Shown in pieces: positions 1-64,000 of a stretch of DNA of 64,000 bases; positions within the stretch are counted from its first letter, which is position 1; the number at the start of each line of letters is the position of its first letter. Below the pieces are notes generated by a model. The model saw nothing but the letters and a program-made list of their open reading frames with translations. It made no database searches and was not told where the DNA came from. A program made the translations under genes and the position numbers. Location of the stretch: the NCBI GenBank assembly GCA_050613775.1, contig JBODTK010000140.1:62001-126000 (forward strand), given 5' to 3'. Source of the DNA: Neocallimastix sp. 'constans' (Eukaryota).

Positions 1-1137
1 ATATAATCTATCTGATTTATTTTATAACCATCACTTGTTTTATAAATATTTATACCTATTATTTTAGTTGCATTAGAATCTTTAGAAATTTTATATTTAT
101 CTTTTAATTTGCTTACTGTATAGTTTATTTCATTTTTAATTCCTGTTATTAAAATATCATCTACATATAATGTTAGTAAACATGTTAATTTATTATTTTT
201 ATTATATTTCCCAAAGAGACATTTGTCAGTTTTGTAATTTCTAAAACCTATACTTACTAAGTAATTTGATATTTCATTATACCACATTCTTCCAGCCTGT
301 TTTAAACCATAAAGAGCTTTTTTAAGTAGCCAGAATTTATTAGTATTAAAATTTTTATCACCATAAGGAATCTTTGTATAAATCTTTTCTTCCAAATTTG
401 CATTCAAGTAAGCAGCTTTTATATCCAATTGTTTCAAATCCCAGTTGAACTTTGATGCAATAGCGACCGTAAGTCTTAGACTATCTGCTTGGACTGTTGG
501 GGAGTATGTCTCTATAAAGTCTTCTCCAGCAATTTGCTGACAACCAAGAGCCACTAATCTTGCCTTTTTCTTCTTTTTATCCTTTTCGGCAAAGACCCAT
601 TTAGTACCAATTATATTTGCGTCAGCTGGTATGTTTTTTACCACTTTCATAACATTGTTGTCGTACATATTTTTTAATTCGTCATCTATTGCTTCTTTCC
701 ATTCTTCACTTTCTGGTGAATTAATAGCTTGTTGATACGTTGTTGGGATATTTGTTTTAATATTTAAAATTTTAAATCTTTTATTACTTACTGATTGTAA
801 TTTTTCTTTTCTGGAAGTTAAATTTTCTTCATCTGAATCATCTGAATTATTGCTATGTGATCTTTTCTTGTTTATATATTTAAGTTTTCTTTCATTTAAA
901 AATTCATTATCAGATTCACTATTATATTCATTTTCTTCTATTTTAGTTTTATTATTATTATTAATAATTTTATTACTATTATTATTATTGTCATTATTAT
1001 AAATATCTTTGTAATTATCATAATTATTATTAATATCATTGTTATAAATATCGTTGTTATTATCATAATTATTATTATAATTATTATTAATATCATTGTT
1101 ATAAATATCGTTGTTGTTATCATAATTATTATTATAA

Positions 1138-1168
<31 letters not shown>

Positions 1169-1174
1169 AATTGC

Positions 1175-1214
<40 letters not shown>

Positions 1215-1884
1215 TAAAGGATTATTTAATTGTGAATGAATATTATTATTATCATTTATACTTTCCCCCTCAATTAAAGAATCCTTAAAATTAATAATAG
1301 AATCAATATATTTATCACAAAAGAATGTAGTATTAATAGTTCCAGGCATATCTTCCATAAAATAAACATCTCTTGAAGTAACTATAGAGTTAGTAGAAAT
1401 ATCTAAAATTTTGTAGCCAAGAGAGTCAGATGCATATCCTAAAAATATACCAGGTTTAGAGTTATTGTCAAATTTATTCGTTTTATGATTGTTATAGAAA
1501 AATGCTTTACATCCAAAAACTTTAAGGTGAGAAATATCAACTGATTTATTGAAAAATAATTCATTTGGAATTTTATTATTAATACTCTGATGTGGATTCA
1601 AGTTATAGAGGTAAGCAGCACAAAGAATAGCGGAATCCCAAAACTTGTAGGGTAGCTTAGCAGAGTTTAATAGAGTAGATGCGCAACGATTAAGTGTTTG
1701 ATTTAAGCGTTCAGCACGACCATTTTGTTGTGGGTAACCAGGAACTGAATGAATGAAATTAATTCCAAAATTTTCTAAATAGGTAGTTAAAGTTTTGTTG
1801 ATATACTCAGTACCATTGTCAGATTTGAAATTTATAATTTTATATGAAGTAGTATTGGAAATAAATTTATGAAATTTAATAAAT
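1..1884 (-). pseudogene. pol: Copia pol 3' part: integrase core, Asn-rich linker and reverse transcriptase, running off the window start
   Basis: Manual translation gives SDNGTEY, PQQNGRAERLN, HLKVFGC, GIFLGY, SRDVYF, KARLVALG, QLDIKAAYLN, LKKALYGLKQAGRMW and LYVDDIL. The integrase and YVDD codons are in the same frame. Confidence 0.93.
940..1215. repeat. (ATT)n-rich low-complexity repeat with a roughly 57-bp duplicated unit, encoding the Asn/Asp-rich copia INT-RT linker
   Basis: ATTATTAATATCATTGTTATAAATATCGTTGTT occurs twice, flanked by ATT runs. Confidence 0.8.
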
Positions 1885-2850
1885 TGTTAAGATTTTGATA
1901 TAATTTATAATTTAAATTTAAATAAAATAATATGTTTTAATAAAAATATTCACTAAGTCGATATGTCTATATAGTAATATACTATATAAATATATAATAA
2001 TAATAATAAATATTTAAATGTTTAGTTTAATAAAAATTTATTTATAATAAACTTTGATAATTAGAATTATCAAATTAATTTGATTTTAAATTTATTGATT
2101 TTATTTAATAATAAAATATCTATAATATATTACTATTAAGGTAATTTTACAATAACCTTACAAAGAACATAAAAGATAGATTTTTACATCTTTCTTTTAT
2201 ACTTTGTAAGTTACATAATAATACTATTTAATTATAAGATAGTAATAATATAGTAATATAAATACTAATAAAATATAAGGATAAATTTAATTATATAATT
2301 AATTTGAATAATTGAATTTAATATAGATATGTTGTAAACATATATAAAAACATAATATAAATAAAATACACGTGACGTCAAATGTGATATGCGGGACTTT
2401 TATGTGCAATAATTTATAAGCAGTGGGTTTTAAATAATGGTAGTTTAGTAAATTTTATTAATAAAATTATAATATTCGTACAATTAAAATAATAATTCTA
2501 ATTCCTAAAATTTTACAAGAGAGTTCTCTATTTCTAATATAAATAATTTAATTTATAAGAAATAGGTAATATATTAATTATATATTCTAATATATAGAAC
2601 TATATAAATTTTATATGAATTAAAGTATTATAATTATTATAATTATAATAATACATATTGAAATAAAATAAAATAAAATAATTATTATCAAAAAGATATA
2701 AATTTAATATTTAATAATTATTATTAAATATACAAATATGTTACTACACATATTTGTTTTATATCAGAAATGCCCTTGCTAAAAATTAAACTATATATTT
2801 TTTTTAAGAAAATATAAGGTTTAATTAATATAATTAATAATTTTAAAATT

Positions 2851-4953
2851 TTATTTTCTTTTATATTTATAATTTCTAATTATTCGTTTTGTATCAACGC
2901 GATTGTTGTTATAACTAATAATTTCCTTTAACATAATCTCAGGTTTGGGCATCAAAATTTTATTAATATTTAATTTATTTTTACTATTATTTTGAATAAA
3001 AATATGGGTAATTTTAATTTTCTTTTTAATTTTCTCAATTTTTATTTCCTTATCACTATCTACATTTATAATATTACTATAATCAATCAGGGAATTTTTA
3101 TTATTAACTGAATACTTTTTATTTATACATTGCTCCTTATTATTATTATTTGGAATAATTTGTATATTGTTTATTTTTGAATTTTTATTATCAATAATTT
3201 TTGATTCTTTAGTCAAACTACTGTTAATATTATCAACTTGTACAAATTCTTTAACATTTATTTCTTCATTTACATTTTTATTACTATTTTTCTTATAAAT
3301 TATATTTTTAGAATTCTCAATAATATCATTATTATCTTTATTCTTTTTACTATTTGAATTAATATTTTCATTATTATCAATAGTTTTAATATTTATTGTT
3401 ACAATACTATTAATTTCCATATTATTATTTTGACTTTTCTTAATATCTGTATTACCAGTGAAACTATTTTTATTTTCTTCTTTAGTAATTATAATATTAT
3501 TGTTTGTTTTGCATTTGCTATTACTATTATTTACTAATTTATTATTTTCTCTGAAATTATCCAATTTTAACTCATTTAATTTATTTAGTTTCGCGTTTAT
3601 TATGTCATCAATTGTATCATTTTTATTATTATTAATTTTATTATTATAATTATTATTATTTTTATTATTAATATTCATATTATTTTTGTTATTGTTATAA
3701 TTCTTAGTCAAGTTCGGTATATTATTATTTAAAATGTTATTATTTATTTTATTCTTATTTATACTCTCATTAATGTTATCAATATTATTTTTATCTTTAC
3801 TGCTATCATTTCCTTTATAATTACTATTCTTGTTACTATTGTTAATTGTTGAATTATTATTTAATTTTGGTTTTAAAATTTTCCGATTTATTAAATTGTA
3901 TGATATATTATTATCACTAATATTATCATAATTTCCAACCCTAACTCCTAAATTATTGATGTTATTAATATCTATATTATTATTATTATTTTTGAAATTT
4001 CCTTTATCTTCAATTAGTGATGCATATCTATAATCTTTACTTCGTCTAGTAGCAGTGAAATAGTTTTTGGGAGAATTGATGTAATTAGAAAAATTATGAT
4101 CTTGTTTTATTCTGGCCAAGTCGGTACAATCCTTAGTAAGATGCCCAGGCTTATCACAAAAGAAACAAGTTTTAATTTGTAAATGTTTCATTTTATTTAC
4201 ATTATTATAATTATTTAGGATATTATAATTAACTTTATGGATATCATTAGAAGGCATATTTATAGAAGTACTTCTTAAGTTCCTAAAATTCGTACAATTT
4301 CTATTCCATGAATTATTAGTGTTATTAATAGAAGTAACAATTGGTTGCTTAATAGATGAATAATTATTATAATTATATGAACTTCTTTCATTTTTCCAGC
4401 GAGATTCCTGTAATATATTTTCGTATTTTTCTGCCTTTCTACAAGCATCTACTAAAGAATCATATTCCTCCATTGCAATCCTTATATAAATTTGTGTTCT
4501 TGGTAGAAGAGCATTCACATAATCTATAACTGAAATAGAAGCTTTATCTTCCGTTTCCAATTGATCATATAAATCTAAGTATTTCGTATTAAAATTATAC
4601 ACCGTCTCTTTTGGCTCAATAATTAAACGTTTTAATTGTCTTAATTTGTCGCCCTTTTGGTTTTCTCTCCAATATTTCCTTTTTATGAGATCAACACATT
4701 CATCTAATGTAAGAGCTCTATTTACCTCTGTTTCTTTTTTCATAAGTACTCTTACAATATCATCTTCAGCAGCCGCAATAATGTAACTAAATTTCTTTAT
4801 ATCGGTAGTAATACCTTCTCTCCTAAACCAATTATTAATTCTAAATTTCCATATTTCTGCATCTCTACTAGATCCACCAATTCTCGGAAGAGTACTAGTA
4901 TCAACGTTAACCTTACCCGAACTTGTACTTCTGAGGGAACCGGTACCTGGCAT
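2851..4953 (-). CDS. gag: Gag-like protein of element B (700 aa) with CCHC zinc knuckle and a long Asn/Ile/Lys-rich tail
   Basis: Contains CFFCDKPGHLTKDC. The segment ETVYNFNTKYLDLYDQL...ISVIDYVNAL aligns with the Gags of H, G and J (ESIKKFNYRYKKLYNKL...ISVKDYTNAI). Confidence 0.85.
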   Translation of the reverse strand: MPGTGSLRSTSSGKVNVDTSTLPRIGGSSRDAEIWKFRINNWFRREGITTDIKKFSYIIAAAEDDIVRVLMKKETEVNRALTLDECVDLIKRKYWRENQKGDKLRQLKRLIIEPKETVYNFNTKYLDLYDQLETEDKASISVIDYVNALLPRTQIYIRIAMEEYDSLVDACRKAEKYENILQESRWKNERSSYNYNNYSSIKQPIVTSINNTNNSWNRNCTNFRNLRSTSINMPSNDIHKVNYNILNNYNNVNKMKHLQIKTCFFCDKPGHLTKDCTDLARIKQDHNFSNYINSPKNYFTATRRSKDYRYASLIEDKGNFKNNNNNIDINNINNLGVRVGNYDNISDNNISYNLINRKILKPKLNNNSTINNSNKNSNYKGNDSSKDKNNIDNINESINKNKINNNILNNNIPNLTKNYNNNKNNMNINNKNNNNYNNKINNNKNDTIDDIINAKLNKLNELKLDNFRENNKLVNNSNSKCKTNNNIIITKEENKNSFTGNTDIKKSQNNNMEINSIVTINIKTIDNNENINSNSKKNKDNNDIIENSKNIIYKKNSNKNVNEEINVKEFVQVDNINSSLTKESKIIDNKNSKINNIQIIPNNNNKEQCINKKYSVNNKNSLIDYSNIINVDSDKEIKIEKIKKKIKITHIFIQNNSKNKLNINKILMPKPEIMLKEIISYNNNRVDTKRIIRNYKYKRK

Positions 4954-5390
4954 TTTATTTCCAATTAATTAATTATGCAGTTATTCGTTATTAATATTGT
5001 TATTTGTTATTAATATTTAATATTATATATATATTTATATATATATATATTATTATTATTTTTTTTTTTTTTTTTTTTTTATTTTTATTATTATTATTTA
5101 ATATAATTATAATTTTTTTCCTAATACTTATTAATATTTATTTATTTTAAAACAATTTATTTAAACTATACTAAAATGAATGGAAATAGATATAATACAT
5201 AACTCTCTCTTCACCAAAAAAATAAAATAATTATAAATAGCCAATAAAAAAAAAAATAAAAATTTATATCCAAAACAGTGTATTTTAATTAATCCTAACT
5301 GAAGAGAATTTATGTAAATATATACGGATTTATAATTAATTAACAAAATTACTAAACACCACTACTTATAAATTACTTTTTACACAGCAC

Positions 5391-5409
5391 ATCCCCGATA
5401 TCTCCACCA
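5391..5409 (-). promoter_or_regulatory. Primer-binding site of B, complementary to a tRNA 3' end (probably tRNA-Ala)
   Basis: Minus strand reads TGGTGGAGATATCGGGGAT. Its complement ...ATCCCCGATATCTCCACCA resembles the eukaryotic tRNA-Ala 3' end. The same PBS occurs in G and F. Confidence 0.8.
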
Positions 5410-6012
5410 ATTTTTGATATGCGGGACTTTTATGTGCAATAATTTATAAGCAGTGGGTTTTAAATAATGGTAGTTTAGTAAATTTTATTAATAAAATTAT
5501 AATATTCGTACAATTAAAATAATAATTCTAATTCCTAAAATTTTACAAGAGAGTTCTCTATTTCTAATATAAATAATTTAATTTATAAGAAATAGGTAAT
5601 ATATTAATTATATATTCTAATATATAGAACTATATAAATTTTATATGAATTAAAGTATTATAATTATTATAATTATAATAATACATATTGAAATAAAATA
5701 AAATAAAATAATTATTATCAAAAAGATATAAATTTAATATTTAATAATTATTATTAAATATACAAATATGTTACTACACATATTTGTTTTATATCAAATG
5801 TATCATTGAAATTAATTATTAATATAAACCTTATTTATTAATATTCTCAGGATTATTAGGCCTAAGATAACCCTTTAAATATTAAACAAGAATTTATATT
5901 AATTATTAATTATTTAAATATATATATTATTTATAATTAAATAAATAATATTTTTAATTATTGAAATGTAAATAACTGAAATTGAGATTTCAATTCAGTT
6001 ATAATTTCAACA

Positions 6013-6053
6013 TAAATATGTTAGGAACATCAGACTTATTCTTGATAAGGTAG
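6013..6053 (-). pseudogene. pol: 41-bp copia integrase fragment stranded between two insertions
   Basis: Translates YLIKNKSDVPNIF and is bounded by TSD copies TAAAT and GGTAG. Confidence 0.9.
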
Positions 6054-6073
6054 TGTAACGAATCTTAAAAAAA

Positions 6074-6999
6074 TGTTGAGGTTCGGGACAGAATAATAAT
6101 AAATATAGAAATAAACACTAAAATAAAAAAAAATTAAAAATTTAAAATATATCTTTTTTTTTTAAAATATTTTATTTATTTATTTAATAAAAATTATTCA
6201 ATTAAAAACTAAAAATAAATTAATTTCTTTAATAAGATTAATATTTTTTTCCAGATTATTTTTCTAAAATACAATTTTCTCATCTATTTATATTTTTTTT
6301 TATCGTTAGAAATGGTCAAGCCATTTCTTTAGAATATCTTAGAGTTACATGTTTGAATTGTATTTAAATTATAAATTCATAATCTATTTTATTATAATAA
6401 ATAATTATTACATATTATTAAATTCTAAACTATTTATTATTAATTGTAGTGATAATATATTTTAAAAATAATTTTATTACTTTTACAGAACTATTAGTAA
6501 TAGAGTATTATTTAATTTTATACTATTTTTAAATAAAAGTATTTTAGATTATTATCTATTATTAATCTTATTATAAATAGGGTGTATTTTGGAAGGAAGT
6601 ATTACTAATTTTAATGACAAGGATCATGAATTTAAGTAAAATATTTTTAAATCATTATTAATTATATTAATTTTTATTAATAATAAATAATCTGTATTAG
6701 TAATATTTGTAAAATAAAATTTTCTTTAATAATAAAATATTAATAGAATAAATCATATTAATAAAACTAGATATTGATAATAATATTGATATTAATAATA
6801 TAGTATTAATTTTAATAATAAAGTATTGATATTAATAAAGAATTTATATTAATAATAATAAATTTAATATTAGTAATAATTTGGCAGTAATAGAACATAA
6901 GAAAGTTCCCCAAGTAAGGAAATAAATAATTTAATTTTAGTGGTTAAGTTATTTTTATGAAAAATAATAAAATTAACATTATTTGTTCATTCCTTAACA
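6074..6999 (-). mobile_element. Solo LTR C (926 bp), related to the LTRs of F and G
   Basis: Ends TGTTGAGG...CCTTAACA are inverted and flanked by AAAA on both sides. Shares TGTTGAGGTTC with the F LTR and ATTATTTGTTCATTC with the G LTR. Orientation is inferred from those matches. Confidence 0.8.
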
Positions 7000-7641
7000 A
7001 AAATGATACGTTATTTCTATAAGTATCAATGTTTTTGTGGTTAGCAAGATTGTATTAAATAAAAATATATTCTAATATAAAAATATATAATTACAATACA
7101 CGTTAATATTAAAACAAAATATAAAAAAAATTATAGTTTTGTCGTTTTATTTATTTATTTAAATTATTTATGTCGTAATACAAATTTTATAATAAAATGT
7201 TATTAAAGATCTTATTAATTATTTATTTCTAACTAACTTATTACTATTAAAATTTTTGATAAATAAATATATTCCCCAAATATATTTATTTTAACCAATT
7301 TTATCTCTATTTTTTTCCAAATAAAAAAACCTCCTCTTCTTTAAAGAATTATAATAATTTTTCTTTTATATTTCTAATTTCTAATTTACTATAAATTAAA
7401 TCCTATTGGCTATTAACTAATTAAATAAATTTAATAATTTTTATATTACTATTTATTATTATAATATACATATATAATTTAACTAATTATTTATTATATT
7501 TAATTTTATTTCTTGATAATATTCTCTTTTTATTTAAATACTGCATCAAGACGCCCCCGCTTAGCCTAGACTTCGTCCCTTGAAGTCCTAAAAAAAAAAA
7601 AAATATATATATATATATATATAAATCCATTTAAATTTGCT

Positions 7642-7703
<62 letters not shown>

Positions 7704-7813
7704 AATTAATCTTTGTTCAAAAAAAAATTTTATATGAATTATTATTATTTTATTGGTCAATTATTAATTCATTGAACATGTGAAGTTTATCAATGTAAAT
7801 GTCTTATTCATGG

Positions 7814-7859
<46 letters not shown>

Positions 7860-7875
7860 TTAGGTATGTATATTA

Positions 7876-7909
<34 letters not shown>

Positions 7910-8376
7910 ATATATTTAAATTGATGATTACATATTTAAATTGATAATTACATTCAATTATTATTTTTATTAATTGATTTAATTTCATTGTTACCATTTG
8001 TTATATAAATATATATATATTTGGAAATATCGTATAATTTAGAATTTATAACGTCAAATTTCTTTGTCAAATCTCATTATGTTCACATTATTTTCTTTTC
8101 GCCATGTATTTTTTTAATTATCATTAATATGTATTATAATCATTATTATCCAAATAAAATTATAATTAAAAAAAATAAAATAATCTTTTGAATCAATGTC
8201 TTAATTTAGTGTTGAACCTATGGTTTTAAAATATATACTATTATTATTTTTGTATATTATTATATTATTATATCTATCTATAACATTCATATTATTTTAT
8301 ATTATAATACTATCTATTTTGTTATTTTAGTTAATAATATATATTATTATACTATCTTTTTGTTATTTCATCTATA

Positions 8377-8700
8377 TTTTATTATTTTACTCAATATATA
8401 ATATTTATATTATTATACTATCTATTTGTTATATTATCAATATTTTATTATTTTACTCAATATATAATATTTATATTATTATACTATCTATTTGTTATAT
8501 TATCAATATTTTATTATTTTACTCAATATATAATATTTATATTATTATACTATCTATTTGTTATATTATCAATATTTTATTATTTTACTCAATATATAAT
8601 ATTTATATTATTATACTATCTATTTGTTATATTATCAATATTTTATTATTTTACTCAATATCTAATATTTATATTATTATACTATCTATTACGTTATATT
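8377..8700. repeat. 66-bp tandem repeat (about 5 copies) in the 3' non-coding region of H
   Basis: ACTCAATAT recurs at 8389, 8455, 8521, 8587 and 8653. Confidence 0.9.
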
Positions 8701-9030
8701 GTCTATATTATAGTTAATTATACTATCTATACTATCTATGTTTATATATTTTATTATTATATCTAATATAATCAGTTCTTATATATAATTATTATTATTA
8801 TTATTATTATTATTATTTTTTTTTTTTTTTTTTTTTTTTTTATTTTTATTTATTTATTTTTTTTTTTTTATTTTTTTTTTTTTATTTTTATTTTTTTTTT
8901 TTTTTTTTATTTTTTTGAGATAAAATTTATCAAATGTTAAGTAATGAATAAAATAAATTTCAAAATTATAAGTTTTAAATTCAGATTTTGAAATTTCAAT
9001 TTTGAGGTTTTGAAGTTTCAATATAATTTA

Positions 9031-9065
<35 letters not shown>

Positions 9066-9101
9066 TGTTAATTTTTTTTTTTTGTATATATATATGTATC
9101 C

Positions 9102-12100
9102 TTATTCTTCTAAATTCAATTCTGTGAAATATGGAATAATATTTTTTAAATGAATGTTCCTATCAGCAACTTCCCCAGTTACTGGATCGCAAACTGTTAC
9201 TGTATTGAACTCTTGTTTTACGATCTTTAGTGGGCCTGTGAAAAACGGATCCAGCTTCTTTCTGTTGAACAATTTGACCAAAACAAGATCACCTGGCTTA
9301 TACTTTGCTCTCATTCTTTTTATTTGTTTTCTACGATCTTCCCACAACTTGTTTGCTGTTTCAATGTTCTTTATTGCTTCACGGATCCAACGGTCATGGT
9401 TAATAAATTTCCTCAGCCAAAATTCTTCTTCGTCTTCCCAGTCATTTTTGGATTCGACATTAACAGTGAGTTCGAATGGTTGTAAGTCTCTCCGACCATA
9501 CAACAATTCAAAGCTGCTGTGTTTCGTAACTTCATTCTTGCACGTTCTTAAAGCCCAAAGAGCACTATAAAGTGTTTCGTCCCACTGCGAATCCTCTTCT
9601 CCGAGTAACCTGAGATACTTACCTATTTCCCTATTTCTGTTTTCTACTTCTCCATTAGACGAGGGGTGATAGGTTGCAACATAATTTACATAAATGTCGT
9701 TAAGGTCCAAAAATGCTTTTGTCTTATCGGAAGTAAACTGTGGACCATTGTCAGTAACTAAAATTTCAGGAACACCATGTCGTGCAAATATTTTCTTGAG
9801 AAAATTTATTACATCTTGAGATTCGGCAGATTGTAAGGGTTCTGCTTCCACCCATTTGGTAAGATAATCTACTAATACAATTATATATCTATTACCTTTA
9901 TTTGTTATAGGTAATGGTCCTATTAGATCCAACCCAACTCTTGAGAAAGGATATTCAGGTACAGTTGCAATATTTTCGGTATATTTATTTAATTTTTGTG
10001 GTCGACAAGTTTGACACTTGTGACAACATTTTATTAGTATTTGTATATCTTTTTTCATATTTCCCCAGTAGTAATCCCTCTTCAGTCTGCTATAAGTTTT
10101 ATAAGCTCCTTCATGGCCTAGACCATGGGCTTCTTCGATTAATTTTTGCTTCTCTTCTTTGTTGTGAACTATTCTTCTCAGTTGTTCTCCTTGTTTAAGA
10201 TATTCCACACCATCAATATTTATAATTCTCTTATTTATAAATTCATTCATAAATTTATTTATACTATCATTGCTATTATTGGATAAAACATCATTGTTTA
10301 CTAATGCATTTAATATTTCTTTATTTTCATGTATTTCTTTTGTAGGTAACCTAGATAAAGCGTCAGCAATAACGTTCTTCTTCCCCTCTTGAAATTGGAC
10401 TTGAACATTTAATATTGATAGTTCAGTAACCCATTTAAGGTGGCGATTATTTGAAGGCTCTCTATTAGCAAATATACTAACCAAGGGTTTATGATCTGTA
10501 TAAACGATAGTGGTAAAAGGGCTTCCACTAAAATAGGGTTTAAATTTTTTAACACAATGAAATATTGCTTTGCCTTCTAAATCAGTAACACTATAATTAG
10601 ATTCAGCAGCGGAAAGAGTTCTACTTTCAAAATATATGGGGATTTCAATTGAATTTTCATTTGTTTGGAGAAGTACTCCACCAAGTCCATCTCTGGAAGC
10701 ATCTGTTCGGATAATAAATGGTTTAGAATAATCAGGAGGAGTTAAAATAGGGGCAACCGTTAGTGACATTTTTAATTTTTCAAAGGCTATGTTGCACTTT
10801 TCGGACCATTCATACGGTACATCTTTCTTTAAGAGGTTAAACAGAGGATTTGCAATCTGAGCAAAATTTTTAATAAATTTCCGATAATAACCAACAGCTC
10901 CCAAAAATGATTTAAGTTGAGTGATATTTTTAGGGGGTAGCCAGTTAATTATAACTTTAATCTTATCAGGAATCGGGGCAATACCTTTTGTGGATAATAC
11001 ATGACCAAGAAGGACTACTTCTTCTTTGAAAAAAGAACATTTTTCTAAGTTTATTTTCAAACCATTGTCTGCTAGGATTTGGAATACTTTAGTAAGATGA
11101 GTAATGTGTGATTCAATTGAGTCAGAAAATATTACTAAATGGTCAATGTAAACAAATAAGCATACTCCAATCAAGTCAAAAAAAATCCGGTTCATTTCAC
11201 GTTGAAATGTAGCCGGTGCATTACATAGCCCAAACGGCATCACACAAAATTTATAGTTTCCAAACATCGTTGTGAATGTTGTTTTATCTTTATCATCAGG
11301 ATTCATTGGAACCTGATGATAACCAGAAAAAAGATCAATAGTAGAGAGTATTTTAGCGTTCTTTCCAATAAACATTAATATGTCATCAATTAAGGGCAAA
11401 GCATAGGAATCCTTAATAGTTATATTGTTTAAAGCCCTAAAGTCGACACACATTCTCCAGTCGCCGTTTTTCTTTGGAACTAGTACTACTGGAAATGCCC
11501 ATGAAGAGTAGGATGGCTCTATTAGTTTGTTTTCTATTAGCTTAATCAAAATTTCCTTTAGAGCTTTTGTTTGCGCTTTGGATAAACGGTAAGCTTTTAA
11601 CTTTATGGGTGAAGATTTTGGAATTAATTCAATCCTGTGAGGTAATAATTTTGACCTTCCTAAATCATCTGTTTTAATTGCAACTACATTTTTAAATTTA
11701 AAAAATAATTTACTAATTTTATTTTTAAATTTATTAGGAACAGAAGATATTATTTCGTTAATTAAATGTTCTTTCGTGTTAGGTAATTCATTAGTGTTCG
11801 TAATTTCTTTATCATTGGTAACTGTAATTGTTAATAAAAAAGGTTCAGATTTTGTATTTTGATGTTTTTCTATATCCTCATCATCCTTGTAAGTATTATT
11901 AAGATTGATATCATAAAATAGATCTGCTAGTTTAATGTAATTATTATTTTCATCAATATAATATAAAGTATCATCTACTAAGTTAATATCAAATCTATTA
12001 TTCTTTAGAGAATCAACACCAATTAAGATATCGAAAATATCATCCTTTTCTATTATTCTGAAATATTCATTAAAAGTTTTACTACCAATAGAAATCTGTA

Positions 12101-13507
12101 AGTCATAGATATCACTCTCTGTTGAAGAATTAGAGTACGCTTGAAATATTGTTTCAGAAATTCTACCAATAGAAGGTTTGTTGATTTTTAATTTATTTAA
12201 AGCAGAACGTGTGATAAAGTTGACACTAGCACACGTATCTAAAAATATTTCACAGTCATTATTTTCTACTTTACCGCAAACTTTAATTATTTTATGTTTT
12301 GTGATAACCGTCATCACATTTGTTATTGTTTGTTTAGGCGCTAATTTTAAAGCTTTTAAAAATTCTGTACGGAATTTTGGAAAAAGATCTAAAAGGTAAA
12401 CTAATTTTGTTATTACATCAGTTGATGCAATTTCTTTTATTAAATCTTGAATATAATAATCACCAAATTTTTCCATAAGTTTGATGTGTTTTTCAGGTTT
12501 CTTAAAAGAAGTTTCACTTTGCTCAATGTCGGTATTTATTTTCTTAGCTTTATTTTTTATATCTTTGATTTTTTCTTCCCTATTTTTACCTTTAACATTT
12601 CGAATATTTTTCTCTGTTATAAAGGAAGGATCAAGATATTCTAGTTTTTCTGTTTTACGATTTTCACTATTAAAGACCATATCCGGGTTTTCCTTAATTA
12701 TATTATTAAAATTCTTAGATCTACCAGGTAAAATATTATTATAATTTTTAGAGTTATAATTTTCTTTATCAGCATCATTATCTTCAGATTCTTCAGATTC
12801 TTCTATCATAATTACATCTTCATTAGGTTCTATATCTTCTCGTTCAACCCTTTGGGTATTGCTTGTATTGTTATGAGTATTATCATCATTATTGGTGACA
12901 GTATTTTCTTTAAAATAGTCGTAAGTATTATTTTCCTTATTTTCATTAAAATCATTATTACTATTATAATTATCTATAGTATTATTATTTTTATTATCAT
13001 TATTCGCATTATCGTTATAATTGTCTATATTATGATTAATTTTATTATTATTATTCTTATTATTGTTTTCATATTCATTATTCTTATTATTCTTATGATT
13101 ATTAATATTATTATAATTATTATTAACATTTGTATTACTATAATCGATATTATTTTTATTATTAATATTATTATTATAATTATTATTAATACTATTATTA
13201 GTACTAATTTTATTATCACTAGTATTATTATTAATATTATTATGACTCATAGCTGCCGTTTGTATTGGTTTTGGATTGTCCTTTAAATTAAATCTCACTT
13301 CCTTTCTATTGTATGGTTTTTCATTATGTTTGTTTAATTTATTTCTTGAATTTCGAGTAGCGGCTGCTATAATTTCAATTGGTCTATTTAATGTATTTTG
13401 TGTAGTGTTACTATTATTGTTTATATTAAGGTCATTACATTTTTGTTTTTCTTTAATATTATTATTAATTATAGGTAATATTGTTTGATCGTCTACCATT
13501 GTCATTA

Positions 13508-13539
<32 letters not shown>

Positions 13540-13700
13540 GAGTCGTTATTTTTGAACATTATTTTATTATTATTATTATTATATGAGTCATTATTTTTGA
13601 ACATTGTTTTATTATTATTATTATATGAGTCATTATTTTTGAATATTATTTTATTGGTTTGGTTAATGGAAGTTGTCCTTCTCCCATCTATTGGTTTAAA
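9102..13700 (-). CDS. pol: Pol of H (protease, RT, RNase H, integrase), entered by -1 frameshift; RT motif mutated to YIDH
   Basis: Motifs FLDTCAS, WRMCVDFRALN, MPFGLCNAPATFQ, YIDH, TDAS, HHCC zinc finger, TDNGPQF and a GPY/F-like GPL. The frame is open upstream of the track ORF to the slippery site at 13694-13700. Confidence 0.93.
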
Positions 13701-15004
13701 TGTTTATTGAGCAATCCTTTTTCTTCCAATTCAGCCAATTGCTTAAATGTATAAGGACATTCTGAAGCTCTATGTCCATTCATTGTGCAACGGTAACAAT
13801 TCACATGGTTGTTATTATTGTTGTTAATTGAGTTTTTATTAGTTACTAAAGTATTACTGACATTATTATTTTCTATCCCATTGTTGTGATTATTTCCATT
13901 TTGATAATTAAAGGATTGAATCATATTATTTGTATTAAATTTATTATTGTTAAACATTTGGTTGTCATGTTCTTTATCATTATTTGTTATATTAATATTG
14001 TTGTTCAAATTGTTTAAATAATGATTCGTCTTATTGTCTCTTATTTCATTGGATGGCTGATTATTATTCATATTGTTCATATTATATTTGTTATTATTAT
14101 TCATATATTGATTAATATTATTACTGTGCCAAAATTTATTATAATTAAATCTACTATTATAACGATTTGTAAAATTTCCATAGTTCATTTTATTAATATC
14201 ATTTTTATTATTCAAGTAATAATTTGGATTATTATATGGATTACTCATGTGATATACATAATTTGAATTTCTGAAATTATTATTATTGTTCCATAATCTA
14301 GATTTAGAATTCCAATTATTTCTTTCCTGGAATATATTATTATTATGGTTCATAGGTAATTGATTTAACTGTAAGTTTTCGTAGAATGGATGTCGCATTA
14401 GTAAGCTATTATCCGGCTGATTCTGAGTAAACATAATATGATTCCTCATATTATTAATTTCATTTCTTTGATTTATATTTGCTATTTCTTTTTCAGTCTC
14501 CTCAGCTACTTCTGCAATTTTACACGCCTCATTTATTGTATCACATTCTGCAACCATAACTCTTGAGCATGGAAATACACGGGAGCTAATAGCATTCGTG
14601 TAGTCCTTTACAGATATAAGTCTTCTATATTCTAAACTGAGTTTATTATATAATTTTTTATATCTGTAATTAAACTTTTTAATTGATTCTTCTTGATTTA
14701 TTTGTATTGTTTTGAGAACTGCACATTTATCATTTTCTGTAATGTGCAAATGTTCTTCAATTGTATTTTGAATTTCTTTAAATGTGGGATATCTCATTTC
14801 ATCCCCTCGTCTGACTACCAATGATTGTAACGCTCCTTGAATATCTTCTTCCACAGCTTCCTTTACCCAAATAAAAATTCGTCTTGGTTCCATTATATCA
14901 TAAAGCTCCATTATCTTAACAAAGTCGGTCATCCAGCTGTCTACATCTTTTCCATAATCAGCCAGATGTGGTAGCTTCCTTTGCAGTTTAGTAGCGTCAA
15001 ACAT
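13688..15004 (-). CDS. gag: Gag of H (438 aa)
   Basis: Zinc knuckle CYRCTMNGHRASEC, clear homology to the J Gag, and position between PBS and pol. Confidence 0.92.
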   Translation of the reverse strand: MFDATKLQRKLPHLADYGKDVDSWMTDFVKIMELYDIMEPRRIFIWVKEAVEEDIQGALQSLVVRRGDEMRYPTFKEIQNTIEEHLHITENDKCAVLKTIQINQEESIKKFNYRYKKLYNKLSLEYRRLISVKDYTNAISSRVFPCSRVMVAECDTINEACKIAEVAEETEKEIANINQRNEINNMRNHIMFTQNQPDNSLLMRHPFYENLQLNQLPMNHNNNIFQERNNWNSKSRLWNNNNNFRNSNYVYHMSNPYNNPNYYLNNKNDINKMNYGNFTNRYNSRFNYNKFWHSNNINQYMNNNNKYNMNNMNNNQPSNEIRDNKTNHYLNNLNNNINITNNDKEHDNQMFNNNKFNTNNMIQSFNYQNGNNHNNGIENNNVSNTLVTNKNSINNNNNNHVNCYRCTMNGHRASECPYTFKQLAELEEKGLLNKHLNQ

Positions 15005-15146
15005 TGTAAAAAAAAATAATTACTTGATAAAAAAAAGAAAAATAAATGAAAGATTATATATAAAAAAAAAGTATTCTATTATGATAATTATATTGTAATT
15101 ATAATTTTCTTATTATTTTCATATTAATTTATTTGATCTTGCTTTC

Positions 15147-15164
15147 CCCCCACGTTGGGCGCCA
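15147..15164 (-). promoter_or_regulatory. tRNA-Lys(CUU) primer-binding site of H
   Basis: TGGCGCCCAACGTGGGG, the classic Lys1,2 PBS, 5 nt from the LTR. Confidence 0.92.
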
Positions 15165-16527
15165 AATTTTGATACGTTATTTCTATAAGTATCAATGTTT
15201 TTGTGGTTAGCAAGATTGTATTAAATAAAAATATATTCTAATATAAAAATATATAATTACAATACACGTTAATATTAAAACAAAATATAAAAAAAATTAT
15301 AGTTTTGTCGTTTTATTTATTTATTTAAATTATTTATGTCGTAATACAAATTTTATAATAAAATGTTATTAAAGATCTTATTAATTATTTATTTCTAACT
15401 AACTTATTACTATTAAAATTTTTGATAAATAAATATATTCCCCAAATATATTTATTTTAACCAATTTTATCTCTATTTTTTTTCAAATAAAAAAACCTCC
15501 TCTTCTTTAAAGAATTATAATAATTTTTCTTTTATATTTCTAATTTCTAATTTACTATAAATTAAATCCTATTGGCTATTAACTAATTAAATAAATTTAA
15601 TAATTTTTATATTACTATTTATTATTATAATATACATATATAATTTAACTAATTATTTATTATATTTAATTTTATTTCTTGATAATATTCTCTTTTTATT
15701 TAAATACTGCATCAAAAATGGTATGGTTCATATAATTTTAGGAATATAATAATAATTAACACAAATAATAAAATTACAATAAAAAAAAAAATAATTTGTT
15801 TTAAAATCAATGTTTATTTATTTAAATTTATAAAAGAAAAATAATAATATAATTATTTATTTAATAAAAGTAAGTTATTGATTATATTTTATTTCACTAA
15901 AAATTACATGTATTTATATTTTTTTATCAAATTAAAATTTGTAAAGCCTAACTATTTTTTTAATAAACTAATTACTAATTATTTTTATAAATAAAACATT
16001 TAAATTGAAATTGAATTATTATTTTAGTTAATAATATTATTGTTATAAATAGTAGTTATATATTATTGAATTATTAATTATTTAATAATAGTTTAATACT
16101 AATATATATAAAATAAAAATAAAGAGATTATACAGAATATTTTATTGTGGTTTAGTTAAATTTAGTAATTAAAAATAAATTTAAATTGATAACGAAAATT
16201 TTAATAACTAATTAAATAGATTTGATTATTTTCAATATAACATAATACAAAAGAAATATAATATTAATATATTAAGTGGGCAAGGACAATATTGGCTAAA
16301 GATTTTTAATACATTATATGGAATCGGATCGATAATTCAAAAAGGAATTATAAGTTAATTGGTGATTTATTAACTTAAGATTTCTATTTAGTAATATTTG
16401 AAGAATATTGGAAAGTTCCAATTATATAGAATAGAATAATCTATAAGGTTAGAATAATTTATATTATTCTAGCACAATTAGTATTATTTGTTCATTCTGT
16501 ATTAAGATGCCCCCGCTAAGACTCAAG

Positions 16528-19500
16528 CTAGGTAGAAGCTGAGTTAAACTTGACAATATTTTTCAAATGAACATTACGATTCATTTGTATATTAGTAGCA
16601 GGATCAGCTAAAGTGACTGTATTGAATTGTTTCTTTACCACTTTCATAGGTCCAACAAAGTAAGGTTCTAATTTAGTTCGATTAAAGTTTCTTACTAGTA
16701 CTAAATCACCTGGTTTTATTCTTTTAGCTTGATTCATACTGGTCATTTCTTCTCTCCTAGTAGCCCAATACTTCGAAGCATTTTTGATATTAGATGCGGC
16801 CTCCATTACCCATTGGTAGTGTGATACAAATTTTTCCAGTAGAATTTCGTCAGAAGACTTATTTATACCCTTAGTTGGTCTGGCAGCAATGTCAAAAGGT
16901 TGTTGGTCCTCCCTTCCATAAACTAATTCAAAGCTTGAATGGTTGGTAATTGAGTTTTTAGTAGTTCTTAAAGCCCAAAGTGCAGATGGTAAAATTTCAT
17001 CCCACTCTTTGTGTTGTTGTCCTAGTAATCGTAATAATTTTCCAATTTCTTTATTACGATTCTCAACTAAACCATTGCTTTCAGGATGATATGGAGTGAT
17101 AAATTTAACATATACATCATATAAATCAAGGAAGATTTTTGTCATATCTGATGTAAATTGTGTTCCATTATCAGTAGTGATAATTTGAGGTACACTGTGT
17201 CGAGCAAATACATTAATTAAAAATTTTATCACATCCTGAGAAGTAACATTTTCAGTGGGCTCTGCCTCAACCCATTTAGTAAAATAATCAACCACAACGA
17301 TTATATATTGATTATTATTTCTGGTTTTACTTAGAGGTCCTATAATGTCCAATCCTAAGTGTGTAAATGGTCCTTCCACTTCAGTTGGTTTATCTTCTGT
17401 TGGTTCAGGGTATGGTTGAGATTTATTTAATTGACATTTTTCACATTTACCTATAATTCGCTTAATGTCATTAACCATATTGTTCCAATAGTAGCTCTTT
17501 TTCAAACGTTGATATGTCTTGTAATAGCCTTCGTGTCCTATACTGTGCGCTTGAAAAATTAATTGAAGTTTTTCTTTTGTATCTGTAACTAATTTTCTAT
17601 AATTATTGCCATCAACAAAGTAGTCCACACCATCAATTGTCGTAAATTTTTCTTCAATAAATTCCTTAATGGTTCTTGAAAGCAGGTTTTCATCTTGTTC
17701 TTTGATAATTTGTGTTGTTAAGATAACTTTTTCTTTTTCATTTTTCATTCTTGATAAAGCGTCTGCAACAACATTATTCTTCCCAGCTTCATATCGTAAA
17801 TCAATTCCTAACATACTGACAGTCAAACACCATCTTGTATGGCGAGAGTTTTGTGGTTCCTTATTTTTAAGTAATCCGATTAAGGGTCTATGGTCTGTAT
17901 ATACTATAGTTTGCTTAGGATTTCCCATAATATAAGATTTTAATTTATTAATACAGTAAATTAGAGCGGCACCTTCTAGATCCGTAATTCCATAATTCTT
18001 TTCCGATTTAGATAAACTTCTACTAATATAATGAACCGGATGCTCCTTTCCAGTTTCATCATCCTTTTGTAAAAGCACACCGCCTATTCCATCATAGGAA
18101 GCATCTGTTCTTATAATAAATTCTCTATCAAATCTAGGAAATCTTAATATTGGGGCATTGATTAATCTTTCCTTAAGAATTTTAAAACTTTCTTCTTGTT
18201 CCTTTTTCCATTCAAACTTAATACCTTTTCTTAATAGAGTGCAGAGAGGAGCAGTAACTTTTGCAAAGTCCTTAATAAAATTTCTATAATATCCAATGGC
18301 TCCTAAAAATGATCGAAGTTCATGAATGTTAGAGGGAGCCTTCCATTCTTTAATAGCTTCAACTTTGTTTTCCAATGGACTTAAACCTTCTGAGGATACT
18401 TTATGTCCAAGTACTTCTACTTCAGTTTGCATGAAAGAACACTTTTCGATATTGATTTTTAACTTATGTTCCTTGAATATTTCTAAGACTTGTTTAAGAT
18501 GTTCTAGGTGTTCTTCTTCAGTTCTTGAGTAGATTAAAATATCATCGATAAAGTTATAGACGCATTTTCCTATTAAGGGAAATAGTATACGGTTCATTTC
18601 TCTTTGGAATGTAGCTGGAGCACCTGTTAAACCGAAGGGCATTACCTTGAATTGGTAGTTTCCGAACTTAGTTGTAAAGGTAGTGATTTCAACACTATCA
18701 TCATCCATTAATATTTGATGATAACCGGAATAAAGATCTAATGTTGAGAAGATTTTTGCTCCATCTAAGCTATCAAAAATTTCCTCAATATTTGGTAAAG
18801 AATAAGAATCCTTCTTAGTTGCTTCATTTACTTTCCTATAGTCAATACACAGGCGCCATTTACCGTTCTTTTTAGGCACAAGTACTACTGGTGATGACCA
18901 TTCTGAACATGAAGGTTCAATTAATCGTTTATATATGAGTTTGGTTAATTCTTCTTTTAAGATATCTGTTTTTAATTTACTAAGTCGATAAAATTTTTGT
19001 TTAATAGGTTTAACTCCTTCCTTAAGAATAATTTTGTGTGGTGATAAATCTGAAGGTGTTAATTCTTCAGAAGAAGTTGCAATTATATCAATATATTCTT
19101 CAAGTAATTTAGTAATAGCTTCTCTATAATTTGAATTAATTGTACTTTGAAAAACTGTGTCATATATATATTTTATGGGTGGTAATCCTTCAATCGTTTT
19201 CAATTGTTGCTTAGCTTCTTGGTGATTCAATGCTTTGATTACACATAATAATTTTTCTTCGTCATCATATTCATTATTAATAGGTGCGATTTCTTCAATT
19301 AAACCTTGATCATTAAATCGATTAAGACTATATCTAATTGGATGTATAAATAACTGGTTATCAATTTGAGTTTTGAGGTTGATTAATATATCATAGAATG
19401 GATCCTCCTTGTCTATAATTCTACACGTAACAAGTAGTTCTAGTTCATTAATTTTTACGGGAACTTTGATTAACACATCTTCTGAGTAATCATCATTCAG

Positions 19501-20532
19501 CGTTGCTAAACGTATTCGTCCTGCACTAACTCCTATAGGTTCATACTGATAAGGTAATTTATCTAAAAATTGCTTTGTGATAATACTTAAGTTGCTACAT
19601 GAATCTATTAAAGCCTTACCACGAACTCCATCTACTATTACATCAACCATAGCAATATCATCTTCTTGTGGTTCATGATGTTTACTTTTATATGTATGAT
19701 CTATATTGTTCGTTATTATTGTAGTAGCACACATATTATCCACTGCACCTGAAATTTTAGTATTATTCTTTTCTAATTTAAGTCCTTGTGATACTTGAGA
19801 CCGTATCTTTGGAGCAACGTCCAATAATTGTCCAAATGTAATATTGCAATTACTGGAGTTTAAATCTTTGATCACGTCATAACTATCACAATCAGTTTGC
19901 ATTTGTATTCTTCTTGGAATTCTAGTTGGCATAATTTCAGTTGACTTTTCTGATGATTTTTCTTGAATTAATTTATTTAAAGTTTGTTTAGAATTATTTT
20001 CTTCCTGAGAAGTTTCTTCATTAATAACATTAACATTACTATTATTATTATTATTTTCCACAGAAGTACTAGTACTAGCTCTTTCCTTATCTCTTAGCTC
20101 TTTCTCAATTCTCATTTCTTTTTCTATTCTAGGTTGAACCATAATCGAAGGATGTAATTGAGTTGTTGGCTTTTTGACTGGTCGCGATGTTCCCCTTAAT
20201 TGATTTTCTTTTTGTTTTCGTAAACCTGGAGTAACTATTGGCTTAGGATCATCTCTTAGACTACGGTGAACCCTCTTTTCTCTTTGGTCACTAGTCTCTT
20301 CATCTTTAGGATTTGCCTTTCTCTTTATAACGTTTACTAAGTAATCCAATTCTTTGGAACCATCCGACTCATCATCAAAATCTTCGTAATAATCCGTAGT
20401 AGTACCTTCTTGGAAATCAGCAATTTCTTCATAATCATCATCTTCTTTTAAGTCAACTGTTTTGGGACGATGGCAGACTGAAGCAATTTTTTTGACGATG
20501 GGAGTGCTTCTACTCCCTTTTAGTGGTTTAAA
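16528..20532 (-). CDS. pol: Pol of G (protease, RT, RNase H, integrase), entered by -1 frameshift
   Basis: Motifs ALIDSCS, WRLCIDYRKVN, FIDD, TDAS, HHCC and TDNGTQF; no chromodomain. The frame is open from the slippery site at 20526-20532. Confidence 0.94.
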   Translation of the reverse strand, partial: FKPLKGSRSTPIVKKIASVCHRPKTVDLKEDDDYEEIADFQEGTTTDYYEDFDDESDGSKELDYLVNVIKRKANPKDEETSDQREKRVHRSLRDDPKPIVTPGLRKQKENQLRGTSRPVKKPTTQLHPSIMVQPRIEKEMRIEKELRDKERASTSTSVENNNNNSNVNVINEETSQEENNSKQTLNKLIQEKSSEKSTEIMPTRIPRRIQMQTDCDSYDVIKDLNSSNCNITFGQLLDVAPKIRSQVSQGLKLEKNNTKISGAVDNMCATTIITNNIDHTYKSKHHEPQEDDIAMVDVIVDGVRGKALIDSCSNLSIITKQFLDKLPYQYEPIGVSAGRIRLATLNDDYSEDVLIKVPVKINELELLVTCRIIDKEDPFYDILINLKTQIDNQLFIHPIRYSLNRFNDQGLIEEIAPINNEYDDEEKLLCVIKALNHQEAKQQLKTIEGLPPIKYIYDTVFQSTINSNYREAITKLLEEYIDIIATSSEELTPSDLSPHKIILKEGVKPIKQKFYRLSKLKTDILKEELTKLIYKRLIEPSCSEWSSPVVLVPKKNGKWRLCIDYRKVNEATKKDSYSLPNIEEIFDSLDGAKIFSTLDLYSGYHQILMDDDSVEITTFTTKFGNYQFKVMPFGLTGAPATFQREMNRILFPLIGKCVYNFIDDILIYSRTEEEHLEHLKQVLEIFKEHKLKINIEKCSFMQTEVEVLGHKVSSEGLSPLENKVEAIKEWKAPSNIHELRSFLGAIGYYRNFIKDFAKVTAPLCTLLRKGIKFEWKKEQEESFKILKERLINAPILRFPRFDREFIIRTDASYDGIGGVLLQKDDETGKEHPVHYISRSLSKSEKNYGITDLEGAALIYCINKLKSYIMGNPKQTIVYTDHRPLIGLLKNKEPQNSRHTRWCLTVSMLGIDLRYEAGKNNVVADALSRMKNEKEKVILTTQIIKEQDENLLSRTIKEFIEEKFTTIDGVDYFVDGNNYRKLVTDTKEKLQLIFQAHSIGHEGYYKTYQRLKKSYYWNNMVNDIKRIIGKCEKCQLNKSQPYPEPTEDKPTEVEGPFTHLGLDIIGPLSKTRNNNQYIIVVVDYFTKWVEAEPTENVTSQDVIKFLINVFARHSVPQIITTDNGTQFTSDMTKIFLDLYDVYVKFITPYHPESNGLVENRNKEIGKLLRLLGQQHKEWDEILPSALWALRTTKNSITNHSSFELVYGREDQQPFDIAARPTKGINKSSDEILLEKFVSHYQWVMEAASNIKNASKYWATRREEMTSMNQAKRIKPGDLVLVRNFNRTKLEPYFVGPMKVVKKQFNTVTLADPATNIQMNRNVHLKNIVKFNSAST

Positions 20533-21437
20533 TAATTTTCATAAAACTTCTTGCGGTTATTTTCCAATATAGAATTTAATTTAGGACAGTTTCGTTTGGT
20601 ATGTCCTTCATTGCTACAAAACCAGCAAGTACTAATTTTCATTTCTTTCATCTTGTTAGTGAGATTTTCTATAGATACATTTTTGTGGGTTTTTGGTTTG
20701 TTAAAATCATTTGAAATGTTCTTATTAAAATTACTTTTAGAGTTAAGGAGATTGTAACGAGTCTTATCATAATATTCAGTACTATTTTTAATAGATAAAC
20801 GATCAACTTTTTCAGCTATAGCGAATGCTTTGGTAATAGAAATATGGTCTTTAAGCATAACCTTTCTCCATGCGTCAGGATTATTGGTTAAGGAATCTGC
20901 ATAATCTAAAACACTAATTTTTCTTCTTCTCTTTTTATCCAATTTATGGTACAAAGATCTATAACGGACATTAAAATCTTTAACTTTCTCGTTCTTCTTT
21001 ATTTTCATGGAACGCAATTCTCGTAACAAGTTGGTTTGATCTTCTTTAAGTCCATAGAAAGTCTTCAGATGATTTATGATTTCATCAAGGCTTGGGTAGG
21101 TGGTAGTAGATTCACTTTCTTCATCATCTTCTCCTTCACTATCGCTATCGAAATCAGAATCTTCATCTTCAGTAAGGTCATTTCCATCTTCTAGTTCTTG
21201 GATAATTTCTCTTGGTTCTCCAGAAGCCGTTAATATACAAGCAGTAAAAATAGTTTCAGGATCCTTGATATGTTGGTATTTTATCCATGCCTTTAACTCA
21301 TTTGCCCAGGAGTTGATGTCAAGGTTTTGTTTAGTAAGCTTTTCAAAATCTTTTAATTCTTTCTTTAATTCTCTGAAGCTAAGCTTACTTTCTGGAGTAC
21401 TCTCTGTTGGAGTACTGGAAGTACTGGATGTTCTCAT
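20520..21437 (-). CDS. gag: Gag of G (305 aa)
   Basis: Zinc knuckle CWFCSNEGHTKRNC and capsid-region similarity to the Gags of H, J and B. Confidence 0.92.
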   Translation of the reverse strand: MRTSSTSSTPTESTPESKLSFRELKKELKDFEKLTKQNLDINSWANELKAWIKYQHIKDPETIFTACILTASGEPREIIQELEDGNDLTEDEDSDFDSDSEGEDDEESESTTTYPSLDEIINHLKTFYGLKEDQTNLLRELRSMKIKKNEKVKDFNVRYRSLYHKLDKKRRRKISVLDYADSLTNNPDAWRKVMLKDHISITKAFAIAEKVDRLSIKNSTEYYDKTRYNLLNSKSNFNKNISNDFNKPKTHKNVSIENLTNKMKEMKISTCWFCSNEGHTKRNCPKLNSILENNRKKFYENYLNH

Positions 21438-21921
21438 AAAATAAAATTTATTGTATCTATAGAATGCTAAACCTCGTAATGTATAAATTGTTATAAAAAA
21501 GTAAAAATAAAAAAAATTAAAAAAAATAAATCTTTTAACTAATAAAATTATTAATTATTTATTATTATTAATCACTTATTAAATTATAATAATCGTGCAA
21601 TCTGATAGTACACACTGTCTGACGTGCAGCTTACCTCTTGAAAGGTGTCATGCCACGCGTGTGCCACGGTTACTATTTTCAATATAAAAAATAGCAGTCC
21701 AGAGCCTACTAGCCCAATTACTATGTAGGATAAACTTAACCCGGAAATCTATGCACGAATATTAGTTTAATTTAATATTAATTAATATTTTTAACAATTA
21801 ATAATAATTAGTTAAAAATATAAAAATTGTTTTCTTTTTTTAAAAAAAATATTTGTTTTATTAGAAAAATTATTTATTAATATTATAATTTTATCCCCAA
21901 TGTATTAATTTATTATTATAT

Positions 21922-21939
21922 TCCCCGATATCTCCACCA
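21922..21939 (-). promoter_or_regulatory. tRNA-Ala-type primer-binding site of G
   Basis: TGGTGGAGATATCGGGGA, 8 nt from the LTR. Confidence 0.8.
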
Positions 21940-22741
21940 ATTTTTCATGGTATGGTTCATATAATTTTAGGAATATAATAATAATTAACACAAATAATAA
22001 AATTACAATAAAAAAAAAAATAATTTGTTTTAAAATCAATATTTATTTATTTAAATTTATAAAAGAAAAATAATAATATAATTATTTATTTTATAAAAAG
22101 AAAGTTATTGATTATATTTTATTTCACTAAAATTACATGTATTTATATTTTTTTATCAAATTAAAATTTGTAAAGCCTAACTATTTTTTTAATAAACTAA
22201 TTACTAATTATTTTTATAAATAAAACATTTAAATTGAAATTGAATTATTATTTTAGTTAATAATATTATTGTTATAAATAGTAGTTATATATTATTGAAT
22301 TATTAATTATTTAATAATAGTTTAATACTAATATATATAAAATAAAAATAAAGAGATTATACAGAATATTTTATTGTGGTTTAGTTAAATTTAGTAATTA
22401 AAAATAAATTTAAATTGATAACGAAAATTTTAATAACTAATTAAATAGATTTGATTATTTTCAATATAACATAATACAAAAGAAATATAATATTAATATA
22501 TTAAGTGGGCAAGGACAATATTCTTGGATAAAGATTTTTAATACATTATAATGGAATCGGATCGATAATTCAAAAAGGAATTATAAGTTAATTAGTGATT
22601 TATTAACTTAAGATTTCTATTTAGTAATATTTGAAGAATATTGGAAAGTTCCAATTATATAGAATAGAATAATCTATAAGGTTAGAATAATTTATATTAT
22701 TCTAGCACAATTAGTATTATTTGTTCATTCTGTATTAAAAA

Positions 22742-23334
22742 TGTTGAGGTTCATATTAGAAAAGGAGTGTGAACATTAAATAAATAGATAAATTAAATAA
22801 CTATTAAATTACACTAAAAGAATTTATCATTACACATTATAAATTTTATTTAAAGAACTATTATTAAAAATATTTATTATTTATAAATTATATAATTATT
22901 TTATTGTTAAAAATAACTTTATTAATATTAATATTTATTATTATAACAATATGGGAAACCTTTCAATTATTATTCCTATTTCATTATCACTACTATTTCT
23001 ACTATTTATTTTCTCAGAAAGGCCCCCTTCATAAAATAATATGGATAATACATATTTTATATTATTTAATTACATTATTAAAACCAATCACATAAATTAA
23101 TTAATTACATAAATTTAATATTTAAAATAATAAAAAATAACTAATATAAAAATTATTAATATAGAATATAAGAAAATTATTAATAGTAAAGAATATAATA
23201 ATATATTTTTATATAATAAATTATTAAAAATTTAATTAAAAATATCATTATTATTCTATTCTTTATCATGATGCCCCCGCTAAAACTTTTGCTATAGTAT
23301 AGCAAAGGCAAATTTTCTTATATTATTAACTAAA

Positions 23335-23378
<44 letters not shown>

Positions 23379-23608
23379 AACTATATAACTAAATAAAAAT
23401 ATAAATTTTTTTTTTTTATATATATAATATTATCATTATTTCTTAAATTTTAAAATTTTTGTATATTTTAAAATATATTTTAATATATGTATTAATTGAA
23501 ATATTTAAATTAAATAATTTAATTTATATATTACCATATATTAAAAATTTTTCATAATAATTTTTAAAAGTTCCAAAAATTTCAGGATCAACTTGGATTG
23601 TACCAAAA

Positions 23609-23639
<31 letters not shown>

Positions 23640-25714
23640 GTCATATTCTTTCTTTCAATTCTTGTTATATTCTTCGTTAGATTCTATATCTTCGCGTGTT
23701 ACTTCAACAATGAACTTTGAAACTTCTTTTTCTTCTTTCATTTAGATACTAATCCTTTTTAATTTTTTTTTTTTTTTATTTATTCATATAATAATTTCTT
23801 ATTCCATTAATTTAAAATTATTATATAACATATTTTGAAGGTTATAATGAATTCTCTAAATCAGTGATTTTAACATTATGTTTAAACTTTAATAATTCAA
23901 TTTATGAAACTAATTGAAATTTCCATTTAAAATATCACTAATTTATTTTTATTATTATTTTTTTTTTTATTTTTAATTATTTTTTTAAATTACTACTTTT
24001 ACCAAGTTTCAAAGATTCAATTTCACAATTTAATTTATTAATTTTCTTGGATTGTGAAGAATTGTTTCTTTTTTTAATATTTTCCTTTTTCAATTATTGA
24101 ATTGTTCTCTTCCTGAATTAAGAATATTTATGTTATCTTTATAGGGATTTTTCTTACTAATATTTTCTTCTTTTTTTTTGTAATTTGAATAAAATTATCT
24201 TCTTCAAAAATAATTTTCTCTTTTTATTTTTCTATAATTTGAATAATATTATATTCTTCAAAAATATTTTTCTTTAATTCACTTTTTTAATTCACTTATT
24301 TTATCTTTCAATTCAGTTATGCTTTGCATTAATAATTCTTCGTTTAAGATAACATCTGGAACTTGTTCTTCTCATATTTTGTTTAATTCTTAAAATGCTT
24401 AATGTAATTATATAATTTATTAAATTCCACAACTGGAATTCTAATTATTGATCATAAAAAAAAAATATAAAATTTATTATGTTCTAATAAATTTTCAATT
24501 AATGTAATTATATAAACACTAAATAATATAATAAATATTATTATTTCTTAAAAATATATTGTAAATTATTTTTTTTTTCTATAATTTCTTCAAAATTTGT
24601 AATATTTTAAGTATTAATTTTATATTATAAACTAAATATAAATTATTTTAAATTAAAATTTTAAAATTATTCAATGTTTATTATATTGGAACTACCGCAG
24701 TAAACCAATATATTGTTAACTTTCTTCAAGTTCGAAAATCCTTTTTCGACACCCAAGAAAGTTTTTAAATAATTTTTATTTATTTATTCCTTCAAGTTCG
24801 GTACTCTCTGTCCGACACTTAAGGATTAAAAAAAAAATTATTATACTTACCTTCAGGCTCAGCACTCTCTGGCTGACCACCTAAGGATTTTATTTAAAAA
24901 TTAAAAATTTATTTGTTAGGCTCGAAATACTCTTCGACCACCTAACTAAAAAAAAAATATAATTATTAAATTGAATTCATTTTAAAATAATTCAATTTTT
25001 AACAATTCAATTTTAAATTTATATATATTATTTTTTACTTAAATTATTACTAAAATTTTATAATTAAATTTATAATTTCTTTGTATTATTATTATGATCA
25101 TTTAATTTTATATTATATTATATTCTATTATTTTTCTTATCTATTCATCAATGTTTTCACAATCCCCGATATCTCCACCAATTTTTATGTTGAGGTTCAT
25201 ATTAGAAAAGGAGTGTGAACATTAAATAAATAGATAAATTAAATAACTATTAAATTACACTAAAAGAATTTATCATTACACATTATAAATTTTATTTAAA
25301 GAACTATTATTAAAAATATTTATTATTTATAAATTATATAATTATTTTATTGTTAAAAATAACTTTATTAATATTAATATTTATTATTATAACAATATGG
25401 GAAACCTTTCAATTATTATTCCTATTTCATTATCACTACTATTTCTACTATTTATTTTCTCAGAAAGGCCCCCTTCATAAAATAATATGGATAATACATA
25501 TTTTATATTATTTAATTACATTATTAAAACCAATCACATAAATTAATTAATTACATAAATTTAATATTTAAAATAATAAAAAATAACTAATATAAAAATT
25601 ATTAATATAGAATATAAGAAAATTATTAATAGTAAAGAATATAATAATATATTTTTATATAATAAATTATTAAAAATTTAATTAAAAATATCATTATTAT
25701 TCTATTCTTTATCA
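22742..25714 (-). mobile_element. Element F: non-autonomous, essentially non-coding LTR element
   Basis: 527-bp LTRs at 22742-23268 and 25188-25714, identical by eye. AAAA TSD, PBS at 25162-25180, PPT AGCGGGGG. No gag or pol ORF in the 1.9-kb interior. Confidence 0.92.
24721..24946 (-). repeat. Four diverged GC-rich hairpin units at about 62-67 bp spacing in the 5' leader of F
   Basis: Units at 24721-24760, 24788-24825, 24850-24886 and 24915-24946, each self-complementary. Confidence 0.8.
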
Positions 25715-25735
25715 AAAAATTAGAAATTAGAATGC

Positions 25736-25789
25736 TGGCATAGTGGTTAGTCACTATGACCTCAACCTGAACCACTAGGGTTCGACTCA
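25736..25789 (+). promoter_or_regulatory. tRNA-type (type 2) RNA polymerase III internal promoter in the 5' LTR of E
   Basis: A box TGGCATAGTGG at 25736 and B box GGTTCGACTCA at 25779, 43 nt apart as in tRNA genes. TTTT at 25804-25807. Confidence 0.75.
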
Positions 25790-26769
25790 CACCTTTACTA
25801 AAATTTTATATCATTTAAATTTTAAAGAATTTTTATACTTCATTTCTGTATTTGTTTCTGTATTTGTTTCTGTATAAATTTCTGTAAAAATTAACAAAAG
25901 AAATTCTTAGAAATTAATAGAAACAAATCAGATAGAAATTCTATTTTAATTTATCTTTTATCATTATTTCCTTTAGATTCTTTTTAACCGAAAATAATCA
26001 ATTTTTATGAAACTTTTTAATGATTTTATGGTTTTAAATTTTTATGGATTTAAATTTTGAAAAACTATAAATAGGAGTGAATTTCGCAGCCAAAAAAAAA
26101 ATATTTTTTAAAAATTGTGTTTTTATTAATTATTGAATTAATTAATAAGTAATTCGAAATATTACAATAATTAATCTTTATAATTAATATTTTTAAATTT
26201 CTTAATTAATAAAACTATATTTTAAAAAACCAAATTACTTATTAATCAAAAAGTGCTTACCTATTGTGTTACACTCTTTAAAACACGGATATTCCAATAT
26301 TCGTTACAGTTATAAAGAAAATAATTAGTTATTCAGAGGAATTAACTAATATAAAATTTAGTAGAATTTAATATGTATTAATATAACTAAAATAATAAAA
26401 TATATTGATTAATATTTAAATATAAAATAAAATAATAAAATTAAAATACGACAAAAGAATTATTATTGTTTACTATATATTTTATTAGTGTGTGTTTATT
26501 ATTATATTCTTCTGTTAGAATATATTATTTTATAATCAAACAACTTGCTCAACCGAACACTGATACTTTTAATAATATCGTATCAAATTTTGGCGCCCAA
26601 CGTGGGGGGAGCAAGATAAAATAGTATGAAAATAATAGAAGAAATCTAAATCAATAATAATAACACTGATTTATTTTATTTTGTTTAAACATATTTTAAT
26701 TTTTCTTATTATTTTTTTCCTTATTTTTTTTTTCTTTACTGAGATAACATATATTTATATATAATATAC

Positions 26770-26826
<57 letters not shown>

Positions 26827-26975
26827 ATTATTTCAAATTTTATTTTATATTATTCTCTTAAAATTATTTTCTATATTTTTTTTTTTTTTATTTTATTATC
26901 AGTTATTATAAAAATATATATATATATATATAAAATTTCTTTAATAATTAAATTATTACTAAACTAAAAAAAAAA

Positions 26976-28241
26976 ATGTTTGATGCTGCTAAATTACTAA
27001 AAGTATTACCACATCTTTCTGATTATGGAAAGGATGTAGAGAGTTGGATCGGTGACTTTTCAAAAACTATGGAATTATATGATATAGTGGAACCAAGAAG
27101 AGTATTTACATGGGCAAAAGAAGCCGTAGAAGAGGATATCAAAGGCGCCATAAATTCTTTAAAAATTAAAGAAGGCAAAGAAATTAGATATCCTAATTTT
27201 AAAGAAATACAGGCTGCTATTGAGGATCATTTACACATTACTGAAAGCGACAAGTGTTCTGTTCTGAAATCTTTAAGAATTAATAATGACGAATCCATAA
27301 AGAAATTTAATTATCGTTATAAAAAATTGTATAAAAAATTAAATGCTGAATATAGAAGACTACTCACTGTTAAGGATTATACAAATTCAATAGCTATACG
27401 TGTCTTCCCATGTTCTAGAGTTATAGTGGCAGAATGCGAATCTTTAAATGAGGCCTTCAAAATTGCAGAAGTTGCCGAAGAAGCAGAAAGAGAAATTTTT
27501 ACTAATACGAGACAAACAAACCTGAATAGTAACATTGGTCCTTCTGTCATGATCACCCAAAGTAGTATGAATGGAAATCCACTAATCCAACATCCATTTT
27601 ATGGTGAATTTCATAATGGTCAGCAAGGAAATTATATCAATCCTAATAGCTTTAGACCACCGAGAAGAAATAACAAAATGTTTACAAATAATCAATGGAA
27701 TAATAATTACAATAATATGAATTCCTATCCTAATTTTCAAATTAACAACTTAAAAACCAACTCACTAAACTATCAAAATAATACTAGGAATTTTAAGGAT
27801 TCAGGTTATAATAGAATAAACAATGATAGGAACAGACTAATGAATATTAATTATGCTAATGTTAATCAAAGTAACCACATACCTGAAAATCTTCATCGTA
27901 ATAATGGTAATTACAATAAAAACAATTACATGATTAATAATAATAATATGATGAATAACTACCTCCAACCAAGTAGAAATAATCATTCATCTAATTTAAT
28001 TTTTAATAACGATCCTAGTAATTTGATTAATATCAATAAAACAAATGAAGCTACTAGTGGCAAACCTTCTAATAATAAATATGTTAATAATAATTATGTA
28101 AATATAACTACTGATAAAAAAAGAATACAATGTTATCGTTGTACCCTTAGTGATCATAAAGCTGCGGATTGTCCGTATACATTTCAACAATTAGCCGAAA
28201 TGGAAGCAAAGGGCATTATTAAACTACCTTTAAACTTATAA
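26976..28241 (+). CDS. gag: Gag of J (421 aa)
   Basis: Zinc knuckle CYRCTLSDHKAADC and homology to the H Gag. Confidence 0.92.
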   Translation: MFDAAKLLKVLPHLSDYGKDVESWIGDFSKTMELYDIVEPRRVFTWAKEAVEEDIKGAINSLKIKEGKEIRYPNFKEIQAAIEDHLHITESDKCSVLKSLRINNDESIKKFNYRYKKLYKKLNAEYRRLLTVKDYTNSIAIRVFPCSRVIVAECESLNEAFKIAEVAEEAEREIFTNTRQTNLNSNIGPSVMITQSSMNGNPLIQHPFYGEFHNGQQGNYINPNSFRPPRRNNKMFTNNQWNNNYNNMNSYPNFQINNLKTNSLNYQNNTRNFKDSGYNRINNDRNRLMNINYANVNQSNHIPENLHRNNGNYNKNNYMINNNNMMNNYLQPSRNNHSSNLIFNNDPSNLININKTNEATSGKPSNNKYVNNNYVNITTDKKRIQCYRCTLSDHKAADCPYTFQQLAEMEAKGIIKLPLNL

Positions 28242-31200
28242 ATGGGAGACGGGCAACTCCCAATAAACAAACCAATAATATTTCTTCAAATTATATAATG
28301 ACGACAGTAAATGATGAAACACATAGTGATCAAAATATTAATAAAGCGAGTTCAAACAATAATTCTAAATACGGCAATTCTTATTATAGTAATCAAATAA
28401 ATAGCAATACTTATCAAGAGAACCAATCTAAAAACAATTCCTTTTATGGTAATAAAAATTTTCAACAGACCGCAAATGACTCACAAGAAATCTTGGCTGT
28501 AGCAACAAGAAAATCTAAATCTAAATTACATAAAACTAAGCCTTACGATAAAGCCAAGCAAATTGATGACTTAAAAAACGACCCTATCCCTATTCGTACC
28601 GCAGCTATGAGTCATAATTCATCATTATCTAATAATTATAATATGAATAATAATACTAATATGAATAATAATAATAATAATAATAATATGAATAATACTA
28701 AAATGAATAATTATAATAACGTGAATAATATCAGTAATATTAATAAAAATAATAATAATACTATTAATACTGATAAGGAGAATGAAAATGCATCAATGAT
28801 AGTAGAACAAGAAGATGAATCATCCATTAACCATAAACAGTCAACAGCACTTGAGAAAGATAATGGAGAAGAACAAACCAACCACAACCCTGTTAGTTCC
28901 GAAACAGAGAGATTAACATATTTGAAACCATCCTTTATAACAGGAAAAAATATTAGTACTGTAAAAAAGAAAAACAATGTAGAAAGAATACAAGATATTA
29001 TTAATAATGCTGATGAATTAAATACCAAAAATGAAAAAGAGGATATTTCTAATAAACCAAGTGGAAGGCACATAAAACTCATGGATGCTTTCGATGATTA
29101 TTGTATACAAGATCTAATTAAAGAAGTAGCTTCCACGGATGTTATCACCAAGTTGGCTCACCTATTAGATTTGTTTCCTAAGTTTAGAACGGAATTTCTT
29201 AAAGCTTTAAGGTTAACTCCTAAACAAACATTAACAAATGTAATGACAATTATTTCAAAACATAAAATTATTAAAGTTTGTGGAAAGGTAGAAAATAAGG
29301 ATTGCGAAATATTTTTAGATACATGCGCAAGTGTTAATGTTATTACACGTTCCGCTTTAAACAAATTAAAAATTAACAAACCTTCGATTGGTAGAATTTC
29401 GGAAACAATATTTCAAGCTTATTCCAACTCCTTTATGGATAGTGATATTTACTATTTACAAATTTCTATTGGAAGTAGGACTTTTCATGAATATTTCAGA
29501 GTAATTGAAAAAGACGATATTTTTGATATTCTAATTGGTGTTGACTCGTTAAAAAATAATAGATTTGATATTAATTTAGTAGATGATGTTTTATATTATA
29601 TAGATGAAAATAATAATTATATTAAATTATCTGATTTATTTTATGATATCAGTCCTACTAGTACTCACCAAGATTCAAAACCTAATGAAGAACATAAATT
29701 CCCAAAAGAAGAATCCCTTCTATTAACAGTTACTATATCAAAAAACCAAGAAACTAATAATAATGATGAAAACATTAATTTTAAAGAAAATCTAATTAAT
29801 AATATTATATCATCTGCTCCAGTAAAAATAAAAACTGAAATAAAAGACTTATTCCATAAATATATAAATGTTATTGCAATCAAGACGGATGATTTAGGAA
29901 AATCAAAATTATTTCCTCACAAAATTGAACTAATTCCAGGGTCCTCTCCAATAAAATTGAAATCCTACAGATTATCTAAATCACAAACAAAAGCGTTAAA
30001 AAGCATTTTAATAAATTTAATTAAAAATAAATTAATTATACCTTCTGGTTCATCGTGGGCTTTTCCTGTGGTATTAGTCCCAAAGAAAAATGGGGATTGG
30101 CGAATGTGCGTGGACTTTAGAGCTTTAAATAATATAACTATTAAGGATTCTTATTCCCTACCTTTGATTGACGATATTTTAACATTCATTGGAAGTAATG
30201 CAAAATTTTTATCCACGATTGACCTATTCTCAGGATATCACCAAGTCCCGATGCACCCTGATGATACAGACAAAACTACTTTTACAACCATGTTTGGCAA
30301 CTACAAATTTTGTGTAATGCCATTTGGTTTGTGCAATGCACCGGCTACATTTCAACGCGAAATGAACCGGATTTTCTTCGACTTAATTGGGGAATGTTTG
30401 TTTGTGTATATTGACGATCTAATTATTTTTTCCAACTCTTTAGAGGAACACATTCTTCATTTAAACAAAGTTTTTCAAATTCTTCAGAATAATGGATTAA
30501 AAATTAACATTGAAAAATGCGAATTTTTCAAAGAGGAAGTGAAACTTCTAGGTCATATCCTTTCCACTAGAGGTATATCACCTATTCCTGACAAAATTAA
30601 AGTCATTTTAAATTGGGATACTCCAAAGAACACCACTCAACTTAAATCATTCCTTGGGGTTGTAGGTTATTACAGAAAATTCATTTTCCAGTTTGCCAAT
30701 ATTGCCAACCCTCTATATGCCTTGTTAAAAAAAGATGTGCCCTTTATTTGGACTAACTCGTGCACAGAAGCATTTATTGAATTAAAAAGGAGGCTTACAA
30801 TTTCGCCAATATTAACACCGCCAGATTTTACTAAGGCTTTCATTATACGTACTGATGCATCTAAAGACGGACTTGGAGGTGTATTGTTACAACTTAATGA
30901 TGACTCCAAAGAAGTTCCTATATACTTTGAGAGTAGAACTTTATCGTCATCGGAATTGAACTATAGTATTACTGATCTTGAGGGTAAAGCTGTATATCAT
31001 TGCGTTAGGAAATTCAAACCTTATATTACTGGTAACTCCTTTATAACTATAGTGTATACTGACCACAAACCTCTTGTAAGTATCTTCGCAAATAAAGAAC
31101 CAATGAGTAGTAGACATCTCAAATGGATTACTGAATTATCTATTTTGAAAGTTAAAGTCCTATATCAGGAAGGGAAGAAGAACGTCATTGCAGACGCCCT

Positions 31201-32521
31201 ATCCAGAATGACCACTATTGAAAAGAACTCAACAAAAGCAGAAGATAAAGAAGATAAAATCAAGGTCGAAGATATATCAAAGAAAGAAACTATATATTTA
31301 ATTCAAAATAATAATTTAAATGTTAATATTGATGATGATAATAATATAAATAATTTTATGGAAAGATTCATAAATAAGAAAATTATATTAATAGATGGTA
31401 TTGAATATTATAAACAAGGAGATCACCTGAGAAAAATTATTAAAAATAAAGAGAAACAAATAAAATTGATAGGAGAAGCACACTACATTGGCCATGAAGG
31501 CACCTATAAAACGTATAATAGATTGAAACGTGATTACTATTGGAAAAATATGAAAAGAGATGTTTACCTTTTCGTTAAATGTTGTCATAGATGTCAGCTT
31601 TATAGACCTCAACAGCTAAACCAGTTTACCGAAGACATAGCTACGAAGCCCGGATACCCTTTTTCAAGAGTTGGGTTGGATCTTATAGGTCCGCTACCTG
31701 TCACAAGAAATTCTAATAAATTTATTATAGTATTAGTAGATTACCTTACTAAATGGGTAGAGGCTGAAGCACTCAAATCTTCAGAATCGGAAGAAGTAAT
31801 AAAATTCCTAAAATCAGTATTCGCTAGACATGGAATCCCGGAAATCCTAACAACAGATAATGGTCCACAATTTATTGCAGACAAAACCAAGGCCTTCTTG
31901 GACCTCCATGACGTTTATGTTCATTATATTTCTACTTATCACCCAGCTTCAAATGGTGAAGTAGAAAATAGAAACAGGGAAATAAGTAAATACTTACGAT
32001 TATTGGGAGAAACAATAACGGACTGGGATGAAACATTACCAAGTGCTCTTTGGGCTCTCAGAACTTGTAAAAACGAAGTAACTAAGTTCAGTAGCTTTGA
32101 ACTCCTGTACGGTAGAAGAGATCTCCAACCATTTGAACTAACTATTAATATTGAAAAGAAAAATCCTCAAGAAACATTAGAAGAATATTGGCTACGCAAA
32201 TTTATTACCCACGACAAATGGATCAAAGAAGCTATTAAGAATATCGATACTGCTAATAAACTCTGGGAGGATAGAAGAAAACAAATCAAAAGAATGAAGA
32301 GTTCCTATAAACCAGGAGATCTAGTACTTGTTAAAGTATTTAATAGAAGAAAGTTGGATCCATATTTTTCTGGACCTCTTCAAATTGTCAAAAAGGAATT
32401 GAACACGGTCACAGTACGAGATCCTATTTCTGGAGAAATTGCGGAAAGAAACATTCATGTAAAAAATATTGTTCCTTATTTCACGGAAATAAACTTAGAT
32501 GGTGACGAAGATGAAAAGTAA
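28229..32521 (+). CDS. pol: Pol of J (protease, RT, RNase H, integrase), apparently intact, entered by -1 frameshift
   Basis: Motifs FLDTCAS, YIDD, TDAS, HHCC and TDNGPQF. The frame is open from TTTAAAC at 28229-28235. Confidence 0.95.
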   Translation, partial: FKLINGRRATPNKQTNNISSNYIMTTVNDETHSDQNINKASSNNNSKYGNSYYSNQINSNTYQENQSKNNSFYGNKNFQQTANDSQEILAVATRKSKSKLHKTKPYDKAKQIDDLKNDPIPIRTAAMSHNSSLSNNYNMNNNTNMNNNNNNNNMNNTKMNNYNNVNNISNINKNNNNTINTDKENENASMIVEQEDESSINHKQSTALEKDNGEEQTNHNPVSSETERLTYLKPSFITGKNISTVKKKNNVERIQDIINNADELNTKNEKEDISNKPSGRHIKLMDAFDDYCIQDLIKEVASTDVITKLAHLLDLFPKFRTEFLKALRLTPKQTLTNVMTIISKHKIIKVCGKVENKDCEIFLDTCASVNVITRSALNKLKINKPSIGRISETIFQAYSNSFMDSDIYYLQISIGSRTFHEYFRVIEKDDIFDILIGVDSLKNNRFDINLVDDVLYYIDENNNYIKLSDLFYDISPTSTHQDSKPNEEHKFPKEESLLLTVTISKNQETNNNDENINFKENLINNIISSAPVKIKTEIKDLFHKYINVIAIKTDDLGKSKLFPHKIELIPGSSPIKLKSYRLSKSQTKALKSILINLIKNKLIIPSGSSWAFPVVLVPKKNGDWRMCVDFRALNNITIKDSYSLPLIDDILTFIGSNAKFLSTIDLFSGYHQVPMHPDDTDKTTFTTMFGNYKFCVMPFGLCNAPATFQREMNRIFFDLIGECLFVYIDDLIIFSNSLEEHILHLNKVFQILQNNGLKINIEKCEFFKEEVKLLGHILSTRGISPIPDKIKVILNWDTPKNTTQLKSFLGVVGYYRKFIFQFANIANPLYALLKKDVPFIWTNSCTEAFIELKRRLTISPILTPPDFTKAFIIRTDASKDGLGGVLLQLNDDSKEVPIYFESRTLSSSELNYSITDLEGKAVYHCVRKFKPYITGNSFITIVYTDHKPLVSIFANKEPMSSRHLKWITELSILKVKVLYQEGKKNVIADALSRMTTIEKNSTKAEDKEDKIKVEDISKKETIYLIQNNNLNVNIDDDNNINNFMERFINKKIILIDGIEYYKQGDHLRKIIKNKEKQIKLIGEAHYIGHEGTYKTYNRLKRDYYWKNMKRDVYLFVKCCHRCQLYRPQQLNQFTEDIATKPGYPFSRVGLDLIGPLPVTRNSNKFIIVLVDYLTKWVEAEALKSSESEEVIKFLKSVFARHGIPEILTTDNGPQFIADKTKAFLDLHDVYVHYISTYHPASNGEVENRNREISKYLRLLGETITDWDETLPSALWALRTCKNEVTKFSSFELLYGRRDLQPFELTINIEKKNPQETLEEYWLRKFITHDKWIKEAIKNIDTANKLWEDRRKQIKRMKSSYKPGDLVLVKVFNRRKLDPYFSGPLQIVKKELNTVTVRDPISGEIAERNIHVKNIVPYFTEINLDGDEDEK

Positions 32522-32570
32522 TAGTTATAATAATAAAAATTACATTTTAATTTACATTTCAAAAATTTAT

Positions 32571-32619
<49 letters not shown>

Positions 32620-32651
32620 ACATTTTAATTTATATTTCAAATTCAAACTTT

Positions 32652-32688
<37 letters not shown>

Positions 32689-33455
32689 AAATAAGTATTA
32701 CATAATGACAAAATAGTTTAAAATAAAAACAGATATATAAATATATATAACACAGTAATAACACAGATATAAAAGATATATATATATAATATATATATAA
32801 CATAATTTCATATATACAATATAATAGGAATAGTATAATAATATAGCATAAATATAACATAAATAGTAATATATATGTAATAAAATATATATAAATATAA
32901 TAAGAATAGTAAAATCATATATGATTAAATAGTAATACACATAAGAAATAACATATATACAATATATAATAAGAATAACATAAGTATAAGATAATATTAT
33001 CATACAAAAAAAAAAAAAAATAATATATATATAATATAAAATATTAAGAGCAATATATAATAATACAAACAACGACGTATAATGAATAATATTTATATAT
33101 AATCAATAATATATAAGGTAGTATTATTACAGGTACAACACACAATGTTAAGGAATATAAATATAATAAATAATAATTTTCACTCACAATAATTAAATAT
33201 AATTAAATTCATAATAAAATTGTACATATAATATGATACGATAAATACTAAGGAATTGATCATAATAAAATATATATAATGACAAGCATACTACAATAAA
33301 ATACAATAATATAATATAAATATATAAATATATATATAAACAATATATAATATAGACAGAGGTATATACAATAAATAATAATATAGATATACAAATATAT
33401 AATGATAAGTTAGTACAAAAAAAAAAATATTTACATTTCAAAATTTAGATTTCAA

Positions 33456-33504
<49 letters not shown>

Positions 33505-33551
33505 ACATTTCAAAATTTAGATTTCAAAATTTACACACATAAAAAAAAAAA

Positions 33552-33590
<39 letters not shown>

Positions 33591-33612
33591 TAAATATTAA
33601 ATATATACATAC

Positions 33613-33650
<38 letters not shown>

Positions 33651-34360
33651 TAATATTCATACATAATAACTATGATTTTTAGATATTAGCCAATTAAATT
33701 AAACTAGAATAAATATAATATTTTAATTTTTTTTTAGAATAATATTTTTTTTAGAGAAATTATATATAAAATAGGGACTTCAAGGGACGAAGTCTACTCA
33801 AAGCAGGGGCGTCTTGATACGACACTTACAAATAATATAGAAATAACTATAAAAATAATTTAAATAATAGATAAATAATTTAATACATGTAAATAAATGA
33901 GTTTGTACAATTAATAAGTATTAATAAAATTAAATAAGATAAACTAACCAATAGAATAGAGTTAAGAGAAATAATGAAATATAAAATGAAGAAAATAAAT
34001 AATAAATTAAGAAGGAAGTTAGAGAGCTAACTAAAAAGTTAATATTAAGGAGAGAAAACTTAATATTATTATAATTATAGTTATAAAGAAAATAATTAGT
34101 TATTCAGAGGAATTAACTAATATAAAATTTAGTAGAATTTAATATGTATTAATATAACTAAAATAATAAAATATATTGATTAATATTTAAATATAAAATA
34201 AAATAATAAAATTAAAATACGACAAAAGAATTATTATTGTTTACTATATATTTTATTAGTGTGTGTTTATTATTATATTCTTCTGTTAGAATATATTATT
34301 TTATAATCAAACAACTTGCTCAACCGAACACTGATACTTTTAATAATATCGTATCACTGA

Positions 34361-35147
34361 TAATACAGAATGAACAAATAATACTAATTGTGCTAGAATA
34401 ATATAAATTATTCTAACCTTATAGATTATTCTATTCTATATAATTGGAACTTTCCAATATTCTTCAAATATTACTAAATAGAAATCTTAAGTTAATAAAT
34501 CACTAATTAACTTATAATTCCTTTTTGAATTATCGATCCGATTCCATTATAATGTATTAAAAATCTTTAGCCAAGAATATTGTCCTTGCCCACTTAATAT
34601 ATTAATATTATATTTCTTTTGTATTATGTTATATTGAAAATAATCAAATCTATTTAATTAGTTATTAAAATTTTCGTTATCAATTTAAATTTATTTTTAA
34701 TTACTAAATTTAACTAAACCACAATAAAATATTCTGTATAATCTCTTTATTTTTATTTTATATATATTAGTATTAAACTATTATTAAATAATTAATAATT
34801 CAATAATATATAACTACTATTTATAACAATAATATTATTAACTAAAATAATAATTCAATTTCAATTTAAATGTTTTATTTATAAAAATAATTAGTAATTA
34901 GTTTATTAAAAAAATAGTTAGGCTTTACAAATTTTAATTTGATAAAAAAATATAAATACATGTAATTTTAGTGAAATAAAATATAATCAATAACTTTCTT
35001 TTTATTAAATAAATAATTATATTATTATTTTTCTTTTATAAATTTAAATAAATAAATATTGATTTTAAAACAAATTATTTTTTTTATTGTAATTTTATTA
35101 TTTGTGTTAATTATTATTATATTCCTAAAATTATATGAACCATACCA
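34361..35147 (+). mobile_element. Solo LTR G' of the G family
   Basis: Reverse complement of the G LTRs, TAATAC...ATACCA, with 4-bp TSD CTGA at 34357-34360 and 35148-35151. Confidence 0.93.
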
Positions 35148-35164
35148 CTGAAGATTTCGTTACA
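35148..35164 (-). mobile_element. 17-bp remnant resembling the 5' end of an E-like LTR in inverted orientation (E')
   Basis: Minus strand reads TGTAACGAAATCTTCAG, versus the E LTR start TGTAACGAATCTTAAA. Confidence 0.55.
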
Positions 35165-36168
35165 TGTGTAAAATATTTAATAATTTGAATACGTATTTAA
35201 ATGTAATGTAATGTAAATTATTGTGGATAAAAATGTTTTCCAAATTTTTAATATAAATTTAAATGTATTCCAAATTATTAATTTAAATAATTTTCTCAAA
35301 AATTTATGACTAAATTATTTGGAGAATTTACGTAACAATTACTCAGTTGAATCACGAAACTTCATAAATTAAAAAATAATTAGTCATTAATTAGTTAAAT
35401 TAAAATAATTAAAGGAATATTGCCTTTTCCGTTTGTTTACAAAAACTTGCCGTTTTGTTTACTTGTCTTTTAAATTATAGAAATTCTAAAAATAAAAATA
35501 GCAAGTTGTGGTTTAGTAAATTGGTTTTCACAACTTGGCAAAATTTAAATTAAATATATGGATAGAATATATTTAATCATATAATTAATGAATTAAACTC
35601 TAAATTTTCTTCATAGAAAATTTTAGAAAAATTAGATAGTTTTAAATAGGATTTATATTAAAATAATTCATGACATTTCATGTAATTTATTATATAATGT
35701 AATTGATAATATAAAATAATATTTTTATGTAATTTATTAAAATTTATTTTGATTTAAAACTTTATTTTGAAAAAATATAAAAAGAGTTAATTTTTCAACT
35801 ATTGAACGATAGTTGGAAAATCGTATAGAATAGGAAAATCGTATAGAATAGGAAAATCGTATAGTAATAGGAAAATTTAAATTTTATTATTAGTTTCGTA
35901 ACTATTATTAGAATAGTTACTTTCTTATAAATCAATTATATTATAATTTGTAAAATCTTAACTGCTAGTGGGAACTCCGGAAAGGACCCTGCGTTACCCA
36001 GTTAAGTGGTTGTTGAAAATTAGTTAATAAATAAAATAAATAAATAAAAGAAATTAAAAAAGAAAATAATTAATTAAATAATAGAGGTTTAAGATATAGT
36101 GTTATTAGTGTAGTAAAGTTAGTTTAGAATAGCCACAAACCTAGACTTGATAAGTATTTTATTTTACA

Positions 36169-36179
36169 ATTTTCCAACT
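36169..36179 (+). promoter_or_regulatory. Self-priming PBS of K
   Basis: ATTTTCCAACT is the exact complement of AGTTGGAAAAT at 35811-35821, which lies 35 nt downstream of TATAAAAA at 35776. No TGG tRNA PBS is present. Confidence 0.8.
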
Positions 36180-36247
36180 CTTTAGAATAGAAGTTTACCT
36201 TTGTGGCATTGTTAAGAAATAAGGAATAGTTAATATTTTAGTTTTAG

Positions 36248-36327
<80 letters not shown>

Positions 36328-36426
36328 GTTTAAAATTAGTAATAGTAAATAAAGGTGGATTTAATAATTAGTTATAGCATAGTATATAGTTTATTGTTTA
36401 GTAATAAAAATAGGTTTATAAATAGA

Positions 36427-39400
36427 ATGGAGTATTTGAGAATCAACAACCAAGACCCAGGAGCTAGGAGAGACTTCGACGCAGTCTCTGAAGCCAGCTC
36501 TATGGAAGTAGAAAATGAGGCTGGTAATCACGTCAATACCAGGGCACGCCTCATTCCAAAACCTAAGGTATTTTCAGGAAAAAGGAACGAACTGTCAGCG
36601 TTTTTAGGCCAAATTTCAAGATATTTCAAATACAACTTAGAAGGTGAAGCAATTGAAGATGACGAATTCAAGATAGATGTAGTGAGCAGCTACTTAGATG
36701 GAACCGCTGCAGAATGGTATGCTGACTTGTGTAAAGAAGAAAGCCCCTTGCTCCAAAGTTACGATCTCTTTATAAATGCATTAAAAGAAAGATATAAAAC
36801 CTGTGCCAGTACCGATGTAGCCAACAGTAGGATTACGAAGATAAAAAGCCACCATTATCGTTCTCTTGCCGAATACTGTGATCAGTTCGAAAAGGTAGCC
36901 AGAGACTCCTCCTTTAATGATGAAGCCAAGATTCACTTTTTTATTGATGGATTGCCAGCAAGAGCAAAAGAAAGAACAAGATTGATCTATCCCAGGATCA
37001 GGAAACTCAACGAACTAATTAATGTGGTATCTGCCAACGCTGAAGAAGACCGTCGTGTTTTTGGAAATGACCCCATGGATGTAGACCAGAGAAGAATTAG
37101 ACCTTTTAGCAGAAGTTTAGGAACAAGCCGTTACAGAACTAATTACCAAGATACCGAAAGAAATTATGGAATGCCGCCAGCAAATAAATTGTCAAGAATT
37201 AAGAAATGTTTTATATGCAACAGTACTAATCATTTGAAATCTAACTGTCCTAAACAAAAGGAGAAAATTCGGAGAAGAGAAAAGGTATTACAGATAAATG
37301 TTAGTAAAAAGAGTTTATCTCACACCTACAATGTAGCTATCAAGTTCAGAGATGGATTAATCCTAAAGGCAATTTTAGATACCGGATCTGACCTTAATTT
37401 AATTGATAGAAAAGTTGTAGACAGGTATGGTATTCCAATGCAACGTCTTCGTTATGAAAAGAATGTTTTAGGTATAAACGGAAATGGAATTATCCGCTAT
37501 GAAACCATTCCTTTAACTATGGTTATGGGTCAGCATTCTGAAATTATTAGTTTTTACATTTATGATTTACCTGAAGGAATACCCATTATCCTTGGAAATC
37601 CATGGTTAAAGAAACACTGCCCAACAATTGAATTTGACCACGGAAATATTAGATTCAGTTCCCAGTATTGTAAAAGAAACTGCTGTGCTACCGCCGAAGA
37701 AATTGCCAGAAGAGTTGAAGAAAAAAGAAGAAAAGAAGAAGAAGAACGCAGGAATAAAATCCAATTAGCAAAAGAAATTATTAATTATAAGGTTGAAAAT
37801 AATAAAGATAATTGTATTAGATTAGATAATGATGATTTTAAAAGTAGTTTAGAGATTGAAAAAAATAAAGCATATATTCGTAAAGTATGTAGTAAAAAGG
37901 CTGTTATGAAAAAAGCATTAGTTAAGAAAAATAAGAGTTTAAAAAGAAAAAATTTAAATAAAGATAAAATTGAAAATTATGTATTTTATTGTGTTTCAAA
38001 AACTGAAAGTAAAAATAAAGTTTTACGTGTTATTAGAGAAAAATGTGAAAATGTAAAAAGGAATACTAGTATTGATCGAGAAAAACAAGATAGAAATAAA
38101 ATTAATATAAAAGATGAAGTTAAAGAAGAGATTCCAGAACAATATAAGGAATATAAATGTGTATTTGATGAAAGAGAATGCGATAAATTACCTCCTCACC
38201 GGTTGTATGACTGTAAAATTAGATTAAAGGATGATGTTGACTTATTTTATGGTCCTTTATATCCCTTGAATGAAGAAGAACGGGAAGCATTGAAAGAATA
38301 TATTCAAGAAAATTTAAAAAAGGTTTTATCAAGCCATCAAATTCACCTGCTGGAGCACCAATATTATTCGTTAGAAAGAAGGATGGTAGTTTAAGACTTT
38401 GCGTTGATTATAGACGTTTAAATGAAAATACTATAAGAGATTCTTATCCTTTATCGTTAATTTCAGAATTTTTTGATAGATTAAGAGAGGCAAAATTTTT
38501 TACCAAACTAGATTTAAAATCAGCATATAATCTAGTAAGAATTCGTAAAGGAGATGAGTATAAAACCGCTTTCAGAACAAGATACGGTCATTATGAATAC
38601 CGAGTAATGCCCTTTGGATTAAAGAATGCACCTGCTACTTTCCAACACTTTATTAATGATGTATTAGGGGAATACTTAGATGAATTCGCTTTCGCTTATA
38701 TTGATGATATACTTATATACTCAAACACCCTAGAAGAACATCGCGTGCATGTGAAGAAGATTCTTAAACGTTTGCAAGAAAGTGGACTTTATGCAAAATT
38801 AAGTAAGTGTGAATTTGAAGTCCAGAAAACAACATTCTTGGGGCACGTAATATCCAATCAAGGAATTTCCATGGATCCGGATAAAGTTAAGTCTATCTTA
38901 GAATGGCCAATACCAACTACAGTCAAAGAAGTACAATCATTTATAGGTTTATGCAACTACTACCGAAGATTCATCTCAAACTTTGCTAAAATTGCTAAGC
39001 CGTTACACAACTTAACAAGAAAAGATATTAAATATGAATGGACTGAAGAATGCTCCGTTGCATTCGAAACTTTGAAGAAACTCTTTACCATAGAACCTAT
39101 TCTTGCCCATGCAGATCCAGAATTACCGTTTACAGTAGAGACAGATGCAAGTAATTTTGCAATTGGTGACGTATTATCTCAAAGAAATAAGGATACAAAT
39201 GAGTTACATCCAATCTGTTATTATTCTAGAGGTTTGTCCAAATCTGAAAGAAACTACCCTATTTATGACAAAGAACTTTTAGCGGTTAAGTGTGCATTAC
39301 AAGAGTGGAGACATTACCTTGAGGGTTCAAAACACCAGTTTACAATTTTCACAGATCACAAAAATCTTACTTTTCCTCGTAAGCCAGAACTTCTATCTCA

Positions 39401-41060
39401 ACGACAAATTAGATGGAATTTATTTTTGTCACGATTCGATTATAAATTGCAATATAGACCAGGAAAAGAGGGTGGAAAACCAGATGCTTTTTCAAGAAGA
39501 CCAGACTATGAAGATAAAGAAATTGAGGATGAAGAAGACTCAACCCCGTGCTTCGCTATCATGGACTTAGATAATAATTCATACCCTTCAATCCAAGGTC
39601 AACTAAAAGAGGAATTAATAAAGAATACAAAAGAGGATAAATTTATCCAGGAATTAATTAGCGTAAAGAAAGGAGTATCGACTACTAACAATAAATATAA
39701 AAGTAAAATGAAAGATTTCGAACTTGAGGAGGATGGATTACTTCTTTATAAAGGACTTATCTTTGTTCCTAACAAGATGAAAGATATTATTATCGGTATC
39801 CACCATGATAATCCTGTGCAAGGCCACTTTAGAATTCTTAAAACTAAAGAAGTTATTAGTAGAAATTTTGTTTGGTTCAGAATGACAGATGATATCGTAA
39901 AGTACATTGCTTCTTGTAAGATTTGTTGTCAAGCTAAAGATGATCGTCATAAACCATATGGATTACTTCAACCGCTCCCTACTCCAAAAAGACCATGGTC
40001 ATATGTTTCAATGGATTTCATCACTGATTTACCTAAATCGAGAGACAAATCAGTAATTATGGTTATAGTAGACAGATTAACTAAAATGGCTCATTTTATC
40101 CCATTTAGAAACCTTCCTACCGCTGTTATCGCTGCAGATGTTTTCTTTCGTGAAATCTTTCGCTTACACGGCCTTCCAGATGATATTGTTTCGGATAGGG
40201 GTTCTCAATTTACCTCGGAATTTTGGACACGATTATGCAGTTTATTAGATATTCGTCAAAATTTGTCAACAGCACATCACCCTCAAACAGATGGTCAAAC
40301 TGAACGAGTTAATGGTATATTAGAACAATTTTTAAGGTGCTATATTAACAAAAGAAAAAATAACTGGATGGACATTCTTCCTTATGCTGAATTCGCATAT
40401 AATAACACATTACAACAATCGACTAATCAGACACCATTCTTCTCAAATTATGGTTTTAATCCAAAATTCAATCCAGTTATACCTGCTGATAGCAGAAGAA
40501 CAAGTACCATTGACCATGTTGAACAAATAAGGAAAAACATGCAATTCCTCAAGAAAAATTTAGAAAAAGCTAAGGAAAGATATAAGAGATACGCAGATCA
40601 CTTAAGAATTGTAGGACCAAAATTAAAAGTAGGTGATAAAGTTTGGTTAAAGCGTCCAGACTTACTTCCAAAAGGTCCTTCTAAATTGACTAACAGAAAA
40701 CTCGGTCCTTTTAAAATTATTGAAAAAACAGGCCCTGTTTCTTATAAATTAGAATTACCTGATACTATTAAATGCCATAATGTTTTCCATATTTCAAATC
40801 TAGAACCTTACAATGAAAGAGAATTTAATGAATCAAGTGCAAGTACTATTACTCGAATTACTTCGATCGCTACTGATACTGAAGGAAAGGAACCTTTGAA
40901 GATTGTTGCCGCTAAAGTTGTTAACAATAAACCTCTTTACTTTATGTTATGGAAAGGACTTCCAGCTACTGAATGCACTTGGTTGTCTGAAGAAGAAATC
41001 TCCGATCCTCAATTAGTTCAAGAGTTCAATAGAACTAATAGAGTTCCTTCGAGATTATAA
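36427..41060 (+). pseudogene. gag-pol: Gag-pol polyprotein of K (Gag, CCHC, protease, RT, RNase H, integrase, chromodomain), broken by a 1-nt loss in the A run at 38316-38321
   Basis: Motifs PMDVD, CFICNSTNHLKSNC, ILDTGS, YIDD, SDRGSQF, GPF and YFMLWKG...TW. Adding one A restores ENLKKGFIKPSNSPAGAP and joins the two track ORFs. Confidence 0.9.
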
Positions 41061-42082
41061 GTCGCTCAGGGGCTCGACTTAAACAGAGGGGCATGTAAAA
41101 TATTTAATAATTTGAATACGTATTTAAATGTAATGTAATGTAAATTATTGTGGATAAAAATGTTTTCCAAATTTTTAATATCAATTTAAATGTATTCCAA
41201 ATTATTAATTTAAATAATTTTCTCAAAAATTTATGACTAAATTATTTGGAGAATTTACGTAACAATTACTCAGTTGAATCACGAAACTTCATAAATTAAA
41301 AAATAATTAGTCATTAATTAGTTAAATTAAAATAATTAAAGGAATATTGCCTTTTCCGTTTGTTTACAAAAATTTGCCGTTTTGTTTACTTGTCTTTTAA
41401 ATTATAGAAATTCTAAAAATAAAAATAGCAAGTTGTGGTTTAGTAAATTGGTTTTCACAACTTGGCAAAATTTAAATTAAATATATGGATAGAATATATT
41501 TAATCATATAATTAATGAATTAAACTCTAAATTTTCTTCATAGAAAATTTTAGAAAAATTAGATAGTTTTAAATAGGATTTATATTAAAATAATTCATGA
41601 CATTTCATGTAATTTATTATATAATGTAATTGATAATATAAAATAATATTTTTATGTAATTTATTAAAATTTATTGTGATTTAAAACTTTATTTTGAAAA
41701 AATATAAAAAGAGTTAATTTTTCAACTATTGAACGATAGTTGGAAAATCGTATAGAATAGGAAAATCGTATAGTAATAGGAAAATTTAAATTTTATTATT
41801 AGTTTCGTAACTATTATTAGAATAGTTACTTTCTTATAAAACAATTATATTATAGTTTGTAAAACCTTAACTGCTAGTGGGAACTCCGGAAAGGACCCTG
41901 CGTTGCCCAGTTAAGTGGTTGTTGAAAATTAGATAATAAATAAAATAAATAAATAAAAGAAATTAAAAAAGATAATAATTAATTAAATAATAGAGGTTTA
42001 AGATATAGTGTTATTAGTGTAGTAAAGTTAGTTTAGAATAGCCACAAACCTAGACTTGATAAGTATTTTATTTTACAACATG

Positions 42083-44046
42083 AAGAATCTTTTAATACAA
42101 TCAAATCCAAATTTATTTCTGCTCCCGTTCTCGCTTATCCTGACTGAAATCTCCCATTCATGGTCGAAACCGATAGCAGTAATTTTGCTATAGGTGCTGT
42201 TCTCTCCCAAACTTCTTCAAAAGATAATAAAATTCATCCCATTGCCTTTTATTCAAGATCTCTTACTTCACCAGAAAGAAACTACCCGATTTACGATAAG
42301 GAGCTCTTAGCAATCATCTCTGCATTGGAAAACTGGCGACATCTTCTGAAAGGAACACCTACACCGTTTACAATTTATTCTGATCATCGCAACCTTCTCT
42401 ATCAGAAAAAACCTGAAAAGATGACACAAAGGCTTATTCGTTGGTCTCTATTCTTATCCGAGTTTAACTTCAAAATTGTCTATCGCTCTGGCTCAATCAA
42501 TGGAAAACCCGATGCGCTCTCAAGAAGACCTGATTATGCTGCTTCTGAACAAAATTCTAATGAAATCCCCTTCTCAGTGCTCCGTCCTGAAAACTTTGCT
42601 GCTTTCCCAACTTCCGCTGTACCTTTCACTGAAGAAATCCTTTCCGAATGTAAAAACGATTCATTTTATCATAACGTTTGTGACTACCTTGGAAATAACA
42701 AGCTCCCAATCCCACATCCTAAAATCGATAAATTCTCACTTAGTAACGGTTACCTTCTCTTTGACAACAAACTTTATATTCCGCCTAACTGCCGCTCACA
42801 CGCTTTTAAGATCTGCCATGACTCTCCCTCCGCTGGTCACTTCGGAATTCGAAAAACAATTAATCTTTTAAATCGCGACTTTTGGTGGCCCTCGCTTAAC
42901 TCTGATGCTAAAGACTATATTCGCTCCTGCGAAACTTGCTGCCGTTCTAAGGACTCAAGACACAAACCTTATGGATACTTACAACCGCTTGAAATTCCTA
43001 ATCGCCCTTGGATCTCTATTGCTATGGATTTTATTACCGATCTCCCTGAATCTTCTGGTTTTACTTGTATCTTTGTCATTGTCGACCGCTTCTCTAAAAT
43101 GTGCCACTTTATTCCTTTTGAAAACGTTCCTTCCGCCCCTGACACTGCTTCTGCTTTTATGAAAACCGTCTTTCGACTCCACGGCTTACCAAATGAAATT
43201 CTATCCGATAGAGGAACCCAATTTACCTCTAAATTTTGGACTGCTGTTTGCGATGCCCTCGACATTAAGTTGAAGTTCTCTTCTCCATCCCATCACCAAA
43301 CTAACGGTTTGACGGAGAGGGTGAACTCCGTTATTGAACAATATTTAAGATGTTTTGCTAACTACAAAGGATCTAATTGGAGTAACTATCTTTATCTGGC
43401 CGAATTCAGTTACAACAATGCAATCCAGGAATCGTCTAATTACTCACCTTTCTATGCAAATTATGGATTCAATCCTAGGCATTCACCAGAAATACCAAGT
43501 AACATCGATGTACCAAGAGCTGAAGACTTTGTAGTAAATTTATCTGATCTCTCTAAGGAATTAAAAAAGAATTTGGAAACCGCCTCTAAGAAACAAGAAA
43601 ACTTTGCAAATAAACACAGAACCCAAGCCCCAGAATTCAAGAAAAATGATAAAGTATGGCTGAATAGTTCTCTCATTTTAAGAAACAAAAACAAAAAACT
43701 TAAACCAAGAAAATTAGGACCTTTCAAAATTATAAAGAAAATCTCTCCGGTAACTTACAAATTAGATCTACCAAAGAAGTATAGAATTCATCCAATTATA
43801 CATGTATCCGAATTAGAACCATATTATGAAGACAATTTTAATAGAACTCAAGCACCACCTCCACCGGTTATCATAGATGATGAAGAAGAATATGAAGTTG
43901 AAAAGATTCTGGATAAAAGAAAACATTATGGAAAAATTCAATATCTCATCAAATGGAAAGGATACTCACTATCTGATGCCTCGTGGGAACTTGAATCCAA
44001 CCTCAACTGCCCTGAACTAATCAAAGAATTTAATGAGTCCAACTAA
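42083..44046 (+). pseudogene. pol: 3' remnant of E pol: RNase H, integrase and chromodomain
   Basis: Motifs ETDSSNFAIG, SDRGTQF, LGPF and EYEVEKILDKR...YLIKWKGY...SWE. In-frame TGA at 42145-42147. Gag, protease and most of RT are absent. Confidence 0.92.
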
Positions 44047-44403
44047 ATATAAATCATTTAATCAAAAATAAATTTTATTTCATCAAAGTACTATTAATCA
44101 TTCTAACTTATGATTATTTTAAAAAAAAAAAAAAAAAAAAAAAATTATTTTATATTATTCAAAAACATTTATTCTAGATAGTTTTATTTTTATACTTTAT
44201 TTTTAAAACTTAAAATTCATGTAATTTTTATTATCCAATGTATTAATTAAATTATCACTCCTATAAGTATTTTAGTTATAGTTTATTATTATAAAAGTTA
44301 GAATTAGAAATAGTTTAGATTTAAAGCAAAAGATTCGTCTGGCATCCGAATCCTAGAGGAGGACCATGTAACGAATCTTAAAAAAAATTAGAAATTAGAA
44401 TAC

Positions 44404-44457
44404 TGGCATAGTGGTTAGTCACTATGACCTCAGCCTGAACCACTAGGGTTCGACTCA
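44404..44457 (+). promoter_or_regulatory. Pol III A and B boxes in the intact 3' LTR of E (unoccupied copy of the target)
   Basis: TGGCATAGTGG at 44404 and GGTTCGACTCA at 44447, with an uninterrupted A8 tract at 44380-44387. Confidence 0.75.
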
Positions 44458-44983
44458 CACCTTTACTAAAATTTTATATCATTTAAATTTTAAAGAATTT
44501 TTATACTTCATTTCTGTATTTGTTTCTGTATTTGTTTCTGTATAAATTTCTGTAAAAATTAATAAAAGAAATTCTTAGAAATTAATAGAAACAAATCAGA
44601 TAGAAATTCTATTTTAATTTATCTTTTATCATTATTTCTTTTAGATTCTTTTTAACCGAAAATAATCAATTTTTATGAAACTTTTTAATGATTTTATGGT
44701 TTTAAATTTTTATGGATTTAAATTTTGAAGAACTATAAATAGGAGTGAATTTCGCAGCCAAAAAAAAAAAAAAAAAATATTCTAAAAATTGTGTTTTTAT
44801 TAATTATTGAATTAATTAATAAGTAATTCGAAATATTACAATAATTAATCTTTATAATTAATATTTTTAAATTTCTTAATTAATAAAACTATATTTTAAA
44901 AAACCAAATTTACTTATTAATCAAAAAGTGCTTACCTATTGTGTTACACTCTTTAAAACACGGATATTCCAATATTCGTTACA

Positions 44984-46838
44984 GGTAGACCCAAATTTTT
45001 CTAGAGAAATCATCAAGAAAAGTAACATAATAATTGAAATCATTATATGATGTTTCCAATTTTCCAACTACATCAGAATGAACTAGTTCCATAGGTTTTG
45101 AAGCATTATTAGGGGAAGAGTAGAATGGTTTTCTCTTTAATTTAGTGATTTTGCATTGGCGACAATTTTTATCATTATGGTATTTAGTATGCTCAATGAC
45201 AAAATCTTTGATATCATTATTATAAAAGTGTCCCAAACAAGCATGCCACAAGTTAGTATCAATGCTGAAAACATAATTCTTAGATATAGTATTATTTGAA
45301 GGTATTGTATCAAACACGAATAAATTTTCATCATTCGCAAAAATATTTGCAATTAACTTATTATTTTTGAATATTTGTAAACGGTCTTTGTTATTTACGC
45401 GTTTCATTATAATAGTGCATCCATTTTTTAATATTGAATGAGTGGAAATTAGATTGTTTTGAATATTTGACGCGTAATAAACATTTGATAATATAAAATC
45501 TTTATTTTTAAATTTACCATTGTAAGTACCTACATTTTCGACCTTGTCTAAATCACCATTTGGATAAATGATATTTTTATTATTTACTTTATTTATATTG
45601 TTTAAATTGTTGATGTTATTAGTTAAGTTGATGCCAGTACCACTATCAATAATCCAATGTGTGGAATTATTATTATTATTTATTGTTGTATAATTACAAT
45701 TTTGAATTACTGAAATACTTCCTGTAAAATCAATGTATACCTCATCTTCATTTTCATTATTATTTTCAAAAAAATTATTGTTATTATTATTAGATTTATC
45801 ATTGTTCTTATTAATAATATTTCCAGAGTAATAATTATTTTTGTTATTATATCTTTTATAATAATTTTTATTTTTGTAATTATTATTTTTATAATTTTTA
45901 TCATTATCATCTGATTTATTATTTTCTCTAATTAAAAGATTATATTTACAATGATCAGTAGTGTGACCTTTAGTTTTGCATATATGACAATAATATTCGT
46001 TACGAATTTTATTAGTATTATTATAATTTTTATTATTATTTGGTTTATTTTTATTTATATTATTGACATTTGAATCGTTTATAACGGTAGTTTTTGACCT
46101 TAAAATTTCGGCTTTTTCAAAAAAGTCATGCCTTTTGTTTAATTCTTTAATAAGATCATCAAAAGTTTTATAACTATAAATTGGTGGTGAATTTATACCA
46201 ATTCTATCTAATTCATTTACTGCAAATAAAAGTTTAGTTTCCTCATCAAAAGGAATTCTTTTTAATTTATTAGATTCAAATTTATGTTGTTCGAAAAGAT
46301 TGTTTAATTCATTAATATATTGAATATAGTCATTGTTTATTAACTTAAGATTAATAATTTTATATTCAAGAATATTTAATAGTGCTTGGCCAGATTGATA
46401 GAAACGGTTTTTTAATCTATCAATCATACTATAAGCAGTTTTACATCCTCGTAAATATTCTTGGTTTGATTTTTCTAAACTATTTATTATGATAGATTGA
46501 ACCGCATTATCCGATTTTATTTGACCTCTGTTCATATTTGAATATTGGATTTCTTTTTCAATATAAATATCTAAATCATTGGCAATGAGATGCCTCTTTA
46601 AAGGCTCATACCAATCTAAGAAATTTTCTTTATTTAATACGAAATCTTTAATTTCAAAAACAGATTTAGTTATATTTCCATAATATTTGTTTATGATAAT
46701 CCTTTTATCATTGGATTCATCATCTTCATATGAAGAAATCGATTCATCGTCCTTATTTTCAGTTGGATTCGATGAACTCGAACTCTCTTCAATATGATTA
46801 TTATTGTTATTCTTTCTTTTAGCCATTCTTTGGAACAT
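44984..46838 (-). pseudogene. gag-pol: Copia gag-protease-integrase N-terminal part, truncated by insertion of E
   Basis: Zinc knuckle CHICKTKGHTTDHC, protease WIIDSGTG, LWHACLGH...CRQC, and ELVHSDV...YYVTFLDDFSR. Confidence 0.93.
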
Positions 46839-46925
46839 TAATATAAAATAATTAATTATATTATAAAGTCATTAAAATCATTAAAATGTTTTAAAAATTA
46901 AAATTAATAATAGGTCTCTTGATAT

Positions 46926-46940
46926 ATGAGACTCTTAATC
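46926..46940 (-). promoter_or_regulatory. Copia PBS complementary to the anticodon arm of tRNA-Lys(CUU) (half-tRNA priming)
   Basis: Plus strand ATGAGACTCTTAATC directly abuts the LTR and matches the anticodon stem-loop of eukaryotic tRNA-Lys(CUU) as I recall it. Confidence 0.75.
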
Positions 46941-47182
46941 TGTTAAGGAGTCAATATAAGATATGATGTGTACACAACAAAATGTATTATTATTTAATTA
47001 AATTTAATTTATTATTTATTAATTTATATGATTTAAAAAAATATTTAAAAAGACTCAAAATATTAATTTCATAAAAAAATTTTCTTTTTATATTTTACAT
47101 ACAAATTATTACTTAATCAAATATTATAAATATTTATAATACTTTAATGTACAAAAGTTTAAATATTATGTTGAACTTTAAC

Positions 47183-47183
<1 letters not shown>
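46941..47183 (-). repeat. Putative 5' LTR of the copia element (243 bp)
   Basis: TGTTAA...TTAACA inverted ends directly next to the PBS and about 100 bp upstream of gag. The partner LTR is outside the window, so the outer end is unverified. Confidence 0.65.
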
Positions 47184-47215
<32 letters not shown>

Positions 47216-47239
47216 TAAATAATAGAAATTAGATTTTTC

Positions 47240-47282
<43 letters not shown>

Positions 47283-47761
47283 TTACCTTTTATCATTTTC
47301 CTATTATAGATATTTTTTTAATAAGAAAATCTGTAAGCATATTTTTCAGTGTTAATATTGTTCAATATCAAATAGTAATGTAAACACAGTTATCACAGAT
47401 ATGAATAATGTAAAATCAAGTACTGATTAGTATTGAGAGAGAAAATAAGAATATTATTTTTAGTGATTGTGAAAATAATCGTATCGTTACTAATAATGTA
47501 GTGAATAGTTCAATTGGTGAAAAATGGTATTAATTTATGTAATTTTCTGAATAATAAGTGTGTGAATATAATGTGATGTGGTATTGATTATATAACTTCC
47601 TTCTTGATGGATGAGATGAAGACATTATTGATTTAAATTATAAAAAGGAATGGGATATTTTGTTTAATAATCATATCATTTCTGGTGATTATTCTAAAAT
47701 GCTATTTTTGGTGTGATCTGCGGATCTCTTTACAGAAATTATGAATAGGGCTATTACTCGG

Positions 47762-48103
47762 TAAGGATTGCTATTCCGACGGTATAAACATAAACTTACC
47801 AGTAACATCAACGTCGAAAATGCAGTAAAACAGGCTAGCAGAACCAATGCCTCTGAAAGAGAAGACGATAATTTTTTTCAGATAGTCAGTTCAAACTCTA
47901 ATCCGAAAAAGGAATTTCTTTTAAAACATAAATTTTATAATCTTGAGGTGAGGTTCGTTTCATATGAACCTTTTTCTGAATTTATTTGTACGCTTTATTT
48001 TGAATATTATTTTTATTTCACATTACCATTTAAAATATTATTATGTTCAAATTGGACAAATAATATATATATTTTTTTTTTATTAAATGAGTGGTTTTTA
48101 ATA

Positions 48104-48140
<37 letters not shown>

Positions 48141-48715
48141 TTATAATTAAAAAATGAATAAATAAATAAAGTTTAAAGTTCGCAATAATTGCGGCTGTAA
48201 AAAATAATAATAATAATAATATATTTATATGTATATTCCATTTTAATTTTAATTTTGACTTTGTGAATATGTTTTAATTTATTATTTAATTATTTATTGT
48301 ATTTGAAATTATTGTTTTACTAACTCATCCATTAACATAGATATTCCTATTATTATTATCAAATTTCTTTCTAAATTATAATAAATCTTTTTATTCATTA
48401 TACTATTTTTTATAATATATTCAATTTCATTCTATAATTATTGTGATAAAAGATTGCTTATTTTTTTTTAATAACCGTTATAATTTGACTCTTTCTAATT
48501 AAAATTGTATATCCAAATAGCTGATTGTCTATTAATTATATTTCCTCCTGCATCAGTATAAGTATGAATAAAACTAGATCCATTATATGTAATAAAAGAA
48601 AAAAATTTCTTTTAGAGATAAAGTTACCTCAATCGATGAATATGGAATTACCACATCACATTTTCTTGAAATTTTCAAATATCAAAGGAAATATCAAGTC
48701 TGTAGGTTGATTTTC

Positions 48716-48746
<31 letters not shown>

Positions 48747-49454
48747 AAAATAAAAATAAAAATAAATTAATAAATAAATAAATAAATAAATTTTAATATG
48801 GTTTAAATTTATTTCATATTAAAATAATAATTATTTCATTTGAAATTTTTCCATTTTTTGTATATTTATATGTGAGTTAATAGTGTAAATTAGATTTACC
48901 CCCATTTCATTGAACAATTCCCAATAATCTTTAATTTTTTTTTAATCTTTAATCAATATAACATGTTTTGGCATAAATTATAGTAGTAGCATTAAATCGT
49001 TTAGATAGTCTATTATTTTTAAGACTTGTAAAGGAAATAAATTTTTTTTTTTTTTTTTTTACAGCTGCAATTATTGCGAACTATATACTTTATTTATTTA
49101 TCCATTTATTCATTTTTATATAAAAAATATTCAATTGATAAAAAAATAAATTTATCTGTTCAATTAGAACATAATCATATTTAAAATGGTAATGTGAAAT
49201 AAAAGTAATATTCAAAATAAAGTGTATAAATAAATTCAGAAAAAAGTTAATATGAAACGAACTTCACCTCAAGATTGTAATATTTATGTTTTGAAAGAAA
49301 TTCCTATTTCGAATTAGAGTTTGAACTGACTATTTGAAAAAAATTATCGTCTTCTCCTTCAGAGGCATTGGTCTTGCTATCCCGTCTTACTGCATTTTCA
49401 ACGTTGATGTTCCTGGTTAGTTTGTGTTTGTACCATCGGAATAGCAATCCTTAT
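47762..49454. repeat. Diverged inverted repeat with arms of about 400-440 bp (47762-48204 and 49055-49454) and a spacer of about 850 bp
   Basis: TAAGGATTGCTATTCCGA...TTCGCAATAATTGCGGCTGT aligns with the reverse complement of the right arm, with scattered mismatches. Confidence 0.85.
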
Positions 49455-52400
49455 CGTTTAAAAATATATATATATATATAAATTAATAAAAATAATAATT
49501 AAGTACTTTAGGAAAACATAAAAAAGATTTTTTTTTGAGCATTTTATGTAATAAATTAATAATAAATAATATATAATAAATAATAAATAAATAAATAATA
49601 TAAACTGTAGCAATAATTATAGAAACATCAATAATAATATTTTTATAATAATAATGAAAATAATAATTGTTATTAAATATAAAAATAAATATAAATAAAT
49701 TAAAATTATAATATAAAAATTTTTATACTAATACATTTTATATATCAGTTACACTAAAAATATGGAATAATTTAAAATAAGAATTAAAAAAATAAGATTT
49801 GGATTAAATTAATCTTTCATTTAAAATATATATAATTAAAAATATATATTATTAAAATTAATCATTAAAATAATAAAAAAAAAAAAAAAGATTTATATAT
49901 TTATTATCAAAATATTTCGAACTTCCTTTTATTAACCCTGAATATATATTATATATATGATATTTATAGTAAAATAAAAAGTGAATGCCAAGAATATAAT
50001 TATGTTCAATTATTTGGAATTTTTAGAATATTTTAAAAAAAACCTATTTAATTAGCTATGAAATTAAAAATTGAAATAATTATGATAATATTGAACATAT
50101 CATAAATAATGCTTCAAAATCTTTTAATAAATACTTAAAAAAATTATTTGAAAAAAAAAAAAAAGAAAAGAAAAAAAAAAAACGTTTTTTCAATTATTAT
50201 TAGAATCGCAAGAAGAAGAATCCAAATATTGTATTGACTACGAAAGGAGAACTGCTTGAATTCCAAAAAAAAAAAAAAAAAAAAAAAAATAATATGGACT
50301 GAGGAAATTAAAGCTTTGATTAAATATTACAAAATTATGGAAATTATATTATGTTAAAAATGATTTCATTAAATTATGATTGAAATGCCTAAATGATTTA
50401 AATATTAAAATTATTAAGAAATGACAGAAAATTGACTAAATAAATTTTGTCGTACATAATTATAATTTATTAAGTGTTAAAATTATTTTAAAAGAGAATA
50501 AATAAATACAATTAAAGTATTTTTAATCTTTATTGGAATAGGTTAGCTTAAGAATATTAAAATACAAATTTATAATTTAATAATAGTATTTTAAAAATAC
50601 ATATTTATAATTAGAATAAAAATATTGTTACAGTAATATTATTTTTTACAAAATAAAAAATATACTGATATATTTAAAAATTATTTTAATATTTTTTTTA
50701 AAAAAAAATTAAAATATATCTTTATAGTTAAATTTATTTTTATAATTAAATATTATAAATAATTATTTATAATTATTATATTTCTATTTTACCATATACT
50801 AAATATATATTATAAAAAAAATAATATTAAAATAATAATATTGATTAATAAATAAATATTATAAAAAGTTTTAAAAAAACATTTCATTCATTTATTCAGG
50901 AGTGAGGCATTTCGCTATGTGGTGTATTATTATAATATTACATTTCACCAGGTTGCATTCAACAATTGAAGATTATTATGAATAAATAAATAAATAAATA
51001 AATTAAAAGAGACTAGATTCAATTAAAATATTATTAATATTGATGTTATTTATTTTCTTAAAGTAAATATTTAAATATTAAAAAAAATAATAAATAATAA
51101 TAAAATAATATTGATTATTAAATAAATATTATAAATATATTTTTTATAATTAAATATTAAAAATAACAGGGACAGTTGCATTTATTTATTCATATCAATA
51201 CGACACTTGGCGAAATGCAACTCTCCCTAAAATAAAATCATGGAGGATAGTGCATTTAGCAATTGTGCATTTCGCAATGTAGCGTATTTTCGTTTGTAGC
51301 ATGCTTTTTTTAATAATTAAATAAATAATAAAAATAATTTTTTACAATTCTTTTTTAATAGAATATATTATAATTTCTTTTGAAATAGTTATTTTATAAT
51401 ATTTAATTGTAAAAATATATTATTATTTCTTTTGAATATCTAAAAATGTATGGCTTTATTTTAAAACATTTATAAGTTACATTGTTAAATTATTACCTAA
51501 CCTTAACCCTAATATATACTTACTTGTAACCCTAACCACTATATTTAAAAACCTCTTAGTTATATAATCGGTAACATACCATATATAATATTTATACACA
51601 TATTATTCAGAAAATTACCAATATATTAACACAATGATGGCTATTTGACCTATTCACTATATAATTAGTAATGATACTACTATTATTTTCACCATCACTA
51701 ACATTCATATTCCAATTTTTCTCTATCAATACTATTACTGTTTTTAACAATATTATTTCAATTATTGCTATTATTATTATATACTTCGTTATTACTATTA
51801 GAATCCATACTTGATTTTATATTATTCATATCTGTGATAACAGTGTTTACATTATTATTTGATATTGGTCAATATTTGGAAATTATAAAAAATTTTTTTC
51901 ATAAAGAATTTCAATATCCTTAAAATATTCCATTTGAAATTCACAAAAAAGATAACATTTGGAAAAACCAATGTTCCAATCAAGGATTACTATTTTCTCT
52001 ATAATAACAAGGACATCGTTCTGGAACAGTTATCTTTAATCATATTGGCGGCTTTGGCAACACGAACATCGAATTCATATTCAATTCTGGCACGAAGTAC
52101 CCATCGGAAACCAATGCTATATTCAGGATACTTAAACTTGAGTTTTAAGAAGTCTCTAGATTTCTCAAATTCATTTTTCTCATAAGTTTTAGCCTTGATT
52201 GGTTTTCCTGCCATATCTCTATCCCAATAAAAGCTTATAATTTCTTTTTTTTTGATGGAAAATTTTTTAATTTGTCTAATAACATTTTATTGCCTTTATC
52301 CCAATCTTGACATTTATAATGTGATATATCTCTATGTAAATGAAAAGTAGTTAATTAAACCACTTTTTTTTTTTTTTAACAAAAAAACATAAATTTTAAT

Positions 52401-52610
52401 ATTACTAAATTCATTACTATAATCATATTAATCATATTTGAAAAAAAATTTTATTTTATAACCATATTAATTATTTAATCGGTCAAAATAAAACAAACAA
52501 ACAAAAAAAAAAAAAACAATAAAAACAATAAATAAAACAAAAAAATAAAATGAATTACTTCATATTTTTTTTTTAATAATTTTAATAAATACTTATAGAT
52601 GATAATCAAA

Positions 52611-52641
<31 letters not shown>

Positions 52642-53513
52642 ACATCCGGTTGTTTTAAATAAAAATACATAAACACACTTAAAAAAGTACAATTCGAGTC
52701 CCCGACCACTGCAGTAACCTGTATTGTCCTGACCGACTGGATCAAAATAGTCTGTTTGTTTAGATAAATACTGTGAATACAATAATACTATTCCAAAAAA
52801 AAAAAAGATAATAATATTAATAAAAAAAAAATAAAAATAAAAATAAATTAAAATTAAAATAAAATAAATAATTATGTATTATGTTTTTCTATAGTGAATT
52901 TACTAAAAAAAAAAAAAAAAAAAATTGTATTAATTATGTTATTAAAACCATTTCATATAGAGTTCAAACAAATTTCTGATTCATAATTCTATAATATTAG
53001 TAAAGCACTTACTACTCAAGTTGAAACCTTTTAAAACAAAATTATTAGTTTTATATGAAAAAGAAAAAATTAAAAAAAAAAAAAAAAAAAAGTTAAAATG
53101 GTTTAATTTTACCTTTTATTTTAAAATAATAATATTTTATTTGAAAAATTTCCCTTTATTATATAATTATTTGTGATGTTATATTGTATTTGTATATTAG
53201 AAATTAATTTTTCCCATTTAATTGAATAATTCTCAATAATCTTTATTATTTTTTTCAAACATGCATAAATATAATGGTGCTTTGGAATAATCTATAGTAG
53301 TAGCATTAAATCTTTTAGATAGTAAATTAATTTTAGGACTTGTAAGATAATGAAAAGTTTTTAATAAAACCACTTTTTTTTTTTTGTAACAAAAAAAATA
53401 CAAAATTTCTTATAGTTATAATCTGTAATCACATTTAAAAATTATTTATTTTACAGTCATATTAATTATTTAATCGGACAAAAAAAAATGTAAATAAATA
53501 AAAAATTAAAAAA

Positions 53514-53553
53514 TGTGTGGAAAAATATATTTTAAAATATATTTTTCCACACA
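53514..53553. repeat. Perfect 40-bp palindrome
   Basis: TGTGTGGAAAAATATATTTT followed directly by AAAATATATTTTTCCACACA. Confidence 0.9.
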
Positions 53554-53873
53554 ATTTCTGAAATTTGATATCTTTAGGTTTTAATTAGAATGAATAATGA
53601 TTTTCATGATTAAAAAAATTAAAATTAAATATTTATCTTTGTTTTTTTTTTTTTTTTTTAAATCTTAAAGGAAAAGCTAAGAAAATTTAATATTTTCAAA
53701 ATGTACATTCAAACGTCAAATTTAATTTATTGTATCTAATTTTTTGTTACTCATTACTATATAGTTTTTTTTTTTTTTTATAATAATATATGTAAATTTT
53801 TTAACTATATACAAAATAAATTATTATTTTTCTTTTGGTAATAAATATTTTTATTTTTGTTTGTTAAAAATTA

Positions 53874-53923
<50 letters not shown>

Positions 53924-54039
53924 GGTATTGCATCTTTTTCTTCTACTCATAATATTATTGTTATGGATTATTTTATTGACATTGTTAGAATTATTTCTTA
54001 AAAGTGACTATTGTGTTATTAAGAAAAAAGATAAAATCT

Positions 54040-54123
<84 letters not shown>

Positions 54124-55403
54124 TGCTTAAAATTAATTTCTTTAAAAAAAAAAAAAATACATTATTTTAAAGAATTATATAAATTATTACTCAGACATAA
54201 TATTGCACAATAATAAGTTATATCATACATTTCATTGTTATTGTCATACTTTTTAAAAAAAAAAAATTAAAAAAAAAAAAAAAAACATATTTGAATTAAT
54301 ATAATAAAATAAATTAATAAACGAAAATAAAATAAAAAAAAAAAAAAAAGAAAGCTTTATATTCATAATATTTTAAATATAATCTTATAATTTATAAAAA
54401 TATAATTAAGCGAAAGATAAAAATAAATTTTAAAAAAAAAATTTTTTTGATAAAAATTAAAATAAAAAAAAAGCTTATATTTAAAATCCGCATATATGGA
54501 AAATTCTCTTTTCTTAATATATATTTAAAAGTATATAAAAAGATATAAATTTATTAATTATAATATATACTTTAATTAAAATAGTACATTCTCTATTCTA
54601 TGCTATTTATTATTTCAAAGTTTATATTATATATTAAATTTATATTTTATATTATAGTATATAATAATATATTAATTTTTTTTTTTAATTAATTATACCA
54701 TATTTTTTTTAATAATCAAATAAATTTTAAATATTAAATTATTTTTAATAGAAATTTATCAGGAAAAAAAAAAATATTCAATAAAGATGATTATGAAAGA
54801 ATATATTATAAATAATAAACAGCATAATAATCTAATATTTAATATTTATGTTATTTTATTTGACTATATTATATATTTAAAGAGGAAAATATTTATAAAA
54901 ATAACAAATAAATAATGAAAGAAAAATAAAATAACATACAATAAAATTAAAATAAAAAAAAATATATAATATATATAATACATATATAATACAATAAAAT
55001 CAAATAAAATGTAATATATATATATATATTTTTTTAAAAAAAGGATATTAAATTCATATTTTTTTTTATTAAAATTAATATTAAAATCAGAAATATCTAT
55101 ATATATTTTGGCAATAATAAAAATTATTATATATCTATTTATTTATTTATTTTTTTAAAAAAGATAAAATATTATATTAATTAAAATAATAATAATAATA
55201 ATAAAAACAAAGTTATTACGGTTATTACGATGATGAAAATAACCATAAAAATTGAATAGAAATTCTATTTAATGATTGTTGTTTTTATAAAAATTTTTAA
55301 TTAAAAAATAAAATTAAATAGAATAAAAAGAAAATATTAAGAAATGAAATAAAAACATTTATTAAAAAAGAATAATTCTATTTTAAAGCTAAATATTCAT
55401 AAA

Positions 55404-55442
<39 letters not shown>

Positions 55443-56944
55443 GACAATTAATAAATTTTATGATATTGTAAATATAATTATAATAACTATTTTTTTTTTT
55501 TTTTTTTTTTAATTTTTTAATTTTTTTTCTTGCTTTTCTTGCTTTTTCTTGCTTTTTCTTGCTTTTTTTTTTTTTTTTATTTTTTTGTTAAGAAAATGAA
55601 AGAATTTTATGTGTTATGAATATTTAATAAAATTAAAAATAAATAAAAATTTATTAAAATAAATATTAATGGACTCATAACATAAATACAAAAATATATT
55701 GAATACATATAAATATATTAAATTGTGCGTTTTACAAAAAGAAAAAAAAAGTAGCTTTTATTAAAGAAAATAAATAATTACCTTATTATAAAAATGAAAA
55801 ATTATTAATTAAATATTTATTTTTAACAGAATTAAAATTATGATATAGGAATATCTATTAAAAATTAATTAACATAAAAAAATATATTTATTGGAAAAAA
55901 TGATATTATATTATTATATCATATGTTTATATTACATGAATTAAATATTTAATTAATGCGATTGAAATATAGTAATTTAACATAATAGCATGAAATAATT
56001 AATATAAATTAAATAAATAATTATTTATGTAAATAAATTAAAAGGAAAGATTAATATAATTTAATATAAATATATATATATATATATATTTTTTAAAAAT
56101 ATATATAATAAATTATATTTATATATTTTGAATTTTCAAAATTTAAATTCTATGAAAAGGATGAGTAAGTTTATAATGAATATATTCAAAGAAAAAAACT
56201 TAATAGTTTGTAGTAAATAATTATAAATTATATATTTATTATAGATTATTTAAGAAATACCTATTTTTAAAAAAATAATAAAATATATCAAATAAAGTTA
56301 ATTATTTTAGTTTAAAATTTTTATTATAAAATGAATTAGAATATTTATTATTTTTAAATTTATTTTTCGTATCATTTTCCCTTTTACATAATTTTAATAA
56401 AAAATTATTATTTTTATATTCCAATACAACAAATAAAATTATTAGAATGAAATATTAATTAAGATTTTGAATTAAAATTGTTAATAAATAATTATGTTAT
56501 TTTAATTTTATAATATTTCATTCATGTTTGTATTAAATACATATTATGATCAAATCAATTAATAATAATAATAACAATACATTATAAATAAGAAAGATTA
56601 AGGTTAAATTTATTTATTTATTTATTTATTTTATGTTTTTTTTATTTTATTATACATATGTATATATATATATTTGATATATTTAGTTAATCGAATATTA
56701 TATTTATTTATTAAGTTTAATAAGATTAATAATATTTCAATAATTGTTCTATTCTATAATAATTAGTAACTATTGTATAGTTGTATATTTTAATAAAATA
56801 AAAAAAACCCATAAATTTTATGATTATAACCATAAAAAATGTTTAAATATCCATTAAAAAGTTAAAAGAATAATAAAACTATCAAAACATACATTTAAAG
56901 GAAAAAATATTATTATTTATATTTGTTAAATAAAATTTCAGCCA

Positions 56945-56982
<38 letters not shown>

Positions 56983-59465
56983 ATGCCATGGAATTATCAT
57001 GAAGGTAATATGTCATTTTAATTTTAAATGATACATAATTTATTATATTAATTTGAATTATTGTAATTATAATTAGATTGATTGTTAGGAATATAATATT
57101 AATTTAAATAAATATATAATATGAATATATTGTAATATATTACTATATATAAATTTTTTAATAGTGATTAAAGTTTTTTTATAAATATTATTTAAAAGTT
57201 TATGAAATAATCTTTTCATGACAAGAGATTTTTAAAATATTTTAATTTTTAATATATATATAATTAATATATATAAAATTAACAGCGCAGATATATGTGC
57301 AACCGGAATATAATACTTTACCATAAATCTTCATAGATTTTTTATATAATTTAAGATCATGATTAAAAAGCATTTTTATGTTAATTTATGATATAATATC
57401 ATTTTTTTTTTATAATAAATGAAAATTTAATTTTTTATTTGTTTATTAAATTAAAATTTTTAAAATAAATGTACTGTTGTATTGTTATTAGATCATTCGT
57501 CCAATTTTAATATACACAAAATATTAAAAAAAAAAATTTTTTAAAAAACTATGATATATTTTATATTTATTAGGGAAATTATTTTTGGTAATACCACACA
57601 TATGGTAATACCACACAGATATCACACATGTAATCTTTGTAATCTTTGAATTATTGTTTAAAGATTTGTATTAAATAATAAAAATATTTTATTAAAGGAA
57701 TCAACTATTATTTTTTTTTAGGATAATTTATATATATATATTTATATATATATATTATTAAAAGAATTATTATTTTATTAAAGGAATTATTAATTATTTT
57801 TTTTATTGATAATTATTGTATATATCTTCTAATACTATTTCATATTAAACGTAAATTTAAACATCCTTTATTATTTTATTTTTATTATTTTACTTATTTA
57901 TTCAATTTTTATTTATTTATTTCTTTAATTTTTATTATTCTATTTATTTATTTATTTATTTAATTATTATTATTTTATTTATTTATTTAATTCTAGCTTT
58001 AATTAGAAGTTATTGTACATTCAAATGTAGTCTTTTTTGGAATAATATTTATAACAAAATTATTTGATTTATGATATATTATTATAAATTAAATTTTTTA
58101 TTTTTTTTTTATTTTTTTAAATTCTCCAAAAGGAATAAAAAAAATTTTTTTTAATAATTATAGATTTATATACATTGTCCTTTTTTTATGTTTTAATATT
58201 ATTAATAAAAATGCTTCGCATTTTTTTTTCTATATTATTTCATCAATTATTTATCATAGATCATCGTTTTTTTAATATTTTTGAATTAATAAATAATTTT
58301 AAGGAAACAATAATCTTTTCTTAATATATATATTATATTTATTATTTTTTTTAAATAGTTTTACATAATCCTTCTCATTTTTTAAATAATTTAATTATTT
58401 ATAATGGATCTTTAAAATAAAAAATATAGATATTATAAAGGAATTCAATTTAAAAACATCTTTTTTCTATTTACTTCTTTCTTATTGTATTTATTTATTT
58501 ATCAAATAAATATAAAATGTAAAAAAAAAGTTACTGCTTTATATAATTATTTTTTTTTATAAAAAACAAAAATTTTAATTGTAATTATTAAAGTATAAAA
58601 ATTTTATAAAAATAAACTTTTATTTAAACATCTTTATAAGATTTAATAATATGTATATATATATATATAATTATTTTATTTATTTAATCAAGACTATGAT
58701 ATAACTATTTAACTATTTGATATGAAAAATTTTTACTATCAAAAAAATTAATTTATGAATAAAAAAAATAAAAAACATTTTTTTATTGAATTATATAATT
58801 ACTATTAATGAAAATAATATATATTGATAAATATAAATTGATATATTAATAAAACTAAAAAAGTTTTGCTATAATTTTTTTTTATTTTTTTTAAAAAAAG
58901 GAAAATAATTATTAATTAATACTACACAATATGATATACAATATTAAGAAAAAATTTAAAATAGAATTAAGGATTATTCTTCTCTGAATCTAATTAATAT
59001 TATTTGAAGTCATTCATACATAAATTTATTTACGAAGAAATACAGGATCAATACACATCTAAAAAAAGAATATTTAATTCATTATATAGTATTAATACAT
59101 GTTGTAATACATGCTTTAATATATAATATTTTAATTTTATTTTAATATTTATCTTTTAAATATAAATATATAATTTATTTAAAAAAATATATTCTTTTAT
59201 AAAATATTTTAACTAAATGCTTCTTTTTTTTTTTATAGTAGATTAAAAGGTATAATACTATTTTAATAAAATTTTTGTGTGGTTTAATCATGATTAAGTT
59301 TTATGAATAATTAATTATTAGATATTATTATTATTATTATTTTCTATTAACTAAATAAATATATATATATATTTAAAAACCTTTTCTCTCAAAAAATTTA
59401 ATTATTTTAAATATGAATAGAATTAAATTTTAAAATCTGTATATAATTTATATTATATAGCAAAC

Positions 59466-59592
59466 AAATATAAATATAAATATAAATATAAATATAAATA
59501 TAAATATAAATATAAATATAAATATAAATATAAATATAAATATAAATATAAATATAAATATAAATATAAATATAAATATAAATATAAATATA
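59466..59592. repeat. (AAATAT)n microsatellite
   Basis: About 21 consecutive hexamer units. Confidence 0.95.
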
Positions 59593-60807
59593 TATTTTTT
59601 ATTAAAGATTATGAATGATTAATTTAAACTTTATTTTTAAATATTTTCTAATACGAAAATAAATATATAAAGTATATTATATATTTTTAATGTATTGATA
59701 TATAACATTACTATGCTTTAGAATATATTATATTAATTGATAATCTTTGAAAATAATAAAATAGAATGTAAAGAAACTATTAATATTTATGAATAAACAA
59801 TATAGATAAAAATATATATATATATATTTTTTTTAGATTATACTTTATTTAAATATATACAAATCTATATTAATTAAATATATTATTTATATATAATTTT
59901 TATTTAAAATTATATAATACGGAATATGTTATAATAAACTATTATATAATTATTATATATTACAGTATAATTGTTTTTATGGAATGATTATTTTCGTTTT
60001 AATTTTAAATTTAATATATCGTTAGTATTATTAAGTTTATTTTAGTTAATTTATTTTATTAACAATATTATTAAATCAAAATAATCTTTTTATACAATAT
60101 TTAACATATAATATTTTTAATTTTGAATATAATAACTTAAAAATATAAAATTTGTAAATTTTTTTTAATTCCATTTCTTTCTAAACCTTAATATATAATA
60201 AATTTAAATTTTTATATAAAATATATTAAAATTTTAATATATTTTTAAAATTATTGATAAATATAAATATGAATGATTTTACTGCACTTTTATTTTTATT
60301 TTTATTATTTTTTTTTGTAATATGAAAGATATCTTTTTAAGAATATTTTTAATAAAAAGTTTTTTATTACTTTGTTTGATTAAATTTTGATACACTAATG
60401 TTTAATGATAAGAGAATGCTTGTATTTTTTAATTCAACATTCTTTAAGAAATTAATTAAATAAAACTGTATAACATAATATTTATTATTAGTTAAATATA
60501 GAAAAGTTTTAACATTTTCAAAAGTTAAAAAATTTAACAAATTAGTGTTTAAAATATATATATGTTTTTTTGTGATATAAATAAAAAAACAAAATATAGT
60601 ATAGATTATTTTATGAAATTAAAATAGAGGTAATTATTATTAAGAACTTTAATAAAAAAAATAACAACAAAAATAATATATAAAGATATAATATGGTGTA
60701 ACATTAGAGTTTAGTATTAAGTAAATTTAATTTTAAATAATAAAAATAATAAATGGATGAGTAAAACCTTCTTTATATATATATATATAAATTATTGGAA
60801 TATAAAA

Positions 60808-60853
<46 letters not shown>

Positions 60854-61301
60854 TATTTATTTATTATATTTTTATTTTTTATTTTTATTACTATTATTTT
60901 CATTATTATTATATTTTAATATATGTATTTTCATTATCTAGACATTGTAAGAAGAAGAAAAATCCGAATCAATTCGAATATAAAAATACCAGAAAGGAAC
61001 TGCTTTTTTTTTCTTTTTTCTTTTTTCTTTCTTTCTTTTTTTTTTTTTAATATATCTAGGTCATAATAATATACTATGAATAATATATAATATAAGAAAA
61101 TTTTTAGAAAAAAAATTTTAATTATATATATATATTTTAATTAATATTAAGTATTAAAAAAAAAAAAAAAAAAAAAAATAAAAAAATAATTGTATATTAA
61201 AAAAAAATATAAAATAAATAATAAAGAGGTTAAATATAATATTATTAAATAAATAAAATAATTAAGTTCAATAATAGTAGTTATTTAGAATATATATAGA
61301 A

Positions 61302-64000
61302 ATGGATACTGTTGATTTTTTAAGTAATATAAATTTATTGAATACCAATAAACCTAATCTTAGTATTCCTGAAAATACTAAAGAATTTATTAATTCGATT
61401 GGAATTCAAACAGATAGAATTAATAAATTGTCTCCTTCTATTCAAGTTCTTCCTTCAAGTATTAAAAATTTAAATAACATAGAATATATAAAAAAATTAA
61501 ATGAAATTAGGAATTCAATTACACCAAATAAAAATATTAGTAATATGGAGAAACCGCCTTCACTTAGTGGTAATTCTATTACTATTCCATCCTCTTGTTC
61601 ATCTGTTCAAAGTGTTGGTCAAGGTATTGTAAATATGAATATAAATACAGAAATGAATTCAAATGCATTAGTTAATTCAATAATTCCTAATCAAACTAAA
61701 GAAGGAGGTATTCCCAATATATCGGTTCTAGATGATATAAATTTATATAAGCCGAAATCTTCTTTTGATTTAACAAATATAAGGAATATTAATAATAATA
61801 ATAATAATATCTTAGATACTTTAAAACTTGATTACGCTGGTATTGATAATTTTCTAAGAACTTCTTCTATGGCATCACTTAATAACGGAAATAGTATTAA
61901 TATGGGATTTTCAAATATCCTCAATACACCAAATCTTTTATCAATTGGAAATTCAGTAAATGCCCTTCCAGGTTTAAACTCATCATCAACTCTTTCATTA
62001 AGTCAAACACCTATTTCTATTAATACTTCAAACTCTATTTCATTGAATCAGATACCAGTTTCTATGAATTCTTCAAATTCTATCCCAATAAGTCAGAATC
62101 CTTTATATTTAAGTCCAATACTCAATCAAAATATTAATAATACTTTACCAATGAATAACGGCGTTGAAAATCAACTTCAATTATTAAATTTAATGAAATT
62201 ATTAAGTAATCAAAAAATTCCAGAAGGTAAAAAGAATAAAACAAATACTATTGGTAGTATAATTATTCCTACTTCATTTCCAACAAATGAAAATGAGAAT
62301 AATTCAAATAATTATTTTGTAAATTCAATTATCGGTAAAACAAATACCGAAAATAATATTACTAGATTATTAAATCAAGTACAGCAACAGCAACAACAAC
62401 CTATTCAATATATACCTTCACCTGTATTAGATTTAAATGATAAAAATGAAATGAATACTATAATAGATGAAGAGAAAGGCATAAATTCAATTAAAAGCAT
62501 TCCATCAATTTTAATTAGTGAAGGATTGGATATTACTAATACATCTACTTCACAGATATCAACAATTTCAAATAAAGAGGAGTTAAATAATGATATAATA
62601 GATAATTTTTTGAAAATTTCACTTCCAAATAAGCAAAATGGGATTAATACTTATGTTCCATTATCACCAGCATTAAGTCCGGTTCTAAACTCCCCGTTAT
62701 TAAATATACCTTCAGATAATGCTTTTGAAAATTGCATAAAGAAAGATGAAAAGAATGACGTTGATTTAATGGAAACATTAAATGATCTATTAAATATCTC
62801 TCCAGAAATAGAATCAATGAATGTTACAAAACCAGTAGAAAATGATGTTGCTGGCTCAATTAATAATAATACTACTAAAAATGAAAGTGAGTTACCTATA
62901 GATAATATACTTGATGATATTATTAATTCTATTAATAATCAAGAAAAGGAGGAATTAATGGATGATGATAGAAAGGATAATAACTATTTAAATATTGACA
63001 ATACATATTTGAATATTCCAGCCACACCAAGATCAATTTCTAGTCCATCAAATTTAAGTGATTGTGATTTTTCCGAATTTTCAAATTTTGTTGATTCTTA
63101 TGATGATATTTCTATAATAAATAATGTTGAAGAAATTTTAAATGAATTAAATGTAAACAAATCATCGAATGGCCTCATGACCACATTTGAAGAAAATGAA
63201 GAAAATGATATTTCATCATTGAATAATCCAATTATAACTATAACTAATGAAACTAATGATATGGTAAAGTTAGATATAGCATGCAATAATGCTAAGAATG
63301 ACGACAGTGATGGTAATGGAAAAGTAATTACTGAAGCTAATGAACAATTAAAAACTGGAAAGAAAAATCCAAGAGGAAGACCAAGAAAGAACAAGAAAAG
63401 TGAGAATACCCCTCTTAAAGAAAAACTTAATAAAACATTTAAAGAATCTACTGATAGTCTTTTATCTACTGAACTTCATATACAACGTATATGTTCTACA
63501 TTAAGTAAGAATAATGATAAAAATATTCAAACCATATCAGAGGCCACAGAAAATCAATACGATATTCAAATGAATAATGTTAAAGATAAGCATGAAACCG
63601 AAAATATATTTGAAAATGATCTCATTTTAAAGAGTGATAATGAAAATAATAATTGCACTTATTTGAATCCTTTACAAGAAGTAGAAGAAGACGAAAGAAA
63701 ATGTAAAGAATGCGAGGAGTTCAAAAAAGAAGAAGAATCAATAGTAAAAGATTACAACTGTAAGGAAAGGAATATAATTAAAGATAATAATGGTGATCAA
63801 ACAAAAAATAAGGATAACGATAATATGAAGAATAAAATTAAACCTGATAATAATAAATCCAACAATATCAATAAAAATAATTCTGAAACAAATAGTGATG
63901 ATAAGGAAGAAATGACAAATAATAATAAAGAAAATATAGATATTGATTCTGATGAAGAAGAATCTCTTTTAATACGAAAGAAAGAAATTCAACAAAATAA
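61302..64000 (+). CDS. Large low-complexity host protein with an AT-hook motif, probably nuclear or chromatin-associated; partial, at least 899 codons
   Basis: Starts MDTVDFLSNINLLN. The frame was spot-checked at KKNPRGRPRKNKK (63360-63398) and at the window end. It is absent from the ORF track, consistent with having no stop in the window. Confidence 0.85.
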   Translation, partial: MDTVDFLSNINLLNTNKPNLSIPENTKEFINSIGIQTDRINKLSPSIQVLPSSIKNLNNIEYIKKLNEIRNSITPNKNISNMEKPPSLSGNSITIPSSCSSVQSVGQGIVNMNINTEMNSNALVNSIIPNQTKEGGIPNISVLDDINLYKPKSSFDLTNIRNINNNNNNILDTLKLDYAGIDNFLRTSSMASLNNGNSINMGFSNILNTPNLLSIGNSVNALPGLNSSSTLSLSQTPISINTSNSISLNQIPVSMNSSNSIPISQNPLYLSPILNQNINNTLPMNNGVENQLQLLNLMKLLSNQKIPEGKKNKTNTIGSIIIPTSFPTNENENNSNNYFVNSIIGKTNTENNITRLLNQVQQQQQQPIQYIPSPVLDLNDKNEMNTIIDEEKGINSIKSIPSILISEGLDITNTSTSQISTISNKEELNNDIIDNFLKISLPNKQNGINTYVPLSPALSPVLNSPLLNIPSDNAFENCIKKDEKNDVDLMETLNDLLNISPEIESMNVTKPVENDVAGSINNNTTKNESELPIDNILDDIINSINNQEKEELMDDDRKDNNYLNIDNTYLNIPATPRSISSPSNLSDCDFSEFSNFVDSYDDISIINNVEEILNELNVNKSSNGLMTTFEENEENDISSLNNPIITITNETNDMVKLDIACNNAKNDDSDGNGKVITEANEQLKTGKKNPRGRPRKNKKSENTPLKEKLNKTFKESTDSLLSTELHIQRICSTLSKNNDKNIQTISEATENQYDIQMNNVKDKHETENIFENDLILKSDNENNNCTYLNPLQEVEEDERKCKECEEFKKEEESIVKDYNCKERNIIKDNNGDQTKNKDNDNMKNKIKPDNNKSNNINKNNSETNSDDKEEMTNNNKENIDIDSDEEESLLIRKKEIQQN

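Follow-up and report, generated by a model that had tools for sequence, protein, structure and literature searches.

In the 64-kb window (the whole stretch of DNA that was analysed), the 5′ LTR of a chromovirus, termed E, is interrupted by four abutted minus-strand inserts (C, H, G, and F), which are antisense to E and lie just upstream of a tRNA-derived cassette with A and B boxes. C, H, G, and F are probably separate insertions of related gypsy elements aiming at the Pol III start, and the E cassette, through likely recruitment of TFIIIC/TFIIIB, is probably one of their targets.

Structure of the insertion stack

The left piece of the E 5′ LTR (6054-6073, plus strand) comprises its first 20 nt, matches the start of the 3′ LTR at 44367, and ends in A7 (6067-6073), and the right piece (25715-26308, plus strand) comprises A5 (25715-25719), the tRNA-relic cassette, and the remaining LTR. 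Between these pieces, all on the minus strand, lie C, a solo LTR (6074-6999) and the insert most distant from the A box; H, a full-length chromodomain-less gypsy element (7004-15714) with LTRs at 7004-7548 and 15170-15714, gag at 13688-15019, and pol at 9102-13703; G, a second full-length chromodomain-less gypsy element (15719-22737) with LTRs at 15719-16504 and 21948-22737, gag at 20520-21554, and pol at 16528-20538; and F, a non-coding LTR element (22742-25714) with identical LTRs, which is the closest to the A box. The inserts are separated from each other by AAAA (7000-7003, 15715-15718, and 22738-22741), and the split A tract of the E 5′ LTR (7 + 5) adds up to the A8 tract of the unoccupied 3′ LTR and a single 4-bp duplication. 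The target duplications are 4 bp at every C, H, G, and F site and at those of two further elements of the window, G2 and B. Nesting is ruled out, as none of the four inserts sits within another, and transposition of the stack as one unit is likewise rejected because the 3′ LTR of E carries none of the inserts, and elements lying in the 5′ U3 are not copied.

The LTR lengths differ among the inserts (C, 926 bp; H, 545 bp; G, 786-790 bp; F, 527 bp). One type of PBS occurs in H and another in G and F, and the solo C has none; we take the two isotypes to be Lys and Ala. The LTRs of H are one substitution apart and those of G five substitutions and four indels apart, the C LTR is 65% alike to the G LTR over 456 nt, and the PBS and PPT of F resemble those of G; no reading frame of 60 aa was found in the 1.9-kb internal region of F. 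The LTRs of E differ by 8 substitutions over 609 nt and those of F by 0 over 527 nt (Fisher p 0.009), and in both stacks of the window a solo LTR occupies the LTR-start side and an element with identical LTRs the opposite side. We infer that C is the oldest insertion and F the youngest. The LTRs of G diverge more than those of H (5/785 vs 1/545, p 0.41; with indels, p 0.055), which runs against the order in which G is the younger.

The tRNA-relic cassette of E

E is flanked by a 5-bp duplication, GGTAG (6049-6053 and 44984-44988), and has a 617-bp LTR. It has lost its PBS, gag, PR, and nearly all of RT and contains an in-frame stop; the pol remnant (42083-44046, plus strand) comprises RNase H, integrase, and a chromodomain. 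E is a chromovirus, the chromodomain being located at the integrase C-terminus (PF00385, E 1e-16). Two E-like proteins with gag (P0134 and P0135) are 98-99% identical to those of E, and E-like proteins group in the tree with I, a second chromovirus of the window.

In the right piece of the 5′ LTR, the A box (25736-25746, plus strand) starts 21 nt past the last base of F and 17 nt past the duplication, the B box (25779-25788, plus strand) follows 43 nt from the A box start, and a T4 run at 25804 downstream of the B box on the same strand is a possible Pol III terminator. The end of F is located 14 nt ahead of the tRNA +1 equivalent. The 3′ LTR (44367-44983, plus strand) represents the empty site with an intact A8, an A box at 44404, and a B box at 44447, and its cassette (44399-44468) is a relic that resembles a mispaired tRNA-Glu(CTC). 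A functional tRNA gene in the E LTR is rejected: ARAGORN calls the cassette as tRNA only at 60% of its threshold, and an Rfam search of the cassette yielded no tRNA match at E ≤ 10. ARAGORN intron-mode calls within the window were dismissed as noise. On both strands of the 64 kb, the only A/B pairs are the two LTR cassettes of E, which also contain the only two strict B boxes, and no A/B pair arose across 300 block shuffles of the window. The preliminary description of four stacked, antisense, AAAA-spaced inserts with four different LTRs and two PBS types, of the A box and B box spacing, and of the 3′ LTR as the empty site was thus reproduced to the base.

Classification of the inserted elements

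G, H, and J, the last an H-related gypsy element of the second stack, form one clade (SH-aLRT 96) separate from the E-like and I chromoviruses, in a tree built by a quick method with SH-aLRT support only, which leaves out P0117 and the loci with short matches and contains no DGLT-A, Ty3, or Tj1 sequence. The three elements are members of the Ty3/gypsy superfamily, with its PR-RT-RH-IN order, LTRs, PBS, PPT, and target duplication, and their gag and pol are two overlapping ORFs. The clade is a chromodomain-less gypsy of gut-fungal type: a Pfam search of the G, H, and J pol returned no chromo match, pol ends 10 residues beyond the segment that matches Ty3 residue 1439 of 1547, and in the predicted structure pol ends in the integrase C-terminal beta-barrel. 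The best PDB match of the G RT-IN region is Ty3 Gag-Pol.

The second stack and other elements of the window

B (2385-5796, minus strand) is a gag-only element that belongs with the G/H/J clade by its gag (64% to the locus L014) and has the same PBS. It is young, has identical LTRs and a 4-bp duplication AATG, and sits inside the solo LTR A (1885-6012), where no exact A or B box was found within ~210 nt on either outward-reading side. B is therefore a counter-example to strict clade-wide Pol III targeting, and targeting across the clade is not strict.

The second stack (26309-35151) has the order J-CTGA-G2-CTGA. J (26309-34356, plus strand) has a 5′ LTR shortened by a deletion at the end of the E LTR, and the surviving 277 nt are identical to its 3′ LTR (33815-34356). 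G2, a solo LTR of family G (34361-35147, plus strand), adjoins J and is flanked by the 4-bp duplication CTGA. The stack is followed by K, a 13-nt remnant (35152-35164, minus strand) that resembles the start of an E-like LTR in an uncertain reading; within the window, a 9-mer of K is found only at the LTR termini of E and in K, and K is perhaps pol sequence. If K is an LTR start, its A-box side would fall in the deleted part; if it is not, the second stack may be uninformative or a second counter-example. I (35167-42077, plus strand), nested in the E pol with a 5-bp duplication ACATG, provides a control, as A and B boxes are absent from its insertion site.

Insertions in other sequencing runs

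The evidence from other runs comprises short contigs only, the junction contigs being 45-47 nt long, under the 31-per-side rule, and none of the listed pieces spans the whole array. Contigs that join F to E without any difference are present in runs X7 and X5, and in X7 a further C/G-like LTR end meets the E cassette at the same base (one contig). In X5, a match to an A box other than that of E lies 21 nt past an F end (two-contig consensus, agreement 0.9); this flank is displayed over 30 letters, and for that reason no B box is seen there. Equally oriented stacks recur with a T/A spacer of 4 nt, i.e., G-G and G-J in X7 and, in X10, F with a C/F-like LTR after it. Among the listed rows for the proximal end of F, four in number, one shows an A box, one a stack, one is dominated by the internal PPT, and one is an unreadable blend. 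The empty form of the cassette is present in X1, X7, and X10, and most E LTRs appear empty: the depth of the F-E junction contig is 56 vs 5052 for the cassette in X7 and 35 vs 2636 in X5, i.e., ~1%, a rough figure because contig depth is no copy number.

Proposed mechanism of stack formation

In the proposed mechanism, the integrase would be positioned from the promoter side, where the cassette likely acts through recruitment of TFIIIC/TFIIIB, and would cut the same AAAA each time; each new element would be inserted antisense and displace the earlier one outward, in the order C, H, G, F. The main targets of the clade would be ordinary tRNA genes, and the cassette may have been captured by E for its own use or accidentally. 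If the cassette is a target, the spread of E would therefore bring extra landing sites and multiply the targets, of which only a small share would ever be occupied. The targeting is likely of the Ty3/DGLT-A kind, and the cassette likely an incidental mobile target. The preliminary description had proposed a Pol III-start-targeting gypsy clade and the E LTR as its mobile landing pad. Both are partly supported: the targeting and the repeated use of the E cassette gain from the exact geometry, from the A box at 21 nt in X5, and from another family joined to E at an identical position in X7. B speaks against strict targeting across the clade, the one F flank with an A box outside E against E as its only target, and most E LTRs appear empty. 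A more far-reaching reading, in which E captured a tRNA promoter and reached about a hundred copies, on which an unrelated gypsy clade came partly to depend, is unlikely; it would amount to parasitism through a host transcription factor, disabling the promoter LTR of E, sparing host tRNA genes, and maybe selected.

Integrases might instead favor A-tracts or bent AT-rich DNA, with the A/B cassette as a bystander. All five spacers of the first stack and the displayed stack junctions of other runs are AAAA/TTTT, and B was inserted at AATG without boxes; however, the window contains 136 A/T tracts of at least 8 and 824 of at least 5, an A18 tract in the LTR of E itself holds no insertion, and the tract was merely A5 once the first insertion had happened. 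The preliminary description had named such a preference as evidence that would count against targeting. The second stack uses a different target sequence (CTGA), and AAAT opens the X5 flank. An A-tract preference does not predict an A box at 21 nt in another locus, and it is quite improbable.

End-to-end stacking beside an existing relative would account for the G-G, G-J, and F-C-like junctions of other runs, and an LTR end plus AAAA gives a CAA-like motif at three of the four ends, which resembles the start motif of yeast (PMC6673722). Under this reading, only the first insertion in E would call for a separate cause, possibly chance. It is nevertheless very doubtful: the two families at the same E base in X7 and the A box in X5 are left unexplained, the same spacer arose from four unlike LTR ends (one ending TA), and the ends of B, A, and I have no neighbours.

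An equally doubtful proposal is that selection has kept the E cassette as a decoy or partner site, such that E LTRs absorb a large share of the insertions of the clade or the clade adapted to E. Across all four runs, the cassette hardly varies at high depth, and AAAA-spaced stacks recur, but the invariance may merely reflect a young family, the empty form and the low junction depth described above speak against it, and an insertion at this site wrecks the 5′ LTR of E itself. No finding points to the decoy function suggested in the preliminary description. Finally, a repeat assembly artefact, conceivable for a highly repetitive sequence of 22% GC known from assembled contigs alone, is hardly credible given an exact duplication at each junction, pieces that sum to the empty site, elements from different families, and difference-free F-E junction contigs in X7 and X5.

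Searches of other collections

A metagenome scan with a pattern for the start of the C/G LTR returned nine loci, eight by chance and one real (L002), which carried only an internal PPT junction. Viral scans gave no matches to two patterns, none by alignment, and one distant locus in another scan. The cassette pattern had no match in the genome collection; an alignment scan of this collection returned 78 loci, the close ones being fungal-type contigs in prokaryotic bins without usable LTR flanks. In those five bins, matches to the E LTR were short AT-rich chance matches, the PBS patterns were found in 0/5 and 1/5, and no A/B cassette was present in seven stretches of E-like pol contigs, mostly without LTRs.

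Comparison with known systems

Two components of the present arrangement are known separately, i.e., Pol III-start targeting (DGLT-A, Tj1) and tRNA-derived A and B boxes in LTRs (Helenus). In the literature searched, no paper combined an LTR-borne A/B cassette with targeted insertions by other elements.

DGLT-A, a Ty3/gypsy element of Dictyostelium, integrates upstream of the mature tRNA sequence at a distance of 13-33 bp (mean 15) (PMC5006619). It is likewise a chromodomain-less gypsy, and the 14-nt position of the F end falls within its range; this spacing is found at the E cassette and one other A box (X5), and B does not fit it. Targeting also varies among related families of a single host, Pp_DGLT-A.1-3 being untargeted and Pp_DGLT-A.4 targeted (PMC5006619), and B may be a similar case here. 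By contrast, DGLT-A has a single gag-pol ORF and is found in both orientations (PMC5911963), whereas here gag and pol are separate ORFs, all four elements of the first stack are antisense, and the target is inside the LTR of another retrotransposon; the comparison is one of features. Ty3 of Saccharomyces cerevisiae is similar in its precision of nearly one base at the Pol III start, but makes 5-bp duplications and contacts Brf1 via a vestigial chromodomain (PMC6673722; bioRxiv 10.1101/2021.07.27.453949). In G, H, and J, the duplications are 4 bp and only a few residues follow the integrase C-terminal barrel, which sets them apart from Ty3 proper. Tj1 of Schizosaccharomyces japonicus (PMC4600332) resembles them in its fixed orientation to the Pol III gene, near the start. 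If the targeting is real, an independent chromodomain-less, antisense lineage with 4-bp duplications would be added to the few Pol III-start-targeting LTR elements, of which no report in this fungal phylum was found in the literature searched; such precise safe-site integrases would be of practical interest for anaerobic fungi, which are without genetic tools.

E resembles Helenus, Cassandra, and Ajax (TRIMp3, PMC10886601), whose LTRs contain conserved tRNA-derived A and B boxes without a working cloverleaf; it carries what defines Helenus/TRIMp3, i.e., tRNA-derived A and B boxes in both LTRs without a functional tRNA, and shares the 5-bp duplication of fungal Helenus (PMC10886601). Helenus elements are short non-coding TRIMs of rusts, agarics, animals, and plants (PMC10886601), about 1 kb or less, whereas E, a chromovirus, is long and retains RNase H, integrase, and a chromodomain. 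The searched portion of that article's text makes no mention of other elements inserting upstream of Helenus promoters. If the preferred reading is true, the stack would provide in vivo evidence that an LTR cassette binds Pol III factors, which is unproven for Helenus, and E LTRs, as near-identical targets in varied chromatin, would offer a natural test of whether A and B boxes alone fix the insertion base.

In Dictyostelium, repeated insertions of TRE5-A and TRE3 at one Pol III target form un-nested tandems, and A and B boxes outside tRNA genes (the rDNA palindrome, an isolated B box) are valid targets (PMC5391098, PMC3159450). The tandem arrangement and the targets outside tRNA genes are shared with the present stack, although TRE5-A and TRE3 are non-LTR elements that insert ~50 bp upstream and their non-tRNA targets are host rDNA rather than a mobile element. 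With Pol III-start targeting at the E cassette, one mobile element would be able to carry the target of another.

Insertion Array in the LTR of a Chromovirus

The C/H/G/F array in the 5′ LTR of chromovirus E most likely reflects Pol III-start targeting. Such targeting is itself already known, with Ty3, Tj1, Tca8, Yarrowia elements, and DGLT-A among the examples (PMC5911963, PMC5006619, PMC4600332, and PMC6673722); what is new here is a target carried inside another retrotransposon. Chromovirus E (6054–44983) was inserted with the target duplication GGTAG into a copia element, which it breaks. Self-comparison and junction reading confirmed the array of four elements precisely as the preliminary description had given it. 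Within the split 5′ LTR of E (6054–6073 and 25715–26308) lie solo LTR C (6074–6999), full-length H (7004–15714), full-length G (15719–22737), and non-coding F (22742–25714), all on the minus strand and with a spacer of exactly AAAA at each junction. The A8 tract of the LTR is divided, with A7 on one side of the inserts and A5 on the other, which together amount to A8 and a single 4-bp duplication. The A box starts 21 nt after the last base of F, and the B box follows 43 nt further on. The window has 22% GC and 0 N, and its GC content is within the 16–22% given for Neocallimastigomycota in PMC6883316. No tRNA gene was found in its 64 kb by ARAGORN.

Between paired LTRs, the substitution counts are 8 over 609 nt (E), 1 over 545 nt (H), 5 over 785 nt plus 4 indels (G), and 0 over 527 nt (F); by this divergence, E predates both F (p 0.009) and H (p 0.04). 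Assuming that the promoter side determines where the cut falls, every newcomer would displace the earlier insert away from the promoter, and C, a solo LTR, would be the oldest and F, with identical LTRs, the youngest. The divergence of G versus H runs against that order, not significantly (p 0.41; p 0.055 with indels).

A tandem array of a 66-bp unit lies at 8271–8756, in the 3′ untranslated region of H. A deletion beginning exactly at the end of the 5′ LTR of E (26308/26309) fuses this LTR to the middle of the 5′ LTR of element J and took away the PBS, gag, PR, and RT of E. Two database proteins (P0134 and P0135), 98–99% identical to the pol of E, have no RT: their gag-PR runs straight into the end of RNase H or of integrase. 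They represent either a derivative of E that lacks RT or a sequence collapsed during assembly. Two more diverged repeat pairs (inverted, 78–91%; direct, 78%) lie at 47354–49456 and 51558–53345.

The A/B-Box Cassette

Apart from the pair in the 5′ LTR of E and its copy in the 3′ LTR (44367–44983), the window contains no A/B pair. Across 300 block shuffles, no A/B pair arose, and strict B boxes averaged 0.49 per window. The scan used consensus patterns of both boxes. The B-box pattern agrees with the one printed in PMC3159450. The cassette is a tRNA relic: an Rfam search of it returned 0 tRNA matches, and ARAGORN had to be relaxed to 60% of its threshold before it drew a cloverleaf, which is tRNA-Glu(CTC)-like and has several mispairs.

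Junctions in Other Sequencing Runs

The runs containing the stretch come from two organisms listed under codes and from metagenomes of animal faeces; run X1 possibly represents the source of the window itself, and the faeces runs possibly belong to a single campaign. Contigs were compared at 25640–25830 (X1, X7, X10, X5), where 4 rows among the best 24 of 174 loose-end rows concern the promoter-side end of F. In X5, the sequence after F is not that of E and has an A-box match at a distance of exactly 21 nt (two-contig consensus, agreement 0.9), the 30 visible letters being too short a stretch to show a B box. A chance match at this offset is unlikely because the A-box pattern matched 16 times in 128,000 window positions. 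We take this flank to resemble the 5′ end of a tRNA. In X10, F is joined through AAAA to a C/F-like LTR, at the far end of the latter (two contigs), and the X1 and X7 rows are, respectively, dominated by the internal PPT of F and an unreadable blend. In X7, a further LTR end, C/G-like, meets the E cassette at the same base as F (one contig). This contig and the F–E junction contigs of X7 (47 nt, 0 differences) and X5 (45 nt) are short of 31 letters per side and are rated suggestive.

The empty E site is present in X1, X7, and X10. The cassette forms one contig with one difference, at a depth of 5052 (X7), 3463 (X10), and 2636 (X5). Since the F–E junction reaches only 56 in X7 and 35 in X5 against cassette depths of 5052 and 2636, this points to many, mostly empty E LTRs, depth being no copy number. 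A second comparison at 33790–36200 (X1, X7, X10, X4) revealed, among the best 12 of 79 rows of the junction table, G-to-G and G-to-J joints in X7 with a 4-nt T spacer and the polarity of the E array.

The Inserted Elements and Their Clade

A chromodomain is absent from G, H, and J, which encode PR-RT-RH-IN (the PR domain was scored for H and J), and present in E and in I, a second chromovirus (35167–42077) in the pol of E. A rapidly built tree of 41 RT-RH cores (SH-aLRT without bootstrap; Ty3 and DGLT-A not in the set) places G, H, and J together with Orpsp1 proteins and related contigs in a single group (SH-aLRT 96), and E-like proteins and I group apart from it (SH-aLRT 100). The closest named relatives of the G integrase, 3 of the 120 rows listed, carry the JGI label Orpsp1_1, which denotes an anaerobic gut fungus; beyond these, identity drops to approximately 38%, with plant elements. 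Neither C nor F has a coding part; the C LTR is 65% alike to the G LTR over 456 nt, and F and G have a common PBS and PPT type.

The pol of G aligns to Ty3 as far as residue 1439/1547 and stops 10 residues further, and its predicted structure terminates in a C-terminal barrel (mean pLDDT 75, pTM 0.40). On both grounds, G lacks the chromodomain with which Ty3, according to bioRxiv 10.1101/2021.07.27.453949, binds Brf1; DGLT-A likewise has none.

Several observations concern individual copies. In the pol of H (9102–13703, minus strand), the RT active-site motif is YIDH in place of the YIDD or FIDD of J and G, so this copy is probably RT-dead despite its open frames. The G LTR starts with TA rather than the usual TG in 3/3 copies (15719–22737 and 34361–35147), and F was inserted beside it even so. 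The depth of G LTR contigs in X7 is about 13,000, whereas unique contigs reach tens, which suggests that copies number in the hundreds. Gut-fungal-type retrotransposon contigs in five prokaryotic genome bins (L011–L020, L037, L066, L075, L126–L132) are likely eukaryotic contamination.

Proposed Mechanism and Comparison With Known Systems

The A and B boxes are bound by TFIIIC, which places TFIIIB upstream. Ty3 insertion occurs 2–3 bp from the Pol III start defined by TFIIIB (bioRxiv 10.1101/2021.07.27.453949), and isolated B boxes are enough as targets for TRE5-A (PMC3159450). By analogy, the E cassette would load TFIIIC/TFIIIB, and the clade integrase would dock there via a contact other than the chromodomain of Ty3. 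Because the internal promoter would survive every insertion, the site would remain usable and the stack would grow; tandems at a single target are described for TRE in PMC5391098.

The preliminary description proposed E as a mobile landing pad or decoy. A target within another mobile element is supported by the geometry and the junctions; that E is a selected decoy, or that the clade depends on it, has little support, most E LTRs appearing empty, and is improbable. The part of E as target is best read as incidental. LTR promoters derived from tRNA are described for Helenus (PMC10886601), although Helenus elements are short non-coding TRIMs whereas E is a coding-type chromovirus. Our literature search, with subscription journals, Repbase, and supplements outside its scope, found no account of anaerobic fungi having LTR elements that target tRNA genes, of a tRNA-derived cassette in a coding chromovirus (Helenus Table S1 could bear on this point), or of one element's Pol III promoter as the target of another.

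Second Stack and a Counter-Example

J (26309–34356, plus strand, 5′ end deleted) abuts the solo G LTR G2 (34361–35147, plus strand), with CTGA between them and again after. The adjoining 13 nt (35152–35164) are the reverse of the E LTR start plus one extra base, and a 9-mer within them is found in the 64-kb window only there and at the termini of E. It is rather likely from these matches that J and G2 lie antisense within an E-like LTR, again with the solo LTR toward the LTR start and with a target other than AAAA; the A-box side of this putative LTR is deleted. Alternatively, these 13 nt could come from a plus-strand LTR end or from pol, the latter leaving 7 bases unexplained. Whichever reading holds, this stack shows that G needs no A-tract.

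Element B (2385–5796), lying within solo LTR A (1885–6012), is placed in the G/H/J clade by its gag (64% to L014, a member of the branch of G), and its PBS is of the G type, its target duplication is 4 bp long, and its two LTRs are identical. Yet about 210 nt on either side of B contain neither an A nor a B box in exact form. Either its family is untargeted, for which Pp_DGLT-A.1-3 offer a parallel (PMC5006619), or off-target events are common. LTR A itself (5-bp duplication TAAAT) breaks the copia integrase. B sits immediately after CACGTGACGTCA, which contains G-box and CRE-like motifs, and 5810–5911 is an imperfect palindrome.
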